Shown piece after piece: positions 1-64,000 of a DNA stretch of 64,000 nt. The notes beneath the pieces were generated by a model. The model worked only from the letters and a program-made list of their open reading frames with translations. It had not been told where the DNA came from and did no database searches. Position 1 is the first letter of the stretch. Every line of letters begins with the position of its first letter. The translations under genes and the position numbers were made by a program. Source of the DNA: Chitinophagia bacterium. Its GTDB lineage: Bacteria; Bacteroidota; Bacteroidia; Chitinophagales; Chitinophagaceae. The stretch spans positions 21,799 through 85,798 of the forward strand of contig CAVZDO010000002.1 of assembly GCA_963774065.1 (NCBI GenBank), in the 5' to 3' direction.

Positions 1-1106
1 TATCCGAAGAAGAATTGATAAAACAGGTTAAAGACGTGCATTTGCTCGGAATCCGTTCTAAAACAAATATCACTCCCGCTGTTTTGGATGCTGCAAAAAA
101 ATTGCAGGCTATAGGTTGTTTCTGCATAGGTGTCAACCAGGTTAACTTAAAAAGTTCCACCAATCATGGCGTGGTTGTTTTTAATGCGCCTTACTCAAAT
201 ACGCGTTCGGTTGCAGAGCTGGTAATCGGGCTATCGATCATGCTCATACGTAGAATCACTGATAAAAATAAAGCTGCTCATGCCGGCATTTGGGCTAAAG
301 AAGCAAAGGGAAGTTACGAACTGCGCGGCAAAACGCTTGGCATTATCGGCTATGGAAATATAGGAACGCAGGTTAGTATTTTAGCGGAATCTCTTGGCAT
401 GAAAGTTATTTTTTATGATGTGGTGACTAAACTGCCTTTGGGAAATGCAACTGCAAAAAAAACATTGAAAGAAGTTTTGAATGAAGCAGATATTGTTACG
501 CTGCATGTTCCGGAAAATAACCAAACAAAAAATCTTATCAATAAAACGGCAATAAAACAATTTAAGAAAGGCGCGATGCTGATAAATTATGCAAGGGGAG
601 AAGTTGTTGACCTCGATGCTTTAGCTAAGGCTATCCAGGATGGCGCTATTTCCGGTGCTGCGATTGATGTATATCCTGTTGAACCGGAAAAAAATGGCGA
701 TGCATTTACTTCGCCTTTGCAAAATCTTCCCAACGTAATATTAACGCCGCATATCGGCGGCTCAACGGAAGAAGCGCAACAAAATATTGGCGAAGATGTG
801 AGCAATAAATTATTCCGGTTTCTTGAAATGGGCATCACCACTGGCTCTCACACGGTTCCTGAACTGGAGTTGCCTCCGCAGGAAGGCACGCATCGCATTT
901 TGCATATTCATAAAAATGTTCCCGGAGTTTTGTCGGAAATAAACACGCAGCTTTCTAAACATAATATCAATATTCTCGCGCAGTATTTAAAAACCAATGA
1001 CGATATAGGTTATGTAGTTGTTGATGTAGATAAGAAATTATCCGAACAGGCTTTTCAACTTTTAAAAGAAGTGAAGCAGACGATTAAGACGAGATTGCTT
1101 TATTAG
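1..1106 (+). CDS. serA: D-3-phosphoglycerate dehydrogenase, 5' end outside window
   Basis: The reading frame is open to the window edge. It has the Rossmann motif GIIGYGNIGTQV, the catalytic HIGGST region and a C-terminal ACT-like segment (HRILHIHKNVPGVLSEIN...). Confidence 0.85.
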   Translation, partial: SEEELIKQVKDVHLLGIRSKTNITPAVLDAAKKLQAIGCFCIGVNQVNLKSSTNHGVVVFNAPYSNTRSVAELVIGLSIMLIRRITDKNKAAHAGIWAKEAKGSYELRGKTLGIIGYGNIGTQVSILAESLGMKVIFYDVVTKLPLGNATAKKTLKEVLNEADIVTLHVPENNQTKNLINKTAIKQFKKGAMLINYARGEVVDLDALAKAIQDGAISGAAIDVYPVEPEKNGDAFTSPLQNLPNVILTPHIGGSTEEAQQNIGEDVSNKLFRFLEMGITTGSHTVPELELPPQEGTHRILHIHKNVPGVLSEINTQLSKHNINILAQYLKTNDDIGYVVVDVDKKLSEQAFQLLKEVKQTIKTRLLY

Positions 1107-1242
1107 GTATGAACTATGAGGTATGAACTATGAAGTATGAAGTATGAGGTATAAGATATGAAGTATGAAGTATGAAGTGGATGATCAATTATCAGTTTGT
1201 ACATAGTTCATAGTTTATAGTTCATACTTCATAGTTCATACT
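1107..1242. repeat. Intergenic word hairpin: tandem TATGAAGTA-type words facing inverted TACTTCATA words
   Basis: Read directly from the sequence. The left arm is gtatgaactatgaggtatgaac...atgaagtatgaagtgg and the right arm is catagttcatagtttatagttcatacttcatagttcatac. It lies between convergent genes. Confidence 0.85.
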
Positions 1243-1746
1243 TTCTTCAATATCTTCCCCGCTCTTGCTCTAAACGCAACAGTTTCATGTTCCCATCTTT
1301 CTTCTATTATCAATTTTATTTCGGGAATTATTTCAGGATATGATTTGGAAAGATTTTGCAATATCGTTAATGAAAAAACTTTTATAGCTACTGCTGTTTC
1401 ATTCGACAAAATAAAATTGAAACAGATATTCATCAACTTTCCGTGAAACTTTTTTGGAACTTCAACATCCTGCAACAAACGAACAGTGTTGCGAATTACT
1501 GCATCGTGTACATTTTTCTTTAGCAAGATTTTTTAATAGCGGCGAAAAATACGGTTGTATCAATTCCGGGTTATTTTGCACACAATAACTCATAGGCCAG
1601 GCAGCTCTTTGCGTTACACGGTATTCGCCTTCAAAAAATAGTTTCATTAACTCTGCGAAGCGCTTTTTATCGTTGCCAATATATTTTACAATAGCGTCGC
1701 ATTGTTTTTTGGAATGTTCTTTTAATATTTCTTCTTTAAGATTCAT
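1236..1746 (-). pseudogene. Helical-repeat protein (possibly DNA alkylation repair / HEAT-like family), frameshifted
   Basis: Two overlapping ORFs (1462..1746 and 1236..1526) join into one continuous protein (...YFSPLLK-ILLKKNVHDAVIRN...) if one base is removed from the T6 run at 1529-1534. The family assignment is from memory only. Confidence 0.55.
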
Positions 1747-3102
1747 GCACGGCGGCGAAGAAATTTTTTTACCATGATAAAAGCATTTTCATAGGTCTCA
1801 AAAATGTACGCGATTATTTCATCCCACCGTATTCCGATTGCTTTTCTCAACACCGGTACATAACGCAAAACTGTAATTATGCTGCCGGCAACAGAACCAT
1901 AAGCTGCGCCTTTCCACCCGAGAAAATGAAGTCCTAAAAAAATAAACAACATATTCAGCGACATGGAAAGAAGGTTGATCCAAAAGTTAGTTTTTGGTTT
2001 TCCAATCGCATCCATTGTTGCGCCAAACTGAAATGCAAACGGACGAAGAAAACTGAATAATATAACTATCCTCAAAATACTTACCGCCATCATGAATTTG
2101 CTGCCCGCAATAATTTTAATAATCAACCGCGGCAATAAAAATATAATAATGCTAACCGGCGCAAGTACGCTGATGATGGAACCAAGCATTCGCTCAAAAT
2201 AATATCTTACTTTATCTGTGCCGCTGTTAGCCATAGCTTCAACATTTTTCGGAAATAAAACATCGGCAATTGCCATGGAAGGCGCATCCATTAAATTATA
2301 AATGCGCGACACAACATTGTAATACGCAACAATTGCTTCCGACTGAATTTGATTTGCCGTGATAAGCTGATCCGCCGAACGCGATAGCGCAGAAAAAACA
2401 TTTGTTCCGAAAATATATTTTCCGAAATGAAGCATTCTGCGCAAAAGAATTTTATCTACAACAAACCCGCGGAAGAAAAATTTTCTTGCAGAAAAAAACA
2501 AAAGAATTGTTCCGCAAAACATTGCAGCTATCTGCAACTTTACCAGCATCAAAAGATCGAGATATGGTTTAAAGAAAAATAAAAAGATAAGTACGCCGGT
2601 TAAAAAAACTCCCTGCCTTAACAGGTAACCGAAAAAAATAAATTTGAAATGAAAGTTTGCCTGCAACAACACTTCGCAATGGTTGAAACGGAATGAGCAA
2701 AACAATCAATAAAATTCCCCATAAAATTAACGGGTATAATTGCGGAGAGCTAAGCCAGTGGCAAAATGGTTTGCCTATAAAAACAATGAACAGAATGGCG
2801 AACACAGAAAAACCAATATTGGTAAGCAAAGCCACAGACTGCACTTTGTTCTTTTGATCCGCATATTCCGGTTCGCCTAAAAATTTTATCATCGGGTTGC
2901 GAAGCAAGCCTTGCTTAACCGTTTCCACCAAAGAAAGTATGGTAAGAAATAATGCCCAAACGCCCATTTCATCTGCGGTTGGAAAAACTTTTTTTGCCAG
3001 GATGATGTAACCAACAACGCCAAAAAAGATCAATGAAAACCTGTTGAGCAGGGTAAAAAATACGGAACGGAACCAAAATGAAGCAGACAATTTGAGTTTC
3101 AA
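1743..3102 (-). pseudogene. Oligosaccharide flippase (Wzx/MOP superfamily), frameshifted
   Basis: The N-terminal ORF 2569..3102 and C-terminal ORF 1743..2705 overlap. Both are polytopic membrane sequence. The frame switch is near 2680-2700 (..LLIVLLIPF / NHCEVLLQANFHFK..). Confidence 0.65.
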
Positions 3103-3832
3103 AGCTATTTGTTGTGTGGTGCATCAATATTATACAATCCTAACGAAACTGAAATTAAATTCTTACTAACAAATAAAGATAATCAATCATCTTATAATTT
3201 ATGTTATGTTAAATAGAGGCCTTACGCTATGAGTTTTCTGAATTCAGAGTTTTAGCCACTCTTCTATAAATGACAAGATGTAAATTACGTGTTTCTGGGA
3301 ATTTGGATAGATTTGGTCAGCAATTCAGGAATGAAGTTTAGAAATGAATGGGAATCGAAAGAGAAAACAGAAACCATAACTTCGAGCAAGAAACACGTCT
3401 TCCAAAAAACTTTCACAACGCAAGAATTGCGAGCTTATGAAATTAGATGATTTTGGCCAGATCATGTAGAAGAAGTATTTTTTCGTTATCGGGAAAATAT
3501 AAAGCCGCTCTCTGGTTAGCAAATGTATTGCAATTACTGGTTTTATATCTCATGCTTAAAAAATGGCTTTTTCATAATTATTTGCATTGTTCAAATAACA
3601 TACACAGTCATTCTAAGCTATTCATGTTAATTTGGAGCGGCATACTGAAAAGTCGAGACTATTTCATAACGTAAATTATAGCTTCGAATCCCGAATCTTC
3701 CTTTTTTGTATCTTATAATTTATGTTATATTATTATAATTATAACTCTTATCTTTGGAAAACGAAATGTTTTACTAGAGCTTTCCATTGAATCTATGAGT
3801 GTGTAACTTTAAGAATAATCAAAACTATTGTG

Positions 3833-4240
3833 ATGACAAGAAAAAAAGCAATTTCAATATTAAAAAAGCAAAAAGAAAAACTTTTTGCTATTAATGTTTA
3901 CGATGATTTTTATTTATGGCAACAATCATCTTTAGATTATATTACTAGTTTTCTTGGAAAAGATGCAAATGCTTATTCGTTAATAAAATCTTTCAAATTC
4001 CCGGATATGCAGGAACAAAAATTTGATGAAAACATTAAAGTTTTAAAAACGAAAATATCAGAATGTTTAAATTTAGCTATAGAAAATGTTGAAAACTTGG
4101 GACTTAAAACAAAATATCATAATAGACTTTGCAGATATTCAGATAAAGAATTATTAGCTTTTGCAGCGACTTCAATAGTTGCAATATTTACAGCTGGATT
4201 ATTTATTGGCAAATGGTTTTTTAGCAATTATCAAGCGTAA
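3833..4240 (+). CDS. Hypothetical tail-anchored protein (soluble N-domain plus C-terminal TM helix)
   Basis: ATG at 3833. The C-terminal hydrophobic segment is LLAFAATSIVAIFTAGLFIGKWFF. It is the first of four tightly packed same-strand ORFs. Confidence 0.55.
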   Translation: MTRKKAISILKKQKEKLFAINVYDDFYLWQQSSLDYITSFLGKDANAYSLIKSFKFPDMQEQKFDENIKVLKTKISECLNLAIENVENLGLKTKYHNRLCRYSDKELLAFAATSIVAIFTAGLFIGKWFFSNYQA

Positions 4241-4266
4241 ATTATTTTCATTTTAATGTTTATCCG

Positions 4267-4791
4267 ATGACAAATGATGAAGAATTAGAAGAACAAATGA
4301 GATTATCTGGTGTAGAAAGAACGTATCAAGAAAAAGACAAAGCTCCTATCGTTGAATTTATAAAAAAATATATTAAGCTTAATGGATACGTTAATACAAG
4401 ATATGCATCAGGCATGACTGTGCCAGGCAAAAAATTTACAAATAATGATCATAGAGACGCTTTCTACGAATCTATTTCTGCAATGCTTGTAAACACAGGT
4501 AAGTATACCAGAGAACTAAATAAAGACATAGATAAAGGTTATAACATTTTATTAAACCCCTCCTATTTTTATAATAAGAGTGTAAAACTTAATAGCAGGA
4601 TAACAATACTTATTGCAGCAATAGCTGCACTTGTATCAATATTGAATTATACAAAAGGAATTAATGCACATAAAGAATTAGAACGCAGGCAACAACAGAT
4701 AAACTTGGAATGGAAATCCTCAATACTAAAGAAAGAAATACAACAAATCGTTCTTCAAACTATCGACTCTTTAAATAAAGTAAATAAATAA
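4267..4791 (+). CDS. Hypothetical single-pass membrane protein with C-terminal coiled-coil-like tail
   Basis: The TM segment is ITILIAAIAALVSILNY. There is a 26-nt gap to the upstream ORF and a 7-nt gap to the downstream ORF. Confidence 0.55.
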   Translation: MTNDEELEEQMRLSGVERTYQEKDKAPIVEFIKKYIKLNGYVNTRYASGMTVPGKKFTNNDHRDAFYESISAMLVNTGKYTRELNKDIDKGYNILLNPSYFYNKSVKLNSRITILIAAIAALVSILNYTKGINAHKELERRQQQINLEWKSSILKKEIQQIVLQTIDSLNKVNK

Positions 4792-4798
4792 TTGTTGC

Positions 4799-5266
4799 AT
4801 GAAATCAAAAGAAGAGTGTTTGGATGAAACATTAAAAGCATTACTCGAAAGCTGGAAAACAGAACCGAGAACTCCAATACCTTCAGAAAAACTATTAGAA
4901 AGTTTTGGCATCGCTCAAAAACATGAGTTCTATAAATCATTAATCAGAAAACTAGTTTCAGATGGGTATGCTGAATATAAATGCCCTGTTCCGAGTGATG
5001 ATAATTTAGATTTTTATCAAAAAGAAATTTTAATAACCCTTGACGGGGTATTTCTGTTAGATAATAAAGGATATGTAAGAATAAAAGAACGTAAGGCACA
5101 AGACAGAAGAAATAGAATTGGTAAGGATATTATGTATTACATCTATTATGCGGGATTAGCCATTGGATTAATGGTGGCAATATCAAATGGATGTTCATCT
5201 GCCCCAAACAAAAAAGACAATGGAAAGAAGAGCGATAGTACCTATCAGCATTTTAAGCATAACTAA
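4799..5266 (+). CDS. Hypothetical membrane-anchored protein, N-domain possibly winged-helix-like
   Basis: The TM segment is IMYYIYYAGLAIGLMVAI, near the C-terminus. The N-domain fold guess is based only on the sequence pattern. Confidence 0.5.
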   Translation: MKSKEECLDETLKALLESWKTEPRTPIPSEKLLESFGIAQKHEFYKSLIRKLVSDGYAEYKCPVPSDDNLDFYQKEILITLDGVFLLDNKGYVRIKERKAQDRRNRIGKDIMYYIYYAGLAIGLMVAISNGCSSAPNKKDNGKKSDSTYQHFKHN

Positions 5267-5279
5267 TCGATGATCGGAT

Positions 5280-5367
5280 CCCCCGCACTCGCCGTAGTTT
5301 GCAATCAGTAAAAAATAAAGAATGTTACTCGGCGTTTATTAATTGCAACAGGCTGCGATGAGTGTGG
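5280..5367 (+). repeat. About 88-nt long-stem structured element, copy 1
   Basis: The arms CCGCACTCGCCGTAG / CTGCGATGAGTGTGG and GTTTGCAAT / ATTGCAAC enclose further small stems. It starts 14 nt after a stop codon and has no U-tract. Confidence 0.8.
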
Positions 5368-5386
5368 AAAATTGCTAAAAATAAGA

Positions 5387-5692
5387 ATGAAGAAAATAAT
5401 TGAAAGATATTCTCAAATTTCATGTTTAATTGCCATTACGGTAATCGTATACGTTGGAATATCTTACTTAATTGACCTCCTACATAATAGCGATAACTAC
5501 GCCTACAAGGAAAACGTATTTACTAATATCATTTATATTTTTTTCACCATTACATTGTACAATGGAGTTTTTCTTTTGGCAGCAGGAGTTTATTTACTAT
5601 TTCAAAAAAAGAAAATTTGGGGAACAATAAGTGTATCAATTTCTGTCATTTTTTATACCCTGCTTTATTTAATGTTTACACGAATCGTTTGA
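5387..5692 (+). CDS. Small polytopic membrane protein (about 3 TM)
   Basis: ATG at 5387. Three hydrophobic stretches are visible. It is flanked on both sides by the 88-nt element. Confidence 0.5.
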   Translation: MKKIIERYSQISCLIAITVIVYVGISYLIDLLHNSDNYAYKENVFTNIIYIFFTITLYNGVFLLAAGVYLLFQKKKIWGTISVSISVIFYTLLYLMFTRIV

Positions 5693-5703
5693 GTAGATGT
5701 TAA

Positions 5704-5790
5704 CCCCCGCACTCGCCGTAGTTTGCAATCAGTAAAAAATAAAGAATGTTACTCGGCGTTTATTAATTGCAACAGGCTACGATGAGTGTG
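5704..5790 (+). repeat. About 88-nt long-stem structured element, copy 2
   Basis: Nearly identical to 5280-5367. The single visible change (G to A in the 3' arm) converts a U-G wobble to a U-A pair on the plus strand. Confidence 0.8.
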
Positions 5791-5802
5791 GGTAACTAAC
5801 GC

Positions 5803-6225
5803 TCATTTAAGAGCATTTGGATTTTTATCTACGAAATAAAAAAGAATAGTTCTTTCTAAGTCATCATTCTTGTAATAGTTGTGTAGTTCATCTCCTTTTT
5901 GAATTATTACTCCATCGTAAGTGGTATAAAAAACTTCAAATGATTTATAAGTTCCGTCTTTAAGATTAAGAATCATTTCGTATGAGCCGAAAGTCTGTCT
6001 TAGATTAGCTTCCTGTGTTGGTTTTATATTATTTACTTCCCACACTAATCTTTTTATTGCGAACCAGCTATTCAGCGTAATTTTTTTTGGATTACCTGTA
6101 TTGATGCTGGTACGATCGTAAATTACTATATCCTTTACATCTGTACTATTAATATCTCCCTTTGAATGATTGTAATGGCATGAAAACAACAATATCAAAA
6201 ATACAATCGATAATTTTTTATTCAT
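5803..6225 (-). CDS. Small lipoprotein, beta-rich domain of unknown function
   Basis: The signal peptide with lipobox-like LLFSC is followed by a domain of about 120 aa. A paralogous copy lies at 6341-6706. Confidence 0.6.
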   Translation of the reverse strand: MNKKLSIVFLILLFSCHYNHSKGDINSTDVKDIVIYDRTSINTGNPKKITLNSWFAIKRLVWEVNNIKPTQEANLRQTFGSYEMILNLKDGTYKSFEVFYTTYDGVIIQKGDELHNYYKNDDLERTILFYFVDKNPNALK

Positions 6226-6240
6226 TCGCTAATTTACCAA

Positions 6241-6330
6241 TATCCCACACTCGCCGTAGCTTGTTATTATATTTTATTTTAAAGCTACTGGGCGTACGGC
6301 TTTGCCTACGCCCCTCTTTCAAAGTTGGTG
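6241..6330 (+). repeat. Diverged relative of the 88-nt element
   Basis: It shares CCCACACTCGCCGTAGC with the 5' arm of the 88-nt element. It has its own stems TAGCTT/AAGCTA and GGCGTA/TACGCC. Confidence 0.45.
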
Positions 6331-6340
6331 TAACTAACAC

Positions 6341-6706
6341 TCATTTAAGTGCGTTTGGATTTTTATCTACGAAATAATAAAGAATAGTTCTTTCTAAGTC
6401 ATCATTCTTGTAATAGTTGTGTAGTTCATCTCCCTTTTGAATTATTACTCCATCGTAAGTTGTATAAAAAACTTCGAATGATTTATAAGTTCCGTCTTTA
6501 AGATTAAGAATCATTTCGTATGAGCCGAAAGTCTGTCTTAGATTAGCTTCCTGTGTTGGTTTTATATTATTTACTTCCCACACTAATCTTTTTATTGCGA
6601 ACCAGCTATTCAGCGTAATTTTTTTTGGATTACCTGTATTGATGCTGGTACGATCGTAAATTATTATATCCTTTACATCTGTGCTATTAATATCTCCCCT
6701 ACTCTT
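6341..6706 (-). pseudogene. 5'-truncated paralog of the 5803..6225 lipoprotein (no signal peptide, no ATG), possibly still translated
   Basis: 369 bp (6330-6698) are near-identical to 5792-6160. The reading frame continues in frame from the TAA stop of ORF 6707..7372. Confidence 0.5.
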
Positions 6707-7372
6707 TTAAATATCTGAACGAAAATAAAGTGATCCAATAAATGTATAATTCATTGTCTTAACTGTCATGTAGTAATGATTTATCGATGTATCATTATTT
6801 TTCTCGTCATCAAATTCAAATAGGTTTTCTATATGCAAAAAGTTTTTCGCTTCTTTATAATCGCAGGCAGAAGGTTTATAATGTTTTTTAAAAAATTGTT
6901 CTTTATTACTGGAAGTATCGGCTTTGTAAGCAATGCCCGTTTCAGATGTTGAATCATTTTTGTAAAAAAAATCATTAATCGTCTGTTGCTTGCACGAACT
7001 ATTGTCTATAGAAAGGCGAATATATACAACCAGGTATTGGCTTTTTATTTTTTTATTATTCACTACGCATGGCTTCCATTTGTTATTACTGCTTAATATA
7101 ACATTTTGTAAATTTCTTTTAACGGCTGGTGTAACTTGTTTTGAAAATGCAAGATCAACAACGTTTCCTTGTTTGTTAATTTTAAATCGTATTAAAAATG
7201 CAGATTCTTCACAACCGGGAATGTCAAATCTAAAATTAGAACTGAGGTAACTTAAAAATGAACTATCCTTATTTATGAATATTGGTATTGCCGTTTGCTG
7301 AGCATGCAACAATAAAACAGATGCAAAAAGTAATATAAAAAGCGTAGTGGTTTTTTTAATTATATTTTTCAT
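6707..7372 (-). CDS. Secreted protein with TonB-C-like N-terminal domain
   Basis: The signal peptide is TLFILLFASVLLLHAQ. The pattern FLIRFKINKQGNVVDLAFSK...NKWKP resembles TonB C-terminal-type folds. Confidence 0.55.
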   Translation of the reverse strand: MKNIIKKTTTLFILLFASVLLLHAQQTAIPIFINKDSSFLSYLSSNFRFDIPGCEESAFLIRFKINKQGNVVDLAFSKQVTPAVKRNLQNVILSSNNKWKPCVVNNKKIKSQYLVVYIRLSIDNSSCKQQTINDFFYKNDSTSETGIAYKADTSSNKEQFFKKHYKPSACDYKEAKNFLHIENLFEFDDEKNNDTSINHYYMTVKTMNYTFIGSLYFRSDI

Positions 7373-7405
7373 TTTCTTATAAAATTTTAAATTACAAATG
7401 AATTA

Positions 7406-8861
7406 TTAATTGCTACAACGAGTTCCTCCATCGCCATCTTTTTTATAAGATGAAGCTTCATAGTCCCAATTATTAACATTATTTGGCAAATTATTGAATC
7501 CATAGTTTGCTACAAGTTGATCCCAATATCCGGGTGGTGTAAACGAACCGTTGATATAAAAGGTGGCTAACCCATCAAGCACTAACGAATAGGCTACAGT
7601 CTTAGACAAATTTGGATAAAAATCTATTATCGCTGCAGACATTTGATTTACATAATTCTCTCCCATTTCTAAATGCTCATTAATATTGCCTAATAATGTT
7701 GGATAAACAGCTAAATAAGCATGTATAATTTCATGCACAATAGTTGAAGCAATATATTCATTAGAAGCACCAACTAAATAATTTTGGTTGAGTGTTATGG
7801 TAACATTTATTCCGCCATTACTGAAAATTGCTCTTGTTCGTGCATTAGCATTCCCATCTGCTCCCGGTGCTAAATTAGCCGAATCTTGAAAAGTTAAGTT
7901 CAACTTTGTGCTTACAGCAAAAATATTATTTAACGTATTGGTTATAATATTTTTTGCACCGCTTGTCATTATATGTTCAACAACATTTCTTAGACAAGTA
8001 TCGGTAACAATATCACGTGTAACATTAAAAATACCAACGCTATTTGCATTTCCTGCCCCACTTCCACTCCCGCCACCAGCAACACTACCATAACCTGTAC
8101 TGCCAACTCCTCCACCGCCATCATTAGCTCCACCACTTCCTATATCTACGCATATGTTTTCGTAATGACTGTAAGCATATATGCCATCAACGTACACATC
8201 ATAACTTTTTTCCGTGCACAAAATTTCTTGTTCTTCTGAATTTGGCGCAATAACTGCATCTGTTGAAATAGTTTGTGGTTTGAATGTGCCTTTCTGTGTT
8301 AAAGTTCTTATCTGCCCGTTTTCATAACTATAGCCTCTTAAGAAATTACCTTGCCAATCCTGCACAAGTGCAATTCCAGTAAAAGTGCCGGAAGGATTAT
8401 TAATAAAGCTTGTATCGGGAAATCCGGTTACTACTTCTGCGTGTATTTGTTTTGCCGAATCAGTGTATACAATAAGCTTTGATAAATTATTTATCGGCAA
8501 CTGTGTGGCGTTGTCGTTATTGTCCACTCTTAAATACAAACTGTCTTTGAATTGTATTGGCACAACAACTATTTTACCAATAGAGAGTTTGATGGTATAT
8601 GCATCATCCCAATCTGCATTTTTTAAAAGTGATTTAACGGGGTTGAATTGTCCGGGTAATGTATCCGTTACATCGCTTAGTTGTTTGCCAACATTTGTGC
8701 CGTGCACATTATTCTCAAAATAAGTTTTTGCATTGGCGATTAATTGCTGCTCTTCTGTAGTAATATTTTTGTTTGCAGCTGACGTTTTGATTTTTTTTAC
8801 AAGCCCAGTAAAAAGTGCAGATAGCAAATAGCAATACGGATAGGGTTACAATTTTTTTCAT
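7406..8861 (-). CDS. Putative lipoprotein: N-domain, Gly-rich linker, C-terminal HExxH zincin-like domain; signal peptide out of frame
   Basis: The main ORF 7406..8827 contains HEIIH and a GSGGANDGGGGVGSTGYGSVAGGGSGSGAG linker. ATG at 8861 encodes MKKIVTLSVLLFAICTFYWAC in another frame. Frame is restored if the A8 run (plus-strand T8, 8791-8798) loses one base. Confidence 0.6.
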
Positions 8862-8920
8862 TTGGTTTGGTTTGATTAGGAGTAATATACTTTGCCTTTA
8901 CAGACAAAATAAATTTCAAC

Positions 8921-8949
8921 CAAACTTATCAAAATAAAAATCACAGCAA
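8921..8949 (-). promoter_or_regulatory. Candidate Bacteroidota-type promoter for the lipoprotein gene
   Basis: On the minus strand, TAAGTTTG (TAnnTTTG -7 consensus) lies about 60 nt upstream of the ATG, with TTG 18 nt further upstream. Confidence 0.35.
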
Positions 8950-9034
8950 TCTTTCCGAATAAATTTATTTTGAATTTATATGTATCGTGTTGGTCGTTAA
9001 AAATTAAAAAGAGGAATTATTATATAAACCTCCA

Positions 9035-9330
9035 TTTCTTGTAGTAAAAGTTTCTCCTCTTTTAATAAAAGTAGCTCCTCTTGTGATAACTGTTCTTTTT
9101 CTTTTGATAAAAGAAACTACTCTCCTGATAATAGAAGAACTTCTTTTGATAAAAGAAACTACTCTCCTGATAATAGAAGAACTTCTTTTGATAAAAGAAG
9201 AAGTTCTTTTGCTTACTGAAGAACTTCTTTTGATAAAAGAAACTACTCTCCTGGTAATAGAAGAACTTCTTTTGATAAAAGAAAATGCTCCTTTGATAAC
9301 AGAAGAAATTCTTTTGCCCGCGGAAAACAA
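9035..9330. repeat. Phased 21-bp / 42-bp tandem repeat array (about 14 half-units)
   Basis: The unit is cttttgataaaagaaactact / ctcctgataatagaagaactt. Each contains TGATAA and the small palindromes TTCTTTTgatAAAAGAA and AGAAGaaCTTCT. Both strands are open (ORFs 9004..9351 and 9083..). Confidence 0.9.
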
Positions 9331-9466
9331 TTTTTTATTAACAGATATCAATCACTTAACAATTTCTGTAGTTTTCTTTCTACAAACTTTAAGCAATAAA
9401 ACATTTGTGCAAAATGTTTTTAGCAACTGTACAGTATTTTTTTTAAAACTTATTAAATTTTATTTT

Positions 9467-10087
9467 ATGAAACCCTCTAAAGTTGTAATTAGCTTTACTT
9501 CTTTATCCGATGGCAACCTTGAAGCAAAAGCGCTTTCCATTATTGATGCAATGACGGACAATCCTAATTTTCCCAACCCTGTTCCTCCCCTTTCAGATCT
9601 AAGCGCAGCGCTTACCGATTATTCCAATGCATTATCCGGCGCAAAAACGAAAGACAGAACAATGGTGGCAATTAAAAACATTAAAAGAGAGGCATTGATT
9701 GCAGTGTTGAGAAATGTAGCCGCTTATGTAAGTTTTACAGCTAACGGTAACAGGAGTGTAATTACAAGCTCCGGTTTTGATATCAGCAAAGAGGGTAAAA
9801 CACCGCAGACCATGAGCGCCCCAAAGAACTTTAAAATTACTATCGGTAAAGCCCCCGGTCAGGCATTTTCGAGCGTTGGTGGTGTTAAGGGCGTAAAAAC
9901 ATATGCTCATCAATACACGGCCGACCCATTGACAGACACGAGTGTGTGGCAGAGTGAATATGTTACAACACGCTTTCACACTTTTAATGGATTGACTTCC
10001 GGAAAAAAATATTGGTTTCGCGTGGCTGTGCTCGGCACCGGCGGCCAAATTGAATATACTGACCCGGTTGCATTGATTATTCAGTAA
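9467..10087 (+). CDS. Hypothetical protein with helical N-domain and C-terminal fibronectin type III-like domain
   Basis: ATG at 9467 follows an AT-rich leader. The C-terminal pattern (NFKITIGKAPGQ...YWFRVAVLGTGG) is Fn3-like. GC content looks higher than in neighbouring genes. Confidence 0.7.
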   Translation: MKPSKVVISFTSLSDGNLEAKALSIIDAMTDNPNFPNPVPPLSDLSAALTDYSNALSGAKTKDRTMVAIKNIKREALIAVLRNVAAYVSFTANGNRSVITSSGFDISKEGKTPQTMSAPKNFKITIGKAPGQAFSSVGGVKGVKTYAHQYTADPLTDTSVWQSEYVTTRFHTFNGLTSGKKYWFRVAVLGTGGQIEYTDPVALIIQ

Positions 10088-10114
10088 AGAGTGTCTTTTT
10101 GCTTATTCATAGAA

Positions 10115-10148
10115 CCCTGCGCCAAGGAAACGAGGCGCGGGGTTTTTT
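10115..10148 (+). terminator. Intrinsic terminator after the Fn3-like gene
   Basis: The stem CCCTGCGCC / GGCGCGGGG is followed by TTTTTT. Confidence 0.75.
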
Positions 10149-10301
10149 ATGATTTTTATTAAAGTCTAACGTTCATGCATAACCGAAGCAAAACAACGGC
10201 GAAGAATTAGAAATAAGAAATAAATAATAAGAAATGAGAAAGTAGTTGCTCTCCGCACTTCCTTATTCCTTATTTCAAATTTCTCAGTTCTTATTTTTCA
10301 G

Positions 10302-10405
10302 ATTCCTGCCTTCGCAGGAATGACGGTAACTCTCTGATAAATTATAAAATTATTGTTGTGTAAAATTACTTACGCACTCGCCGTCATTCCCGCGCAGGCG
10401 GGAAT
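10302..10405. repeat. Inverted pair of GGAATGACGG-type hairpins
   Basis: ATTCCTGCCTTCGCAGGAATGACGG (10302-10326) faces the reverse complement of CCGTCATTCCCGCGCAGGCGGGAAT (10381-10405). Each arm is itself a hairpin, and the two differ by paired compensatory changes. Confidence 0.8.
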
Positions 10406-10480
10406 CTTTTCTTTACAATAGTATTCCAAATTAAGTATTAAATTATGTTGTTCTTTCTTTTTTGTTTGTGCAAAAAAGAA

Positions 10481-10600
10481 ACAAAAAAGCCACCCGGAAA
10501 CGATAACAGCCCGTTTCCGGGATTGAATATCTATTTAGCTTTTGTACTACTGTAGCTTCAGCAGTATATCTTTATTGAAAGCTTTATCTCACAATTGAAA
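10481..10600 (-). ncRNA. Candidate sRNA, inverted family member (ends approximate)
   Basis: The minus-strand hairpin CCCGGAAACG-ggctgttat-CGTTTCCGGG (10493-10521) is followed by a U-rich tract and an A/T hairpin. Confidence 0.35.
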
Positions 10601-10659
10601 ATTGAAACTTAATTGCCTACAATTAATAATGACTATTAAATAATGCAGAACAGTCACAT

Positions 10660-10785
10660 TTTCACATGATGTTTAAATATAAGCGTACAATAGTATTACT
10701 ACAGTCGAATTCACAGTAGCACAAAAGTTATATCAAGGAACGATCTCCAAAACGGGCTGTTTTCGTTTTGGAGTGTGTTTTTTGG
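10660..10785 (+). ncRNA. Candidate sRNA, copy 1 (5' end unknown)
   Basis: The hairpin CTCCAAAACG-ggctgtttt-CGTTTTGGAG (10745-10773) is followed by tgtgTTTTTT. Confidence 0.35.
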
Positions 10786-10869
10786 TTCTTTTTTTCACAG
10801 AAAAAAAAGAACAAAGAAAAATTATCTAATAATTAATATTGAAAATCTAAAATTGAACAGCCCTTACAT

Positions 10870-10995
10870 TTTCTCTTGATATTAAAATATAAGCGTACAA
10901 TAGAAATACAAAAGCTGAATTCACAGTACTACAAAAGTTCAATCAGGGAACAATCCCGAAAATGGGCTGTCTTCATTTTCGGGTGTGTTTTTTGG
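10870..10995 (+). ncRNA. Candidate sRNA, copy 2 (5' end unknown)
   Basis: The hairpin CCCGAAAATG-ggctgtctt-CATTTTCGGG (10955-10983) is followed by tgtgTTTTTT. Confidence 0.35.
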
Positions 10996-11079
10996 TTCTT
11001 TTTTTCACAGAAAAAAAAGAACAAAGAAAAATTATCTAATAATTAATATTGAAAATCTAAAATTGAACAGCCCTTACAT

Positions 11080-11205
11080 TTTCTCTTGATATTAAAATAT
11101 AAGCGTACAATAGAAATACAAAAGCTGAATTCACAGTACTACAAAAGTTCAATCAGGGAACAACCCCGAAAATGGGCTGTCTTCATTTTCGGGTGTGTTT
11201 TTTGG
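11080..11205 (+). ncRNA. Candidate sRNA, copy 3 (5' end unknown)
   Basis: Same hairpin as copy 2, at 11165-11193, followed by a U-tract. Confidence 0.35.
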
Positions 11206-11371
11206 TTCTTTTTTTCACAGAAAAAAAAGAACAAAGAAAAATAAATTGATAATTGTTCTTTAAAATTGTTTACGCGCTCGCCCCCTATTGCGTGAGATAT
11301 GTTTGTGTTGACATTGCCTCGTTTCCACTTCATACATTTTCTTTTTAGCTTAGCAAGAAATAAAAATTAAA

Positions 11372-11593
11372 ATGAAGATTAACCGAAAGCTGATCATTGG
11401 AATAGTATTATGTTTTATCGGACCTGTAATTTTACAAATCATATTTTTTTCTTCCCACATTGCTCAAGGCAGAAAAATACCACACAAAGCCATTCCACTT
11501 GAAATAACTGCTATTGCTATAGTTATCGCCGGCGCATATGTTATTTACCTGGGCAAAAAACAACAGAAAGAAGAAAGAGAAAACAATGACTAA
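11372..11593 (+). CDS. Small membrane protein (2 TM)
   Basis: Two hydrophobic helices and a charged KKQQKEERENND tail. A terminator lies downstream. Confidence 0.5.
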   Translation: MKINRKLIIGIVLCFIGPVILQIIFFSSHIAQGRKIPHKAIPLEITAIAIVIAGAYVIYLGKKQQKEERENND

Positions 11594-11708
11594 TTATTAT
11601 TCACCGCTAAAAATTTTATAATTACCGGTAAAAAACATCCGTAATTAAAATTGCTGCGTATATGCTCACGAATACTTTTATCAACAATTCGTCTTTGCGA
11701 AAATCATT

Positions 11709-11738
11709 GCCCTGCCATTTTACGGCGGGGCTTTTTTT
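11709..11738 (+). terminator. Intrinsic terminator
   Basis: The stem GCCCTGCC / GGCGGGGC is followed by TTTTTTT. Confidence 0.65.
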
Positions 11739-11744
11739 ATAAAT

Positions 11745-11773
11745 AAAAAAGGCGACAGTAGAAACTATCGCCT
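11745..11773 (-). terminator. Intrinsic terminator for ORF 11862..12107
   Basis: On the minus strand, AGGCGA-tagtttctactg-TCGCCT is followed by TTTTTT. Confidence 0.6.
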
Positions 11774-11861
11774 GCAGTATAAAACTTTTATACTGTTTAT
11801 GAATTAATAAAAATAATTAATGATTTAAGTTTTCAATGTTAAGTTTTGCACCGGAAAAAGC

Positions 11862-12107
11862 TTACCAATATTCCGTGAGCATCTTGTCTGTATATTCATG
11901 CGATAGCTTTTCTATTTCTTCTTTTTTGTCGGTAAACTTATACTCCAGTTGCTGCACCTCGTTAACCATTTTTGCAATGGCTTCTTTAAGCGTGGTAATG
12001 TAATCCGACTTACTGAAAGGTCTTACCTTGTCGGGATGAAAATAATTTTTTAAAGGATTTGCACAATCGTTGTAAATGTCCTGAAGCATTTGTTTTAAAT
12101 TATCCAT
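11862..12107 (-). CDS. Small helical hypothetical protein
   Basis: 81-aa ORF with ATG start, a charged helical composition and its own downstream terminator. Confidence 0.5.
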   Translation of the reverse strand: MDNLKQMLQDIYNDCANPLKNYFHPDKVRPFSKSDYITTLKEAIAKMVNEVQQLEYKFTDKKEEIEKLSHEYTDKMLTEYW

Positions 12108-12316
12108 AAGTCTTTTTTAAAGATTTAATTCAAAAAAAATTCAATCAGGTTAGTATTGGGCGGCAATGTAATAAAAATTTAAGAAATCGGCATATCACAC
12201 AAAAAACAAAAAATAATTTAAAATTTAAGGGAGTATTTCATTTTTTTGAAACCCTCCCGCTAAAATTTTCGTATCTAATTTATATTATAGTTTTAAAAAG
12301 CAATTAAGAAACCCCT

Positions 12317-12345
12317 GCCCTTCCATTCCTGGAAGGGCTTTTTTT
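12317..12345 (+). terminator. Orphan intrinsic terminator 1
   Basis: GCCCTTCC-attcct-GGAAGGGC followed by TTTTTTT. There is no upstream plus-strand ORF. Confidence 0.6.
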
Positions 12346-12431
12346 GTGGATAACAATTAATAACTATGGCGCTTATTGTGTTTAAATTTAGTTATCAATA
12401 GTCTTAGAAAGGTTTTTTAAATTAAAACATA

Positions 12432-12463
12432 AGCTCCTTTAGTCTTAGAGGAGCTTTTTATTT
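12432..12463 (+). terminator. Orphan intrinsic terminator 2
   Basis: AGCTCCT-ttagtcttag-AGGAGCT followed by TTTTaTTT. Confidence 0.6.
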
Positions 12464-12533
12464 ATCCACTAAACAAACTTTCTGAATAATAAACCCGTAT
12501 GTTTAAGCGGTTTTAAAAGGTTCTAAAAATCCA

Positions 12534-12566
12534 AACTCTCCTATTCTTAGGAGAGTTTTTCTTTTT
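12534..12566 (+). terminator. Orphan intrinsic terminator 3
   Basis: AACTCTCC-tattctta-GGAGAGTT followed by TTTcTTTTT. Confidence 0.6.
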
Positions 12567-12735
12567 AATTCTTCATAGCTCATGTAGTTTCCTCATTTGC
12601 GGAGAGCAGGATAAAATTTTATTGTACTATTTATTTATTCAAACGTATATTCTATTGGTTGTTTTTTAAGAACTCGCAAGAACCATTATCGAAGTTTTTA
12701 CGATCAATTCTCCAGGAGCAATCCTGATAATGGTA

Positions 12736-12768
12736 AGCCCTGTTATTTTTACCAGGGCTTTTATTTTT
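12736..12768 (+). terminator. Orphan intrinsic terminator 4
   Basis: AGCCCTG-ttatttttac-CAGGGCT followed by TTTaTTTTT. Confidence 0.6.
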
Positions 12769-12791
12769 AAGAAGAAAATATATTGCGTAAT

Positions 12792-12826
12792 AAAAAAACC
12801 CGCTAATAAATCAGCGGGTTTTTTAT
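12792..12826. terminator. Bidirectional terminator (A-run, stem, T-run)
   Basis: AAAAAAACCCGCT-aataaatc-AGCGGGTTTTTT. On the minus strand it serves the 12844..14130 gene. Confidence 0.7.
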
Positions 12827-12843
12827 TAAATGAATTTTATCGT

Positions 12844-14130
12844 TTAGTGGTCTTTGTCTATGTTATTATATTTGATAGTGTATGCGTCGGATTTGTCTTT
12901 TTGTTTCTTTTGCTCGTAAATTGTTATCAAACTGTCATAAGCGCTTCTCAATGCAGTTTTATCGTCCATTTTTAATTTACCTTTTGAACCAAGATCATCT
13001 TCCACTTTTAAAAAACTCGGAACTGCCTCATCATATTTTTTCATTGCCTGGTCGCGCAAATCAGCTCTTTTTTTAACAGCATCCGGCGTATTGCCTTTGA
13101 TGGTTCTTGCTTTAGACTGTAGTTCCACTCCTTCGTTGTAGGATATTTCTCCAAGCACAAGCGCTGCCTGCGGATAATCTGGTTTTATCTGCAAACTTTT
13201 GTTCAATGCGTCCTTTGCTTTTTCAACTAACGCATCTGCATTTGCAGGTTTCTTACCGCTGCTTGTATCGGTTGCATACTCATACATTTCTAATCCGTAA
13301 TTATACAGAAAAATATTATTGTTCGGGAACTTGCTGATCACATGTTCGTACCCTGCAAACAAAGAATCTTTATTTCCGCTTTTTCTGTATCTATCCAATT
13401 CATTATCGTACACGTTCAGTTCAATATCACTCCACGAAGAATCATTGGGATATAATTCTTTACCGTAAGCGGCATATTTTAAAGCGGCAGCTTCATCATT
13501 TTTGTCTGTTGAATAATAATTAGTAAGCCATTTGTAAATTTCGATCATATTGGTTCCGGCTATCTTCGCATCTGCAAGCCGCCCGTAATAAATTGCAGCG
13601 GTATCTCTTTTTTTTGCTTTCTCCGCTGAAATGCCGGCATAGATATTACTGGTAGTGTCTATCTTCATATTTATCCATCCTTTTTCCGACATAAATGTGC
13701 TTGCCGCAATTGCTCCTTTGAAATTATCAAGCGCGTCAGCATATTTTCCGGAATTATAATCTGCTGCTCCAAGTTGAAAATAACCCTGGTAAATTTCATT
13801 TATAGGTTTGTACTGATCAAGTTGCAAAAGGAGTAATTTTTTGTCATCGTACTGTACATAATTTTTTAAAGCATCCAAAGCCTGTGCACGTGCATCAGGA
13901 TATTGTGTTTTCAATTGATCGTTTGATGCGATCCCTTCATAAATTTTACATTTATAATACCACGCATCTGCATTTTTTGCATTTTTAGGATCTGCCAGCA
14001 CAGCATCTATTTGCGTTTTTGCTTCGGGTAATTTATTTGCTTTAATAAGATCTTTGACTTTGTCGAGATTTTGTGCAGAAAGATTAAAACCAGCAAACGT
14101 AATTAATAAAGCTAAGAGAATTGATTTCAT
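12844..14130 (-). CDS. TPR-like repeat protein with signal peptide
   Basis: The signal peptide is MKSILLALLITFAGFNLSAQ. Repeated helical A/Y/L-rich motifs are typical of TPR proteins. Confidence 0.7.
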   Translation of the reverse strand: MKSILLALLITFAGFNLSAQNLDKVKDLIKANKLPEAKTQIDAVLADPKNAKNADAWYYKCKIYEGIASNDQLKTQYPDARAQALDALKNYVQYDDKKLLLLQLDQYKPINEIYQGYFQLGAADYNSGKYADALDNFKGAIAASTFMSEKGWINMKIDTTSNIYAGISAEKAKKRDTAAIYYGRLADAKIAGTNMIEIYKWLTNYYSTDKNDEAAALKYAAYGKELYPNDSSWSDIELNVYDNELDRYRKSGNKDSLFAGYEHVISKFPNNNIFLYNYGLEMYEYATDTSSGKKPANADALVEKAKDALNKSLQIKPDYPQAALVLGEISYNEGVELQSKARTIKGNTPDAVKKRADLRDQAMKKYDEAVPSFLKVEDDLGSKGKLKMDDKTALRSAYDSLITIYEQKKQKDKSDAYTIKYNNIDKDH

Positions 14131-14201
14131 GATTGAAAGTTAAATTTTATTGAAAGTAAAATTTTTTTGATTATCGCCTGCGAAAAATTACTGAAAATTT
14201 T

Positions 14202-16781
14202 TTATTCGGTTGTTTCGGGTGCATCATCTTTGCCTTCCGGAAGATGTTCGCCATTTTCTTCAGGATGATGTCCGTTCTCTTCATGGTGATTGCCATTTCC
14301 AACATGTTCGTCTAACTTAGTAATGGCGGCTATTTCATCGCCGTCATCCAAACGAATCAGTTTAACACCCTGTGTTGCCCTGCCCTGCTCGCTTATGCCA
14401 ACCACCGGCATACGAATAGTTACTCCGCTTTTGCAGGTGATCATTAAATCTTCTTTTTCGGTAACATCCAAAATGCCGACAAGCTTTCCCGTTTTTTCCG
14501 TTACGTTTATCGTTTTCACCCCTTTGCCGCCACGGTTGGTTATGCGGTATTCTTCAATTGAAGTACGCTTGCCATATCCCTTTTCGCTTACAACTAAAAC
14601 TGTTCTTGTTTTATCTTCTTTGTTCACACAAATCATTCCTATAACTTCATTGCTGCTTTCTTCCACTTCAATTCCGGCAACGCCAATTGCTCCGCGGCCT
14701 GTTGGACGAACTTTTTCTTCTTCAAAGCGAATTGATCTTCCGCTTTTCACTGCCATCATAATTTCACAATTGCCGTCGGTCAACTTTGCTTCCAATAATT
14801 GATCACCTTCATTAATGGTAATTGCAATTACACCTGTTTGTCGCGGGCGACTGAAATCTTCCAAAGAAGTTTTTTTGATGGTGCCATGTTTGGTGCACAA
14901 AACAATATGATGTGATTTTACAAATGCTTCATCTTTCAAATCTTTCACGTCAATAATAGCTCTCACTTTATCATCCGGCGGAAGCTGCATTAGATTTTGA
15001 ATTGCGCGGCCTTTGCTTGTTTTATCTCCTTCCGGAATTTCGTAAATGTTCAGCCAGAAACATCTTCCTTTTTCTGTAAAAAATAACATGGTATGGTGAG
15101 AAGATGCCACAAATAAATGTTCGATATAATCTTCTTCTCTCGTTTTGCCACCTATAGCTCCGCGCCCGCCGCGTCGTTGCTGGCGGTATTCTGTTGCAGA
15201 AGTTCTTTTTATATAACCAAGATGAGAAATGGTGATAACAACATCTTCTTCTTTGATAAGATCTTTGATGCGCACTTCATCATCAAGATAAGTGATCTCT
15301 GTTTTTCTCGGGTTGCCGAATTTTTCTTTTACTTCCCGTAATTCTGTTTTTATTAATTCAAAACGTTTTGCTTCGTCTGCAAGAAGATCTTTTAATTCGG
15401 TGATAAGTTTCATCAACTCATCATATTCCTGTTTGATCTTTTCTCTTTCCATTCCGGTAAGGCGTTGCAAACGCAGTTCCAGTATGGCTTTCGCCTGAAT
15501 CTCATCCAAACCCCATCCTGCATTTATCAAATTATCTTTTGCAATATCCGGCGTTGAAGATGCACGGATCAATGCAATAACTTCATCAAGATGATCGAGC
15601 GCGGTAAGATAACCCTGAAGTATATGCGCTTTTTTCTCCGCTTCTTTTAATTCAAATTTTGCGCGGCGAATAACCACTTCATGACGGAATTCCACAAACT
15701 CGCTGATCATATCTTTTAGGTTCAGCGTTCTTGGTCTTCCTTTTACCAACGCCACATTATTTATACCATAAGAAGTTTGGAGTTCAGTGTTTTTATATAA
15801 TTGGTTGATGACAACATTTGCGATAGCATCACGCTTCAGATCAACAACAACGCGTGTTCCTTCTTTATCGTTGGATTCATTGTTGACGTGTGCAATTCCT
15901 TCAACAATTTTTTCATTTACTAATTGCCCGATTTTTTCTGTCAGCGTATCGCGGCTCACCTGGTACGGAACTTCTGTAATAATAATTTGTTCTCTTCCGC
16001 TAGCTTTGGTATCTACATGTAATTTTCCGCGAAGCACTACTCTCCCACGGCCAAAATGCATTCCTGCTTTCACTCCTTCTATTCCGAAAATAACTCCGCC
16101 TGTCGGGAAATCCGGCGCTTTGATATACTGCATCAGTTCTTCGATCGTGATCTCACGGTTATCTATATACGCAATGCAGCCATCAATTACTTCAGCAAGA
16201 TTATGCGGCATCATGTTGGTTGCCATTCCCACTGCAATTCCGGATGAACCATTTATCAATAACTGCGGAATGCGGCTGGGCAATACCATAGGTTCTTCCA
16301 GCGAGTCATCAAAATTTAATTGAAAGTTGACAGTATCTTTTTCAATATCCGCTAAAATATAATCAGAAATGCGGTGCAATCTTGCTTCTGTATAACGCAT
16401 TGCTGCGGGGCCTTCACCATCCTGGTTTCCAAAATTTCCCTGCTTATCAATTAGCGGGTAACGCATATTCCATTCCTGTGCCATGCGCACCAAAGCATCG
16501 TACACAGCAGTGTCGCCATGCGGATGATATTTTCCAAGCACTTCACCAACGATACGCGCGCATTTTTTTGTTGGGCGGTTGTAATACATTCCCATTTCAT
16601 TCATCGCAAATAAAATTCGGCGATGAACCGGTTTTAGTCCGTCACGAACATCGGGCAATGCGCGGCCAACAATTACAGACATTGAATAGTCGATGTAAGC
16701 CGTCTTCATTTGCTCCTCAATATTTACGGGAACTATGCGATTATTATCCTGCGTTTCGAGCGGTGTAAGATTATCTGCCAT
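14202..16781 (-). CDS. gyrA: DNA gyrase subunit A
   Basis: Motifs include AYIDYSMSVIVGRALPDVRDGLKPVHRR and the catalytic region AAMRYTEARL. It is 859 aa with an acidic His/Glu-rich tail. Confidence 0.97.
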   Translation of the reverse strand: MADNLTPLETQDNNRIVPVNIEEQMKTAYIDYSMSVIVGRALPDVRDGLKPVHRRILFAMNEMGMYYNRPTKKCARIVGEVLGKYHPHGDTAVYDALVRMAQEWNMRYPLIDKQGNFGNQDGEGPAAMRYTEARLHRISDYILADIEKDTVNFQLNFDDSLEEPMVLPSRIPQLLINGSSGIAVGMATNMMPHNLAEVIDGCIAYIDNREITIEELMQYIKAPDFPTGGVIFGIEGVKAGMHFGRGRVVLRGKLHVDTKASGREQIIITEVPYQVSRDTLTEKIGQLVNEKIVEGIAHVNNESNDKEGTRVVVDLKRDAIANVVINQLYKNTELQTSYGINNVALVKGRPRTLNLKDMISEFVEFRHEVVIRRAKFELKEAEKKAHILQGYLTALDHLDEVIALIRASSTPDIAKDNLINAGWGLDEIQAKAILELRLQRLTGMEREKIKQEYDELMKLITELKDLLADEAKRFELIKTELREVKEKFGNPRKTEITYLDDEVRIKDLIKEEDVVITISHLGYIKRTSATEYRQQRRGGRGAIGGKTREEDYIEHLFVASSHHTMLFFTEKGRCFWLNIYEIPEGDKTSKGRAIQNLMQLPPDDKVRAIIDVKDLKDEAFVKSHHIVLCTKHGTIKKTSLEDFSRPRQTGVIAITINEGDQLLEAKLTDGNCEIMMAVKSGRSIRFEEEKVRPTGRGAIGVAGIEVEESSNEVIGMICVNKEDKTRTVLVVSEKGYGKRTSIEEYRITNRGGKGVKTINVTEKTGKLVGILDVTEKEDLMITCKSGVTIRMPVVGISEQGRATQGVKLIRLDDGDEIAAITKLDEHVGNGNHHEENGHHPEENGEHLPEGKDDAPETTE

Positions 16782-16890
16782 GGTTATTTTTAGCTAGAAA
16801 AAAGTCCGATTTCCGCGTTGTTCGGAAAGGATTGCGAAGTTATCGTTTTCATACGGGAAAACCTCAATGAATCTGCAAAATTTTCTTTAG

Positions 16891-17017
16891 GTATGAAGTA
16901 TAAACTATGAAGTATGAAGTAAGAATTTTAAAGGGAGAATTTAGAATAGAGAAGTAATCAAGCGATACCTCATAGCTCATAGCTAATAGCTTATAGCTCA
17001 TACTTCATACCTCATAC
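16891..17017. repeat. Intergenic word hairpin (TATGAAGTA words / CATAGCT words)
   Basis: Read directly from the sequence. It lies between the PRTase stop and the gyrA start. Confidence 0.8.
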
Positions 17018-17512
17018 TTACTCCAGCCACGCTCCTTTCACCGTTTCGCCGTCAACATCAACATAAATATGTTCCTGCAATGTGGTGGCAACGGAAAGCC
17101 CGACGTAATCCGGTTTTACCGGAAATGCCTTATGCGTTCGTTCAACCAAAACCAATGTTTGAATTTTTTTGGGATGAGATAATAAGAAAGGTTTTAGTGC
17201 ATACAATAATGTTTTGCCGCTGTTGCTTACATCGTCAATCAAAATAACAATTTTATCATCATAAGAAAGCGATTTGTTGAGCACTACTTCTTCCGGAAAT
17301 TTTTTATCGAGAGTGATCATGATTAATTCTGTAGAAATATTTTTTATTCCTTTTAGTAACTGCTGAATATTTCTTGCAATCACACTTCCGCTTTCGCGGA
17401 TACCTGCAAGAATTAATTCCTGTTCATCATAATTATTTTCAAGAATTTCATAAGCCATGCGCAACATTTTTCGCTGCGCGGCATCTTGCGTAAGTATATA
17501 ATTTCTTTCCAT
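17018..17512 (-). CDS. Phosphoribosyltransferase family protein (PyrR-like)
   Basis: PRPP-binding loop VILIDDVSNSGKTL. Confidence 0.8.
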   Translation of the reverse strand: MERNYILTQDAAQRKMLRMAYEILENNYDEQELILAGIRESGSVIARNIQQLLKGIKNISTELIMITLDKKFPEEVVLNKSLSYDDKIVILIDDVSNSGKTLLYALKPFLLSHPKKIQTLVLVERTHKAFPVKPDYVGLSVATTLQEHIYVDVDGETVKGAWLE

Positions 17513-17650
17513 GGTGCGAAGATAGAAGTTTGAAGTCAGAAGTCAGATGTCGGAAGTAAGAAGTTTCACTGCTCTTGACAGTCAACCGTCGACGGTCGAC
17601 AGCCGACTGCCATTTGTCAACTGTCTATAATAATTTAACTTAGCTCAATC

Positions 17651-18961
17651 ATGCAAATCCTGCAACAAATAATATTTATGCTCGCCGCAATTTTTGCTAT
17701 TTTTTTATTTAGTAAGAACCTGGTAAAAATCCGGCGAAATATTTTATTAGGAAAAGATGAAGATTACAGCGACAATCCTTCAAAGCGCTGGAAGAATATG
17801 CTGTTGCTTGCTTTCGGACAAAAAAAAATGTTTCGCAATCCGCTGGTAGCTGTGATACATTTTCTGATCTATGCAGGATTTATTATTATCAATATCGAAG
17901 TGCTTGAAATTTTTTTAGATGGCATTTTCGGCACACATCGTTTGTTTGAATCTCCGCTTGGCAACTGGTATATTATTCTTATCAATGCTTTTGAAATTTT
18001 AGCAATTGGCGTGTTAACAGCATGTATTATTTTTTTATGCAGAAGAAATATCATCAAGCTGAAACGCTTTATCAGTCAGGATTTGGACGGATGGCCACGA
18101 AGCGACGCAAATTATATTCTCATCTTCGAAATTATTTTGATGACTTTATTTCTCACCATGAATGCTGCCGACACTTTGCTGAAATCGCGCGGTTACGGGC
18201 ATTATGCTGAAAATAATTCAGGCAATTTTATTTTCTCACAGTTGCTTCATCCGCTATTAAATTCTTTGAGCAATCACAATCTTGCAATACTCGAACGCAG
18301 TTGCTGGTGGTTGCATATCCTCGGCATTTTTGCATTCATGAATTATTTGCCCTATTCAAAACATCTGCATATTTTATTTGCATTTCCAAACGCATATTAC
18401 GCGCGTTTATCTCCCGAAGGAAAAATGCGCAACATGCCTGCAGTACAAAAAGAAGTTTTATATGCTATGCAACCGGAAACTGCACCTGCAGATGCAGCGC
18501 CGCCATCAAAGTTTGGAGCGAAAGATATTTTTGATCTTAGCTGGAGAAATTTATTAGATGCTTATTCCTGCACCGAATGCGGAAGATGCACCGCAGCTTG
18601 CCCGGCAAACCAAACAGGAAAATTATTATCGCCAAGAAAAATTATGATGGATACGCGCGACCGTGCCGAAGAAGTCGGAAAAAATATTTCTGCTAACAAA
18701 GAATTTAAAGACGATGGAAAAAATTTGCTGAATTATATTTCTGTAGAAGAATTGCGCGCGTGCACAACCTGTAATGCCTGCGTGGAAGAATGCCCGGTAA
18801 GCATCAGCCCTTTGGAAATTATTTTAGAATTAAGGCGCGCATTAATAATGGAAGACAGCAATGCACCGCAAGAATGGAATGCGATGTTCAGCAATATTGA
18901 AAATAATTTTGCTCCGTGGAAATTCAGTCCGGATGAAAGAGATAAATGGGTGAATGAGTGA
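17651..18961 (+). CDS. Membrane-anchored (Fe-S)-binding protein, two 4Fe-4S motifs
   Basis: N-terminal polytopic membrane domain, plus CTECGRCTAACP and CTTCNACVEECP. Confidence 0.8.
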   Translation: MQILQQIIFMLAAIFAIFLFSKNLVKIRRNILLGKDEDYSDNPSKRWKNMLLLAFGQKKMFRNPLVAVIHFLIYAGFIIINIEVLEIFLDGIFGTHRLFESPLGNWYIILINAFEILAIGVLTACIIFLCRRNIIKLKRFISQDLDGWPRSDANYILIFEIILMTLFLTMNAADTLLKSRGYGHYAENNSGNFIFSQLLHPLLNSLSNHNLAILERSCWWLHILGIFAFMNYLPYSKHLHILFAFPNAYYARLSPEGKMRNMPAVQKEVLYAMQPETAPADAAPPSKFGAKDIFDLSWRNLLDAYSCTECGRCTAACPANQTGKLLSPRKIMMDTRDRAEEVGKNISANKEFKDDGKNLLNYISVEELRACTTCNACVEECPVSISPLEIILELRRALIMEDSNAPQEWNAMFSNIENNFAPWKFSPDERDKWVNE

Positions 18962-19062
18962 CACGAATTATTGAGCACGAATTATCGGGTACGAATTACA
19001 CGAATTAAAGTGAATTAAGAAGCGGTTATACCTAACCGTTAGTATCTTTGAAGACTGAAGAT

Positions 19063-19184
19063 CAATTATCAATTATCAATTATCGATTATCAATTATCAA
19101 TTATCAATTATCAATTATCAATTATCAATTATCAATTATCAATTATCAATTATCAATTATCAATTATCAATTATCAATTATCAA
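19063..19184. repeat. Heptanucleotide microsatellite (CAATTAT)x17
   Basis: Near-perfect 7-nt period with one variant unit (cgattat). It ends 8 nt before the GH97 ATG. Confidence 0.95.
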
Positions 19185-19191
19185 CTTTCTT

Positions 19192-21171
19192 ATGAAACAT
19201 TTACTCAAACGATTTTGCATTGCCTGTTTTTTTCTTCCGTTATTTTTATCAGCGCAAAAAAATATTCGCCTTAGCTCGCCCGATGGCAGAATTGTTTTTT
19301 CTTTTTTTATTAAAAACAAATCTGCGTTTTACGAATTGACTTTTAAAAATAAACCTATCATCAATGCTTCTCCGCTAACTCTCGATTTTGACAACGGAAC
19401 ATTCGGCGATAATATTAAAATGAGCAAACCAATTTTTCGCGAAGCGGATGAAGATTATGAATTGGTTGTTGGCAAAGCAAAAAAAGTACATGATCATTTT
19501 AAAGAAGTAATCATTCCCTTGCAGGCGCTTTCATCATCACAAAGAAAAATTAATCTTGTCGTTCGCGCGTTCAACGACGGACTTGCATTTCGATATGCAA
19601 TTGCGCAACAGGGCGATTGGAATTCTTTTACATTATTAAATGAGAACACAACTTTCAAACTCGCCGGCAATCCCGTATCTCATTCATTAATGTTTGGAAA
19701 TTATACAAGTTCGCACGAAGGAGTTTACAATACCGTTCCATTTAAAGAAATTAAAGAAGATACATTGATGGATATGCCCGCGCTGTTTGAATTTCCGGAT
19801 AATATTTTTCTCGGCATTACCGAAGCGGAATTGGTGGATTATGCGGGAATGTATTTGGCAAGAAAAGGCGATGAACTCATCAGCAAACTTTCTCCATGGC
19901 CAAATCAAACTTCCATAAAAGTAAAAGCAAGTTTGCCGCATAACAGTCCGTGGCGCGTGTTGCTGATAAGCGATAGGATCGGCGCGTTGATAGAAAGCAA
20001 TATCATTACCGATTTGAATGAACCTTGCAAAATTGCAGATGTAAGTTGGCTGAAGCCCGGCAAAACAACTTTTCCGTGGTGGAATGGAAATGTAACGCCG
20101 GATACATTAAATGCGCCGGGAAATAATTTTGTAACCAATCAATATTATATTGATTTCTGTTCAAGAAATAATCTCGAATATCATTCTGTTGTTGAATATG
20201 GTTTGCATCAATGGTACACAGATGATGGCGTAGGTTTTCAACCAGGACCACATTCCGATGTTACTACACCTGTGCCGGGATTGGATATGAAAGAAATTTG
20301 CGACTATGCAAAAACAAAAAATGTAGGCATAAGAGTTTGGGTTCATTTCTATGCTTTGTATCCTAAGCTGGATACGGCTTTCGCGATTTTTGAAAAATGG
20401 GGATTGAAAGGAATGATGGTTGATTTTATGGATCGTGATGATCAGCAAATGGTGAATATGCAGAATGAAATTTTACAAAAAGCTGCTGCGCATCATTTAC
20501 ATATTCAATTTCACGGCGCATATAAACCAACAGGATTGAGCAGAACTTATCCGAATGAATTTACGCGCGAAGGAACATTAAATTATGAAGGAGATAAATG
20601 GACCGATGATGGAATTCCTCCGGATCACGATATCAATATGCCTTTTACCAGAATGCTTGCGGGCAGTACAGATTATCATCTCGGCGGATTTCGCGCTGTA
20701 CCGAAATCAAAATTCAAAGCGCAATACACACGTCCGTTGATGTTAGGTACTCGCTGTCATATGTTAGCTATGTATGTTGTGCTGGAAAATTATTTGCAAA
20801 TGGTTTGCGATTATCCGGCGGCCTATGAAGGCGAACCGGGATTTGAATTTATAAAAGAAATTCCAACAACATGGGATGAAACAAAAGTGCTTGATGAAAC
20901 AAAAGCTTTTCAATTTATAACTATAGCAAGAAGAAAAAATAATGACTGGTATGTTGGAACAATTACCGATCATTCTCCGCGGCAATTAAATATTCCATTA
21001 AATTTTTTGGGTGAAGGAAAATATACTGCAGAAATTTATACCGATGCGCCGGATGTAAATGAAAATCCCAACCATCTTGTCAAACAAACAAAAGAAGTGA
21101 CGAATAAAGATGCAATAACACTTAATGTTGCCGGTGGTGGTGGCGAAGTGATGAGGATAGTGAAAGAATAA
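19192..21171 (+). CDS. Glycoside hydrolase family 97 (alpha-glucosidase, SusB-like)
   Basis: The signal peptide is MKHLLKRFCIACFFLPLFLSAQ. The N-terminus SSPDGRIVFSF and its overall length resemble SusB-type GH97 enzymes. Confidence 0.85.
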   Translation: MKHLLKRFCIACFFLPLFLSAQKNIRLSSPDGRIVFSFFIKNKSAFYELTFKNKPIINASPLTLDFDNGTFGDNIKMSKPIFREADEDYELVVGKAKKVHDHFKEVIIPLQALSSSQRKINLVVRAFNDGLAFRYAIAQQGDWNSFTLLNENTTFKLAGNPVSHSLMFGNYTSSHEGVYNTVPFKEIKEDTLMDMPALFEFPDNIFLGITEAELVDYAGMYLARKGDELISKLSPWPNQTSIKVKASLPHNSPWRVLLISDRIGALIESNIITDLNEPCKIADVSWLKPGKTTFPWWNGNVTPDTLNAPGNNFVTNQYYIDFCSRNNLEYHSVVEYGLHQWYTDDGVGFQPGPHSDVTTPVPGLDMKEICDYAKTKNVGIRVWVHFYALYPKLDTAFAIFEKWGLKGMMVDFMDRDDQQMVNMQNEILQKAAAHHLHIQFHGAYKPTGLSRTYPNEFTREGTLNYEGDKWTDDGIPPDHDINMPFTRMLAGSTDYHLGGFRAVPKSKFKAQYTRPLMLGTRCHMLAMYVVLENYLQMVCDYPAAYEGEPGFEFIKEIPTTWDETKVLDETKAFQFITIARRKNNDWYVGTITDHSPRQLNIPLNFLGEGKYTAEIYTDAPDVNENPNHLVKQTKEVTNKDAITLNVAGGGGEVMRIVKE

Positions 21172-21217
21172 TTGATAATTAAAAAATCAAAACTGATGAA
21201 AGATGAATTTAGTTAGC

Positions 21218-21292
21218 GTTGAATAGACTTGTTGCAGTACAAGAGTGCGACGCAACGATGATGAAGAGGGTACTAATGCTGGTTACAAAAAA
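21218..21292 (-). repeat. 19-nt-core intergenic repeat, copy 1
   Basis: Core at 21237-21255 (reverse orientation). Flanking TCTATTnAnC and GCATT..GGTTACAAAAAA boxes are present. Confidence 0.9.
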
Positions 21293-21397
21293 TTGACAAT
21301 TGATAATGGAGAATTGATAATTAAGAGAGTAAGATTGAATATAAGAAATCGTATTTCGTAATTCGTATTTCGTAATTCCCAAATCGTAATTCTACAA

Positions 21398-22588
21398 TCA
21401 CACTTCGGGCTTTCGGCTTCCGGCTTCAGGCTTCTTTTTGAGTACAACCCATAAAATAATTCCCACAATAACTAATGCGAAAGAAATTATTTCTGCTTGT
21501 GTTGGATGCAATCCAAAAATATTATACTTCACATTCACTCTTATCTTTTCTATAAAAAAACGTTCAACGCCATTCACAATTAAATAAAAAGCGAATAAAG
21601 TTCCGGGCACTGTAAATTTTTTTCGGAAAGACCAGATGATAAAAAAGAGAATCAAACAAACTACCGTTTCATAAAATGGCGTTGGAAAAACGCCGACAGG
21701 CAATTGATTGCAATATTGCGGATCCAAACAACCCGGAATATTTATTCCTTTGCTGATAACATTGTGCGGATAACGATAAGACCACATCCAGTTTGGCAAC
21801 CAGCTAAAAGGTTTTGGGTGAATATTTTCTATTCCCCAATCGCCATCGCCGGAAACCTGGCAACCGATTCTTCCGATTGCATAGGCAAGCATTAGCCCTG
21901 GCGCAGCAGCGTCATTCAATTGCCAAAAACCTATGTGATGTTTTTTTGCGTAATACCAAATTGCGAGCGCTGCACAAATTAATCCGCCGTAAAAAGTTAG
22001 TCCGCTAAAAATTAAAGAAGCAAAATCCTGCGAGCCGCGATGTAAATCCTTTAATGATTGAATAAAATCTGACGGGCTTTCGAGAATATCAAAAATTTTG
22101 GCACCTAAGAAACCAAATATCGCGGCAAAAATGGTGAGGTCTCCTACCCTGTCGTGCGGCCAAATTCTTATTATTCTTTCTTCGGGTTGCGGTAATTTAT
22201 TTTTATTTTTTTCCCACCATTTCAATCCGGCAAAAAATAATCCGCCGATTATTCCTGCAATCAAATTTCCCTGCGATGAAAAAATATATTGCCGCGGATC
22301 AACTTCACCTGAAGCAATAAAAAGACCTATGAGTTTGTATCCAAGCAAAAATCCGATAACAAAGTTTAAAAATAATTCTGCGCCTGTTGCAGGTTTTCCG
22401 ACAATAATTTTTTCTTCTTCGCTAAATAAAATCCCTTCGCGCTCTTTTCGTTTCAGTTCTTTGGATAACGTAACGGCAGCGCCAATAAATGAAAGTGCAA
22501 CAAAAAAACCAAAGGAATTGATAAATCGCAGAAAGCCCCAATCAACATTGAACAAATCCTTAAAAGCAAAATACAGGTTTGGATACAT
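21398..22588 (-). CDS. lgt: Prolipoprotein diacylglyceryl transferase
   Basis: Polytopic membrane protein with a YGGLI...AYAIGRIGCQVSGDGDWG signature. Confidence 0.9.
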   Translation of the reverse strand: MYPNLYFAFKDLFNVDWGFLRFINSFGFFVALSFIGAAVTLSKELKRKEREGILFSEEEKIIVGKPATGAELFLNFVIGFLLGYKLIGLFIASGEVDPRQYIFSSQGNLIAGIIGGLFFAGLKWWEKNKNKLPQPEERIIRIWPHDRVGDLTIFAAIFGFLGAKIFDILESPSDFIQSLKDLHRGSQDFASLIFSGLTFYGGLICAALAIWYYAKKHHIGFWQLNDAAAPGLMLAYAIGRIGCQVSGDGDWGIENIHPKPFSWLPNWMWSYRYPHNVISKGINIPGCLDPQYCNQLPVGVFPTPFYETVVCLILFFIIWSFRKKFTVPGTLFAFYLIVNGVERFFIEKIRVNVKYNIFGLHPTQAEIISFALVIVGIILWVVLKKKPEAGSRKPEV

Positions 22589-22645
22589 AATTATTCCGGT
22601 CTTAGGTTTAAAAAAATCGCGAAAGCTAAAGTGTGAAAATAAGAC

Positions 22646-22722
22646 TTTTTATGTAGCGGGCATTTGATCTCTCTTCAACATCGTTGCGTCGCACTCTTGT
22701 ACAGCAACAATTCTATTGAGCG
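22646..22722 (+). repeat. 19-nt-core intergenic repeat, copy 2
   Basis: Core at 22684-22702. Confidence 0.9.
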
Positions 22723-22801
22723 TTCGTCAAACGTGAAACGTCAGACGTGAGGATGAAGTTCGTATTCACCTTTCACGTCTGACGTTTCACGATTCATGCT
22801 A

Positions 22802-23215
22802 TCAGCAATATTCCTTAAAAGTTGCAATAAGATTATGCGCGATTATCTGCGCCGGCCGTCCTTCTATTTGATGACGCTCGATCATATGCACCAATTGTCC
22901 GTCTTTGAACAAAGCAATTGCGGGAGATGACGGCGGGTATGGTAACAAATGTTCACGAATTCTATTTACAGCTTCAGTATCAAAACCAGCGAAGGTTGTT
23001 GTAAGATGATCAGGTTTTTTTTCACTATTTGCTATGGCCATCAAAACGCCGGGACGCGCAGAACCTGCAGAACATCCGCAAACAGAATTTATCATTACTA
23101 AAGTGGTTCCTTTTTCGTGCAACTGATTTTCTACTTCATCAGCAGTTAATAATTCAGAAAAGCCGTTTTCTGTAAGCTCTTCTTTCATTGGTGTAACTAA
23201 TTGTTCCGGATACAT
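22802..23215 (-). CDS. Bacilliredoxin (BrxA/BrxB, YphP/YqiW family)
   Basis: The motif VMINSVCGCSAG and the length of about 137 aa fit this family. Confidence 0.85.
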   Translation of the reverse strand: MYPEQLVTPMKEELTENGFSELLTADEVENQLHEKGTTLVMINSVCGCSAGSARPGVLMAIANSEKKPDHLTTTFAGFDTEAVNRIREHLLPYPPSSPAIALFKDGQLVHMIERHQIEGRPAQIIAHNLIATFKEYC

Positions 23216-23489
23216 TTTTTAAAATATTTTATTGAATTGTATAACGCAAAATTATAAAAAAAGTTTGATGGAAGTTTACTCTGCCACAGATTACACGGAT
23301 TTACACAGATTAAAAAGGTTTTCTATGAAAAATATTTTATGAATAAACGTCAGGCAAAAATTATTATTCGGAAAATATGTCTTTCGTTTTTTCAAATTGT
23401 TGACGAAACAGCATTCATTATGGCAATGGTACATACTTTGTTCCATCTTCTGCGATAATAAAAATTGACTCACCTAAATACAATTAATT

Positions 23490-23924
23490 ATGTCAATCGT
23501 AAAATTTAACCACGTGCCGGTGCAAAAATTCGGCAATTTGTTCGATGAGTTCTTTAATGAATTGCCTGCTTTCTCCGGAAAAGAATGGAACAACTGGAGT
23601 TTTCCACCGGTAAACATTCATGAAACAACCGATGCTTATCATGTTGAATTGAGTGTGCCGGGAAGAACCAAAGAAGATTTTATCGTGAACGTAGAAAATG
23701 GTTTACTCACCGTTAGTTTTGAAAAGAAAGAAGAAACTAAAAACGAAGATTACAAAACAGTGCGCAGAGAATTTTCTTATCGCAGTTTCAAACGCAGTTT
23801 TAATTTAGACGAACGCATTGATGCGGAAAAAATCCAGGCTAAATATGAAAACGGTTTGTTAAAATTACTTCTTCCTAAAAAAGAAGAAACAAAAGAATCA
23901 GCAAAGCAAATCACTATTAACTAA
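23490..23924 (+). CDS. Hsp20/alpha-crystallin small heat-shock protein
   Basis: Alpha-crystallin domain (VNIHETTDAYHVELSVPG...YENGLLKLLLPKK). Confidence 0.9.
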   Translation: MSIVKFNHVPVQKFGNLFDEFFNELPAFSGKEWNNWSFPPVNIHETTDAYHVELSVPGRTKEDFIVNVENGLLTVSFEKKEETKNEDYKTVRREFSYRSFKRSFNLDERIDAEKIQAKYENGLLKLLLPKKEETKESAKQITIN

Positions 23925-24074
23925 GAGTGTTTGCGAGCTAAATAGAGTTAGTGAGCAGTTGGTTTTGTTGTATAATCCCTCTTGCAATTCAAGGGGGATT
24001 TTTATTTTTTACGAGTTAATGCGTTAATTTCGTGCACTGAAAACTTCATCGCATACTAAACCGATTACGCACGA

Positions 24075-25346
24075 ATGTTCAAATACATAGGATCAATAAT
24101 TGTGGCAATAAATTTTTCAAGTGTATGTTTTTCGCAGGATGCTACAATTCCGCTTCCCGCGCCAAAAAGCGATACCACAATAAAAAACGAAGACACTGTA
24201 TTAAGAATCCGCAATCTCAATCCATACTTCACGCTGCATGTTGACTCCACATTAAATTACAAACTTGAAATCAACAAAGATGCATCCAAGTATTTTTGGT
24301 TTCTTAAAAATTCTCCCATAGGCCTAAGAATTAATAAAGACAATGGCTTATTAACTTTCAAAGCAGAAAAATCATATTTTCTTTCAGGAAAATTAAAGTA
24401 TGATAATCCATATAAAGTTTCTCTTGCAGTACAAAACCTGGATGAACCGAAAGAACGCGTGGACACTTCTTTTACAATAGTTTTTTTTACTACGGATATA
24501 ATTCCGTCGCACGTAAAACCAACAGTGAGCAGCACTTTATTTATTGAAGAAGGCGATACGCTGAGTTTTAAAGTTGAATGTGAAGACGGAAGTTTTCCTA
24601 TCAAGGAAATAAATTTCTTTTCAAATATCCCGATCAAAAATTATACAACAGTAAAAAAATGCGATGATGATTTCACATGGTCGCCGTCGTATGATTTTGT
24701 AAAAGAAACTGATTCTTCCAAACAAAGATTATTGATCTTAAGTTTTGTCGGCACGAATAAATTCTCCATTCATGATACGGCAATTGTGCGCATTTATGTA
24801 AAAGATGCAATGAACTACCCGGTAACGCTTGAAGAATATAATAAAACCGTAAAAGATATTTCTACTTACATACTTCGTTTGAAATATGCATTTGTGCAAT
24901 TAGATCAGAAGGTGAAGAAAACAAAAAACACCCGAACAACTTTTGATTTAACAACAGCAACCACTGCATTAAGCGGAACAGTGCTTTCTTCTGAAAGCAG
25001 CGCCGGCGCGCAAAATGCCGGTAAAATTTTGCCAAGCGCCGGACTAACATTAGTTCCGGTAAAAGAAACTGTTGCTCCGCAGCAAACAGCTGAACAAAAT
25101 TCCGCTTCGTTAATAAGATCAGCTATTAAACGACTTCAATATACTGCGCAGGAAAATAGTTTGACCGGAGAAAAAGATGCGGACATTGTTAAAAAAATGG
25201 CCACTTTAAAAAATGAATTGAAGCAAACGCAAATTCAATTAATAGATGTTCCGATTGATGAAAACAGCAACATGAGTGAAGAGCAACTGAATGCTTATTT
25301 CGACAATCCTAAAGTGAATAAAAAATACAGGTTGAAGAATAAGTAA
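24075..25346 (+). CDS. Hypothetical secreted protein
   Basis: 423-aa ORF with an N-terminal signal-like segment. No motif recognised. Confidence 0.6.
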   Translation: MFKYIGSIIVAINFSSVCFSQDATIPLPAPKSDTTIKNEDTVLRIRNLNPYFTLHVDSTLNYKLEINKDASKYFWFLKNSPIGLRINKDNGLLTFKAEKSYFLSGKLKYDNPYKVSLAVQNLDEPKERVDTSFTIVFFTTDIIPSHVKPTVSSTLFIEEGDTLSFKVECEDGSFPIKEINFFSNIPIKNYTTVKKCDDDFTWSPSYDFVKETDSSKQRLLILSFVGTNKFSIHDTAIVRIYVKDAMNYPVTLEEYNKTVKDISTYILRLKYAFVQLDQKVKKTKNTRTTFDLTTATTALSGTVLSSESSAGAQNAGKILPSAGLTLVPVKETVAPQQTAEQNSASLIRSAIKRLQYTAQENSLTGEKDADIVKKMATLKNELKQTQIQLIDVPIDENSNMSEEQLNAYFDNPKVNKKYRLKNK

Positions 25347-25349
25347 AAT

Positions 25350-26750
25350 TTATTTATAACCAAGAATCTTAAGCATGCTTTGCGCTGTTTGCTCTTTTGC
25401 ATAAACCCAGTCTGTAAGTTTTCCGTTTTTATCGTAGCCGATAACAATGTGTTTGGGCGAAGGAATAAGACAATGTTTTATGCCTCCATATCCGCTTATC
25501 TGATCCTGGTAAGCTCCTGTATGAAAAAATCCGAGGTATAACGGTTCGCCGTTATTTAGTTTCGGCAAAAAAACTTCGTTGATGTGTTCTTCTGAATCAT
25601 AATAATCATGACTGTCGCAGGTCAATCCGCCAAGCACTACGCGCTGATAATCCACATCCCATTTATTTATCGGGAGCATTAAAAATCTTTCACCAATTCC
25701 CCATGTGTCCGGCAAAGTTGTGATGAATGAAGAATCAATCATGTACCATATCTCCCGATCGTTCTGCATTTTTTCACCTATAACGCTGTAAATATGCGCC
25801 ATACTTTCACCAACAGTATAGCTTCCGAATTCTGTAAAAATATTTGGCATCGTAACATTATTCCGCTTGCATGCTTTTTTAATGTTGCTTACAATTTCAT
25901 TTATCATAAACTGATAATTGTATTCAAAGCCTAACGAATGTTTTATCGGAAAACCGCCGCCAATATTTATTGAATCCAACTCCGGACAAATCTTTTTTAA
26001 CTGGCAATATAAATTGATCACTTTGTTCAATTCGCTCCAATAATAAATATCATCTTTAATTCCTTTGTTCAAAAAAATGTGCAGCATCTTTAACTGAAAC
26101 CGATCTTCATTGCCTTCAATTTTATCTACATAAAATTCCAGCACATCTCTTGGCCTGAAACCAAGCCTGCTCGTATAAAAAGGAAATGTTGGTTCTTCTT
26201 CGGCTGCAACTCTTATTCCTAATTTGAAAGGAACTTTAACCGATTTTTTATATTGCTGCAGTTCATCTTTATTATCCAAAATAGGAACAACATTTTTGAA
26301 CCCGTTATTTAATAACCCGGCAATGCGGCTTATGTATGGCTTTTGTTTGAACCCGTTGCAGATGATGTAAGTTTCTTTCGTTATTTTTTTTCTTTCAAAT
26401 AATTTTTTTACAATTTCAATATCATAGGCATAAGAAGTTTCGATGTGAATGTCGTGATTCAGCGCTTCTTCCAGTATAAAAGAAAAGTGAGAACTTTTTG
26501 TGCAATAGCAATAAAAATATTTTCCTTCGTAATGATGACGCTTAAGTGCAGTGGCAAACATTTTTTTTGCCTTTTTTATCTGCGCGCCGATTTTAGGAAG
26601 ATAAGTCAGCTTCAACGGCGTGCCGTATTTATCTATGAGCGATTTTATATCAACTCCGTTAAATTGAAGATAATTATCTTTTACTTCAAAATCCTCCTGC
26701 GGAAAGTTGAAAGTTTGTTGCACCAAATCTGCGTACGTGTTATTATTCAT
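25350..26750 (-). CDS. PLP-dependent decarboxylase, short arginine decarboxylase type
   Basis: Overall resemblance to type III PLP decarboxylases (YGTPLKLTY..., GGGFPI). The substrate call is from memory of Bacteroidota annotations. Confidence 0.7.
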   Translation of the reverse strand: MNNNTYADLVQQTFNFPQEDFEVKDNYLQFNGVDIKSLIDKYGTPLKLTYLPKIGAQIKKAKKMFATALKRHHYEGKYFYCYCTKSSHFSFILEEALNHDIHIETSYAYDIEIVKKLFERKKITKETYIICNGFKQKPYISRIAGLLNNGFKNVVPILDNKDELQQYKKSVKVPFKLGIRVAAEEEPTFPFYTSRLGFRPRDVLEFYVDKIEGNEDRFQLKMLHIFLNKGIKDDIYYWSELNKVINLYCQLKKICPELDSINIGGGFPIKHSLGFEYNYQFMINEIVSNIKKACKRNNVTMPNIFTEFGSYTVGESMAHIYSVIGEKMQNDREIWYMIDSSFITTLPDTWGIGERFLMLPINKWDVDYQRVVLGGLTCDSHDYYDSEEHINEVFLPKLNNGEPLYLGFFHTGAYQDQISGYGGIKHCLIPSPKHIVIGYDKNGKLTDWVYAKEQTAQSMLKILGYK

Positions 26751-26967
26751 GATGATGTTTAATTTCTTATGTCCTCAATTTATAATTGCCGGACAAATCG
26801 GATGCAAATGTAATTTTTTGAACAATTCGGAGAGATAATTTTTTTGGAACGTATGGTTAAGATTTCGGCAAGAGTTTTTTCAACTCTATACAATTGCGCA
26901 TAAAAAAACCGGAAGCTTTAACTTCCGGCCTACGATTTGAGAAATAGGGACCAAAAAATCTTGATTT

Positions 26968-27312
26968 TTATTTTACTGAAGCTATAAGTTGTTTAAAAGA
27001 TTCCGGTTCATTCATCGCAAGGTCTGCAAGAACTTTTCGATCCAAAGTTATTCCTTTCTGGTTCAATTTATGAATGAATTCAGAATAGGTCAATCCTTCT
27101 TCTCTTACCGCAGCATTGATTCGCACGATCCACAACGAACGGTATTCTCTCTTTTTTAATTTGCGACCAACAAAACGATAGGTCAATCCTTTTTCCAATA
27201 CATTTTTTGCAACAGTATAAACATTTTTACGTTTGCCGTAAAAACCTTTGGCTTGTTTTAAGATGCGCTTTCTGCGTGCCTTTGATGCAACAGCGTTAAC
27301 TGAACGTGGCAT
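26968..27312 (-). CDS. rplT: 50S ribosomal protein L20
   Basis: [26 protein letters not shown]. Confidence 0.97.
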
Positions 27313-27383
27313 AACTATTTAATATTTTAGATTGTAAATTTTATTTGCTGTCAACGGTCAACTGTCGTCCGTCGACCTCTCGT

Positions 27384-27581
27384 CTACTTGAGTCTCAATA
27401 AACGTTTAACAAAATCCGAATTGGGTTTGCTTACGATTCCTTTTTTACGAAGATTGCGTTTACGCTTTTTTGATTTTTTTGTAAGGATGTGCCTTTTATA
27501 TGCACGCTGAAAAGTGATTTCGCCAGTGCCGGTTACCTTAAACCTTTTTTTAGCGCTGGAATTAGTTTTTACCTTTGGCAT
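27384..27581 (-). CDS. rpmI: 50S ribosomal protein L35
   Basis: [20 protein letters not shown]. Confidence 0.95.
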
Positions 27582-27744
27582 TTTTATACCGTATTTTAAT
27601 TATACCCTGCTGGCGTTCCGCTCCGGCGGAATCTTTGTGAGCCTTGTGGGCAATAATGATTTCGTTCTTGCAACAAAATCATCCATAAAAATGGAGCGCA
27701 AAGGTAAATTATAAAAGTTAAAAAGAGTAATTAATTTTTGAGAG

Positions 27745-27821
27745 ATTATGTAGCCACCATTTGGAATTCTATTTAGCATTCTTGCGTCGCACTCTTGTAC
27801 AGTAACAAGTCTATTGAACGC
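27745..27821 (+). repeat. 19-nt-core intergenic repeat, copy 3
   Basis: Core at 27782-27800. Confidence 0.9.
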
Positions 27822-27877
27822 CTTACTAAATTCATCCTTCATTTATGCGTTCAATTTCTAACTTTTAACTTCATACC

Positions 27878-28144
27878 TCATACTTCAGACTTCACTACAC
27901 TCTTTGTCTCAGTTAATTTATTCATTTCAAATAAATATGCCTGCTCTGAAATTGAAACTAAAGCATGGTATGTTATTACAGCGGAAGGATTTTTAATTAT
28001 ATCACTTCTTACAAATCCTTTTATTTGATTTGGGAACGGAGGTTTCAGATTGCTTTTATAATATGCTGTGCCGCTATTAATATTTTCACCATTTTTGTGT
28101 TCTATCCAAAAAAAACTAAAAAAATATTCTTCTCTGTTTTCCAT
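27878..28144 (-). CDS. Hypothetical small protein
   Basis: 88-aa ORF with ATG start in an otherwise non-coding spacer. No motif recognised. Confidence 0.35.
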   Translation of the reverse strand: MENREEYFFSFFWIEHKNGENINSGTAYYKSNLKPPFPNQIKGFVRSDIIKNPSAVITYHALVSISEQAYLFEMNKLTETKSVVKSEV

Positions 28145-28206
28145 TTATAAAATATTATAACCCTCATTAAGAAAATATCGAAGAACACAAAGTTAGTCTA
28201 TATAAT

Positions 28207-28355
28207 TATGAAGTATAAGATATGAAGTATAAACTATGAGCTATGAACTATAACGTAAAATCGATTTCTAACTTCATATCTCATACTTCCTACTTCTACC
28301 TTCTATCTTCAACCTCATACCTCATACCTCATACCTCATACCTCATACCTCAAAC
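28207..28355. repeat. Intergenic word hairpin (TATGAAGTA words / CATACCT words)
   Basis: Read directly from the sequence. It includes (cctcata)x5. Confidence 0.8.
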
Positions 28356-28363
28356 TTCTTTCT

Positions 28364-30343
28364 CTACTCACCAAGCCTGTATTTCACATCCGCAGTTTTT
28401 CCTTTCCAGTCATCAGTTCGGAAAGATGAAGCAGGAAATCCTTCTTTATTAAAAAGATTTGCTTCGAGCGCATCATCAGACCACGCATATCGAACGGCAA
28501 CCGGATTATTAATTTCATCACGGTAAACAACAACCTTATCTCCGTCAACATAAGCTTTAGCATAATGAAAATGCTTATCGCTGCCGGCAATTTCAAAACC
28601 TTTCAGATAACCGTATTTATCTTTCACCATCAAACCGCTGCCTTCGTGAGTAAATGATAATATTATTTTGTTTCCGTCTGTTTTCATCGACTGATACATT
28701 GGTCCGCTAAACTCCATCGTATGTGCATATACGTTAGCAAGTGCAATATCTGCAAGTCTTTTTCCGACATCCTGTTTATTTTTTGGATGAATATCGTCAG
28801 ATAATCCGATATCCGTTGTTACAGCCATTCCTGTATTTGGCAAAGAAAGTGTCATCGTTTGCGCTTCGCGCAATTCAGCCCATGTGCTGCCGCGTTCGCT
28901 GTTTCCATTGTCGGCATTAAAGCTCGCCAACTGTACAAAATAAAAAGGAAAATTTCCTTCGTTCCACTGATTGCGCCAATCTGTGATCATCAATGGAAAA
29001 GATTTTCTGTATTCATAAGCGCTGCCTGCATTTGATTCGCCCTGGTACCAGATTGCGCCTTTGATTGCATACGGAATTAATGGATTGATCATCGCATTAA
29101 AAAGTAAAGTTGGATAACTGTTAGGCCCGATGCCGGTTGTATTTGAATAGACAGATTGAATTTTGAATGACCACTCTCCTGACAGGCTGATTACTTTATT
29201 GCCGATTGTAATTTTCATATCCGATGCATCGCCATAAATACCGCCACCACCGCCGGTATCTTCCACGCGAACGGTAATAACATTTTTTCCTGCTTTTAAA
29301 ATTCCTGCGGGAATTGTGTAATTACGAAGCTCGCTATATTTATTTTTTGTTTCGCCAACTTTGGTTCCATTCACATAACTTTCATCGGAATCATCAATCT
29401 TACTTAATTCGATAGTTGCAGATTTGCCGGCATCAACATCATCAACAATAATTGTTTTTCGAAACCACACCAATCCATCAAGATCTTCCAAACCTAATCC
29501 CTGCTGTTCCCAAAGTCCGGGTAATTTCATGTGCGGCCAATTGCTGTCGTCAAAATTTTGTTCTTTCCATTGTTCCGTATTTGCATGTTCATCAAATGTG
29601 CCTTGCAGCGATTCTATCTTTTTCATCACCGCTTCTTTTTTCTGTTTCGCCATCGCTTCCAAATCGAGAGTCGACATACTATCGATCATCTTTTTAAAAT
29701 AATTATCTTGTTCAAACGCTTTTCTGCTTATCCATGTTTCCACCATCGTTCCGCCCCAGGATGTATTTATTAACCCGATTGGAACATGCAATTGTTTGTA
29801 TAATTCTCTTGCAAAAAAATATCCTGTCGCGGTAAAATCTCCTGCAGTTTGCGGACTGCATATATTCCAATCTACTTTTGTTACATCTTCTTTCGGAGTG
29901 GAACTAACGGTGTTGGGTATCTTAACCTGCCGTATTTCGGGATAATCAGCATCTGCAATTTCTTTTTGATAATTATTTATTTTCCCCCAGCCTTCAATTG
30001 GCATTTCCATATTCGATTGACCGGAGCAAATCCACACTTCGCCAACGAGAACATTGTTGATGGTCAAAATATTTTTTCCGGTAATTATTAATTGATACGG
30101 ACCTCCGGCAGTTTCAGCGTCCAATTTCACCATCCATTTTCCATCTTTGCCGGCTTTTGTTGTTTTAGATTGCTTGTCAAACTGCACGGTAATTTTTTCA
30201 CCTGCGTTTGCCCAGCCCCAAATTGGAATGAGTTGATTTCTCTGCAAAACCATATTATCGCTAAAAAATTTTGGCAAACTAACATTTGCAAAAGCGAGAT
30301 GAATTAAAAAGAAAGAAAGAAAAACCGAATAGATTTTTTTCAT
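28364..30343 (-). CDS. Sialate O-acetylesterase-like carbohydrate esterase
   Basis: Signal peptide plus the GQSNM catalytic motif (VWICSGQSNMEMP). Confidence 0.8.
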   Translation of the reverse strand: MKKIYSVFLSFFLIHLAFANVSLPKFFSDNMVLQRNQLIPIWGWANAGEKITVQFDKQSKTTKAGKDGKWMVKLDAETAGGPYQLIITGKNILTINNVLVGEVWICSGQSNMEMPIEGWGKINNYQKEIADADYPEIRQVKIPNTVSSTPKEDVTKVDWNICSPQTAGDFTATGYFFARELYKQLHVPIGLINTSWGGTMVETWISRKAFEQDNYFKKMIDSMSTLDLEAMAKQKKEAVMKKIESLQGTFDEHANTEQWKEQNFDDSNWPHMKLPGLWEQQGLGLEDLDGLVWFRKTIIVDDVDAGKSATIELSKIDDSDESYVNGTKVGETKNKYSELRNYTIPAGILKAGKNVITVRVEDTGGGGGIYGDASDMKITIGNKVISLSGEWSFKIQSVYSNTTGIGPNSYPTLLFNAMINPLIPYAIKGAIWYQGESNAGSAYEYRKSFPLMITDWRNQWNEGNFPFYFVQLASFNADNGNSERGSTWAELREAQTMTLSLPNTGMAVTTDIGLSDDIHPKNKQDVGKRLADIALANVYAHTMEFSGPMYQSMKTDGNKIILSFTHEGSGLMVKDKYGYLKGFEIAGSDKHFHYAKAYVDGDKVVVYRDEINNPVAVRYAWSDDALEANLFNKEGFPASSFRTDDWKGKTADVKYRLGE

Positions 30344-30442
30344 ACAGCAATTGTTTTAGAAGAATTAGATATCTCGCAAGGGCGCAATAATAGTTGAAAC
30401 TTTACACAAGCTTTATGCCTAGCGTCTTTGCGAGAAATAAAT

Positions 30443-32167
30443 TTATTTCAACTTCATATCTGCAATAATTCCGTTGATGCGGTTATCCAATTCTGATTTT
30501 ACTTTATCAAAATCGTTTGCATCATTCAACTTCGTATTCACGCTGAAATAAAATTTTATTTTCGGTTCAGTTCCCGACGGACGTGCGGAAATTTTACTTC
30601 CGTCTTCAAGAATAAATTGCAGCACATTTGATTCCGGCAATGTTATTTCCCATGTTTCGCCTGTCTGCAAATTCTTACCTATGCGCAATTCGTAATCGAG
30701 CAATTGAATAACTGGCGAACCATTAATATTTGCGGGCGGATTTTTTCGATAGGTTTCCATCATATCTGCAATTTCTTTTTGTCCGTTCATTCCTTTTTTA
30801 GTGATGGAAATAAGACTTTCCTTGTAAAAACCATATTTAATATAGAGCTGAATAAGTTTGTTGTACAATGTTTTTCCCTGGTTTTTTTCATAGGCCGCCA
30901 TTTCGCATAACAAAGCAACGGCGCTCACTGCATCTTTATCTCGCACTTTCGAACCAATCATCATTCCATAACTTTCTTCTCCGCCTATAACATAATTTTC
31001 ATGCGCTTCTTTTTCTTTTATCAATTCAGCGATCCATTTAAAACCGGTTAGCACGTTATATATTTTTATTCCGCTTTGCTTTGCAATTTCATTAATCATG
31101 TCTGTGGTTACAATTGTTTTCACCACCATATCATTATGCTGCGCGATGCCTTTTGCTTTTCGCGCCTCAATCATATAATTAAATGCAAGAACTGCAGTTT
31201 GATTTCCATTCATCAACACCCAGTTTCCGTTGTTATCTTTAATGCCAATGCCAACACGATCCGCATCAGGATCCGTTCCCAATAAAATATCCGCATCCAA
31301 CTCTTTAGCTTTTTTCAAACCAATACTCATCGCTTCACTTTCTTCCGGGTTGGGATATACAACCGTTGGAAAATTTCCATCCGGCGTTGCCTGTTCATCC
31401 ACAATATGCACATTGGTAAATCCAAAACGTTGCAAAACTTCCGGCACCAATTTAATTCCCGTTCCATGAATCGGCGTGTACACGATGCGCAGGTTGTGTT
31501 GCTTTTCAATAATTTCAGGGTAAACAGACAAACCCATTACCATACCCATGTATGCTTCATCAATTTCTTTTCCGATAATTGTAATATTACTTTCTCCGCC
31601 GGCCCATTTCACTTCATCAACCGAAGCGATTTTTTCCACTTCCTTTATTACATTTTCATCGTGCGGCGGAACTAGCTGACCACCGTCGTTCCAATAAGCT
31701 TTGTATCCATTATATTCTTTCGGATTGTGCGAAGCAGTGCAAACAACTCCACCCTGGCAACCAAGTTGGCGAATGGTGAAACTCAGTTCCGGCGTAGGTC
31801 GTAGCGATTGAAACAAAAAAACTCTTATGCCATTGGAAGCAAAAACTTTTGCAGCAGTTTCTGCAAAAAACCGGCTGTTGTTGCGGCTGTCATAAGCTAT
31901 GGCAACTTTTGTTTGCGTTGGAAATGATTGCCTGAGATAATTTGCATAGCCCTGCGTTGCCATGCCAACAGTATATTTATTCATGCGGTTGGTGCCAACG
32001 CCCATGATTCCGCGCAGACCTCCGGTTCCGAATTCAAGATTTTTATAAAAGCTTTCGGTTAATTCAGCGGGATTATCTTTTTGCAATTTTATTATTTCAT
32101 CTTTGGTTGCCTGGTCGTAATTGCCATTCAACCATGTATCTATTTTTTCCTGAATCGCGGAGTCCAT
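30443..32167 (-). CDS. pgm: Phosphoglucomutase/phosphomannomutase family protein
   Basis: Active-site TASHNPKEYNGYK and the metal loop GTDPDADR. Confidence 0.9.
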   Translation of the reverse strand: MDSAIQEKIDTWLNGNYDQATKDEIIKLQKDNPAELTESFYKNLEFGTGGLRGIMGVGTNRMNKYTVGMATQGYANYLRQSFPTQTKVAIAYDSRNNSRFFAETAAKVFASNGIRVFLFQSLRPTPELSFTIRQLGCQGGVVCTASHNPKEYNGYKAYWNDGGQLVPPHDENVIKEVEKIASVDEVKWAGGESNITIIGKEIDEAYMGMVMGLSVYPEIIEKQHNLRIVYTPIHGTGIKLVPEVLQRFGFTNVHIVDEQATPDGNFPTVVYPNPEESEAMSIGLKKAKELDADILLGTDPDADRVGIGIKDNNGNWVLMNGNQTAVLAFNYMIEARKAKGIAQHNDMVVKTIVTTDMINEIAKQSGIKIYNVLTGFKWIAELIKEKEAHENYVIGGEESYGMMIGSKVRDKDAVSAVALLCEMAAYEKNQGKTLYNKLIQLYIKYGFYKESLISITKKGMNGQKEIADMMETYRKNPPANINGSPVIQLLDYELRIGKNLQTGETWEITLPESNVLQFILEDGSKISARPSGTEPKIKFYFSVNTKLNDANDFDKVKSELDNRINGIIADMKLK

Positions 32168-32441
32168 TTTTTAAAAATTTTATGAGAAAGGTAAGTGATC
32201 AAAAAACTAATTTCGGTAAGATTGCGAAAATTAGCAAATCTGCTTGTTAAACCCATCATTCCAAATTCAATCCAAAACAAATAATTTTTGAAAAGACAGA
32301 TTTCTTTAATTTTGCGTTAAGCCTTACGTGCATTGAATTTATAACTAAGCTTTCACAAAATAGAAAGTAAATTTGACGTTAGTAGGATAATCAATCCGTA
32401 CGATGAAGAGTTGAAATATTTTTTTATTTTAACCTGAATGA

Positions 32442-33815
32442 ATGGCTACTTACCTTTTGCTACGCGACAATAAACAATTTGGACCCCTTACTTTAGATGA
32501 GCTAAAACAAAAAGGCTTCAAGGCTTATGATTTAGTTTGGGTTGAAGGAAAAAGCGCCGCATGGCGTTATCCTTCCGAAATTGAAGAATTGAAAGCATTT
32601 GCTCCCGTTGTTGAAGAACAACCTTTCGATCGCTTTTACAAAAGACCTCCTGCTGAAAATAAAAATTCCACGGTTGTTCAAAAAGAAATACCGCAGGCAA
32701 GAGAAGAACCTAAGCCTGCAATTGTTGAAAAGCAATACGTAAATATTTCCCGCGGCGAAAGCGAAAAGGTTTATGTAACGTTACCTGCAAGAACTGCTGC
32801 ATCGCTCTCCACGCCTGCTCCGTCTATTAAAAAAAATATTTCTGAAGAAATAAAATATCAACCTGCACAGGAAAAAATTTACAGTGAAGAAAAATTTGTG
32901 AAAGAAAGCGCATTTGGGAATGAATTTCTTCAAACTGATGTGGTGCAAAAGAATCAAAATGTAGAAAAAAGGCAACAGGGTAAACCATTAGCCGGTAATA
33001 AAATACTGAAGCCTATATTAATAACTTTTGGAATCGTGGCTTTATTAGGTTCGGGAATTTTAATTGGCATGTTGCTAAATAAAAACGCATCTCTTTCAAT
33101 CGAAAAAAATAACGAACAGGTTAAGCAAGCGCCGGTTACTGCTAATAATCAACCCGCAAAAGAAAATCAATCCAACACATCAGCCATTCCGGTTTCAAAT
33201 AAGCCGGCAGACAGCAACCAAAATAATCAGCCCGCAAATCAGCAATCCGATATAGCTACACAACAGGAAAAAACAACTCCGGAAAAAAATACGAATATTA
33301 CATCGCAAACATCAGCACAAACTGACAATAAAAATGCAGCTGTCGATCTGAATAAAAAAATACACCAAAAACCAAAACCTATTCTGCCTAAAAAAATTCC
33401 TGTACCCGCGCAGGAAGAAGCGTCCACTGTGGATTCTGACGCTTCGGGAATTACTCACAGATCAGCAACACATCGTACCGATGAAATTTCAGATAAAGTT
33501 GCTCTGAAAACAAATATTGCAGATATGGTTGCACTAACTGCAAGTAATTATACCGTTGGAACATTCGGAGGTATTTCTAACTTACAGATAACCGTTAGTA
33601 ATCACTCGATCTATCCGCTCGATCTTGTTGTTGTTGAAGTGCAATACATCCAGGCTAACAAAAAAATATTTAAAACTGAAAATATTTATTTTCATAACAT
33701 TGGCGCAGGTTCTGCTTTAATGCAGGAAGCTCCAAAAAGTCCGCGCGGAATTAAAGTGCAATACAAACTTGTTCTTATTAATTCAAAAGAATCCGGGCTT
33801 TCTTACTCAAACTGA
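32442..33815 (+). CDS. GYF_2-domain membrane protein with Q/N/P-rich linker
   Basis: The N-terminus YLLLRDNKQFGPLTLDELK...DLVWVEGKSAAWRYPSEI is GYF_2-like. It has a central TM helix and a low-complexity region. Confidence 0.7.
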   Translation: MATYLLLRDNKQFGPLTLDELKQKGFKAYDLVWVEGKSAAWRYPSEIEELKAFAPVVEEQPFDRFYKRPPAENKNSTVVQKEIPQAREEPKPAIVEKQYVNISRGESEKVYVTLPARTAASLSTPAPSIKKNISEEIKYQPAQEKIYSEEKFVKESAFGNEFLQTDVVQKNQNVEKRQQGKPLAGNKILKPILITFGIVALLGSGILIGMLLNKNASLSIEKNNEQVKQAPVTANNQPAKENQSNTSAIPVSNKPADSNQNNQPANQQSDIATQQEKTTPEKNTNITSQTSAQTDNKNAAVDLNKKIHQKPKPILPKKIPVPAQEEASTVDSDASGITHRSATHRTDEISDKVALKTNIADMVALTASNYTVGTFGGISNLQITVSNHSIYPLDLVVVEVQYIQANKKIFKTENIYFHNIGAGSALMQEAPKSPRGIKVQYKLVLINSKESGLSYSN

Positions 33816-33957
33816 TTAACAACCAGTTTGCAAAAATTACCTCTGATTTTTCCACATTCCATTTCATTGGCATATTACTTGAACTATAAAAGTGTGCCAC
33901 CCGTTAAATCCATTATTCCTTTATTTTTATTTTGTATCGAAACTCAGCCAAAGAATC

Positions 33958-34182
33958 ATGAAAAATGGATATGCTCAACTTTGTATGTTGCTGATAGCAA
34001 TAATAGGCATGCACTCAGCGAGAATTTTACGCAGTTCACCGACTAAATCCCAGACTCCGATTCCGAAAAATGTAAAAAATGTTTTCCAGGTTTCCGCTCA
34101 TGATTCGGTAAATACGACCGTTAAAAACGGAAATTTGAATTTATCTGTTCTTCCCGGTTTGTGGAATATGTTTATCAAATGA
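33958..34182 (+). CDS. Small secreted hypothetical protein
   Basis: ATG start with a signal-like QLCMLLIAIIGMHSA. A terminator at 34226-34260 follows. Confidence 0.35.
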   Translation: MKNGYAQLCMLLIAIIGMHSARILRSSPTKSQTPIPKNVKNVFQVSAHDSVNTTVKNGNLNLSVLPGLWNMFIK

Positions 34183-34225
34183 TACCTTAGAAGCTTTTGA
34201 AAATAAATATAAGGACGGTTTATGT

Positions 34226-34260
34226 AAAACGGCTGGCTTTTAAAGTCAGCCGTTTTTATT
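34226..34260 (+). terminator. Intrinsic terminator
   Basis: AAAACGGCTG-gcttttaaagt-CAGCCGTTTT followed by T. Confidence 0.6.
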
Positions 34261-34293
34261 TACGTTTTATTATCTTTCCGTTTCAATTCTTTC

Positions 34294-35574
34294 ATGAAAA
34301 ACATTTTATTATTTGGCGCCGGCAAATCTGCAACTTATCTTATCGAATATCTTTGCAACGAAATTCAGAAACTAAACTGGCAACTAACGGTTGCCGACAA
34401 TAATCTTGAATTGATTCAGTCAAAAATCGGAAATGCTTTACATGCTAATGCCGTTGCAATTAATATAGAAAATGAAACTGCACGTAAATTACTTGTTCAA
34501 AATTCCGATATAGTCATTTCATTATTGCCGCCAAGTCTTCATTATTTAATTGCGAAAGATTGCATTGAATTTAAAAAGAATTTGCTCACCGCTTCTTACC
34601 TCGATGATAATATTAAAAAACTCGAACAGGAAATAAACGAAAATAAATTATTGTTTTTATGCGAGATGGGATTGGATCCGGGCATTGACCACATGAGTGT
34701 AATGCAATTGGTAACAAAAATTAAAAAAGAAAATGGAAAGATAACTTCATTCAAATCGCATACCGGAGGTTTGGTTGCGCCAGAAAGTGATAACAATCCT
34801 TGGCATTATAAAATAAGTTGGAACCCGCAAAACGTAGCGCTGGCGGGTGTTTCCGGCGCGATATATAAAGAGAACGGAGAAATAAAAAATATTCCGTACG
34901 AAAAATTATTTGATGATTGCAAGACTGTTCAGATTGATAGCGTCGGAGAACTTGCTTATTATCCAAACCGGAATTCATTACATTATATCGACCTATACAA
35001 ATTAGATAACCCGGACACTTTTATAAGAACAACTTTGCGATACCCTGCATTTTGCAATGGATGGAAATACATTGTATCTGCAGGATTAACCGACAATAAA
35101 AAAAATGTTAACACCTATAAATTAACTTTTAAAGAATGGTCGTCGTCAATCATTCCTTACCTCACAGAAAAAAATAAAAATCAGTTTGAATATCTTGGAT
35201 TTTTTGATGAGAAAGAAGTTCCGGCGTCGGCAAAAACATCGGCAGAAATTCTGCAGTTTTTGCTGGAAACAAAATTAGCTATGCAGCCTGCCGATAAAGA
35301 TATGATCGTAATGCTGCACGAATTAGAATACGAAATGCAAAATGAAAAACATACAATCAAAAGCAGTTTAATAGTAAAAGGAGAAAATAATATCAGAACT
35401 GCAATGGCAAAAACTGTTGGCTTGCCGTTGGGAATTGCCGCCAAACTTATTTTACAAAATGAAATAAAACTAACGGGAATGCATATCCCCATTTTACCGG
35501 AAATTTATGAACCCGTTCTTGATGAGTTAAAAAATCATGGAATAACTTTTAGAGAATTGATAATAGATAATTGA
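34294..35574 (+). CDS. Saccharopine dehydrogenase family protein
   Basis: N-terminal Rossmann ILLFGAGKSATYLIEYL and a length of 426 aa. Confidence 0.8.
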   Translation: MKNILLFGAGKSATYLIEYLCNEIQKLNWQLTVADNNLELIQSKIGNALHANAVAINIENETARKLLVQNSDIVISLLPPSLHYLIAKDCIEFKKNLLTASYLDDNIKKLEQEINENKLLFLCEMGLDPGIDHMSVMQLVTKIKKENGKITSFKSHTGGLVAPESDNNPWHYKISWNPQNVALAGVSGAIYKENGEIKNIPYEKLFDDCKTVQIDSVGELAYYPNRNSLHYIDLYKLDNPDTFIRTTLRYPAFCNGWKYIVSAGLTDNKKNVNTYKLTFKEWSSSIIPYLTEKNKNQFEYLGFFDEKEVPASAKTSAEILQFLLETKLAMQPADKDMIVMLHELEYEMQNEKHTIKSSLIVKGENNIRTAMAKTVGLPLGIAAKLILQNEIKLTGMHIPILPEIYEPVLDELKNHGITFRELIIDN

Positions 35575-35632
35575 TAATGTGGAAATATGAAAATGTGAAA
35601 AATGCAGTGAAACCTGAATTTGTAAGACTGAA

Positions 35633-35708
35633 GCTGAATAGAATTGTTGCAGTACAAGAGTGCGACGCAAGGATGATCAATAGAGAACAAATGCAGGGAA
35701 CAAAATAA
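35633..35708 (-). repeat. 19-nt-core intergenic repeat, copy 4
   Basis: Core at 35652-35670 (reverse orientation). Confidence 0.9.
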
Positions 35709-35802
35709 CAATGAATAATGAACAAAGAACAATGATGCTAACAGCAATGCATACCCGAAACTAAGAAATCGTACATCGTACATCTAAAATCGCTCATTGC
35801 TC

Positions 35803-37140
35803 TCACTCTACATCAATATTTAATTTGCCAATAAGATGATAACCCGCATTTCTGTATATAACTACGTACTTTCCTTTTCGCAAATACAATAAATAATTTC
35901 CTTTGTTGGTGGGAATATAACTTTGATCGGCAGGAACAATTTTTCCGGGACTATATTCATCCGCTTCTGTTTTATAATATGCCTGCACTAAAAAAACATC
36001 TTTATTATTTGGATTGATGTAAACTCCTTGTCGCAACCCGTAAAGAGAAAGCCATTGAGCCCGTCCATCGCGATAAGCTGTTGGCGGATGAATGACGCTG
36101 ACATCATAGCTATTATTGTTGGTGATATTTACCGGCTCATTATTGATCATCGCAACGGAAGAAGACGCAAGCAAATATTTTTGCGTGTACGCTTTATATA
36201 ACGCGTTACCATAACCGAAACTGCTTCCTTCGCTCATATCCGTTTGATTAATTGTTAACGGATCAATTCCGGAAATTTTTTTGAACGCTATAGCCATCGG
36301 AACATAATTTGAATCAGAAGATTTTTCAGCTATATGCCCATAGCTCGCGTAAACAAAAATTTTTGCGGAAGGATCATTTTTTATAACATCATAAATATTT
36401 TTTGCCTGGATGGAATCGCGTTCAGTAGGTGTATGATGTTCGCTTAATGCAGCAGTATCTTCATAAGAAACCAAAGTGTAACCAATCTCTAATGCTCTCC
36501 TTATTAATTCTCCCGCTATAGGTTCTGCAGTGTAATAACCGCTGTTGATGGTAAGTTTATTGAGCGAATGATTGGAATAATTATTCAGCATTTCCATTGC
36601 GAGATAATGAAATCCTTTGTTGTATAATTCTTCGAGCAGCGATATTGCAAATACCCGGTGCAATGCTTTCGACTGCGCTTCATTAAGCATTATTACTTTA
36701 AAATCTTTGGCAAGAAAAGAAATATATCTTCTCGCATCCACATGCTGAATATTTTTTAATTCGTTGACGGTTTTCTGAATATTTTTTTCAGATACTTCAT
36801 CAACACCTTCATAGCCTTCCTGTTCATATTCCAGCACGCTATGATAATCTTCCGTAAAAGAAACGGCATTGCTTAACTCATTATAATAATCGTTACCCAG
36901 TATGGTTTTGAATTTGTTTGATTGCTTATACAATTGATAAAGCGGATACAAATAATGCAGGTTGCCGCCGGGTTGCAGACTTATATAATTCAATGAAGAA
37001 TCGTAACCGCGCGGAAAATATTTTTCTGAAAATGTTTTTAATTTTTGCAAACTCGGATCCGTTTGTGTTAATGCAAAACAAGGAATCATCACAATAAATA
37101 CTCCAGCTATAAAACATTTCATCACCGGCAATTTGTGCAA
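35803..37140 (-). CDS. Hypothetical secreted protein (possibly ChaN/Tiki-like)
   Basis: 445-aa ORF with a signal peptide. The family guess is weak. Confidence 0.55.
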   Translation of the reverse strand: MHKLPVMKCFIAGVFIVMIPCFALTQTDPSLQKLKTFSEKYFPRGYDSSLNYISLQPGGNLHYLYPLYQLYKQSNKFKTILGNDYYNELSNAVSFTEDYHSVLEYEQEGYEGVDEVSEKNIQKTVNELKNIQHVDARRYISFLAKDFKVIMLNEAQSKALHRVFAISLLEELYNKGFHYLAMEMLNNYSNHSLNKLTINSGYYTAEPIAGELIRRALEIGYTLVSYEDTAALSEHHTPTERDSIQAKNIYDVIKNDPSAKIFVYASYGHIAEKSSDSNYVPMAIAFKKISGIDPLTINQTDMSEGSSFGYGNALYKAYTQKYLLASSSVAMINNEPVNITNNNSYDVSVIHPPTAYRDGRAQWLSLYGLRQGVYINPNNKDVFLVQAYYKTEADEYSPGKIVPADQSYIPTNKGNYLLYLRKGKYVVIYRNAGYHLIGKLNIDVE

Positions 37141-37168
37141 TGATAAACAACTGTTTGTTACCGAAAAT

Positions 37169-37870
37169 TTAAAGATGAGAATTTTGCAAAATTAATTTCA
37201 GTTCCTCCACTCCTTCCGACGCAGGTTTTTCAATTGCCGTAATATTTTGCAACGATGAAGTATATGGAATGCGTTTATCAATAATAAATTTTGAAATGAA
37301 CGCAGGCGCGTAATTTATTAATCCTGCCGCAGGGTAAACAACCAGCGAAGTTCCGACAACAACAAAAATATCCGCGCTTCTCACCACATCAATCGCAGCT
37401 TCGATCATCGGAACAGGTTCTTCAAACCAAACAATATTCGGGCGCAGTTGCATTCCATCATCAGCCATATCTCCCAATTTCATATCCGATTTTATTTCGT
37501 AAATGAGTCCTGTGTCATGTTCGCTGCGCATTTTAAAAATCTCACCGTGTAAATGCATAACTTTTGTTGAGCCGGCACGTTCGTGCAAATCATCAATATT
37601 TTGTGTGATGATATGCACATCAAAATTTTTTTCTAAATCGGCAAATCCAAAATGTGCGGCATTAGGTTTTGCATCCAGCACATTTTTGCGGCGCATGTTA
37701 TAAAAATCCAAAACGAGCTGCGGATTTTTTTTCCATGCGCGCGGCGTCGCCACTTCTGTAACTTCATAGCCTTCCCACAAACCATCGCTGTCGCGAAAAG
37801 TTTTTAATCCGCTCTCCGCACTGATTCCTGCGCCAGAAAGAACAACAAGTTTCTTTAACGTCTGAACCAT
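37169..37870 (-). CDS. cobB: NAD-dependent protein deacylase (Sir2 family)
   Basis: Motifs GAGISAESGLKTFRD, TQNIDDLHERAG and GTSLVVYPAA. Confidence 0.9.
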   Translation of the reverse strand: MVQTLKKLVVLSGAGISAESGLKTFRDSDGLWEGYEVTEVATPRAWKKNPQLVLDFYNMRRKNVLDAKPNAAHFGFADLEKNFDVHIITQNIDDLHERAGSTKVMHLHGEIFKMRSEHDTGLIYEIKSDMKLGDMADDGMQLRPNIVWFEEPVPMIEAAIDVVRSADIFVVVGTSLVVYPAAGLINYAPAFISKFIIDKRIPYTSSLQNITAIEKPASEGVEELKLILQNSHL

Positions 37871-37925
37871 GATTTATTTGATTCACCTGGAATAAATTCA
37901 GAAATTATTTTAAAGTTAATTGAAA

Positions 37926-38003
37926 TTTTGTACCAGGGCGATTGATCTACTATTAAACGGCCGTTGCGTCGCACTCTTGTACAGTTGGAATTCTATTGAG
38001 CGC
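37926..38003 (+). repeat. 19-nt-core intergenic repeat, copy 5
   Basis: Core at 37964-37982. Confidence 0.9.
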
Positions 38004-38105
38004 TGATGATCTTCGGCTATGCATTACTGTTATTGACCAGGCAATGACAAAGGCACTGCAGCAATTGCGCCATTTTCACATTTTCATATTTTCACATTAG
38101 CTCAT

Positions 38106-38516
38106 TCACTTCTCTCCTGCTAATTCCAAAATCACATCGTGTTCTTTATCTGAAACAGGTTGCACAGATAATCTTCCGATGCGCACGAGCGCCATATTGG
38201 AAAGTCGCTTATCTTTTTTTATTGTTTCGAGCGAAACAGGATTCTTTAATTTTTTATATGGCTTTAGTTCAACAGCAACCCAAGCATCGTCATCTGTTGT
38301 CGGATCCTGGAAAAATTCTTTTGAAACTTTTGCAATGCCAACAATATCCAATCCTTCATTGCTGTGATAGAAAAAAACTTCATCTCCTTTTTTCATAGCT
38401 TTTAAATGAATGCGCGCTGCGTAATTGCGAACACCATCCCAGGTAGTTTGCTTATCTTTTTGCAATTGCTCAAAACTATAAGTCGAAGGTTCTGATTTTA
38501 CTAACCAATATGCCAT
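38106..38516 (-). CDS. EVE domain protein
   Basis: MAYWLVKSEPSTYSFEQL...WDGVRNYAAR. Confidence 0.85.
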   Translation of the reverse strand: MAYWLVKSEPSTYSFEQLQKDKQTTWDGVRNYAARIHLKAMKKGDEVFFYHSNEGLDIVGIAKVSKEFFQDPTTDDDAWVAVELKPYKKLKNPVSLETIKKDKRLSNMALVRIGRLSVQPVSDKEHDVILELAGEK

Positions 38517-38694
38517 GATGATTTTAGATTTAAGATTTACGATGTTAGAGATGTAAATTTCATTAACCTTTTTGCAACATCAAAAAAATTTTTTTCTTTT
38601 TTAAATCCAACTTCTGATCTCTTGTCGTATGTGTTTTTGTTGTTTACATGCAACGATCTGTTGTTAATCTTAAAAATTGTTAAAAAAAATTATT

Positions 38695-39255
38695 ATGAAA
38701 TCAATTAAATTTCTATCTACACTTGTACTATCCGTATTCGCACTTAATTTTTCATTTGCACAAATGGAAAAAACCGTTGAAGTTGGCGGCGCTCCAATGT
38801 ATCCGTCAAAAAATATTGTTGAAAATGCAGTTAATTCAAAAGATCATACCACATTGGTTGCCGCTGTAAAAGCTGCAGGATTAGTTGAAACTTTAGAAAG
38901 CGCCGGACCCTTCACCGTGTTTGCTCCAACTAACGAAGCATTCAATATGTTACCAAACGGAACTGTTGAAAGCTTACTCAAACCCGAGAACAAAGAAAAG
39001 CTTGCTGGCATTCTTACTTATCATGTTGTAGCCGGCAGATTGGGCTCGAAAGAAATTGCGGCTTTAATTAAAGCAGGCAATGGCACCGCCGAATTAAAAA
39101 CAGTTGCAGGCGGAAAATTGTGGGCTATGATGAAAGGAAGTAAAATTATTTTGAAAGATGAAAATGGCGGAATGGCAACTGTTACCATTAAAGATGTTTA
39201 TCAAAGTAACGGTGTGATTCATGTAATCAATCATGTGTTACTTCCGAAAAGTTAG
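38695..39255 (+). CDS. Fasciclin domain protein, secreted
   Basis: Signal peptide plus FAS1 motifs (TVFAPTNEAF, GVIHVINHVLLP). Confidence 0.85.
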   Translation: MKSIKFLSTLVLSVFALNFSFAQMEKTVEVGGAPMYPSKNIVENAVNSKDHTTLVAAVKAAGLVETLESAGPFTVFAPTNEAFNMLPNGTVESLLKPENKEKLAGILTYHVVAGRLGSKEIAALIKAGNGTAELKTVAGGKLWAMMKGSKIILKDENGGMATVTIKDVYQSNGVIHVINHVLLPKS

Positions 39256-39369
39256 TTTTGGTTATATCCTGAGAGTGTTATAAAAGCCGGTAATTTATTT
39301 ACCGGTTTTTTGTTTGTAATAATTTGTAAATTGTCGTGGCAAAATTTATTTGCAAAGAAATTATCAGCT

Positions 39370-40044
39370 ATGAAAAAAATGGTGAAGAAGCATCCGTTGT
39401 GGATGCGCTGGTTTCATTGGATTAATTTTCCCATATTGATTGTGATGACCTGGAGCGGATTATTAATTTATTGGGCCAACGATGTGTACAAACTCGGATG
39501 GGGCAACACAACAATTTTAAAATTCTTTCCGCAATCTTTTTATGATGCGCTCCATCTTAATTACAAATTAGCAGAAGGAATGGCTTTTCATTTTGTGTTT
39601 ATGTGGTTGTTTTTTGTAAATGGTTTTTTTTACGTACTGTACACAATTATTTCTGGTGAGTGGCGTGAGCTTGTTCCAAACCGGCATTCATTTAAAGAAG
39701 CATGGTTTGTAGTTTTGCACGATCTGCATTTGCGAAAAACTGCGCCGCCACAAAAAAAATATAATGCTGCGCAAAGAATTGCATACAGCGCAATCATCGT
39801 AATGGGATTCGGTTCTATTCTTACCGGGTTAGCAATTTATAAACCGGTGCAATTATGGTGGCTTTGCGATTTAATGGGCGGATACGCGTTTGCGCGCATT
39901 CTTCATTTTGCATTGACAATTGGCTATTCATTATTTTTTATTGTGCATATAGTGCAGGTTATACTTGCAGGATGGAATAATTTTAGAAGTGTGGTAACAG
40001 GTTTTGAAGTGGTGAAGGATGATAATGAAAAAATTTCTGTATGA
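39370..40044 (+). CDS. Cytochrome b-type membrane subunit (PF01292-like)
   Basis: HPLWMRWFHWINF with four TM helices and conserved His residues. Its stop overlaps the start of the next gene. Confidence 0.7.
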   Translation: MKKMVKKHPLWMRWFHWINFPILIVMTWSGLLIYWANDVYKLGWGNTTILKFFPQSFYDALHLNYKLAEGMAFHFVFMWLFFVNGFFYVLYTIISGEWRELVPNRHSFKEAWFVVLHDLHLRKTAPPQKKYNAAQRIAYSAIIVMGFGSILTGLAIYKPVQLWWLCDLMGGYAFARILHFALTIGYSLFFIVHIVQVILAGWNNFRSVVTGFEVVKDDNEKISV

Positions 40045-40829
40045 AAAAGTTTTTAAAAAATTTATTTGTCAGCAATGCAAAACTTTCTGTTGAAGAAATT
40101 ATCAGGAAGAAAACATTCATATCTTTCTTTTTCTTTTTTCTTCTTATCGCTACAGGCATCGGCGCATGGAAATTTTTGTGGAATCAACCTATGGAAAGTA
40201 ATATGGCTGGTGCAATTCAAAAACCATTGCGCGCTATTCTTAATGCTAATGAAAAAATATTCAACAAAACTTTAAGTCCAAACCATCTTGCAAAGACCTA
40301 TACCATTGCTGAAGCTGCAAAAAGAGTTCGTGTAAATGGAAATATCGGCATGGGAAATAATTTTGATCCCGCCAAATGGAAATTGCAGGTGATAAAAAAT
40401 AATGGCGATACACTTTTTTTTACTTTAGACGACATAAAGAAATTACCTAAGACAGAAATTATTTTCAATTTTAAATGCATCGAAGGCTGGAGCCAGATTA
40501 CATGGTGGGGTGGCGCAAAATTTTCTGATTTTGTAAAATATTATCACCTCGAAAATGAATCGAACATGCAATACGTTGGCTTATCGACACCCGATGGCGC
40601 ATATTATGTTGGCATTGATATGGCGAGTGCAATTCATCCGCAAACATTATTGTGTTATGAAATGAACAGGCAGCCTTTGCCAATGAACCAGGGTTATCCT
40701 CTGCGGTTAATTATTCCTGTTAAATACGGAATCAAAAATATTAAACGAATCGGAACTATTTTTTTCAGCAACGAACGCCCGCCCGATTATTGGTTTGAAA
40801 GAGGCTACGACTATTATTCTGGTTTGTAA
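40041..40829 (+). CDS. Molybdopterin-dependent oxidoreductase (sulfite oxidase / MsrP-like fold)
   Basis: FKCIEGWS...GYPLRLIIPVKYGIKNIKRI. Confidence 0.75.
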   Translation: MKKFLKNLFVSNAKLSVEEIIRKKTFISFFFFFLLIATGIGAWKFLWNQPMESNMAGAIQKPLRAILNANEKIFNKTLSPNHLAKTYTIAEAAKRVRVNGNIGMGNNFDPAKWKLQVIKNNGDTLFFTLDDIKKLPKTEIIFNFKCIEGWSQITWWGGAKFSDFVKYYHLENESNMQYVGLSTPDGAYYVGIDMASAIHPQTLLCYEMNRQPLPMNQGYPLRLIIPVKYGIKNIKRIGTIFFSNERPPDYWFERGYDYYSGL

Positions 40830-40983
40830 TAAAAAAACTTATTCGCTGCCATCCATATCACATTTTTTCGCGTATATAGATTAAGGGAACTGTTTTTTAT
40901 TGTATTTAACTCTTGCGACAGGTTGTTTTAAGGGTTCAGCCATCTGTATGCTTCTGCATAGCAGATGGTTTTTTTATTGCCAC

Positions 40984-41703
40984 CTAAGAAAAATTGGCGA
41001 GCACATCAGCTATATGCATTGTTTTAAGTTCATATTCTTTTTTGCGGATGTAGCCATCCAAATGCATGAGACAGGATAAATCTGTAGAAATAATATAATC
41101 GGCGCCCGTTTTTAATGCGTTATCCACTTTTTGCTCAGCCATAGCAATAGAAATAGATTCAAATTTCACTGCGAACGTTCCTCCGAAACCACAACAAGTT
41201 TCCACTTCATTCATTTCAATCAACTCCAGACCTTTCACATTCGATAATAATTTTCTTGGCTCCTGTTTTATTTTGCATTCACGCAAACCTGCGCATGAAT
41301 CATGATAAGTTGCTTTTGCCTGAAACTTTGCGCCCACATCTTCTACATGCAAAACATTAATTAAAAATTCGGAAAACTCGTACACATTTTTTTGCAGCTC
41401 TTTTACTTCATTATGCAGCGAACTGTTATCAAATAATTTTTGATAATAATTTCTCACGAAACCTGTACATGAAGCGCTCGGAGAAATTATATATTCACTG
41501 CCGGAAAAATCTTTAATAAATTTTGAACAAACATCTTTTGCCTCTTTCCAAAAACCTGCGTTGAAAGCCGGTTGTCCGCAACAAGTTTGATTTGGATTGT
41601 ATTCAACTTTGCAACCAACTTTTTCCAAAACCTTTATCATGTTAAACGCAGTTTGCGGATATAGCTGGTCAACAAAACAAGGTATAAAGATTTGGACGTT
41701 CAT
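40984..41703 (-). CDS. (Fe-S)-binding protein with two CCG domains (LutA/GlpC-like)
   Basis: IPCFVDQLYP...CCGQPAFNAG and ETCCGFGGTF. Confidence 0.8.
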   Translation of the reverse strand: MNVQIFIPCFVDQLYPQTAFNMIKVLEKVGCKVEYNPNQTCCGQPAFNAGFWKEAKDVCSKFIKDFSGSEYIISPSASCTGFVRNYYQKLFDNSSLHNEVKELQKNVYEFSEFLINVLHVEDVGAKFQAKATYHDSCAGLRECKIKQEPRKLLSNVKGLELIEMNEVETCCGFGGTFAVKFESISIAMAEQKVDNALKTGADYIISTDLSCLMHLDGYIRKKEYELKTMHIADVLANFS

Positions 41704-41723
41704 AAAATGAGTTGCAAAATAAT

Positions 41724-42224
41724 TTACTTCTTTAACGACTGAACAAAAGAAATCATTTTCAATGCAGTGATAGCGGCTTCTTCTCCTTTGTGTCCGTGCT
41801 TTCCGCCGATGCGTTCATCAGCCTGCTGCTGATTATCTACAGTAAGCACTCCAAAAATTGTTGGCGCCGGCAACATTAAATTTAATTGAACAACACCATC
41901 TGTTACGGCTTTGCATACGTAATCAAAATGCGGTGTGTCTCCACGAAGCACGCAACCCAAAGCAATAAATGCATCAGGTTTCCTTTTAGAATATTTATTT
42001 TTCTCCCAATATTTTTTTATAGAAAAAGCAATTTCAAATGCGCCGGGAACGGTGATGATTTGTATTTTTTTAATTCCGGATTCAGTCAATTTTTTTTTGC
42101 AGCCATTTTCCAGTTCATCAACAATAGCAGCGTTCCATTCCGTGCGCACAATAACAACACAGGCATCCTGTTTATTTTGGATGCCTGATGTTTTTAATAA
42201 TTTGCTGTTGCTTATTTCTGCCAT
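41724..42224 (-). CDS. ribH: 6,7-dimethyl-8-ribityllumazine synthase
   Basis: VPGAFEI, GCVLRGDTPHFDYV and KGEEAA. Confidence 0.9.
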   Translation of the reverse strand: MAEISNSKLLKTSGIQNKQDACVVIVRTEWNAAIVDELENGCKKKLTESGIKKIQIITVPGAFEIAFSIKKYWEKNKYSKRKPDAFIALGCVLRGDTPHFDYVCKAVTDGVVQLNLMLPAPTIFGVLTVDNQQQADERIGGKHGHKGEEAAITALKMISFVQSLKK

Positions 42225-42326
42225 CGTATAAAGTTTCGAGGTGCAAGATTCAAGGAACAAGAAAAGTATCAAATATTTTTAATTGCTGCACATAAGGCTT
42301 GTGCCTCGCATCTTGCCTTTTATATC

Positions 42327-43007
42327 TTATTTAAAAACACCCAGTCTTCCCAAATACTTATCAATATCCTGTCCTCTTTGCGAGCCCGGATATTTATCTT
42401 TTATCATCTGGTACATTTCAATCGCCTCTTTTGTTTTGCCGATGCTTTCATACAAATACCCTGCACGAAAAAGATATTCCGGTGAAATCACATCATCCTT
42501 ATCAGAAAGCGTTCCTGCTTTTTTATACTCCTCAATCGCTTCTTCTTTTTTATTTAATTCAGAATAGGCATCGCCAAGCATTCCATAAGCGCGCGCCTGC
42601 ACCTGGTAAGCAGAAGTGCTAAAATCTTTAAGATATTTCACTGCGTTATTAAAATCGCCAAGTTTAAGATAACAACTGCCCGCATAAAATTTAGCGAGGT
42701 TGGCGGCTTTGGTGCCGCTGTATTTAGAAATTATTTTCGCAAAACCCGCGTTAATATTATCTCCATTCAATGCAAGTTTTACAGAATCCATTCTATAATA
42801 TTGCTCAGCCTGGAACATTGCGTCTTCGGCTTTTTTCTCATTAGGTTCCTGCACTATGTATTTGTACGCCAAAAATGCCGCAATGACAAGTATCACCGCG
42901 GAAATACCATAGGTTAATTGCTTACCGAATTTTCCCCAGAATTGTTGTGCGCGGTCAACTAAATTAATTTCATTTTCCAGATGAGCAGGCTGTTTTATTT
43001 CGGACAT
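42327..43007 (-). CDS. Membrane-anchored TPR protein (YfgM-like)
   Basis: N-terminal TM helix plus TPR-like repeats. Confidence 0.65.
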   Translation of the reverse strand: MSEIKQPAHLENEINLVDRAQQFWGKFGKQLTYGISAVILVIAAFLAYKYIVQEPNEKKAEDAMFQAEQYYRMDSVKLALNGDNINAGFAKIISKYSGTKAANLAKFYAGSCYLKLGDFNNAVKYLKDFSTSAYQVQARAYGMLGDAYSELNKKEEAIEEYKKAGTLSDKDDVISPEYLFRAGYLYESIGKTKEAIEMYQMIKDKYPGSQRGQDIDKYLGRLGVFK

Positions 43008-43147
43008 ATTCTTATTTACGATTTACGAATTATGATTTACGATTTATTTATTTTCGGTTATATGTTACTGTCAGCTGTTAGCTTTTAGCCATTAGCTGGC
43101 AGCTGTATTCATTTCCACATTTTCACATCTTCAAATTTTCAAATTCA

Positions 43148-44143
43148 TCAATCAACAATAAACGGATAATTCTTATCCATATAAATATCTTTCAACACTT
43201 CGCTGTCATCCGGAAATGGAGATTCTTCGGCAAATTTCACAGACTGCGCAACGGTATCCGCTACACGATTATTAATTGCATCAATTTCTTCCTGCGTTGC
43301 AAATTTTTTTGCAAGAATGGTTTCAAGCACCTGCTGAATCGGATCACGATGTTTGTACTCATCCACTTCTTCTTTTGAACGATATTTTTGCGGATCTGAA
43401 ATTGAATGTCCTTTATACCTGTACGTTTTTATTTCAAGCAATGTCGGACCTTCGCCATCTCGCGCGCGTTTCACCGCACGACTAACACCTTCATGAACTG
43501 CTTCGGGACTCATTCCATCAACAGAGTCGCCGGGCATTTCATAGGCCTCAGCAAGTTTATAAATATCCACAACGTTCGAGCTTCTTTCAACAGAAGTTCC
43601 CATTGCGTAATTATTATTCTCACAAATAAAAACAACAGGCAATTTCCACAACATCGCAAGGTTAAAAGTTTCGTGTAAAACACCCTGTCGCGCGGCGCCA
43701 TCTCCAAAAAAAGTTAAGGTAGCATTTGTAGTTCCTTTATATTTTTCTGCAAAAGCTATTCCGGCGCCAACGCCTATTTGTCCGCCCACAATTCCATGAC
43801 CTCCAAAAAATCTTTCTTTAATTCCAAAAAAGTGCATGCTGCCGCCTTTTCCTTTCGCTACACCGGTTGATTTGCCGTATAGCTCGGCCATGCATGCATT
43901 TGCACTCACTCCTTTGGATAAAGCCAGCCCGTGATCGCGATAGCCGGTTATGAAAGGATCATCGGGACGCGTAGCCGTCATGCATCCGGCGGCAATTGCT
44001 TCCTGCCCTACATAGGCATGAAAAAACCCGCGGATTTTTCCTTCCATTTTATATTTTTCCTCTGCCATTAATTCAAACTGGCGGATGAGCTGCATCAACT
44101 CATACCAGTACAAATAAGTTTCCTTGGAGAATTTAGAAGCCAC
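43148..44143 (-). CDS. pdhA: Pyruvate dehydrogenase E1 alpha subunit
   Basis: GFFHAYVGQEA and the TPP motif GDGAARQG...NN. A GTG start at 44143 is preferred over the longer ORF. Confidence 0.85.
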   Translation of the reverse strand: MASKFSKETYLYWYELMQLIRQFELMAEEKYKMEGKIRGFFHAYVGQEAIAAGCMTATRPDDPFITGYRDHGLALSKGVSANACMAELYGKSTGVAKGKGGSMHFFGIKERFFGGHGIVGGQIGVGAGIAFAEKYKGTTNATLTFFGDGAARQGVLHETFNLAMLWKLPVVFICENNNYAMGTSVERSSNVVDIYKLAEAYEMPGDSVDGMSPEAVHEGVSRAVKRARDGEGPTLLEIKTYRYKGHSISDPQKYRSKEEVDEYKHRDPIQQVLETILAKKFATQEEIDAINNRVADTVAQSVKFAEESPFPDDSEVLKDIYMDKNYPFIVD

Positions 44144-44250
44144 TTTGCTAAAATTTGAGTGTGCAAAGATAAGGGTATGGATGGAAAGGCACAAGAAATA
44201 AGGTGTAAGGTTTAAGGTATAAGGTAACCGAACAATTTTTCTTAATCCTT

Positions 44251-44325
44251 ATTTATGTAACCGGCATTGGAATTCTATTAAGCATCGTTGCGTCGCACTC
44301 TTGTACGGCAACAATTCTATTCAGC
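44251..44325 (+). repeat. 19-nt-core intergenic repeat, copy 6
   Basis: Core at 44288-44306, in the divergent pdhA/recF spacer. Confidence 0.9.
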
Positions 44326-44386
44326 TTTAGGTTCAAATTCTAAAATTCAAACTAACTGTTATCTTGCGATAATTAAAATCTTCTTA

Positions 44387-45469
44387 TTGTTTCAATTAAA
44401 AAACATATCGCTGGTTCAGTTCAAAAATTATTTGCAATCGTCATTTGCATTTACTGAAAGAATCGTTTGCATAAGTGGAAAAAACGGCGTTGGTAAAACC
44501 AATTTACTTGATGCCATTTATTATTTATGTTTCACCAAAAGTTATTTTTCAAAATCCGATCAGCAAAATGCGCAACATGGTTTGCAGGGATTTCGCATCG
44601 AAGGTGAATTTGCATTGAATGATGAATCGCAAAAAGCAATTTGCATTCTGAGAGAAACGGGAAAGAAAGAATTTTCTGTTAATGATAATTATTACGAAAA
44701 ATTTTCTCATCACATCGGAAAATTTCCATGCGTTGTCATTGCGCCGGATGATGTGCAGATAATAACGGATGGCAGCGAAGAACGCCGTCGCTTTTTAGAT
44801 GGTTTAATTTGCCAGCTTGATGCAAAATATTTGCAAAGCCTGATGGAATATAACCGCATTTTGCAACAAAGAAATAGTTTTCTAAAATCAATCGCCGAAA
44901 CAAAGACCTATGACGCGCATTTGTTGCAGGTTTATAACGAACAACTCTGCACTACCGGAAATTATATTTTTGAAAAGCGCTCATCATTATTGCAAAATTT
45001 ATTGCCATTAATAAAAAAACTGTACAACGAAATTGCAGGAAATGATGAACCAATAGAAATTACATACTATAGCCAGTTAGTTCAAAATTCTTTCGCAGAA
45101 TTATTAAAACAATTCCGGGAAAAAGATATGATGCTGCAAAGAACTAATGCAGGTATTCATAAGGACGATATTGAAGTAATGTTAAGCAATCAACTTTTCA
45201 AAAATATTGCGTCACAAGGCCAACGCAAAAGTTTATTGTTTGCATTAAAACTTGCGGAATTTGAAATATTAAATCACCAAAAAGAATTTGCACCGATTTT
45301 ATTGCTCGATGATGTTTTTGAAAAATTAGACGCAGAAAGAATGTACAATTTATTGCATCGCGTTTGCATTCAAAACAGCGGACAGGTTTTTATCACCGAC
45401 ACACATGATGAAAGAATTAATCAACATCTCGCTGAGTTGAATGTTAAATATCAATTGATCAGTTTATAA
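44387..45469 (+). CDS. recF: DNA replication/repair protein RecF
   Basis: Walker A GKNGVGKTNLLDAIY, signature SQGQRKS and Walker B LLLDDV. The start is probably TTG at 44387, giving (M)FQLKNISLVQFKNY. Confidence 0.85.
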   Translation: MFQLKNISLVQFKNYLQSSFAFTERIVCISGKNGVGKTNLLDAIYYLCFTKSYFSKSDQQNAQHGLQGFRIEGEFALNDESQKAICILRETGKKEFSVNDNYYEKFSHHIGKFPCVVIAPDDVQIITDGSEERRRFLDGLICQLDAKYLQSLMEYNRILQQRNSFLKSIAETKTYDAHLLQVYNEQLCTTGNYIFEKRSSLLQNLLPLIKKLYNEIAGNDEPIEITYYSQLVQNSFAELLKQFREKDMMLQRTNAGIHKDDIEVMLSNQLFKNIASQGQRKSLLFALKLAEFEILNHQKEFAPILLLDDVFEKLDAERMYNLLHRVCIQNSGQVFITDTHDERINQHLAELNVKYQLISL

Positions 45470-45526
45470 TAGTTTTGAGTTTGGAGTTGCTTAAATTCTC
45501 AAATACCTTTGCATTTAATAGTTTTT

Positions 45527-45575
45527 CATACTTCATACTTCATACTTCATACTTCATACTTCACACTTCATACCT
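45527..45575. repeat. Tandem CATACTT word tract
   Basis: (catactt)x5 and variants, read directly from the sequence. Confidence 0.8.
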
Positions 45576-45580
45576 CTTCC

Positions 45581-46705
45581 TCACACTCTCAAAAAAACTT
45601 TCTTTTTATACATGAAATAAAGAAAAGCCCATTTTACAAAAACATACAAGCACGCCATTACCACAACGCTCCACGGATCACCAACTAACTGGCCAACCCA
45701 TTTAAAAAAACCATTAGTAGTATAATCCCAATCAATAAAATGACCAGACATATAAATGAGAATTGAATTCATTCCTATAACCCTGAAAAAAAACGCCCAT
45801 TTTTTATATCCGAGTACATCAATGATATAATAAAATATGGAAAGCAATATCAAACTCAATCCACCAACCTGGAGAACAAATGAACTTGTCCAAAGGTTTT
45901 TATTAATCGGAAAATCTAAATTCCAAAGTTGTGCGAGTGCAAGAAAAATTATTCCGCCAACAAATAACCGTATAACTTTCTGTGCTTGCTGCATCGGGTT
46001 ATTTTTCAAAAAAGTTCCGGTGATTATTCCGAGCAATCCTGTACCAATTGCAGGAATTGTTGAAACCAAACCTTCGGGATCATGAATACCTAAATACAGA
46101 TGACCCGGAATTACTGAACGATCTATATACGATGCGAAATTTCCTTGCATGGTTAAATCTCCGCGCGGAAAACCGGGCGCTGATGTAAATTTCAACATCA
46201 GCCAATAACCTATAAGCAATGCGCAAAACCAAATTATTTGCCCGATTTTATTTGTGTACAAAGCAATAATATTTGCAAACATATACGCAAGCCCGATGCG
46301 CCCAAGTACGCTGCCAAAGCGGATTTCAGAAAACGGGCGAAGATGCAATCCATTATTATAAATAATGCCTAATAAAACTAAAATCAATCCTCTTCTTATC
46401 ACACGCAATAATATTTTTTGTTTTGATGCGCCTTTCTCCAATTCTCTTCCTACAGAATATGGTGTGGCAACACCTGCAATAAAAAGAAAAAGCGGGAAGA
46501 TGAGATCGTAAAGATGAAATCCATTCCACGCAGGATGCGTTAATTGATTTGAAAAGCCCTGCCAAAAAGATGAGCCGGTTGTGTCGGCCATTCCGTGAAC
46601 AATTTCTTCAGCGCCCATTATCCAAAACATATCAAAGCCGCGAAGTGCGTCTAGAGAATATAAACGTTGCGATGGTAACGATGGTGCAGTTAAAGTTTGA
46701 GCCAT
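45581..46705 (-). CDS. Polytopic acyltransferase-like membrane protein (DUF5009 / HGSNAT-like)
   Basis: The N-terminus RLYSLDALRGFDMFWI and about 10 TM segments. The family assignment is from memory. Confidence 0.7.
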   Translation of the reverse strand: MAQTLTAPSLPSQRLYSLDALRGFDMFWIMGAEEIVHGMADTTGSSFWQGFSNQLTHPAWNGFHLYDLIFPLFLFIAGVATPYSVGRELEKGASKQKILLRVIRRGLILVLLGIIYNNGLHLRPFSEIRFGSVLGRIGLAYMFANIIALYTNKIGQIIWFCALLIGYWLMLKFTSAPGFPRGDLTMQGNFASYIDRSVIPGHLYLGIHDPEGLVSTIPAIGTGLLGIITGTFLKNNPMQQAQKVIRLFVGGIIFLALAQLWNLDFPINKNLWTSSFVLQVGGLSLILLSIFYYIIDVLGYKKWAFFFRVIGMNSILIYMSGHFIDWDYTTNGFFKWVGQLVGDPWSVVVMACLYVFVKWAFLYFMYKKKVFLRV

Positions 46706-46765
46706 ACGGTTTTGGTTTTAGGTTGTGAAGAAATTAATTCAATATAAACATTTTATTTAGAAATG

Positions 46766-47926
46766 TTATTGAAACACTCTGACATAATCTACAAACATAT
46801 GTTCGGGAAAAACAGTGGTTCCATCCGGAGAGCCAGGCCAGTCGCCACCCACAGCAACATTAAAAATAAAAAATGAAGTGCTGTTGAAAGGCCAGCTGCC
46901 GCTTGTTATATCTTGCGAACTTGCACTAAGATAAGTTTGATCATCAACGAGCAAAGAAATGCTGTCCTGTTTCCAGATTAGACTGAACACATGAAATTGC
47001 TGTGAAAAATCGCCGGCGTTTATAGAATAATTACTTCCGATACTTGTATTAGCTCCGCCACTGTTTGCATAATGCAGCGTTCCAAAAATTTCCTGCGGAT
47101 ATGTGCCAATCAATTCCATAATATCCGTTTCGCCACATGCCGGCCATCCTACCTGCGGAATATTTGTTCCGAGCATCCACAATGCAGGCCAAATTCCTTT
47201 TCCAACGGGAAGCTTCGCGCGTATATCTATTCTTCCATACTCAAATTGTTGTTTGTTTTGCGTTGTCATTCTTGCAGACGTATAACTATTGCCGTTATAA
47301 TTTTCTGCTCTTGCTTCAATCACTAAATTTCCGCAAGACTGAAATGCATTTTGTGTTCTTGCAGTATAATTTTCGAGCTCGTTATTTCCCCAGCCTGTGC
47401 CGCCGGTTTCAAAATTCCAGTTATTGGTATTAATGGAACTGGAATTGAATTCATCACTCCAAACCAAAGTGTAACCGGAATAAGATAACGGTGATGTGTA
47501 ACCGGAGCTGTCTGTTGGTAAATATGTTCCGTCATTTTGTATCGTTGCTATAGCTTCATCGGAAACAAGAGTACAATTGACAGGATTAGAAAAATCTAAA
47601 TAAAACTCCTGGTAAGGCTGGCGCAAGCTGTCTCCTGTTACAGTAATATCAACATATGCCTGCGATTGCCCGGCGTTAATAGTTACAGAACCTGATGCCG
47701 GGATATAATCTTTGTTGGCAACGGCAGTTCCATCTTTTGTTGCATAATGAACAGTTATTTGTTTTGAAGCAGGTGCATTTAAACTGAGATTAAAACGAAA
47801 AACACTATTAGTATCCACTCTGCTTTGTAACACATTATTTAGCGAGACTGAAGGCAGGCTACTTCCGCTTTTTTTAGAACATGAAAAAAATATGAGCAGG
47901 CATATCGCAATAAACCAATGTTTCAT
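46766..47926 (-). CDS. Glycoside hydrolase family 16 with N-terminal Calx-beta-like domain, lipoprotein
   Basis: The catalytic motif is GETDIMELIG (ExDxxE). The segment VHYATKDGTAVANKDYIPASGSVT is Calx-beta-like. Confidence 0.85.
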   Translation of the reverse strand: MKHWFIAICLLIFFSCSKKSGSSLPSVSLNNVLQSRVDTNSVFRFNLSLNAPASKQITVHYATKDGTAVANKDYIPASGSVTINAGQSQAYVDITVTGDSLRQPYQEFYLDFSNPVNCTLVSDEAIATIQNDGTYLPTDSSGYTSPLSYSGYTLVWSDEFNSSSINTNNWNFETGGTGWGNNELENYTARTQNAFQSCGNLVIEARAENYNGNSYTSARMTTQNKQQFEYGRIDIRAKLPVGKGIWPALWMLGTNIPQVGWPACGETDIMELIGTYPQEIFGTLHYANSGGANTSIGSNYSINAGDFSQQFHVFSLIWKQDSISLLVDDQTYLSASSQDITSGSWPFNSTSFFIFNVAVGGDWPGSPDGTTVFPEHMFVDYVRVFQ

Positions 47927-47990
47927 TTTTTAAAATTAGAAAAATGTAATGGTAAATAATAATTAATAAGACGATTAAAAATTGAAAAAT

Positions 47991-48476
47991 TTATTTCAAT
48001 TCATCACTTGTAAATGCGAGTGGCAATAAAATAGCAGCATTAGGTAAGATATAAATTTCTCCTTCCATCCCGCCAAGAATGAGTCGTACCGGGTGTTTCA
48101 TTCGTTGCTCATATTCCTGCAATGACTGTCTGCAAATTCCGCATGGTGAAACCGGGTGATTGCTTTTTCCGTTTTCATTTTTATAGCTGATTGCAATAGT
48201 TTGTATGTGCGCATCGGAATGTAAAGAAGAAACAGAAGATAATAAAACGCGCTCTGCGCAAATGCCGGCGGGGAACGATGCATTTTCCTGGTTAGCGCCG
48301 CTTACTATTTTTCCATCAGATAATTTTGCAACTGCGCCAACGCGAAATTTTGAATATGGAGCATAAGAATATTCCGTTGCTTTTTGCGCTTTGCGTAATA
48401 ACATCGAATCCTCAAGATTGAGTTCATCAATTGAATTATAAATATCGAAAGAAAATTCGAACTGTTTTTTTTTCAT
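47991..48476 (-). CDS. cdd: Cytidine deaminase
   Basis: Zinc-binding motifs CAERV and PCGICRQ. Confidence 0.9.
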   Translation of the reverse strand: MKKKQFEFSFDIYNSIDELNLEDSMLLRKAQKATEYSYAPYSKFRVGAVAKLSDGKIVSGANQENASFPAGICAERVLLSSVSSLHSDAHIQTIAISYKNENGKSNHPVSPCGICRQSLQEYEQRMKHPVRLILGGMEGEIYILPNAAILLPLAFTSDELK

Positions 48477-48529
48477 GCCTAAGAATTGACAGATGGCAGT
48501 TAATGGATCGCAGACTCACTACTTACTAC

Positions 48530-50125
48530 TTATCTTATTCTATTGAACAAACGACTCCAGCGAATTCCGTGATCAACACTCATCCATATCAGTGAAGCGC
48601 TTCCCACAACATGATCTTCAGGAACAAATCCCCAGTAACGCGAGTCTTGTGAATCCTGGCGGTTATCGCCCATCATCCAGTAATAATCCATTTTAAAAGT
48701 GTACTGGTTTGTTTCTTTATCATTAATATAAAAATTGCCATTTTTAAATTCCAGTTTATTTTTTTCAAAGGTGCGTATAGCCCGTTCGTACATCGTATAA
48801 TTTTCCGGGGTGAGTGTTATTGTTGCGCCTTTTTTGGGAATCCAAACCGGTCCAAAATTATCGCGCGACCAATGATGAAGATTATCATAGGGCATAACTC
48901 CGCCGCCGCCGCCGTTATAACTATAATCCAACCGGATATTTTTTATAATTCCGGCCTTTATCATTTTTTCTTTGCCTGCAACTGTAAGCAGCATGGTAAA
49001 TTCATTTTGCCTGTTTGTTGCAGCGTAATCTCCTTTATCAATATCAAGATTGTATTGCTCTTTCATTACATCCGCATCTAATTGTTGTCCGTTGGTTGTT
49101 ACAACATAATGCAGTTCTGAGTTTGGTGGCTCGGTTTGCCGTTCTCCATTAATATAAACTACTTCATCTTTTATTTGTATCGAATCGCCGGACACACCAA
49201 CACATCGTTTGATATAATTTTCTTTTTTATCAACCGGTCTTATTACAATCGGATAATCATCGGGATCGCTTAATACAATTTTTCTTCCGGAATCAATATT
49301 TCCGGCTCCTGCATCGAGTCCTCCATTTCCAACTTCGTAACGGCATACCCAATAATAAGTTCTTTCGGATTGATAGCCGTCGCGATTTATAACTGTATCT
49401 CCATCCGGAAAATTAAAAACAACTACATCATTTCTTTTTACGGGTGATGGAAACCATCTTGTGTACGGAATTTTAATCCATTCTACATACGAGTCGGCGT
49501 TAGTAAATGGAATGGAATGATGAACGAAAGGCAAAGCTAATGGTGTGTTTGGAAGACGCGGACCATAACTGAATTTACTTACAAAAAGAAAATCATTAAC
49601 CAGTAAAGTTTTTTCCATTGAAGGAGTTGGAATAACATAGGCTTCAAAAACAAAAGTGCGGATAAGCACTGCCGCCACTACTGCAAAAACACCTGCATCA
49701 ATCCATTCGCGGGCGGTTGTTTTTTTATGTTTTCTTACAACTTCGGGGCCTAAGAATTTATCATCTTTATTATATCCGACATAAGGAAAATAAAACACGG
49801 GAAAAAGAGCGGAAAGTGCATGCTCATACAAGCGGAACTTACCAAAGGTTTTTACAAACTCAACAAAAATTCCCATAGAAATAAACCAGCCAGCAACAGG
49901 TATGAGTTGCCAAAAAACCCAATGCACCGGACGCTGCCCCAGCTTTTGCATTATCCAAGTATTATAAAACGGAACAAATGCTTTCCATGCGGGAACTCCG
50001 GCTTTTTCAAACATTTTTGCCAAACCAACAGCAGGTAATAATAGTATGATTATCTGGATGAGAATAAGAATAAAAACCTGGTGAGCAGTCATGAATGCAA
50101 TTTTAAAATTGGGCAAAAATACCAT
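48530..50125 (-). CDS. lepB: Signal peptidase I with N-terminal DUF5684-like membrane domain
   Basis: S26 motifs PTPSMEKTL and GDNRQDSQDSRYWGFV. The N-terminus carries KAGVPAWKAFVPFYN. An alternative start lies at 50092. Confidence 0.85.
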   Translation of the reverse strand: MVFLPNFKIAFMTAHQVFILILIQIIILLLPAVGLAKMFEKAGVPAWKAFVPFYNTWIMQKLGQRPVHWVFWQLIPVAGWFISMGIFVEFVKTFGKFRLYEHALSALFPVFYFPYVGYNKDDKFLGPEVVRKHKKTTAREWIDAGVFAVVAAVLIRTFVFEAYVIPTPSMEKTLLVNDFLFVSKFSYGPRLPNTPLALPFVHHSIPFTNADSYVEWIKIPYTRWFPSPVKRNDVVVFNFPDGDTVINRDGYQSERTYYWVCRYEVGNGGLDAGAGNIDSGRKIVLSDPDDYPIVIRPVDKKENYIKRCVGVSGDSIQIKDEVVYINGERQTEPPNSELHYVVTTNGQQLDADVMKEQYNLDIDKGDYAATNRQNEFTMLLTVAGKEKMIKAGIIKNIRLDYSYNGGGGGVMPYDNLHHWSRDNFGPVWIPKKGATITLTPENYTMYERAIRTFEKNKLEFKNGNFYINDKETNQYTFKMDYYWMMGDNRQDSQDSRYWGFVPEDHVVGSASLIWMSVDHGIRWSRLFNRIR

Positions 50126-50240
50126 GATAATTGATAATTGGCAATTGATAATTGATAATTCTATGTGAAGACTGATTTAGTTTATAGTTTTTAGTTTATA
50201 GTTTTTAGTTTGGAGGTTGATAGCCGAAAGTGAAACTGAA

Positions 50241-50316
50241 GTTGAATAGTGAGCTTACAGTACAAGAGTGCGACGCAAGAATGATGAAGACAGAACAAAT
50301 GTCGGTTACAAAAAAA
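50241..50316 (-). repeat. 19-nt-core intergenic repeat, copy 7
   Basis: Core at 50260-50278 (reverse orientation). Confidence 0.9.
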
Positions 50317-50343
50317 GCTATCAGCTATTAGCTAATGGCTAAT

Positions 50344-51507
50344 TTATTTTTGCGGCAGTACATAACTTTCTACATCGGAAACTTTGATAACTTTTCCGGA
50401 AAGAATTACAAGTCGTTCAACAACATTTCGCAGTTCGCGGATATTACCCGTCCAGTTATATTGCTGCAAAGTTTTCACTGCATCATCATCAATGGATTTT
50501 TTTGCGATGCCATAATCGGTGCAGATGTCAGATAAAAACCTGTCAACAAGCAAAGGAATATCATCTTTTCTTTCATTAAGAGATGGAACATGAATTATAA
50601 TAACACTTAGCCGATGATACAAATCAAGCCTGAATTTTTTTTCTTCCACTTCTTTGAGCAAATCTTTATTGGTGGCAGTGATCACGCGTGTGTCAACACT
50701 AATATCTTTATCTCCGCCAACGCGCGTAATTTTTCCTTCCTGCAGCGCGCGCAAAACTTTTGCCTGTGCATTCAAACTCATATCTCCTATCTCATCTAAA
50801 AAAAGCGTGCCGCCGCTCGCCTGCTCAAATTTTCCGATTCGCTGTTTTAGTGCAGATGTGAATGACCCTTTTTCATGACCAAATAATTCGCTTTCTATTA
50901 ACTCGCCGGGAATTGCCGCGCAATTCACTTCCACCAAAACACCACCCGCACGATTGCTTTTTTCGTGAATCCAGCGCGCCACCAATTCTTTTCCAACTCC
51001 GTTTTCGCCGGTGATCAAAACACGCGCATCTGTTGGCGCAACCTTATCTATCGTTTCTTTTATTTTATGAATTGGAGCCGAAGCGCCAACCATTTCCTGC
51101 ACTTTACTAACTCTGCGTTTGAGCACTTTTGTTTCTGCAACCAAACTTGTTTTGTCCATCGCATTGCGAATGGTAATCAGCAAACGATTTAAGTCGGGCG
51201 GTTTGGAAATATAATCGTACGCGCCTTTTTTCACTGCTTCAACAGCAGTTTCAATTGTGCCGTGGCCGGAAATCATAATGATCGGCACATCAGGATTTGA
51301 TTCTTTTGCTTTTTCTAAAAATTCGATGCCATCAATTTTAGGCATTTTAATATCGCAAAGAATAACATCATATTCAACTTCGCGAAACTTTTTTAAACCT
51401 TCTTCGCCATCGCCGGCTTCATCAATTTTATATCCTTCGTAAGAAAGAATTTCACTTAATGTTTTGCGAATGGCTTTTTCGTCGTCTATAATTAAAATGG
51501 TGGACAT
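50344..51507 (-). CDS. Sigma-54-dependent response regulator (REC + AAA+), no C-terminal HTH
   Basis: REC domain ILIIDDE...D, Walker A GENGVGKE, GAFTGA-like loop GSFTSA. The protein ends 29 aa after GNIRELRNVVERL. Confidence 0.85.
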   Translation of the reverse strand: MSTILIIDDEKAIRKTLSEILSYEGYKIDEAGDGEEGLKKFREVEYDVILCDIKMPKIDGIEFLEKAKESNPDVPIIMISGHGTIETAVEAVKKGAYDYISKPPDLNRLLITIRNAMDKTSLVAETKVLKRRVSKVQEMVGASAPIHKIKETIDKVAPTDARVLITGENGVGKELVARWIHEKSNRAGGVLVEVNCAAIPGELIESELFGHEKGSFTSALKQRIGKFEQASGGTLFLDEIGDMSLNAQAKVLRALQEGKITRVGGDKDISVDTRVITATNKDLLKEVEEKKFRLDLYHRLSVIIIHVPSLNERKDDIPLLVDRFLSDICTDYGIAKKSIDDDAVKTLQQYNWTGNIRELRNVVERLVILSGKVIKVSDVESYVLPQK

Positions 51508-51553
51508 TATATTTTTTTGGCTGCTCACGAAAGTAAGAAATTATGGGAAAGAA

Positions 51554-51627
51554 ATATGACCCAAACATTTTTACTACTATTAAGCATCCTTGCGTCGCAC
51601 TCTTGTACAATTTGTTCTTTATTCAGC
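51554..51627 (+). repeat. 19-nt-core intergenic repeat, copy 8
   Basis: Core at 51590-51608. Confidence 0.9.
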
Positions 51628-51755
51628 AACCGCAGAACAGTGTTTCCATGCATCATGAAATACGATGCAAACTGGTAATTGTTCTTAGTAGTTTTTCCTT
51701 GCTTTAAAAAATACTGTAGAGTAATTTAGCATATCCAATATTTAAAAATAAAACC

Positions 51756-51893
51756 ATGAAAGACAATCTCTCCGCGCCAGAATCTTCACATTCAAAAGTT
51801 TTTTTAAAAATCACATTGTTAGGATTTTTTTTATTAAGTTTTGCAGGCATGTTTTTGATGATAGTGAATAATGTATTAAAAGCATTGCACTAA
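51756..51893 (+). CDS. Possible 45-aa membrane peptide
   Basis: ATG start with one hydrophobic helix (ITLLGFFLLSFAGMFLMIV). It falls below the ORF-track length cut-off. Confidence 0.3.
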   Translation: MKDNLSAPESSHSKVFLKITLLGFFLLSFAGMFLMIVNNVLKALH

Positions 51894-51895
51894 TT

Positions 51896-53227
51896 TTATT
51901 TTAGCACATCCAGCTGCACTATTGTATCTGTTTCATCCATTTGAATATTTTTCAAATCAATCATTACATATCCATCTGCAAGCAACTGAAATTTTACAGG
52001 CTTTTCCACAGCAAATAATTTAGCAGATCTTATTTTATAAGGTACTTTCAAAAAAAGTTTATCGCCACCTGCATTAAAAATATGCAAGTAAACCTTGTTG
52101 CCTTTTTCCGTTACCGCTCCCCAATTTTGCGGTCTGATAAAACCCGCGCTCGTTCCATAAATAGTTTCTCCGTTAATTTTTAACCATTCACCCATAGCTT
52201 TCAAACGTTCTGTGAACTCCGGTTGTACTTCACCGTTAGGCATCGGCCCGATATTCAATAAAAGGTTCGCACCTAAGCCAGCATCTTTTACCAATAACTG
52301 AATTAATTCTTTTACAGATTTATAATTTCTGTCGGTGATATTAAAACCCCATGAACCGTTCATGGTTTCACAGGTTTCCAGCGGCATTTTATTTGAAACT
52401 TCCTGAAAACTTAAACCCGATTTATTTTCTCCCGGCAAATCTCTTTCAAACATTTGAAAATCTTCTCCGGCAAATGGCGTAAGATGATGGTTGTTGCCAA
52501 TAAGACATTGCGGTTGCAGTTTATGAATGAGAGTATAAATTTCATCAAGCTTCCAGTTAATGCGTGAGCTGCGGTCGACAGCTCCTTCAGGCGCTGTTTG
52601 ATCCCAATAACCATCAAACCAAACTCCCGCAATTTCTCCATAATTCGTGAGCAGTTCCGTTAACTGATTTTTCATGAACTGCAAATAGTGTTCGTAATCT
52701 CCATGACCTTGTCTGCCCGAATGCTGACCGGTTCGCCCGGTTTCATGAGGATAATCTTCGCGAAACCAATCTAACAGTGAGTAGTATATAAAAAGTTTAA
52801 TGCCCTGTTTGTGACATTCATCTGCAATTAATTTTACTGCGTCTTTTCCCCAATGCGTGTTTGTAATTTTCCAGTCCGACTGTTTTGTATCCCAATCGCT
52901 AAAACCATCATGATGACGTGTTATTAAAGTGATGTATTGCATACCTGCGCCTTTTGCGGTGCTCACCCATTTTTGCGCATCAAAATCTACCGGATTAAAA
53001 AATTTAAGCAATCTTTTATAGTCATCCACTTTGATGCTGCGATCGTTCATCACCCACTCGCCTGCGCCCAGAACGCTAAAAGCGCCCCAGTGAATAAACA
53101 TGCCGAAGCGCGCGCTGTCGAACCATTTACGTGCCTGTAAATTTTCCGGCGATGGAGAATAATTACTTTGAGGAAAAACAAAAAATGAATTTGCTAAAAT
53201 AAAAATTGCAAGCAATATTTTTTTCAT
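51896..53227 (-). CDS. Alpha-L-fucosidase (GH29)
   Basis: FGMFIHWGAFSV, ITRHHDGF and a signal peptide. Confidence 0.9.
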   Translation of the reverse strand: MKKILLAIFILANSFFVFPQSNYSPSPENLQARKWFDSARFGMFIHWGAFSVLGAGEWVMNDRSIKVDDYKRLLKFFNPVDFDAQKWVSTAKGAGMQYITLITRHHDGFSDWDTKQSDWKITNTHWGKDAVKLIADECHKQGIKLFIYYSLLDWFREDYPHETGRTGQHSGRQGHGDYEHYLQFMKNQLTELLTNYGEIAGVWFDGYWDQTAPEGAVDRSSRINWKLDEIYTLIHKLQPQCLIGNNHHLTPFAGEDFQMFERDLPGENKSGLSFQEVSNKMPLETCETMNGSWGFNITDRNYKSVKELIQLLVKDAGLGANLLLNIGPMPNGEVQPEFTERLKAMGEWLKINGETIYGTSAGFIRPQNWGAVTEKGNKVYLHIFNAGGDKLFLKVPYKIRSAKLFAVEKPVKFQLLADGYVMIDLKNIQMDETDTIVQLDVLK

Positions 53228-53317
53228 AATTTAATTTTTGAAAGAAGATTAAATTTAGAAGATTATTCTCATCCAGGAATTAAAATGTAACATTCTTCAA
53301 ATCATTATCTTTGAATC

Positions 53318-53599
53318 ATGGGAGAATATTCATTGGCAGAAGCAGTAAAACAATTTTTGAACCAGAGTAAACTCAAAGGTTCGATGCAGGCTTTCCAGGT
53401 TGAAGATGCCTGGGAAAAAATAATGGGAAAAACAATTGCGCGATATACAGAAAAAATCGAGATCCGCGGAAACACGCTCTACATAAGCACTTCAGTTGCT
53501 CCGCTCAAAGAGGAATTATTATATCAAAAAGAAAAAATTATTGAACGCGTGAATGAAGCATTGGGAGAAAAAGTGGTGAAGGAAGTGGTGATAAAATAA
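53318..53599 (+). CDS. DUF721 (DciA-like) protein
   Basis: 93 aa with the pattern W..I.G..IA..T....I....L.I......L..EL. Confidence 0.75.
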   Translation: MGEYSLAEAVKQFLNQSKLKGSMQAFQVEDAWEKIMGKTIARYTEKIEIRGNTLYISTSVAPLKEELLYQKEKIIERVNEALGEKVVKEVVIK

Positions 53600-53762
53600 T
53601 TGAGAATTGATAATTGAGAATTGATAATTGAGAATTGATAATGGATAATTGAGAATTGATAATTAGAAAGTCTTTAATTTCTGTTTTCTTTTCTAACTTC
53701 TCACTTCAGTCTTCTAACTTCTGTCTTCCGACTTCTGACCTCCAACTTCGGACATCCGACTT
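53600..53762. repeat. Intergenic word tracts (TTGAGAATTGATAA words, then TTCTAACTTCTG words)
   Basis: Read directly from the sequence. Confidence 0.8.
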
Positions 53763-53764
53763 CC

Positions 53765-54895
53765 TCACTGCACCGGCAAAGCATTAATTTCTTCCAGGGA
53801 GTTTTCAAAATCGCCGGAACCCCATTTGTTTAAAATACTTGCATCCTTCAACAAATACATTGTTGGGTTTACTCTTGCAGCAGTTTTAATTGCAGTTGCA
53901 TCGCACTTGAAAAAAGATATTTTATTCTGAAGATTATTCTTTTCCAGGTAATTTTTTGCATCTACGTCATTAGCTGTAATGATAAATACAGGAATATTTT
54001 TTGTTTGCGCCAGCGAAAGAACAACGCTGAATTCTTTATTCCATGATGGATCTGATTCAGGAATTTCTTTTGCAAAAAGAAAAATTTTATATCCCTTTAA
54101 TTCCAAAATTGCTAAGGTTGTATCGTTTCCGGATTCTGTAAATAAATTAAAATCTTTTATTTCTGATTCGGCATTTCCTTTTCTTATTAATTTATCATAT
54201 CGCTTTATGAATTTGTATGAATCATTAAAATCCGTCGGAAATTTATCTGCAGTAAATTCAATTTGCTTGCCATCTTTTTCGTAAATAAAAGAAATTACAG
54301 AACTGTCCGGAACTGCGCCCGGCGGCGGTTTCATCTTATCAATAATATTATTTCCGATTTTATACGGAAGACAATCTATTACCGGCAACTGGTGTAAAAC
54401 ATACCACTGAATTGAAAAAGAAAAAACAGTTACGAGCAGAAGCACTGTGATATTAATAAGCGGCGAAAGAAAAGTTTTTATTTTATTTTGGTTAATGAAT
54501 AAAAAAAGAATCAGCACAAGCAACACCAAATCTTTTGCAAATGACTCTCCTGCGGTTAACGGAATGCAATTACCAAAACATCCGCATTCATGTATCTTGC
54601 CCGATAAAAAAGCATAGCCGGTAAGAAAACTAAAAAAAATTATCAACAATAATAATAACCAACTGAAAAGTTTCATGCGCCAGCCGAGTAAAATGGCAAC
54701 GCCGGCCACAATTTCAAAAACGATCATAACGATCGAAAAAAATAAAGTGTAATTATCAAGCAAATGAAAATGCCAGACATCAAAAAACTCTTCCATTTTA
54801 TAACTTAGTCCGAGCGGATCGTTTGCTTTTATCAATCCTGAAAAAATAAAAAGAATCCCAACTATAATTCTGCTGATGTTTATTAAATATTTCAT
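53765..54895 (-). CDS. DoxX/MauE-like membrane domain fused to thioredoxin-like C-domain
   Basis: The N-terminus RIIVGILFIFSGLIKANDP, the HECGCFG motif and a C-terminal soluble domain. Confidence 0.7.
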   Translation of the reverse strand: MKYLINISRIIVGILFIFSGLIKANDPLGLSYKMEEFFDVWHFHLLDNYTLFFSIVMIVFEIVAGVAILLGWRMKLFSWLLLLLIIFFSFLTGYAFLSGKIHECGCFGNCIPLTAGESFAKDLVLLVLILFLFINQNKIKTFLSPLINITVLLLVTVFSFSIQWYVLHQLPVIDCLPYKIGNNIIDKMKPPPGAVPDSSVISFIYEKDGKQIEFTADKFPTDFNDSYKFIKRYDKLIRKGNAESEIKDFNLFTESGNDTTLAILELKGYKIFLFAKEIPESDPSWNKEFSVVLSLAQTKNIPVFIITANDVDAKNYLEKNNLQNKISFFKCDATAIKTAARVNPTMYLLKDASILNKWGSGDFENSLEEINALPVQ

Positions 54896-55049
54896 GAAAT
54901 AATTTTCAGTTTTAAGTTTTGAGTTTTCAGTTTACGGTTTTCAGTTTACAGTTATGAGAAAGTAAGTTTGTCTACAAAATTTAATCTGTTGTAATTAATG
55001 ATACATTTGGAAGCAAAGAACTTGTAAACTACAAACTATAAACTCAAAA
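54896..55049. repeat. Intergenic word hairpin (GTTTTCAGTTT words / AAACTACAAAC words)
   Basis: Read directly from the sequence. Confidence 0.8.
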
Positions 55050-55625
55050 CTATCCCGCATGCTTTCCTTCATCAATTAATATTAGCGCGAACAATGCGTA
55101 ATTAATGATATCTATAAAATTTGCGTCTATACCTTCGCTGATAAGTGTTTTGCCATCATTGGCAATAATTTGTTTTACGCGAAGCAATTTCATCAAAATC
55201 AAATCAACAAAACTCTGCTGGCTCATATCTTTCCACGCTTCGCCATAATCATGATTTTTATCGAGCATTGTTTTTTTTGCGTCTCCGATTTTATCGTTGA
55301 ATAATTTTTCTACTTGATTCACAGGCAAATCTTCCACCGATTCATTGTTCAATTGCAATTGAATCAAACCTATCACTCCATAATTAACTATTCCCTTAAA
55401 TTCATCAGCAATATTATCGTCAACGCGTTTCGAAATTTTTTCCTGAACAGTTTTTATGCGTTGCGCTTTAATAAATATCTGGTCAACAATGGAAATATTG
55501 CGCAGTACGCGCCACGAGGTTCCGTAATCTTTTGTTTTTCTTATAAAAATTTCTTTGCACGATTCAACTTCTTTATCGTATTGCGAGTTAGTTGTGCTCA
55601 TTACCGGAATTTCTTCTATTTTCAA
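55050..55625 (-). CDS. DUF1599-like protein
   Basis: KDYGTSWRVLR and NHDYGEAWKDM repeats. It is divergent from folP, as recalled for Bacteroidota. Confidence 0.7.
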   Translation of the reverse strand: MKIEEIPVMSTTNSQYDKEVESCKEIFIRKTKDYGTSWRVLRNISIVDQIFIKAQRIKTVQEKISKRVDDNIADEFKGIVNYGVIGLIQLQLNNESVEDLPVNQVEKLFNDKIGDAKKTMLDKNHDYGEAWKDMSQQSFVDLILMKLLRVKQIIANDGKTLISEGIDANFIDIINYALFALILIDEGKHAG

Positions 55626-55759
55626 TTTAATTTGTGAATTCTAATATTATAGTTTCGGACTAAAAAATTTCTTTCTCACAGATTACACGGATATCCACAG
55701 ATTTTGATTTGCGAAAATCCGGGAAATCTGTGAGAAACTAAACGTAAAGATAACGCGCA

Positions 55760-56590
55760 ATGTTCACTTTGAATTGTAATGGAAAATTGCTTCAAATAAA
55801 TAATCCGCTGGTGATGGGTATAATTAATATTACGCCCGATTCATTTTATTCCGGTAGCAGATTTACCAATGAACCGGATATATTGCGCCAGGTTGAAAAA
55901 ATTATTAATGAAGAAGCGGATATTATTGATATAGGCGCACAAAGTACAAGACCGGGAGCGCAACAGTTAAGCGCAGATGAAGAATTAAAAAGATTGATGC
56001 CTGTAATTGAATTGCTGCATAAAAAATTTCCTGGTTTGATTATTTCCGTTGACACTTTTAATTCGTTAGTTGCAAAAGAATCTGTTGTTGCAGGCGCTTC
56101 AATGATCAATGATATCAGCGGTGGAAATTTTGATTTGGATATGCTTCAAGTTATTGGCAAATTAAAAGTTCCATACGTATGCATGCACATAAAAGGAACT
56201 CCGCAAACCATGCAAAAAAATCCTGCATATGAAAATGTAATCAAAGAAATTTTTGATTTTTTTATTGAAAGAATTGATGCGTGTAAAAAAGCGGGAATTA
56301 ATGATGTGATTATTGATCCGGGATTTGGATTTGGAAAAAATAAAGACCACAATTTTGAATTATTAAAAAACCTTCCGGTTTTTAAAATGCTTGAAAGACC
56401 AGTGCTGGCGGGCATTTCGCGAAAGTCAACTATTTATAAAACATTAGGAGTAACTACAGATGAAGCTTTGAACGGAAGCACTGTTTTGCATACAATAGCT
56501 TTACTGAACGGCGCAAATATTTTGCGTGTGCATGATGTTAAAGAAGCTAAGGAAGCGGTTAAGTTGTTTGTAGAATACTCAGGAGGTTGA
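55760..56590 (+). CDS. folP: Dihydropteroate synthase
   Basis: MGIINITPDSF, IIDIGAQSTRPG, NDISGG and DPGFGFGK. Confidence 0.92.
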   Translation: MFTLNCNGKLLQINNPLVMGIINITPDSFYSGSRFTNEPDILRQVEKIINEEADIIDIGAQSTRPGAQQLSADEELKRLMPVIELLHKKFPGLIISVDTFNSLVAKESVVAGASMINDISGGNFDLDMLQVIGKLKVPYVCMHIKGTPQTMQKNPAYENVIKEIFDFFIERIDACKKAGINDVIIDPGFGFGKNKDHNFELLKNLPVFKMLERPVLAGISRKSTIYKTLGVTTDEALNGSTVLHTIALLNGANILRVHDVKEAKEAVKLFVEYSGG

Positions 56591-56689
56591 TATGTTGAAT
56601 GGTTGAATTGATTGCAAAATCCAAATTCATCAACTACTCAATCTTTCAACCATTCAATCTTTCAACTCTTTTACCTAACACCGAACCTA

Positions 56690-57682
56690 CTATTTATTTT
56701 TCTTAGCCGGCATTTGAATCTGCCCCTTGCTATTCATCTGAAGTCTTGAACCAGGCATACCCGGCATTCCGCGCATACCTCTCGGTTGAGGCGGTGGCGC
56801 AACAGTAACACTGTCTATTTCAATATCAAAAATTAAATTTTCGAAAGGTTTTATAATGCTTCCGGCTCCTTGCTGTCCGTAGCCCATTACACCTGGTACA
56901 AAAATTTTCCCTTTATCTCCCTGGCGGAATTCAGTTGCCACATCAAGCATTCCGGGAATTGCACCTCCGCGGCCGGGAACAAAGCTAAAAGGATCGAGAG
57001 GATGTTTTTGAATTTGTTTCATGCTGTCAATATTCGAATCAAAATATTTTCCGTCGAAACTATAACCGTTATAGCTTACTGAAACTTTCTTTCCGGTATC
57101 TGCTTTTGGTCCGTTGCCATGTTCTGTGATCAAATAAAAATCGCCTTTAGCAGTTTGCTGAACGCCGGTAATATTATTCTTCTTTAAATAATCCTGTATA
57201 GCTGCAATTTCTTTTTGCTTTTCAATCTCGATTAATTTATTTCTGTCTTTAACAAATAAACTATCGGTGGCAAAAAGATCAATCACTCTCAACGTTGTAA
57301 TAAGTTTATCTGTTTTATGAATGAAAGGAGGAAGCGGTTGATGATACTTTCTTTGAATACTATCTGCAATTTGCACAACTACTGCGCTATCTCCTTTTCT
57401 AAGCATTGGAAATATTTCTGCTAACCTGTAATCTGGTCCAACGCTATCAACTCTTGCATATCCCGGCAAGGGCATAGTATCTGAGGAAAACAAAACGGAG
57501 TCGTGCACTTTTTGTTCGATATTGAATTTAAGATATTCTCCTCTTTTTGCTACACTGCCTTTTCCGTCAGAAATAATTTTGTATAATAAACCACTTTTGG
57601 TTTTTTTATATCCGCTGTTATTACAAGCCGATAATGCTGCGAACGCTAAAAAAACAAATAAATAAGATGCTCTTTTTTTCAT
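56690..57682 (-). CDS. FKBP-type peptidyl-prolyl isomerase lipoprotein
   Basis: Signal peptide with lipobox LSAC. The C-terminal FKBP domain carries VSYNGYSFDGKYFDS...LIFDIEI. Confidence 0.85.
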   Translation of the reverse strand: MKKRASYLFVFLAFAALSACNNSGYKKTKSGLLYKIISDGKGSVAKRGEYLKFNIEQKVHDSVLFSSDTMPLPGYARVDSVGPDYRLAEIFPMLRKGDSAVVVQIADSIQRKYHQPLPPFIHKTDKLITTLRVIDLFATDSLFVKDRNKLIEIEKQKEIAAIQDYLKKNNITGVQQTAKGDFYLITEHGNGPKADTGKKVSVSYNGYSFDGKYFDSNIDSMKQIQKHPLDPFSFVPGRGGAIPGMLDVATEFRQGDKGKIFVPGVMGYGQQGAGSIIKPFENLIFDIEIDSVTVAPPPQPRGMRGMPGMPGSRLQMNSKGQIQMPAKKNK

Positions 57683-57691
57683 TGTTGTAAT

Positions 57692-58705
57692 TTATAATTG
57701 TTGTAATTGTATCAGATTTTCTTTAATGGCAAAAATAAACTGATTTACTGTTTGCTCCAGCGTGCGGCTGCTTCTTCCGCCTGCAGCATTAAAATGGCCG
57801 CCGCCATCAAAATATTTTCTTGCAAAAGAATTTACGTCAAAATTATCCTTGCTCCTGAATGAACATTTTATTTCTTCATCGCGATCGATAATGAGTGCAA
57901 CGAGTTTAATTCCTTTTATAGTTAAAGGATAATTTACGAGACCTTCAGTGTCTCCGGTTTTAATTTCATATTTAACCAAATCTTTCCACGGCACAGATAT
58001 CAACGCAGCATTATACTCGTAATAAATCGTCATCCGGTTTAGTAAAACATGACCAAAAAAACGAAGCCGGTTCTCTAAAAAATTATCAAATAATTCTTCA
58101 TGAATTTTAGTATGCTCAAGCCCCACGTCTTTCAGCGCTGCAACCATTCGATGAACAGACGCTGTTGCCGAAGGAAAACGAAAGGAACCTGTATCTGTCA
58201 TCACACCTGCATACAAACATTCAGCTACAGGAATATTTATTTTTTCAGCATGCCCGGACGAAACGATAAAATCATAAATCATTTCAGATGTTGAACTTTT
58301 TTGCGTATCACTTATTCCATAGGTGAAGTTTTCCGTTTCCGGCTCCTGGTGATGATCTATAAGAATTTTAACTGCCGCCAGCTTTTTTAATTTTGGCGCT
58401 ATATGTCTTGCGCGAACAAGTGCATTAAAATCCAGGCAAAAAATCCAATCGGCTTCATCTAAAATTTTATTCGCCTTTTCGTTACTGTATTCATAATCTA
58501 TAACATCATTGCAACCCGGCATCCATTTTAACCAATCGGCCCAATTAGTCGGGCAAACAACATTTATTGAATGACCAAATTGAATAAGGAAGTGAAATAA
58601 TCCGAGCGAAGAACCCATAGCATCTGCGTCTGGCTTGAGATGCATGACGATGACAATTTTTTTGGGTTGGTCAAGTAATGGAATTATTTCCTCAATATTT
58701 TTCAT
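57692..58705 (-). CDS. DHH/DHHA1 phosphoesterase (NrnA-like)
   Basis: HLKPDADAMGS, IDHH and GGGHFNAAG. The start is at MKNIEEI. Confidence 0.85.
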   Translation of the reverse strand: MKNIEEIIPLLDQPKKIVIVMHLKPDADAMGSSLGLFHFLIQFGHSINVVCPTNWADWLKWMPGCNDVIDYEYSNEKANKILDEADWIFCLDFNALVRARHIAPKLKKLAAVKILIDHHQEPETENFTYGISDTQKSSTSEMIYDFIVSSGHAEKINIPVAECLYAGVMTDTGSFRFPSATASVHRMVAALKDVGLEHTKIHEELFDNFLENRLRFFGHVLLNRMTIYYEYNAALISVPWKDLVKYEIKTGDTEGLVNYPLTIKGIKLVALIIDRDEEIKCSFRSKDNFDVNSFARKYFDGGGHFNAAGGRSSRTLEQTVNQFIFAIKENLIQLQQL

Positions 58706-58851
58706 AAAATGTTTGCAAAGGTGCGTAATAAAAGTCAGTTTAGGAAATTGAATGGCGAATTGTGAATCATTATCCAAAATCTCGTATCTATTATTCATTG
58801 TCAATTATTCATTGTTCATTATCCATTACCTTTGCGTGCCAAAAACAGAAT

Positions 58852-59268
58852 ATGAGCAACAGAACTTTTACAATGATCAAGCCGGATGCTTACTCAAAAG
58901 GATATTCAGGGCTTATTATTGACCAAATAATTAAAGCTGGTTTTAAAATAGTTGGGTTGAAGCTGACAAAATTATCTGCTGAAAAAGCCGGCGAGTTTTA
59001 TGCGATTCATAAAGAGCGCGGATTTTTTCAGGAGCTTGTGGATTTTATGAGCAGCGGGCCGATAATTGCAGCTATTCTTGAAAAAGATAATGCCGTAGCG
59101 GATTTCAGAACCTTAATCGGCGCAACCGATCCGGCAAAAGCAGCGGAAGGAACGATACGGAAATTATATGCGTCTTCCGTTGGTGAAAATGCAGTGCATG
59201 GAAGCGACAGTGATGAAAATGCAAAAATAGAAAGTGATTTTTTCTTCAGTGCGTTTGAAAGATTTTAA
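58852..59268 (+). CDS. ndk: Nucleoside diphosphate kinase
   Basis: [10 protein letters not shown] and NAVHGSDS. Confidence 0.95.
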
Positions 59269-59305
59269 TACAGCAGGAAACATTTAGTAAAGGATGTTAC
59301 ACAAG

Positions 59306-59381
59306 GCTGAATAGAGAACGAAAAGTACAAGAGTGCGACGCAAGAATGTTAAATAGATATTCTATCGCTGGTTACATAAAA
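59306..59381 (-). repeat. 19-nt-core intergenic repeat, copy 9
   Basis: Core at 59325-59343 (reverse orientation). Confidence 0.9.
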
Positions 59382-59411
59382 TAAAAAACATTCGGCTACA
59401 TTTTGTTGCAC

Positions 59412-60287
59412 TTAATTCTTCATAGGTGTAACTGTATAGCCATTTTTTCTAAGCAAATTAATCACTCCGTATTCGCCGGGCAAATGCGCGGCGCCAACTG
59501 CAAACAATAAGGATTTTGCAGGAAGCAATGTGTCCATTTGTTTAACCCAGTTTTTATTTCGATTGTTTAATAAAAGATCGACGTAATCATTTACCGTCAC
59601 ATCTCCTTTGCGCGATAATTCATCAATTTTATTTAAGTCCTGCTCTTTGTAAACCTGCACTAATGTTTTCATGGTTTGAAAATATTCGTCGGCGCTGTCG
59701 ATATAATTTAGAAGATCGTGCGCTTGTTTTTGATAAGGAATACTATCGAACAGTTGCGCCTGGAATTCTACAGTTTCCAATCCGTTTATTTTTTTGTTTG
59801 AACCATTCGCTTCTTTCATAATTTCCATTTCCATGCCATCGGTTTTTTTGCAATCCATATCCTGTTCTTCTATCATGCTGCTTATAAGGAGTGGCTTGAA
59901 ACGTTCGAGCATTCCGAAAGGCAGCATCGAAACATGTTTGGTAAAATAAGATTTCACTTTTGCATAATCATCAGCATTTAATAGGTCGGATAGTTTCGTT
60001 TCATTGTTCATGCGCAGATATTTGAGCGAGCTCAGCATCGCTGTCATATCGCTTAGATCTATTTCGAAAAAAATTTCATTGCAACCGGCTATAACTTTTT
60101 TCAATCCATCACTCAACACAGCATCGTCGGCGCATAAAATATGCATCGTGCCAAATAAATAAGATGGTCTTGTAAGATTTTTACCGGAGATTTTCCATAA
60201 TAATGTTTTAGAAGAATCACCTGGCTGAGCTTGCGCCGCGCAGGAAAATATTAACGTTGCAGCAATTAAAAGAAATATTTTGTTCAT
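59412..60287 (-). CDS. TraB/GumN family protein
   Basis: LLWKISGKNLTRPSYLFGTMHI plus a signal peptide. Confidence 0.8.
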   Translation of the reverse strand: MNKIFLLIAATLIFSCAAQAQPGDSSKTLLWKISGKNLTRPSYLFGTMHILCADDAVLSDGLKKVIAGCNEIFFEIDLSDMTAMLSSLKYLRMNNETKLSDLLNADDYAKVKSYFTKHVSMLPFGMLERFKPLLISSMIEEQDMDCKKTDGMEMEIMKEANGSNKKINGLETVEFQAQLFDSIPYQKQAHDLLNYIDSADEYFQTMKTLVQVYKEQDLNKIDELSRKGDVTVNDYVDLLLNNRNKNWVKQMDTLLPAKSLLFAVGAAHLPGEYGVINLLRKNGYTVTPMKN

Positions 60288-60368
60288 GATATGAAATTAT
60301 GAGTTATGAATTATGAGTTATGAATTATGAGTTTTCAAAAACGTTCACAATTCATCATTCATAATTTA
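60288..60368. repeat. Intergenic word hairpin (TTATGAGTTATGAA / TTCATCATTCATAA)
   Basis: Read directly from the sequence. Confidence 0.8.
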
Positions 60369-62297
60369 TCATTCATCATTAACTGTTGCTTCTTTTCCGT
60401 AAAGCTGATCTTTAAATTTTAATGATGGAGATGAAATAAATACGCCAATATTTAATTGATTCCATTTTTCATCCACGCGTTTGATCGTTTCATCATCTGC
60501 AACAATTATATTAGGCCATTCACGCTGAAAGTTATCAAACTCTTTTGTTTTTCTTGTTCCGTCAAAACCTATGCAGGCAAACCGTTGACCGTCGACTGTC
60601 GAGAGTTGACAGAGAACATTATCTCTTTTCGGATCGAGGTTATTACAAAAACGCCATAACGCAACGGGAAGATCGTTGGCATCAACGGTATGTTCTACGT
60701 ATAATATCATTTTTATTTTTTCAATTTGAGTCGTGGATTGGCAAATTTGCTGATGCAATTCTTTGATGTGCCCGACACGATTTTTTTTCACAGAAATTAT
60801 CAAACACGGAATTTCATTTTTTAATAAATCAATATTCACTTCCTTGATTTCTGAAAATGCGTTTTTTAAAATCTCACGAATTTTTATATCGTACATCTTA
60901 CTTCGTACATCGTACATCTCATCAATTTCTTCCTCAAATTTTTTAGTTCCGTCAATGCACATTTTACCACCGAAACCTAATTTGCTGCAGCTATGATCGA
61001 GAACATCCATAGGTCCTTGTGAAAAATAAATATCCGTTGCGGGATTGAGGTTTTGAAAAACATATTTAGCTAATCGCAGGTAGTCAGTTATTTTAACCTG
61101 CTCATCAGTAATCACTAAAATTTTATTGAACATCATTTGTCCGGCGCCCCACATTGCGTTCATTACTTTTTGCGCCTGCCCTGCATAATCTTTATGAATT
61201 TGTGTTATCACTAAATTATGAAACACGCCTTCTACCGGCATTTCCATATCAATAATTTCAGGAACTAAAGTCATTTTTATAGGTGCAAGAAAAATCCTTT
61301 CTGTAGCCTTGCCAAGCCACGCATCTTCTTGCGGCGGAATACCAACAATAGTTGCGGGATAAACAGGATTTTTTTTGTGCGTGATGCAGGTGATATGAAA
61401 ACGCGGATACCAATCCGGCAATGAATAATAACCTGTGTGATCGCCAAATGGACCTTCCCAAATCAATTCATCATTTGGATCAACATAACCTTCAATAATA
61501 AAATCTGCATCAGCTGGAACTTCAATTTCCGGTTGCGTAATGCATTTCACCAACTCCACTTTTTGTTTTCGCAAAAAACCAGCGAGCATGTATTCATCAA
61601 CATTTTCGGGCAATGGCGCAGTTGCACAATACGCATATACCGGATCTCCGCCGAGCGCAACAGCAACCGGCATTCTCTTATTTAATTTTTTGTATTCAGA
61701 AAAATGTTTCGCGCTCACTTTGTGTTTGTGCCAATGCATTCCGGTTAAGGTTGCGCCAAATATCTGCATACGATACATGCCAACATTTCTAATTCCGCTG
61801 TTGGGATCTTTGGTATGAATTATAGGTAATGTTACAAACGGTCCGCCATCTTTTGGCCAACAGGTAATGACCGGTAATTTTGTAATGTCGGGGTTTGATA
61901 AAATTATTTCCTGGCATTCGCCTTTGCCGTTTTTTACTTTCGGCATCCAGCCTGCAAACTGGCTGAGCTTAGGCAGCAATTTTAATTTGTCAATTATTCC
62001 TTCTTTCGGTGCGGATAATAACTTGAACAGATCTTCAATTTCTTTGGCAACATCATTTAATTGTTTTACGCCAAGCGCGAGGCACATTCGTTTTTCACTT
62101 CCGTAGGCATTCATCAAGACCGGAAAATCGAAACCTGTATTTTCAAATAGTAACGCTTTATTTTGATTGGATGATTTGCTTATTCTGTCTGTGATCTCTG
62201 CAATTTCCAAATGAGGATCAACATAAGATTTGATGCGCAACAATTCTTTTTCATTTTCTAATCTGCTGATAAATTCCTGGAGATTGCGATAGGCCAT
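60369..62297 (-). CDS. UbiD-family decarboxylase (menaquinone/ubiquinone biosynthesis type)
   Basis: The N-terminus NLQEFISRLENEKELLRI and the segments GPFGDHTGYY and WGAGQMMF. Confidence 0.9.
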   Translation of the reverse strand: MAYRNLQEFISRLENEKELLRIKSYVDPHLEIAEITDRISKSSNQNKALLFENTGFDFPVLMNAYGSEKRMCLALGVKQLNDVAKEIEDLFKLLSAPKEGIIDKLKLLPKLSQFAGWMPKVKNGKGECQEIILSNPDITKLPVITCWPKDGGPFVTLPIIHTKDPNSGIRNVGMYRMQIFGATLTGMHWHKHKVSAKHFSEYKKLNKRMPVAVALGGDPVYAYCATAPLPENVDEYMLAGFLRKQKVELVKCITQPEIEVPADADFIIEGYVDPNDELIWEGPFGDHTGYYSLPDWYPRFHITCITHKKNPVYPATIVGIPPQEDAWLGKATERIFLAPIKMTLVPEIIDMEMPVEGVFHNLVITQIHKDYAGQAQKVMNAMWGAGQMMFNKILVITDEQVKITDYLRLAKYVFQNLNPATDIYFSQGPMDVLDHSCSKLGFGGKMCIDGTKKFEEEIDEMYDVRSKMYDIKIREILKNAFSEIKEVNIDLLKNEIPCLIISVKKNRVGHIKELHQQICQSTTQIEKIKMILYVEHTVDANDLPVALWRFCNNLDPKRDNVLCQLSTVDGQRFACIGFDGTRKTKEFDNFQREWPNIIVADDETIKRVDEKWNQLNIGVFISSPSLKFKDQLYGKEATVNDE

Positions 62298-62381
62298 GTA
62301 ATTGAATATTTAATATCGAATATTTAATATTTAGGGAACTTCAATATTAAATATTACATCTGCAATATTAAATAGAAAGGA

Positions 62382-63230
62382 TTAGAAAACGGGCTTGGGG
62401 CAATCCACACGACTTTTGCCATATCTTTCCGATCCTTCACTGCTATATCCATCTCCAAAAGTGATACTAACCCGGATGCCGGAAAAATAATACCAGTCGT
62501 TATATTTCGAGTTGCCGCGCAAGGTTCCGCCGGCGGGATATGGAGCGCCATTTTTTAATTCGTCTCCACGGTACGCCATTTCCACAGCAACCGGGCCTTT
62601 AGCTGCCAGCAAGGTGGCTTCATCTACATAACGTTTGCTAACATCATCTAAATAATCTGTAAATAATTTACGGAAGCTGATTTCATAAGCCAACACAACA
62701 TTGTTTGTTATGCGCAACTTAATACCCAATCCAAATGGAATGGCAAGTTGCGTGAGAGCATATTCCTTATTGCCAGTTGAAGGCAAGCCCTCACCCTCTG
62801 TGCTTAATGGGCGCAAATAAATTTTATTGCCCAACGTATCGTAAGCGTAAGGATTAAAATGATAAATAGCTAATCCCGCAAAGGCATAGGGAGTAAATCT
62901 GTGCTCATTGAGATCAAAAAGATTATACTCAGCCATTACGTTCCATTCAAAAATTTTAGTTTGAAAACTTAAGTTACGGGCCACCAAATCGGGCTTATTA
63001 AATTTATCCGATGCGCCAACATGACCAAGATTAAACCCTGAGAGCAACGAAAAATGCGGTGTTAAATCGTATTGACCGCTAATGCCGAAAGCCCCATAGG
63101 ATTGGTCGAGAGTAAATCTTTTACTTTGAAGATCACCGGAGTAGTTTGAAAAACCGCCAAAAATATTAAGGTGAAACTGTGCCTGTAAACCAAATGGAAT
63201 TAATAGAACAATACCAAAAATTTTCTTCAT
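62382..63230 (-). CDS. Outer-membrane beta-barrel-like protein (DUF6089-like)
   Basis: Signal peptide MKKIFGIVLLIPFGLQAQ, an alternating beta-strand pattern and a C-terminal F. The longer ORF start was rejected. Confidence 0.6.
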   Translation of the reverse strand: MKKIFGIVLLIPFGLQAQFHLNIFGGFSNYSGDLQSKRFTLDQSYGAFGISGQYDLTPHFSLLSGFNLGHVGASDKFNKPDLVARNLSFQTKIFEWNVMAEYNLFDLNEHRFTPYAFAGLAIYHFNPYAYDTLGNKIYLRPLSTEGEGLPSTGNKEYALTQLAIPFGLGIKLRITNNVVLAYEISFRKLFTDYLDDVSKRYVDEATLLAAKGPVAVEMAYRGDELKNGAPYPAGGTLRGNSKYNDWYYFSGIRVSITFGDGYSSEGSERYGKSRVDCPKPVF

Positions 63231-63843
63231 GATTTTGATTAAACGATAATAAATGGATGGGTACAGGATCAACAACAAGATTTCAGAATAGCAAGGCAAA
63301 AATACAATTAGATGTAGAAACGCAAGTATTGCGCCAAAAGTTGTGTGAGTTACTGACAAAATAAGTTAAAAGCTGTTAACAAATTTATTGCTTGGAGTAA
63401 AGTTGGCAGCTTCAATTGTTTAATTGCGGTTTGTCAATCGATAGTGCACGAATTATGATCCATCACAAATAAAAAAATTACTCATCAGTTAGCAAGAAGC
63501 TGATATGGTAAAAACGCTTATTTTTTATCCTCATTTTTAAAAGAAAGGCCGTACAAATTTACCAAGCAGCTAAATTCTTAATTTGATAGTCTTAGGGTGA
63601 TGAAAGGAATAAATGTCATTCAAACACGTATTTTTAGAAATGTAGAAATAGTTTGGGTTTTAAAATATTTTTTTGCAATAAATAAAAAGTGTCTAAATTA
63701 CATTTAATTTTTATTCCGGTCTTTTAAAATGTCAAAAGAACATTTATAATCTGAATGATGGAATTTGATTTTTAAATAAACTTTATCCGGGTTGTTATGA
63801 AAAAAATAATCGACCTGATTTCTTAATCTAACGCGCTTAAACA

Positions 63844-64000
63844 ATGAAAAGAGTTAACCAAAAAAATCTGCGTGGATTTTTTATATCCATTGTCAGCATG
63901 TTTGTTCTGCTATTAATCAGCAATCATGCATGGTCACAAAATTCCCGAACAATTACAGGAACTGTGAAAGATGCCAAAGGAATGCCTTTGAGCGGCGCCA
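63844..64000 (+). CDS. SusC/RagA-type TonB-dependent receptor, 3' end outside window
   Basis: A signal peptide is followed by ITGTVKDAKGMPLSGA, a carboxypeptidase-regulatory-like N-terminal domain. Confidence 0.7.
   Translation, partial: MKRVNQKNLRGFFISIVSMFVLLLISNHAWSQNSRTITGTVKDAKGMPLSGA

Follow-up and report, generated by a model that had tools for sequence, protein, structure and literature searches.

What a block of four related repeat units encodes, if it encodes anything at all, is the question raised by positions 10451-11241 of the window, i.e. of the whole 64-kb stretch of DNA analysed here. An earlier note on this DNA had put the units forward as candidate tandem genes for small RNAs (sRNAs). 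From the homologs gathered below, we consider it probable that these units are paralogs, each a gene of a multicopy small-RNA family of Chitinophagaceae (Bacteroidota) that had not been described before.

Four full copies of one element

Over 10656-11242, Tandem Repeats Finder reported 2.8 copies of a period of 210, with a match rate of 93% and 0% indels. A repeat search returned three copies at 210-bp spacing, with 84% and 80% identity to the reference copy, as well as an inverted arm (10448-10566 versus 10700-10818) of 119 nt and 73% complementarity. A covariance model found exactly four full-length copies in the window, scoring 121-126 bits, and these are all the copies that the 64 kb contain. 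Likewise, exactly four matches to each of the conserved motifs ACAGTANNACAAAAG and AAAYGGGCTGTNNTCRTTT were counted there, as opposed to 0.06 and 0.14 expected by chance. Together, these searches bear out the arrangement described previously, namely three units repeated head to tail at exactly 210 bp and a fourth, diverged unit in inverted orientation.

All four are full elements. On the plus strand, unit 1, a diverged tandem copy, covers 10687-10821 (alignment; model match at 10687-10815, 121 bits), unit 2 covers 10897-11031 (10897-11025, 126.1 bits), and unit 3, which is ~99% identical to unit 2 (Tandem Repeats Finder), covers 11107-11241 (11107-11235, 125.1 bits). The inverted unit occupies 10451-10579 on the minus strand (125.2 bits; inverted repeat) and lies head to head with unit 1, across a spacer (10580-10686) in which divergent promoters would be expected. 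The surroundings are gene-free, as had been remarked: apart from frames made by the repeat itself, there is no ORF of ≥60 aa in 10088-11371.

A multicopy family restricted to one clade

A 20-base pattern from the units (ACAGTANNACAAAAG-N15-35-GGGCTGT) matched at least 114 genome loci, where by our own estimate ~23 would be expected by chance. Among the matches listed, 109 lay in MAGs and isolates of Chitinophagaceae or Chitinophagales, with several loci per genome; the closest copies among them came from Puia MAGs (L006, L032, L043), and a cultured carrier, Foetidibacter luteolus YG09 (locus L016), was also matched. Copy number among carriers is 5-10 or more per genome, and viral contigs gave zero pattern matches. 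In the pattern-matched loci plus the window, nhmmer counted 172 copies. A covariance model (R1) yielded 152 copies in 100 of these loci (683 kb), and by either method copies were often clustered, two to five together. The family thus exists, is multicopy and is restricted to one clade; it is probably a large family of small regulatory RNA genes whose hosts are soil and water Chitinophagaceae.

Rfam 15 (4227 models, including the Bacteroides BTnc sRNAs, GibS/FopS, HEARO, and the SAM-II and preQ1 pseudoknots) gave no match at or above the gathering threshold in the whole window. A permissive scan of 10100-11700 returned sub-threshold noise only, e.g. BTnc005 with 15 bits against a threshold of 175. 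Nor did we find the motif described in the literature.

Covariation in P1 and the 3′ module

The unit of ~130 nt is made up of a 5′ region that is mostly unpaired, a GC hairpin (P1) and a 3′ module with two helices, S1 and S2. P1 lies at 10745-10773 in unit 1 (CTCCAAAACG, loop GGCTGTTTT, CGTTTTGGAG; terminator scan and parse, with covariation in the family), at 10955-10983 in unit 2 (CCCGAAAATG, loop GGCTGTCTT, CATTTTCGGG; terminator scan, parse and fold), at 11165-11193 in unit 3 (terminator scan and parse) and, on the minus strand, at 10493-10521 in the inverted unit (CCCGGAAACG, loop GGCTGTTAT, CGTTTCCGGG; terminator scan and sequence). The three stem versions are as quoted in the earlier note; two or three double (compensatory) changes set them apart, as can be read directly from the sequence. 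The loop GGCTGTnnT and a second, A/T hairpin, both reported there too, are indeed present in all four copies.

In 150 model-aligned copies, 10 of the 11 pairs of P1, a GC hairpin with a GGGCUGU loop, covary and 95% of cells are paired; S2 covaries in 10 of 10 pairs (93.5% paired) and S1 in four of four. Over all helices, double changes affect 24 of 25 pairs, the covariation score is 0.56 versus 0.18, and none of 500 shuffles reaches it. A MAFFT alignment of 54 copies gave a similar picture, with 91.3% of cells paired versus 70.9% when shuffled and 50-60% with partners slid, and a covariation score of 0.54 versus 0.18. RNAalifold found P1 and S1 unaided, and the a/a′ helix that makes up S1 averages 4.38 bp, versus 2.75 ± 0.11 bp when loops are dealt to other copies. 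With compensatory substitutions beyond the shuffled and slid controls, the units show the helix conservation of a structured non-coding RNA. The earlier proposal had been staked on homologs showing such changes and occurring elsewhere than at the 3′ ends of protein genes; compensatory changes are present, and the homologs are not confined to such ends.

In S2 and S1 of family copies, G.U pairs outnumber A.C pairs (51:19 and 74:16, respectively), as they do at unconstrained positions of metagenome modules (16:5), an excess that indicates one strand; P1 lacks it (14:16). Unit 2 has a folding energy of -37.7 kcal/mol (z -4.95) on the plus strand and of -30.4 kcal/mol (z -2.3) on the minus strand. 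The strand-specific G.U excess in S2 further suggests that transcripts read through. P1 is doubtful as a plain terminator, because a covarying spacer of 2-5 nt separates its stem from the U tract. A loose terminator scan flags all four P1 hairpins of the window as terminator-like, and nothing terminator-like was seen after the 3′ module.

A pseudoknot-type module also found apart from the family

What had been taken for a second A/T-only hairpin belongs to a conserved module of pseudoknot type, which occurs outside the family as well. Its layout is a-U6G-x-U6-a′-A6-x′, with two interleaved covarying helices. Between hairpin 1 and the T tract, 4 nt (TGTG) complement the CACA in the loop of the A/T hairpin, a match absent from the earlier description. 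The topology is that of an H-type pseudoknot, S1 (a/a′) and S2 (x U2 / A1 x′) being interleaved and both covarying in the family. In unit 1 (10774-10812, parse), the 5′ part consists of a (TGTG, 10774-10777), U1 (TTTTTTG, 10778-10784) and x with U2 (GTTCTTTTTTT, 10785-10795), and the 3′ part of a′ (CACAG, 10796-10800) and A1 with x′ (AAAAAAAAGAAC, 10801-10812). The parse assigns the same layout to unit 2 (10984-11022: a 10984-10987, U1 10988-10994, x and U2 10995-11005, a′ 11006-11010, A1 and x′ 11011-11022) and unit 3 (11194-11232: a 11194-11197, U1 11198-11204, x and U2 11205-11215, a′ 11216-11220, A1 and x′ 11221-11232), both on the plus strand. The module of the inverted unit (10453-10492, minus strand), read from the sequence inside the covariance-model match, comprises a (TGGC, 10489-10492), U1 (10482-10488), x with U2 (TTTCTTTTTTG, 10471-10481), a′ with linker (CACAAA, 10465-10470) and A1 with x′ (CAAAAAAGAAA, 10454-10464).

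The module alone was found on at least 120 metagenome contigs of 26-66% GC, behind many unrelated upstream sequences, and at least four conserved elements with no relation to each other are followed by it; its carriers include the present family, a CCACCAUGCAC family, a hairpin family with GGCAAAAC...GCGGAGC, and a CUGUUUGAG...GAGUU family. One metagenome class has two modules flanking a GC hairpin, like a bidirectional terminator. Of the 123 T-T-A modules counted in 779 kb of Chitinophagaceae DNA, 94 fall within family copies, and the other terminators of the window are plain. All-against-all BLASTP of the ORFs flanking module loci revealed no recurrent neighbour gene, and Rfam found nothing relevant adjoining the modules in 33 metagenome loci. 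Among modules found without constraining the helix positions, x/x′ reached 3.12 versus 1.11 and a/a′ 3.97 versus 2.83.

A tentative and, to us, doubtful model holds that the module (a - U6G - x - U6 - a′ - AAG - A6 - x′) is a portable device in many bacteria: a pseudoknot whose first U tract would sit in the U6/A6 major groove as a U.A-U triplex, capping the 3′ ends of several unrelated ncRNA families and either blocking 3′ exonucleases or recruiting a dedicated RNA-binding protein. In a clade with interrupted tracts (U1 = T4-6CT3, U2 = T3CT3-5, A1 = A3-5GA3), the tracts fit the parallel register better in seven of seven informative copies, which are related to each other and vary in register offset. 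The linker after a′ measures 1-3 nt, which is sterically tight with a long S1, and U1 could have another partner, either in purine-rich sequence ahead of P1 or in an A-rich run further downstream. If the capping model were true, the module would correspond, in bacteria, to the ENE/MALAT1 triple helix, or else to the Hfq-binding terminator module.

The 5′ region and its core

That the sequence upstream of the hairpin is conserved beyond the needs of a bare terminator was an accurate reading: conservation across homologs reaches ~65 nt upstream of P1 and starts abruptly ~24 nt before ACAGTA. Within this region lies ACAGUAG(Y)ACAAAAG; its near-invariance, like that of the P1 loop, is in part a product of ascertainment through the search pattern, since further copies in the same loci differ there by one to three changes. 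The core of unit 1 (ACAGTAGCACAAAAG, 10713-10727) is presumably unpaired, as the alignment fold predicts no helix over the conserved core, and is a candidate seed. Motif search and parse place the cores of units 2 and 3 (ACAGTACTACAAAAG) at 10923-10937 and 11133-11147, and a motif search that of the inverted unit (ACAGTAGTACAAAAG) at 10539-10553 on the minus strand. A helix closing the core into a loop (CUGA/UCAG, GUUCUUC/GAAGAAC) was considered and dropped: some copies form one, but its register varies among subtypes and RNAalifold predicts none. Pairing of the loop CUGU of P1 with ACAG of the core, or with AAAGCY, was likewise discarded, loop variants such as GGGAUGU being uncompensated.

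Promoters were sought across the family copies in three ways: by profiling where TAnnTTTG occurs, by the information content of each column, and by counting TTTG and TAnnTTT in bins. There was no Bacteroidota -33/-7 consensus at a fixed distance, no positional TAnnTTTG signal and nothing conserved upstream of -24; a weak bump of TTTG and TAnnTTT appeared at -70 to -51, as did a slight A/T richness at -54 to -48. A sigma-70-type scan gave chance-level matches only. A search for target sites complementary to the core, of very low power, returned only chance matches or diverged copies from the window and 779 kb of related loci.

Genomic context

The copies are intergenic, 109 of 125 overlapping no ORF of ≥110 aa, and occur in all arrangements of flanking genes (++ 35, +- 24, -- 18, -+ 17), which together with the covariation of P1 in homologs supports their candidacy as sRNA genes. 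All-against-all BLASTP of the flanking ORFs detected no recurrent neighbouring protein family, the largest cluster covering 7 of ~115 loci. A riboswitch or 5′ leader was rejected: only 60 of 111 copies share the orientation of the gene downstream, no such gene recurs, and the units form tandem and head-to-head arrays.

Discussion

Could the units be something other than independent RNA genes? They might serve in cis as 3′-end elements, that is, as composite terminator or mRNA-stabiliser cassettes behind genes, with P1 and its U tract stopping transcription and the pseudoknot blocking 3′ exonucleases, like E. coli REP elements. The terminator-like appearance of all four P1 hairpins would agree with this, as would the upstream gene, which is co-oriented in 68 of 108 copies and often only ~30-150 nt away, and the metagenome class whose two modules surround a GC hairpin exactly as in a bidirectional terminator. 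We nevertheless hold such a role to be unlikely: the upstream gene is on the other strand in 37% of copies, units placed head to head or in arrays of three to five have nothing to terminate, a terminator can do without ~60 nt of conserved but unpaired sequence in front of its hairpin, and the module is nearly absent from ordinary gene ends, the window's remaining terminators being plain. Non-autonomous repetitive DNA of the MITE, REP or BIME type, with hairpins acting in single-stranded DNA during mobilisation and any RNA function incidental, would account for multicopy, intergenic units in head-to-head pairs and tandem arrays, for assemblies that break at the repeat, for the other small GC hairpins inserted into copies, and for a module that stands behind many unrelated sequences on contigs of widely differing GC content, as if portable. 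Yet copies from the same genome are old and diverged (70-84% identity in the window); their helices are kept by compensatory changes and their long, non-palindromic core is retained, which implies purifying selection on each copy. Besides, no transposase, RAYT or TnpB-type gene recurs nearby or is found among the 38 window ORFs scanned, the matches listed belong to one bacterial family with no viral contig among them, and the G.U excess favours one strand. We therefore regard repetitive DNA of this kind, a MITE or REP mobile repeat included, as quite improbable.

The succession of a conserved structured scaffold and a variable sequence also recalls a guide RNA for an RNA-guided protein encoded elsewhere (dCas12f-sigmaE or TnpB-like), in which the sequence after the module would be the guide. 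Tandem encoding and action in trans are both possible for dCas12f guide RNAs, and a Chitinophagaceae MAG contains systems of this type (PMC13472631). However, published dCas12f guides measure 85-105 nt and mostly adjoin dcas12f, while no Cas12f or TnpB-like gene recurs near the copies or figures among the 38 window ORFs scanned. The flanks of the four units (16 nt at the 3′ and 18 nt at the 5′ side) had no convincing match in the window, a search of low power in an incomplete genome, and those of the tandem copies are an identical A-rich spacer; a guide RNA is thus very improbable. As to peptides, ORFs of 56 and 52 codons with TTG starts run across units 2 and 3, and there is a 25-codon ATG ORF (MGCLHFRVCF...). 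But a TAG cuts the long frame in unit 1, neither frame is retained in homologs, and Pfam gave no match. The earlier note had observed that the ATG of the short frame reads ACG in copy 1; it is ACG in the inverted unit as well, and sits in a covarying stem where other copies read AAACGGG, AATCGGG or GAATGGG. A mini-ORF of some copies (ATG CTG AAG CCA CAG TAG) is missing in other subtypes and in the window. Coding potential is absent, small proteins are a virtually negligible alternative, and the preference for an RNA over a peptide, argued before from the unconserved 25-codon ORF, is supported.

On the favoured reading as sRNA genes, each unit would give rise, from its own promoter, to a non-coding RNA of ~130-150 nt from the given strand. 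Its largely unpaired 5′ region of ~60 nt would expose the core ACAGUAG(Y)ACAAAAG as the likely seed for pairing with target mRNAs in trans, or as a protein-binding site. P1 would follow as a stable GC-rich hairpin whose stem is free to change in sequence and whose loop G-G/C-G-N-U-G-U is conserved, and this conservation suggests a recognition site. In the 3′ module, spacer a may pair with loop a′ of the U/A-rich hairpin (x-U6 / A6-x′), with a U6 tract in between; the module most likely sets or protects the 3′ end, or offers a shared protein platform.

A precedent from the same phylum is the FopS/GibS group of Bacteroides thetaiotaomicron, multicopy sRNAs in which a single-stranded 5′ seed precedes a terminator hairpin (PMC11697453). 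Like the proposed sRNA genes described here, these are many paralogous, mostly intergenic genes in a Bacteroidota genome; both groups combine a conserved, single-stranded 5′ sequence with a stem-loop of variable sequence behind it, and neither needs Hfq. In contrast, there is no similarity in sequence or model, Rfam 15 giving no match although it holds the FopS consensus structure deposited by its authors, and FopS/GibS belong to Bacteroidaceae, whereas the units belong to Chitinophagaceae. FopS has canonical sigma-ABfr promoters and a plain Rho-independent terminator, while the units have no visible promoter consensus and end in a pseudoknot-type U/U/A module; expression, RbpB binding and susC targets of FopS have been demonstrated experimentally, whereas the units are known from sequence alone. 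OmrA/B, PrrF1/2, Qrr1-5 and LhrC1-5 are tandem or sibling sRNAs of Proteobacteria and Firmicutes that share a seed and have diverged in the remainder, are Hfq-dependent or use CU-rich loop seeds, and end in ordinary terminators. They resemble the units in their head-to-tail duplication and are unrelated to them in sequence.

U-rich loop 1 in an A-U-rich stem 2 is known from the pseudoknots of telomerase RNA, SAM-II and preQ1-II, and ENE/A-tract triple helices from MALAT1 and PAN RNA (PMC7583470, PMC13541005). The module has the elements of these pseudoknots in the same order (stem-1 strand, U tract, U-rich stem-2 strand, stem-1 partner, short A-rich linker, A tract), and as in triplex-type pseudoknots and ENEs there are two U tracts per A tract. 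ENE elements reside at the 3′ end of a non-coding RNA, and the module is likewise 3′ in the unit. It differs in its linker of 1-3 nt after a′ and in having no ligand or telomerase context, and its triplex is a candidate. According to reviews, no bacterial 3′-end-protecting triple helix is known (PMC7583470, PMC13541005). REP/BIME and MITE repeats are, like the units, short, intergenic, hairpin-forming and multicopy, often in inverted pairs. Such repeats can stabilise the upstream mRNA. Unlike REP and MITE copies, which are near-identical within a genome and species-specific, the family is shared between genera, its copies are diverged and compensated, and its long core is non-palindromic; no cognate transposase was found near family copies or module loci.

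Chitinophagaceae abound in soil, freshwater and activated sludge. To our knowledge, riboregulation in Bacteroidota beyond gut Bacteroides is almost unexplored, and we know of no Hfq, ProQ or CsrA in this phylum. The family is open to experimental testing, since at least one cultured carrier, F. luteolus YG09, was matched. Should the module prove to be a cap formed by an RNA pseudoknot or triplex, it would represent a new general solution for the formation and protection of 3′ ends in bacteria, and a sequence tag for finding unannotated sRNA classes in metagenomes. A family of this kind, spread over the clade in 5-10 or more copies per genome and with a near-invariant core of 15 nt, would form a major hub of regulation in Chitinophagaceae.

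Repeat units in the window and their surroundings

The repeat that an earlier note had placed at 10441-11245 is there as described. Tandem Repeats Finder returned 2.8 copies with a period of 210 bp over 10656-11242 (93% matches, no indels), and a repeat search gave three copies at 210-bp spacing together with an inverted arm of 119 nt (73% complementary), in agreement with three head-to-tail units and one inverted one. Stem versions with compensatory differences around the conserved loop GGCTGTnnT, as well as a start codon that changes from ATG to ACG between copies, are directly visible in the alignment, and no real ORF lies at 10441-11245, which had been called gene-free. Two unit-derived motifs occur exactly four times each in the 64-kb window, compared with 0.06 and 0.14 times in dinucleotide shuffles. 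A covariance model of the units and their homologs (family 1) matched exactly four copies at full length with 121-126 bits, namely units 1 (10687-10815), 2 (10897-11025) and 3 (11107-11235) on the plus strand and the inverted unit (10451-10579) on the minus strand; there was no fifth copy, the rest of the 64-kb window scoring at most 19 bits.

The window is ordinary chromosome. Pfam searches with 38 window ORFs identified housekeeping and glycan-degrading genes; gyrA (14202-16781, minus strand) was read from its translation and neighbors a weak TPR-like protein that is sub-threshold in Pfam. The 'island' of the earlier note fits positions 3-12 kb, with a GC content of ∼30% and small ORFs without Pfam match. 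There were no tRNAs or Rfam families in the 64-kb window. Within the low-GC 3-12 kb region, two ORFs (5803-6225 and 6341-6583, minus strand) have in common a C-terminal stretch of ∼75 aa (...WEVNNIKPTQEANLRQTFGSYEMILNLKDGTYKSF...) with one difference and represent a recent local duplication. At 9037-9316, ∼10 head-to-tail units of 21 nt, with super-periods of 42 and 84 nt and each containing the small palindrome TTCTTTTGATAAAAGAA, lie upstream of the probable ATG (∼9473) of a gene ending at 10087, and the long 'ORFs' on both strands there are probably repeat artefacts. The gap that separates the inverted unit from the end of the gene upstream holds a REP/BIME-like inverted pair of GC hairpins (ATTCCTGCCTTCGCAGGAAT at 10300-10326 and ATTCCCGCGCAGGCGGGAAT at 10381-10407, each flanked by CGTCATTCC), the sole one of its kind in the window. 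A convergent pair of intrinsic terminators of the ordinary type, with a common T7...A6 stretch (11709-11773) separates a 73-aa membrane ORF (11372-11593) from an 81-aa minus-strand ORF and, in contrast to the units, lacks the pseudoknot module described below.

Relatives of the units

Relatives were sought with the pattern ACAGTANNACAAAAG-N{15,35}-GGGCTGT in one genome per GTDB species. At least 114 genome loci matched, with ∼23 expected by chance according to our own estimate. Among the matches listed, 109 of 114 belonged to MAGs and isolates assigned to Chitinophagaceae, Chitinophagales or 'Bacteroidetes', including the genera Ferruginibacter, Segetibacter, Puia, Terrimonas, Phnomibacter, Flavihumibacter, Agriterribacter, Chitinophaga and Foetidibacter; the remaining five fall inside ORFs and are clearly due to chance. 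Likewise among the matches listed, single genomes (CAWDYB01, DATIEA01, JAFEAE01, CAXUMK01) carry at least 5-7 loci. The pattern was absent from all viral contigs searched. With a sequence profile, 172 copies were recovered from the listed loci plus the window, 51 of them without the exact pattern, and the covariance model R1 gave 152 copies in 683 kb of the matches listed; clusters of 2-5 units, tandem or head to head, are thus common in these loci. Since the search pattern fixed both core and P1 loop, their 'invariance' is partly due to ascertainment: the additional copies deviate by one to three changes, as in ACAGTAGTGCGAAAG, ACAATAG... or ACAGTAGCACTACAG and in the loops GGGATGT and GTGATGT. 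In nine loci outside the window (L020, L038, L045, L047, L049, L071, L085, L105, L114), otherwise intact family-1 copies carry GC-rich hairpins of 25-40 nt, e.g. CCCTGCCCGAC...CAGGCGGGG, as insertions in the P1 loop or between U1 and U2; evidently a second small repeat invades these elements.

Anatomy and covariation

Conservation in family 1 starts abruptly ∼24 nt upstream of ACAGTA, with no informative column farther upstream. The 5' region of ∼60 nt comprises at least two subtypes (...AAGAGTAGAATTACnAATGCTGAAGCY and ...ATCAGGGAACnnCTGYTCTTCACC), followed by ACAGTAG(Y)ACAAAAGCYnAATCAGGGAAC. Next come P1, a GC hairpin of 10-14 bp with the loop GGGCTGTnnTC, and a spacer a of 2-5 nt. The remainder of the 3' module is U1 (T6-7 G), x (GTTC, TTAC, GTAC, TTTC and others), U2 (T6 G), a', usually AAG, A1 (C A6 G) and x', often with an A-rich run behind it. 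Here a' complements a and x' complements x, and the two interleaved helices are S1 (a/a') and S2 (x U2 / A1 x'). The earlier note missed that, in the window, TGTG between the first hairpin and the T tract complements the CACA loop of the A/T hairpin.

RNAalifold, applied to 54 copies aligned with MAFFT, called P1 and S1 (a/a') and left the 5' region without a predicted helix. Paired cells amounted to 97.6% in P1, 84.9% in S1 and 86.6% in S2, with double changes at 9 of 11, 4 of 4 and 6 of 10 pairs, respectively, in a set picked for recognisable P1 and S2, which favors these two helices and not S1. Overall, 91.3% of cells were paired, versus 70.9% upon shuffling and 50-60% with partners slid by 1-3 columns (covariation score 0.54 vs 0.18 for the control). 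In 150 model-aligned copies, pairing reached 95% in P1 (double changes at 10/11 pairs) and 93.5% in S2 (10/10), and 68% in S1 (4/4), the latter being lower because the model cannot align S1; the score of 0.56 (0.18 shuffled, 0.08-0.14 slid) was attained by none of 500 shuffles. The longest a/a' helix averaged 4.38 bp, compared with 2.75 ± 0.11 when loops were dealt to other copies, and a/a' comes in over ten different versions, including CTCC/GGAG, TCGCC/GGCGA, TGTGC/GCACA, CTTGAC/GTCAAG, GCCC/GGGC, GTGG/CCAC and TGTG/CACA.

G.U pairs outnumber A.C pairs in S2 (51:19) and S1 (74:16), with no such excess in P1 (14:16), and also at those x/x' positions that the search left free in modules found independently (16:5). 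Besides, the plus strand of unit 2 folds at -37.7 kcal/mol (z -4.95) and its minus strand at -30.4 (z -2.3). Together, these sequence-level data are suggestive, rather than decisive, of folding of the given strand, with S2 lying within the transcript.

A portable 3' module

At some loci the same 3' module is preceded by conserved sequences of other kinds. One of these defines a second family (CCACCATGCACTAAAGCC.ATTAGCGAAC, then P1 with a GGGCTGT loop and the module), whose members often stand divergent to a family-1 copy (L094:4700-5480; also L005, L014, L066, L084, L087, L104). The ∼70-nt spacer between the partners holds a conserved palindrome, ATGCTGAA-N4-6-TTCAGCAT, a potential operator or small hairpin. 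In a third family, the module stands behind a hairpin GGCAAAAC-GGGCGGAGC-...-GTTTGCC. Scanning metagenome contigs for the tracts alone (TTTTTTG-N{3,4}-CTTTTTTG-N{4,9}-CAAAAAAG) yielded at least 120 loci. Among the matches listed, the upstream sequences formed 54 clusters, family 1 preceded only ∼15 of 108 distinct modules, and the contigs ranged from 26 to 66% GC without a recurrent neighbor protein; no Rfam family lay beside modules at the loci scanned. The other upstream classes were CTGTTTGAG...GAGTT...TTTTAGC...GCAGYCTTGA (∼28 modules; tandem in L220, L207 and L190), a hairpin with a GCGGAGC loop (∼9), inverted pairs of modules on either side of a GC hairpin, resembling bidirectional terminators (8), and singletons (∼40).

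The GAGTT element is widespread, unannotated and ∼170 nt long, with an outer stem enclosing (C)TGTYTGAG-[hairpin]-CGAGTT, then TTT(T)AGC...GCAGYCTTGA and the module. It occurs, sometimes in tandem arrays and without Rfam match, on contigs from low to ∼60% GC (L220:1-1800, with four tandem copies, L207, L190, L141:6540-6690, L132, L139, L214, L223 and others). In the GC-rich metagenome contigs L154, L177, L187, L189, L209, L218 and L228, two inverted modules flank a GC-rich hairpin of ∼60 nt in the order A-tract, hairpin, T-tract, with an extra A/T hairpin on each side (loop TTCA, no a/a' pairing), which looks like a bidirectional terminator.

At pattern-free positions, x/x' formed on average 3.12 contiguous pairs (vs 1.11 ± 0.12) and a/a' 3.97 (vs 2.83 ± 0.09). 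Complementarity is thus kept at unconstrained positions and behind many upstream sequences, which argues that the module is a selected, portable structure.

Arranged as a-U1-(x U2)-a'-(A1 x'), the module has H-type pseudoknot topology. With 7-8 nt, loop 1 (U1) is of a length suited to crossing the deep groove of an 11-12-bp stem 2 and would lie parallel to the A tract, the same geometry as in the U.A-U triples of telomerase RNA, SAM-II and ENE/MALAT1. In a clade with interrupted tracts (U1 = T4-6CT3, U2 = T3CT3-5, A1 = A3-5GA3), the parallel register (Hoogsteen, C+.G-C) beats the antiparallel one in 7/7 informative copies, which are, however, related and inconstant in offset. On the other hand, the linker after a' (1-3 nt, usually AAG) is tight with a long S1, U1 has alternative pairing partners in the purine-rich AUCAGGGAA upstream of P1 and in a downstream A run, and one module class entirely lacks a/a'. 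Since the RNA triple helices that the reviews consulted list for bacteria are confined to riboswitches and group II introns (PMC7583470, PMC13541005), we regard a triplex cap as doubtful, albeit one that, if true, would be a notable finding.

Nature of the units

As far as sequence analysis reaches, the earlier interpretation as sRNA genes holds, and the units probably constitute a new multicopy sRNA family. Among known systems, FopS/GibS of Bacteroides thetaiotaomicron comes closest: the 14 paralogous sRNAs of this family combine a single-stranded 5' seed with a terminator hairpin, act as repressors of susC-like mRNAs and bind RbpB, an RRM protein (PMC11697453). The units would be transcribed as sRNAs and, by analogy, have the unpaired ACAGUAG(Y)ACAAAAG as candidate seed and the conserved P1 loop as putative protein or tertiary contact. 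There was no -33/-7 promoter consensus at a fixed distance from family-1 copies, and no target site in the window or in 779 kb of listed loci, which is little sequence. As regards the way a 3' end would form, the spacer keeps P1 apart from U1, and the module is not followed by any U tract.

The intergenic position (of 125 copies, 109 are free of overlap with ORFs of at least 110 aa) and the occurrence of all flanking-gene arrangements (++ 35, +- 24, -- 18, -+ 17) speak against a leader or riboswitch and against a simple gene terminator. No recurrent protein family was present among the ORFs flanking family-1 copies. Nor is the module a general terminator of these genomes, as 94 of 123 T-T-A modules in 779 kb of Chitinophagaceae DNA (matches listed) lie within family copies; the other terminators of the window are plain. 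A cis-acting terminator or stabiliser cassette would fit the resemblance of P1 to a terminator and the moderately raised share of upstream genes in the same orientation, but is unlikely given the conserved 5' region, the arrays of units and the 37% of contexts that are incompatible with it. Repetitive mobile DNA would account for copy number, inverted pairs and the portability of the 3' module, yet the copies are old and carry compensatory changes and no transposase was found, making this a slightly less probable reading still. Pfam detected no transposase, integrase, Cas12f/TnpB or reverse transcriptase among the 38 window ORFs; a guide RNA for a dCas12f/TnpB-like protein (for such systems, see PMC13472631) is very improbable. 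A small protein encoded by the units can practically be dismissed, the frames of 56, 52 and 25 codons being broken in unit 1 and not kept in homologs.

The units had no match in Rfam 15, and we found no description of the motif in the literature. Multicopy sRNAs are a kind of RNA already known; the family itself is new, and hence belongs to no curated RNA family, and its unusual 3' architecture is apparently widespread.

What the first reader, a model, noticed from the sequence alone, without database searches (positions are those of the whole stretch)
44251..44325. Roughly 75-bp intergenic repeat family with an invariant 19-nt core, nine copies in 64 kb
TTGCGTCGCACTCTTGTAC is identical in all nine copies. 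Core coordinates are 21237, 22684, 27782, 35652, 37964, 44288, 50260, 51590 and 59325. The flanks are only loosely conserved: TTTTaTGTAACCnGCATT, then TCTATTnAGCAT, the core, nGCAACAA, then TCTATTnAGC. All copies are strictly intergenic. The core contains the near-palindrome TGCG-T-CGCA and is flanked by direct TCTATT boxes. I do not see a convincing hairpin, terminal inverted repeats or target-site duplications. In 7 of 9 copies the element lies 57-288 nt downstream of a stop codon, oriented so that the mRNA-sense strand reads GTACAAGAGTGCGACGCAA. An invariant core with drifting flanks suggests recognition by a sequence-specific protein or RNA, rather than simple MITE decay. I do not recognise it as a named element.
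Basis: seen in the sequence. Interest (0 to 1): 0.7.

Follow-up and report, generated by a model that had tools for sequence, protein, structure and literature searches.

The report
REP-like intergenic repeat, invariant core
The window carries nine copies of an ~80-bp intergenic DNA repeat, found only in Chitinophagaceae bacteria and their phages, whose 19-base core stays identical while the rest varies; it looks like a small mobile REP/MITE-type element whose recognising protein is still unknown.

Summary
TTGCGTCGCACTCTTGTAC occurs nine times exactly in the window, and there are no near-misses. All copies are intergenic. The flanks are only 55-64% alike.

The same core is exact in at least 63 species-representative Chitinophagaceae genomes and in temperate phage contigs. 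It was absent from 907 kb of other Bacteroidota loci and from one close relative.

The unit is about 80 bp: T-run, GCCnGGC, a CTATTnAGC box, the core (really TTGCGTCGCAC-N-CTTGTAC), then a second box. I found no RNA fold, covariation, open reading frame, standard promoter, Rfam hit, terminal inverted repeat or target-site duplication.

- **Polarity:** the T-run end faces the nearest gene boundary, whichever way that gene points.
- **Pairs:** close pairs are always convergent.
- **Turnover:** occupancy differs between related genomes. One phage pair shows a clean filled versus empty site. Decayed, disrupted and arm-only copies also exist.
- **Hairpins:** about 5% of copies expand the core's small palindrome into a real hairpin.

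My best reading is a REP/REPIN-like non-autonomous DNA element that inserts 3' of oligo-T tracts and is recognised through its core by an unidentified trans-acting enzyme. The local RayT transposases have different cognate repeats. I rate it a new variant of a known kind, of moderate interest.

The parts
21217..21295 (-). Copy 1 (core 21237-21255). It lies between the converging ends of GH97 (+) and lgt (-). The T-run faces the lgt stop.
   Evidence: An orthologous copy with an identical core and diverged arms is in L123. The copy is absent in L119, L120, L122 and L124.
22644..22722 (+). Copy 2 (core 22684-22702). It lies between the lgt start and the stop of the PF06491 disulphide-isomerase gene, and is followed by a long hairpin at about 22725-22795.
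   Evidence: The orthologous copy in L123 is split at the palindrome centre by a ~52-nt hairpin insert. L122, L124 and L119 carry a copy in the opposite orientation in this intergenic region.
27742..27820 (+). Copy 3 (core 27782-27800). It lies between the L35/L20 operon start and a small hypothetical gene.
   Evidence: There is an orthologous copy in L122/L249 with the same orientation and a 19/19 core. L120 has none.
35632..35710 (-). Copy 4 (core 35652-35670). It lies between the converging ends of the saccharopine dehydrogenase-like gene (+) and the 445-aa gene (-).
   Evidence: L249 has a copy here with quite different arms. L250 keeps this copy's left arm (29/30 nt by my count) but lacks the core and right arm.
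37924..38002 (+). Copy 5 (core 37964-37982). It lies between the SIR2 start and the EVE-domain gene stop.
   Evidence: L249 is empty at this site. L250 has only a left-arm-like remnant.
44248..44326 (+). Copy 6, the reported one (core 44288-44306). It lies in the divergent region between E1 dehydrogenase (-) and recF (+).
   Evidence: It is absent from the same intergenic region in L249 and L251.
50240..50318 (-). Copy 7 (core 50260-50278). It lies between the stop of the NtrC-type sigma-54 activator gene and the signal peptidase start.
51550..51628 (+). Copy 8 (core 51590-51608). It lies between the NtrC-type gene start and the alpha-L-fucosidase stop.
59305..59383 (-). Copy 9 (core 59325-59343). 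It lies between the converging ends of ndk (+) and the TraB/GumN-family gene (-).

Best explanation
This is a lineage-specific, non-autonomous interspersed DNA repeat of the REP/BIME/REPIN-MITE kind. It acts, and is recognised, as DNA.

**Anatomy.** The unit is about 60-80 bp:
- a short GC palindrome, GCCnGGC;
- a variable stretch ending in a CTATTnAGC box;
- the core TTGCGTCGCAC-N-CTTGTAC, whose 5' half is the mini-palindrome TGCG-n-CGCA;
- usually a second box.

**Proposed mechanism (inferred).**
- The unit is copied into new sites immediately 3' of an oligo-T tract, without target duplication.
- Such tracts are terminator tails, or the complement of the A-rich leader in front of a start codon.
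- That is why its T-run end abuts gene boundaries and why two units in one spacer face each other.
- The core is the binding and processing site of a trans-acting, sequence-specific enzyme.
- Insertion 3' of a short motif without TIR or TSD points to a single-strand HUH-type transposase; an RNA-templated route is not excluded.
- Only units with an intact core propagate, and dead copies are lost quickly.
- Living genomes therefore show 'invariant core, free arms'.

**Shown:** the anatomy, distribution, polarity, pair geometry, turnover and the filled/empty site.
**Inferred:** the insertion rule, and the existence and type of the enzyme.
For: - **Copy number and position.** Nine copies in 64 kb. 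166 of 170 cores lie outside called ORFs, although 80% of bases are coding.
- **Distribution.** It is absent from 907 kb of loci around NtrC homologues from other bacteria. It is also absent from ~36 kb of a close relative syntenic with the window.
- **Turnover.** The window and relatives at 83-90% nucleotide identity share some copies, lack others, and hold copies in the opposite orientation or with unrelated arms at the same spacer.
- **Filled versus empty site.** In co-linear phages, between the integrase stop and the terL start, L160 has 'TAAaaataaATG' and L159 has a 65-nt insert carrying the unit. L157 has the same copy with two core changes.
- **Phage copies.** Real temperate phages (terminase, portal, integrase) carry copies in both orientations relative to their genes, 7 versus 8.
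- **Polarity.** The T-run end is nearer the flanking gene in 104 of 135 single copies (p = 2e-10). T-run length varies from 3 to 11.
- **Pair geometry.** Close pairs are 15 convergent, 0 divergent, 0 tandem (p ~1e-9), in every gene context. Nine of the 15 mix core variants. This matches published REP dimers: inverted dimers dominate, head-to-tail dimers are absent, and heterodimers are common (PMC3733652).
- **Hairpin expansion.** It occurs exactly at the palindrome centre in ~12 of 250 copies and in L123. The second dialect keeps the palindrome through a paired change, C4-G8 to T4-A8.
- **Missing features.** No TSD, no TIR, no adjacent conserved gene.
- **RNA and coding readings fail.**
Against: - No enzyme has been identified.
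- The three RayT genes I could inspect (L016, L252, L253) are flanked by a different inverted repeat, CGAGTCYYGC-type, not by this element.
- The canonical unit has no stable hairpin (mean z about 0). HUH enzymes of the IS200/REP type normally need one.
- There is no strand bias relative to the uniform GC skew of the window: 5 plus and 4 minus copies. IS200/IS605-type insertion would predict a bias.
- Two orthologous copies keep 19/19 core identity although their arms have diverged by roughly 16-37%. This fits host-level selection on each copy at least as well as turnover does.
- Several 'empty' alleles retain the T-run plus GnnCCnGGC part (L250 twice, L160, L154). The true ends of the mobile unit are therefore not settled.
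- Single copies outnumber pairs by about 8 to 1.
Confidence: 0.5

Rival explanations
1. It is a host cis-acting DNA site. The 19-bp core, with its helically phased boxes and A/T tract, would be the docking platform of a conserved Chitinophagaceae chromosomal protein. Candidates are a nucleoid-associated or insulator-like protein, a topoisomerase or a roadblock, as proposed for E. coli BIMEs. Host selection would maintain each copy. Copies would spread by recombination, and temperate phages would borrow them.
For: - The core is 19/19 in orthologous copies whose arms have diverged.
- The same core is kept across many genera.
- It is indifferent to the direction of transcription in hosts and phages.
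- It holds two short odd-centred palindromes about 32 bp apart and two direct boxes about 43 bp apart, roughly three and four helical turns.
- Copies sit at the borders of transcription units.
Against: - Transcription-factor or nucleoid-protein sites are normally degenerate, not 18 of 19 positions fixed.
- A close relative has none in ~36 kb, and decayed or disrupted copies are tolerated, so single copies are dispensable.
- Arms are replaced wholesale at the same spacer.
- Insertion/deletion polymorphism occurs in phages.
Confidence: 0.2
2. It is an RNA-level element. When transcribed, the core would be a linear recognition sequence for an RNA-binding protein, RNase or small RNA in 3' or 5' untranslated regions. 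Alternatively, each copy would be a tiny transcription unit with a fixed 5' leader.
For: - In the window, 7 of 9 copies lie 56-287 nt after a stop codon in one sense.
- 19 fixed bases is the scale of base-pairing recognition.
- In phages the unit fills gene-to-gene spacers and must be transcribed through.
Against: - There is no consistent orientation relative to genes across genomes (52 versus 32 in tandem contexts; 7 versus 8 in phages).
- There is no fold, no covariation and no Rfam family.
- There is no Bacteroidetes -33/-7 promoter at a fixed offset.
- Hairpin expansions and the pair geometry are symmetric, DNA-like features.
Confidence: 0.1
3. It is an uptake- or 'self'-signal-like sequence kept uniform by molecular drive, as with Neisseria DUS and Pasteurellaceae USS. 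A DNA import, packaging or recombination machine would prefer DNA carrying the exact core, so perfect copies would accumulate and be restored by recombination.
For: - A fixed core with loosely kept A/T-rich flanks.
- 'Dialects' of the core.
- Both orientations, inverted pairs around hairpins, and family-wide conservation.
Against: - It is strictly intergenic (166 of 170), whereas DUS/USS are frequent inside genes.
- The unit is far longer than any known uptake sequence.
- Density is about 1 per 7 kb, several-fold lower.
- Different dialects coexist in one genome and even in one pair.
- To my knowledge, competence is not documented for this family.
Confidence: 0.05
4. It is the cognate REP of the Bacteroidetes RayT (TnpA-REP subclass 2.6), whose REPs are described as atypical and weakly structured.
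For: - RayT homologues are common in Chitinophagaceae.
- One lies ~500 bp from an element copy in L016.
- Subclass 2.6 REPs lack GTAG and have weak structure (PMC6006769).
Against: - All three RayT genes examined are flanked by inverted CGAGTCYYGC-type repeats instead.
- That repeat is absent from the window and from 250 other loci.
- L252 has no element copy in 10.9 kb, and L253 has one 1.6 kb away from the RayT gene.
- The published subclass 2.6 REP table holds neither half of the core.
Confidence: 0.05

Closest known systems
REP / BIME / REPIN elements (GTAG- and CGTC-tagged palindromic repeats; Di Nocera et al. 2013, PMC3733652; Bertels and Rainey 2011)
   Same: - High-copy, short, strictly extragenic and lineage-specific.
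- Single copies plus inverted dimers, with head-to-tail dimers absent and heterodimers common.
- No TIR or TSD.
- Variable occupancy between relatives.
- A CGTC tetranucleotide, TGTC in the second dialect, as in the CGTC super-family. That super-family also lacks a dedicated transposase.
   Different: - The canonical unit has no 8-13-bp stem, only a 4-bp palindrome with a 1-nt centre.
- The conserved part is a 19-nt mostly non-palindromic block inside an ~80-bp mosaic.
- It does not flank the RayT genes.
- The core is identical across genera, which is unusual for REPs.
Bacteroidetes RayT (TnpA-REP subclass 2.6 / RAYT group 5) with 'atypical' REPs (Quentin et al. 2018, PMC6006769)
   Same: - Same phylum.
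- Its REPs lack GTAG and have weak secondary structure.
- RayT genes are present in element-bearing genomes (L016).
   Different: The RayT genes inspected carry another cognate repeat (GGCGAGTCYCCGC inverted pairs). No sequence similarity to the core is visible.
Bacterial MITEs such as Neisseria Correia/NEMIS, ERIC/IRU, RUP and the P. gingivalis MITEs
   Same: - Small non-coding intergenic mobile repeats.
- They supply stop codons and other signals at gene borders.
- They are also found in prophages.
- Filled/empty polymorphism.
   Different: No terminal inverted repeats or target duplication in the single unit, and no parent IS recognised.
IS200/IS605-derived elements (PATEs) and their insertion rule
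   Same: - Insertion 3' of a short specific motif.
- No TIR and no TSD.
- Small palindromes near both ends.
   Different: - The palindromes are too short to fold.
- No strand bias relative to GC skew in the window.
- No TnpA found next to any copy.
DNA uptake sequences (DUS/USS)
   Same: - Fixed core with loose A/T-rich flanks.
- Dialects of the core.
- Both orientations, with inverted pairs at terminators.
   Different: It is strictly intergenic, much longer and rarer, and no link to competence is known.

Membership tests
REP / REPIN (RAYT-mobilised) | Each unit is an imperfect palindrome that folds into a stable hairpin (stem 5-13 bp). | tested here: not met
   Folding of -40..+40 in 163 copies gives mean z 0.07 (+) and -0.57 (-). 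Only TGCG-n-CGCA is palindromic. About 5% of copies have an expanded hairpin there.
REP / REPIN (RAYT-mobilised) | A conserved unpaired tetranucleotide (GTAG or CGTC) at the foot of the hairpin. | tested here: inconclusive
   CGTC lies inside the core (TTG-CGTC-GCAC) and is TGTC in the second dialect, as in CGTC REP variants. However, it spans the palindrome centre rather than its foot.
REP / REPIN (RAYT-mobilised) | Inverted dimers predominate and head-to-tail dimers are absent. | tested here: met
   15 convergent, 0 divergent and 0 tandem pairs within 250 bp, in all gene contexts.
REP / REPIN (RAYT-mobilised) | A single-copy RayT gene is flanked by the cognate repeat. | tested here: not met
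   The RayT genes in L016, L252 and L253 are flanked by CGAGTCYYGC-type inverted repeats. No whole genome could be searched.
MITE | Terminal inverted repeats. | tested here: not met
   The alignment and logo show no inverted termini in the single unit. Only convergent pairs have inverted ends.
MITE | Target-site duplication. | tested here: not met
   The longest shared word between left flank and right side is no better than in permuted controls. The two boxes differ at the variable position in 7 of 9 window copies.
MITE | A parent IS with a matching transposase. | not testable with these tools
   No recurrent neighbouring ORF family in 118 loci. ISfinder was not available, and whole genomes could not be scanned.
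Structured non-coding RNA / Rfam family | A match to a curated model, or a conserved structure with covariation. | tested here: not met
   No Rfam hit at gathering threshold in 64 kb. Only chance-level hits at E up to 10. There is no long-range mutual information.
Bacteroidetes sigma-A promoter | TTTG at -33 and TAnnTTTG at -7, with 19-21 bp spacing, at a fixed place. | tested here: not met
   No positional enrichment of TAnnTTTG on either strand apart from a GTACnnTTTG by-product.
Small protein-coding gene | A frame that is open in nearly all copies. | tested here: not met
   The best frame is open in 66 of 163 copies.
DNA uptake sequence (DUS/USS) | Over-represented in coding as well as non-coding DNA, and tied to competence. 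| tested here: not met
   166 of 170 cores lie outside ORFs although 80% of bases are in ORFs. Competence was not testable.

The most novel reading that the evidence does not exclude
The 19-bp core is the address tag of a still-undescribed Chitinophagaceae-specific DNA-handling system that works on chromosome and temperate phages alike. One possibility is a transposition or retro-insertion mechanism that places a ~60-bp unit 3' of oligo-T tracts with no hairpin, TIR or TSD. That would be either a new enzyme class or an RNA-templated, SINE-like route using the A-run end. The other possibility is a 'self'/uptake-type signal maintained by drive. In either case a 19-nt recognition, possibly by base pairing, is conserved across genera.
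Probability: 0.18. Interest if true: 0.8.

Novelty: new variant of a known kind. Interest (0 to 1): 0.55.

Why it matters
- **A gap in what is known.** Small interspersed repeats are well studied in Proteobacteria. They are almost unexplored in Bacteroidota, where the known RayT-associated repeats look different.
- **An implied partner.** This element is fixed to the base over 18 of 19 positions across dozens of genera, has no stable hairpin and no linked transposase, and carries a strict polarity towards gene boundaries. It implies a very specific recognition partner that has not been described.
- **Possible pay-offs.** Finding that partner could reveal a new mobilisation mechanism or a new chromosomal organiser.
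- **Practical uses.** The core is a ready-made taxonomic marker for Chitinophagaceae DNA and for their phages in metagenomes. It is also a likely cause of assembly breaks and of mis-called ORF ends.

Tried and rejected
- **Structured RNA.** Rfam at gathering and at permissive thresholds found nothing. Folding z-scores and mutual information were negative.
- **Small ORF or leader peptide.** No frame is open in most copies.
- **Promoter or terminator.** The sigma-70-type scan and a Bacteroidetes -33/-7 scan were negative.
- **Gene cassette with terminal repeats.** Three inverted pairs flank genes in the window, but those genes are housekeeping: lgt, SIR2 and an NtrC-type gene.
- **Boxes as target duplications.** Rejected, because they differ within copies and no TSD signal exists.
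- **Left arm as an independent motif.** It is too weak to detect with a profile or a regular expression.
- **Cognate RayT.** Rejected on three loci.
- **attP of the phage integrase.** Unlikely, because the integrase-proximal copy is decayed in L157 and absent in L160.
- **Partner gene near copies.** No recurrent ORF family was found, and the window genes hold no transposase.
- **Metagenome scan with the NtrC-like gene.** It gave only non-syntenic loci without the element.
- **Exact-protein look-ups for near-identical strains.** They gave nothing useful.
- **Literature.** The sequence string found nothing relevant, and topic searches found no description of the element.
- **Similarity to the Correia element.** I noted it from memory only and treat it as chance.

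Full report
**1. Observation**

The 19-mer TTGCGTCGCACTCTTGTAC occurs nine times exactly in the window, at the coordinates given, on strands -,+,+,-,+,+,-,+,-. No extra site appears when up to three mismatches are allowed. The chance expectation is 0.01. An nhmmer profile built from 163 copies from other genomes finds the same nine sites and no decayed copy.

None of the 19 core columns varies, against 35 of 44 neighbouring flank columns (Fisher p = 1e-9). Pairwise identity of the arms is 0.55 and 0.64, against 0.26 for random sequence.

All copies lie between genes, and those genes are ordinary housekeeping genes:
- GH97, lgt, a PF06491 disulphide isomerase, and L35/L20;
- a saccharopine dehydrogenase-like gene, SIR2, an EVE-domain gene, and E1 dehydrogenase;
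- recF, an NtrC-type activator, signal peptidase, fucosidase, ndk and a TraB/GumN-family gene.

**2. Where else it occurs**

They come from 63 assemblies, all Chitinophagaceae or Chitinophagales. Genera include Segetibacter, Ferruginibacter, Flavisolibacter, Foetidibacter, Limnovirga, Lacibacter, Pinibacter, Flavihumibacter, Puia and Niabella.

The window itself is Puia-like. Its lgt is 88% identical to that of Puia MAGs.

The core, with position 12 left free, is also in 32 stretches of IMG/VR viral contigs. At least one lineage is a genuine temperate phage with integrase, large terminase and portal.

It was absent from several other sets:
- 907 kb of metagenomic loci around homologues of the NtrC-type gene;
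- ~36 kb of a related genome that is syntenic with the window;
- the plasmid and cultured-phage collections;
- Rfam;
- the searchable literature, as a sequence string.

**3. Anatomy**

An anchored logo of 163 copies gives these parts:
- a T-run of variable length, 3-11 bases;
- G-nn-CC-n-GGC;
- about ten free positions;
- the box CTATTnAGC;
- three or four semi-conserved bases;
- the core;
- a short T-rich stretch;
- a second box, TTCTATTCAGC.

Searching the fetched loci with mismatches removes the ascertainment bias and shows what is really fixed. I counted 170 exact cores, 30 with one change, 10 with two and 8 with three. Most single changes are T to A at position 12. The motif is therefore TTGCGTCGCAC-N-CTTGTAC.

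A second dialect, TTGTGTCACTCACTTGTAC, has about 25 copies. It differs at four positions. Two of these (C4 to T, G8 to A) are a paired change that keeps the small palindrome (TGCG-T-CGCA becomes GTG-T-CAC).

Rarer variants replace the last bases (…CTTCGGGG, …CTTCAAGG) or read TTGCGTCGCAATCCTTTCATCG.

About 12 of 250 copies carry a longer, GC-rich hairpin inserted exactly at the palindrome centre. Examples are in L043, L045, L053, L064, L010, L097, L099, L018 and L113.

**4. What it is not**

- The unit does not fold. Mean z is 0.07 and -0.57 for the two strands.
- There is no long-range covariation. All high mutual information is between neighbouring columns and reflects 1-2-nt register shifts.
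- No reading frame is open in more than 40% of copies.
- Neither a sigma-70-type scan nor a search for the Bacteroidetes TTTG / TAnnTTTG promoter at a fixed offset gave anything.
- There are no terminal inverted repeats in the single unit.
- There is no target duplication beyond permuted controls.
- The two boxes are not a duplication. Their variable position differs within 7 of the 9 window copies.
- No protein family recurs next to the copies, and the window holds no transposase.

**5. Polarity and pairs**

Orientation relative to transcription is weak and inconsistent.
- In other genomes, tandem gene contexts give 52 co-directional and 32 opposite copies. There are also 37 copies in convergent spacers and 18 in divergent spacers.
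- In phages the split is 7 versus 8.
- The window's '7 of 9' pattern goes the other way.

What is consistent is polarity towards gene boundaries. In 104 of 135 single copies the T-run end is nearer to the flanking gene than the other end. Medians are 53 and 123 nt (p = 2e-10). This holds whether the boundary is a stop or a start.

Where a co-directional gene precedes the element, a normal terminator hairpin often sits just before the T-run. Examples are L010, L085, L107, L112 and L122. Where a divergent gene follows, the T-run is the complement of the A-rich leader before its ATG, as in phage terL.

Two copies within 250 bp are always convergent, with T-runs outward: 15, 0 and 0 (p ~1e-9). This holds in tandem, convergent and divergent gene contexts.

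Their spacers are 24-186 bp and often hold a hairpin. Nine of the 15 pairs have non-identical cores.

At distances above 1 kb the divergent arrangement, with copies flanking a gene and T-runs inward, is enriched: 37, 18 and 31 (p = 5e-4). The three such pairs in the window, around lgt, the 445-aa gene plus SIR2, and the NtrC-type gene, are instances of this.

**6. Turnover**

Syntenic loci from relatives show every state.

*Shared copies.*
- Copy 1 is shared with L123, whose lgt is 90% identical. The core is 19/19. By my count the right arm has 6 differences in 37, and the left arm about 11 plus two indels in 37.
- Copy 1 is absent in four other relatives.
- Copy 3 is shared with L122, again 19/19, with arms differing by roughly 27-37%.

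*Disrupted, decayed or replaced copies.*
- Copy 2 is shared with L123, but there it is split by a ~52-nt hairpin insert between TTGC and CACTCTTGTAC.
- L122, L124 and L119 hold a copy in the opposite orientation in that spacer. L124's core has two changes.
- Copy 4 is matched in L249 by a copy with unrelated arms.

*Arm-only alleles.*
- L250 keeps copy 4's left arm almost unchanged (29/30) but lacks the core and right arm.
- Similar alleles with only 'T-run + GnnCCnGGC' occur at copy 5's site in L250, downstream of terL in phage L160, and in phage L154 compared with L151.

*The cleanest case.* This is the integrase-terL spacer of co-linear phages:
- L160 reads TAA-aaataa-ATG.
- L159 has 65 nt there, containing GAGCCGGAGG…core…GGTTGGA on the opposite strand.
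- L157 has the same copy with two core changes.

Downstream of terL, L157 and L159 both have a copy. The copies sit at different offsets and have different arms, so they look like separate insertions.

**7. Interpretation**

The features fit the world of REP/BIME/REPIN and MITE-like repeats:
- high copy number and a strictly extragenic position;
- restriction to one lineage;
- gain, loss and replacement between relatives;
- presence in prophage-type phages;
- no gene of its own;
- inverted dimers with heterodimers.

Di Nocera et al. describe the same dimer rules: inverted dimers dominate, head-to-tail dimers are negligible, and heterodimers are frequent. They also describe a CGTC-tagged super-family, with TGTC variants, that lacks a dedicated transposase and occurs in Bacteroidetes (PMC3733652).

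The polarity data suggest a simple rule. The unit sits immediately 3' of an oligo-T tract and points away from the neighbouring gene. This explains several things at once:
- the variable T-run length;
- the convergent pairs;
- the gene-flanking divergent pairs;
- the phage filled/empty site, where the empty allele already has TTATTTTT on that strand.

Insertion next to a short motif without TIR or TSD is what single-strand HUH transposases do. An RNA-templated route primed on the T tract is the other formal possibility. I could not discriminate between them.

The hairpin expansions and the compensated palindrome say that the TGCG-n-CGCA centre is structurally relevant. This fits recognition in a single-stranded or extruded state.

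The 'invariant core, free arms' pattern would follow if only intact cores propagate and dead copies are deleted fast. However, the 19/19 identity in two orthologous pairs with diverged arms also allows host-level selection. I therefore keep a cis-acting protein-binding site as the main rival.

**8. The RayT test**

Quentin et al. report that Bacteroidetes RayT genes (subclass 2.6) are flanked by atypical, weakly structured REPs (PMC6006769). Their table has nothing like the core.

A motif search of all fetched loci found one RayT, with NHLH…WQ…YIHNNP, in L016, about 500 bp from an element copy. Its own flanks are inverted GGCGAGTCYCCGC pairs. These occur nowhere else in my data.

Two homologues from Ferruginibacter and another Chitinophagaceae MAG are likewise flanked by CGAGTCYYGC-type pairs, not by this element. 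The element is therefore not the cognate REP of that RayT. Cross-mobilisation cannot be excluded.

**9. Verdict**

The feature is real and highly non-random. It is not an artefact, and as far as my searches reach it is not described.

I file it as a new variant of a known kind: REP/MITE-type interspersed repeats. It differs from typical REPs in four ways:
- the core is fixed to the base across many genera;
- the canonical unit has no stable hairpin;
- its polarity follows gene boundaries;
- no linked enzyme is known.

The mechanism is inferred, not shown. My confidence is about 0.5 for 'mobile DNA repeat recognised through the core by a trans-acting enzyme'. It is about 0.2 for a host DNA-binding platform, and less for the RNA, uptake-signal or RayT-cognate readings.

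Noticed in passing
window 1107-1178, 16965-17016, 19061-19184, 21349-21392, 28200-28352, 43014-43046, 45525-45587, 50125-50211, 53596-53769, 54903-54953, 60290-60380: The intergenic spacers hold about two dozen tandem arrays with period 7 (or 14/21), each with its own unit, for example ATCAATT x17.7, GTATGAA x10 and TCATACC x11. Neighbouring arrays are often complementary and would form long AT-rich hairpins. Relatives show the same habit (AGAAGTT arrays at the lgt 3' end in L122 and L123). The array at 19061-19184 creates a false N-terminal 'QLSIINY' extension of ORF 19048..21171.
   Followed up: partly
window 3800-12800 (arrays at 9099-9316 and 10656-11242): A low-GC stretch (0.31 at 4-8 kb) has ORFs without Pfam matches, a 42-bp x5.2 array and a 210-bp x2.8 array. 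No copy of the element occurs anywhere in window 1-21000, although nine lie in 21-60 kb.
   Followed up: no
L016 1915-2960: This is a RayT gene (2302-2892; NHLH, WQ, YIHNNP) whose 5' end and upstream region are triplicated in tandem (~130-bp units). It is flanked by inverted GGCGAGTCYCCGC pairs. RayT homologues in the protein collection sit mostly on very short contigs, as expected if repeats around them break assemblies.
   Followed up: partly
L123 116-243 (orthologue of window 22644-22722): An element copy is split at the centre of its palindrome by a ~52-nt low-complexity hairpin (TTCATTTCTTTTTCTTTCA…). About 5% of copies elsewhere carry GC-rich hairpins at the same point. This suggests that short palindromes in these genomes seed hairpin growth.
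   Followed up: partly
L157 / L159 / L160 (phage contigs), integrase-terL region: In this temperate phage lineage the integrase gene lies directly upstream of the large terminase gene. Gene content changes right after terL: an 84-aa gene in L157 and a Dam-like methylase in L160. Element copies therefore sit at module junctions. Synteny upstream of lgt also breaks near a copy in L119.
   Followed up: no
L017 3358, L049 5212, L067 7070, L103 1313, L109 6647: The variant TTGCGTCGCAATCCTTTCATCG recurs in five genomes. On the opposite strand it reads ATGAAAGGATTGCGACGCAAC…, a possible 9-codon micro-ORF (MKGLRRNDV in L017).
   Followed up: no
L250 (two sites), L160 about 2890-2920, L154 about 4720-4770: These alleles keep only the T-run plus GnnCCnGGC part of the element. 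In L154 two such ends face each other (GGGACCGGTA…TACCCGGCCCC). This looks like a pair from which both cores were deleted, comparable to the 'double-foot' REPs in the literature.
   Followed up: partly
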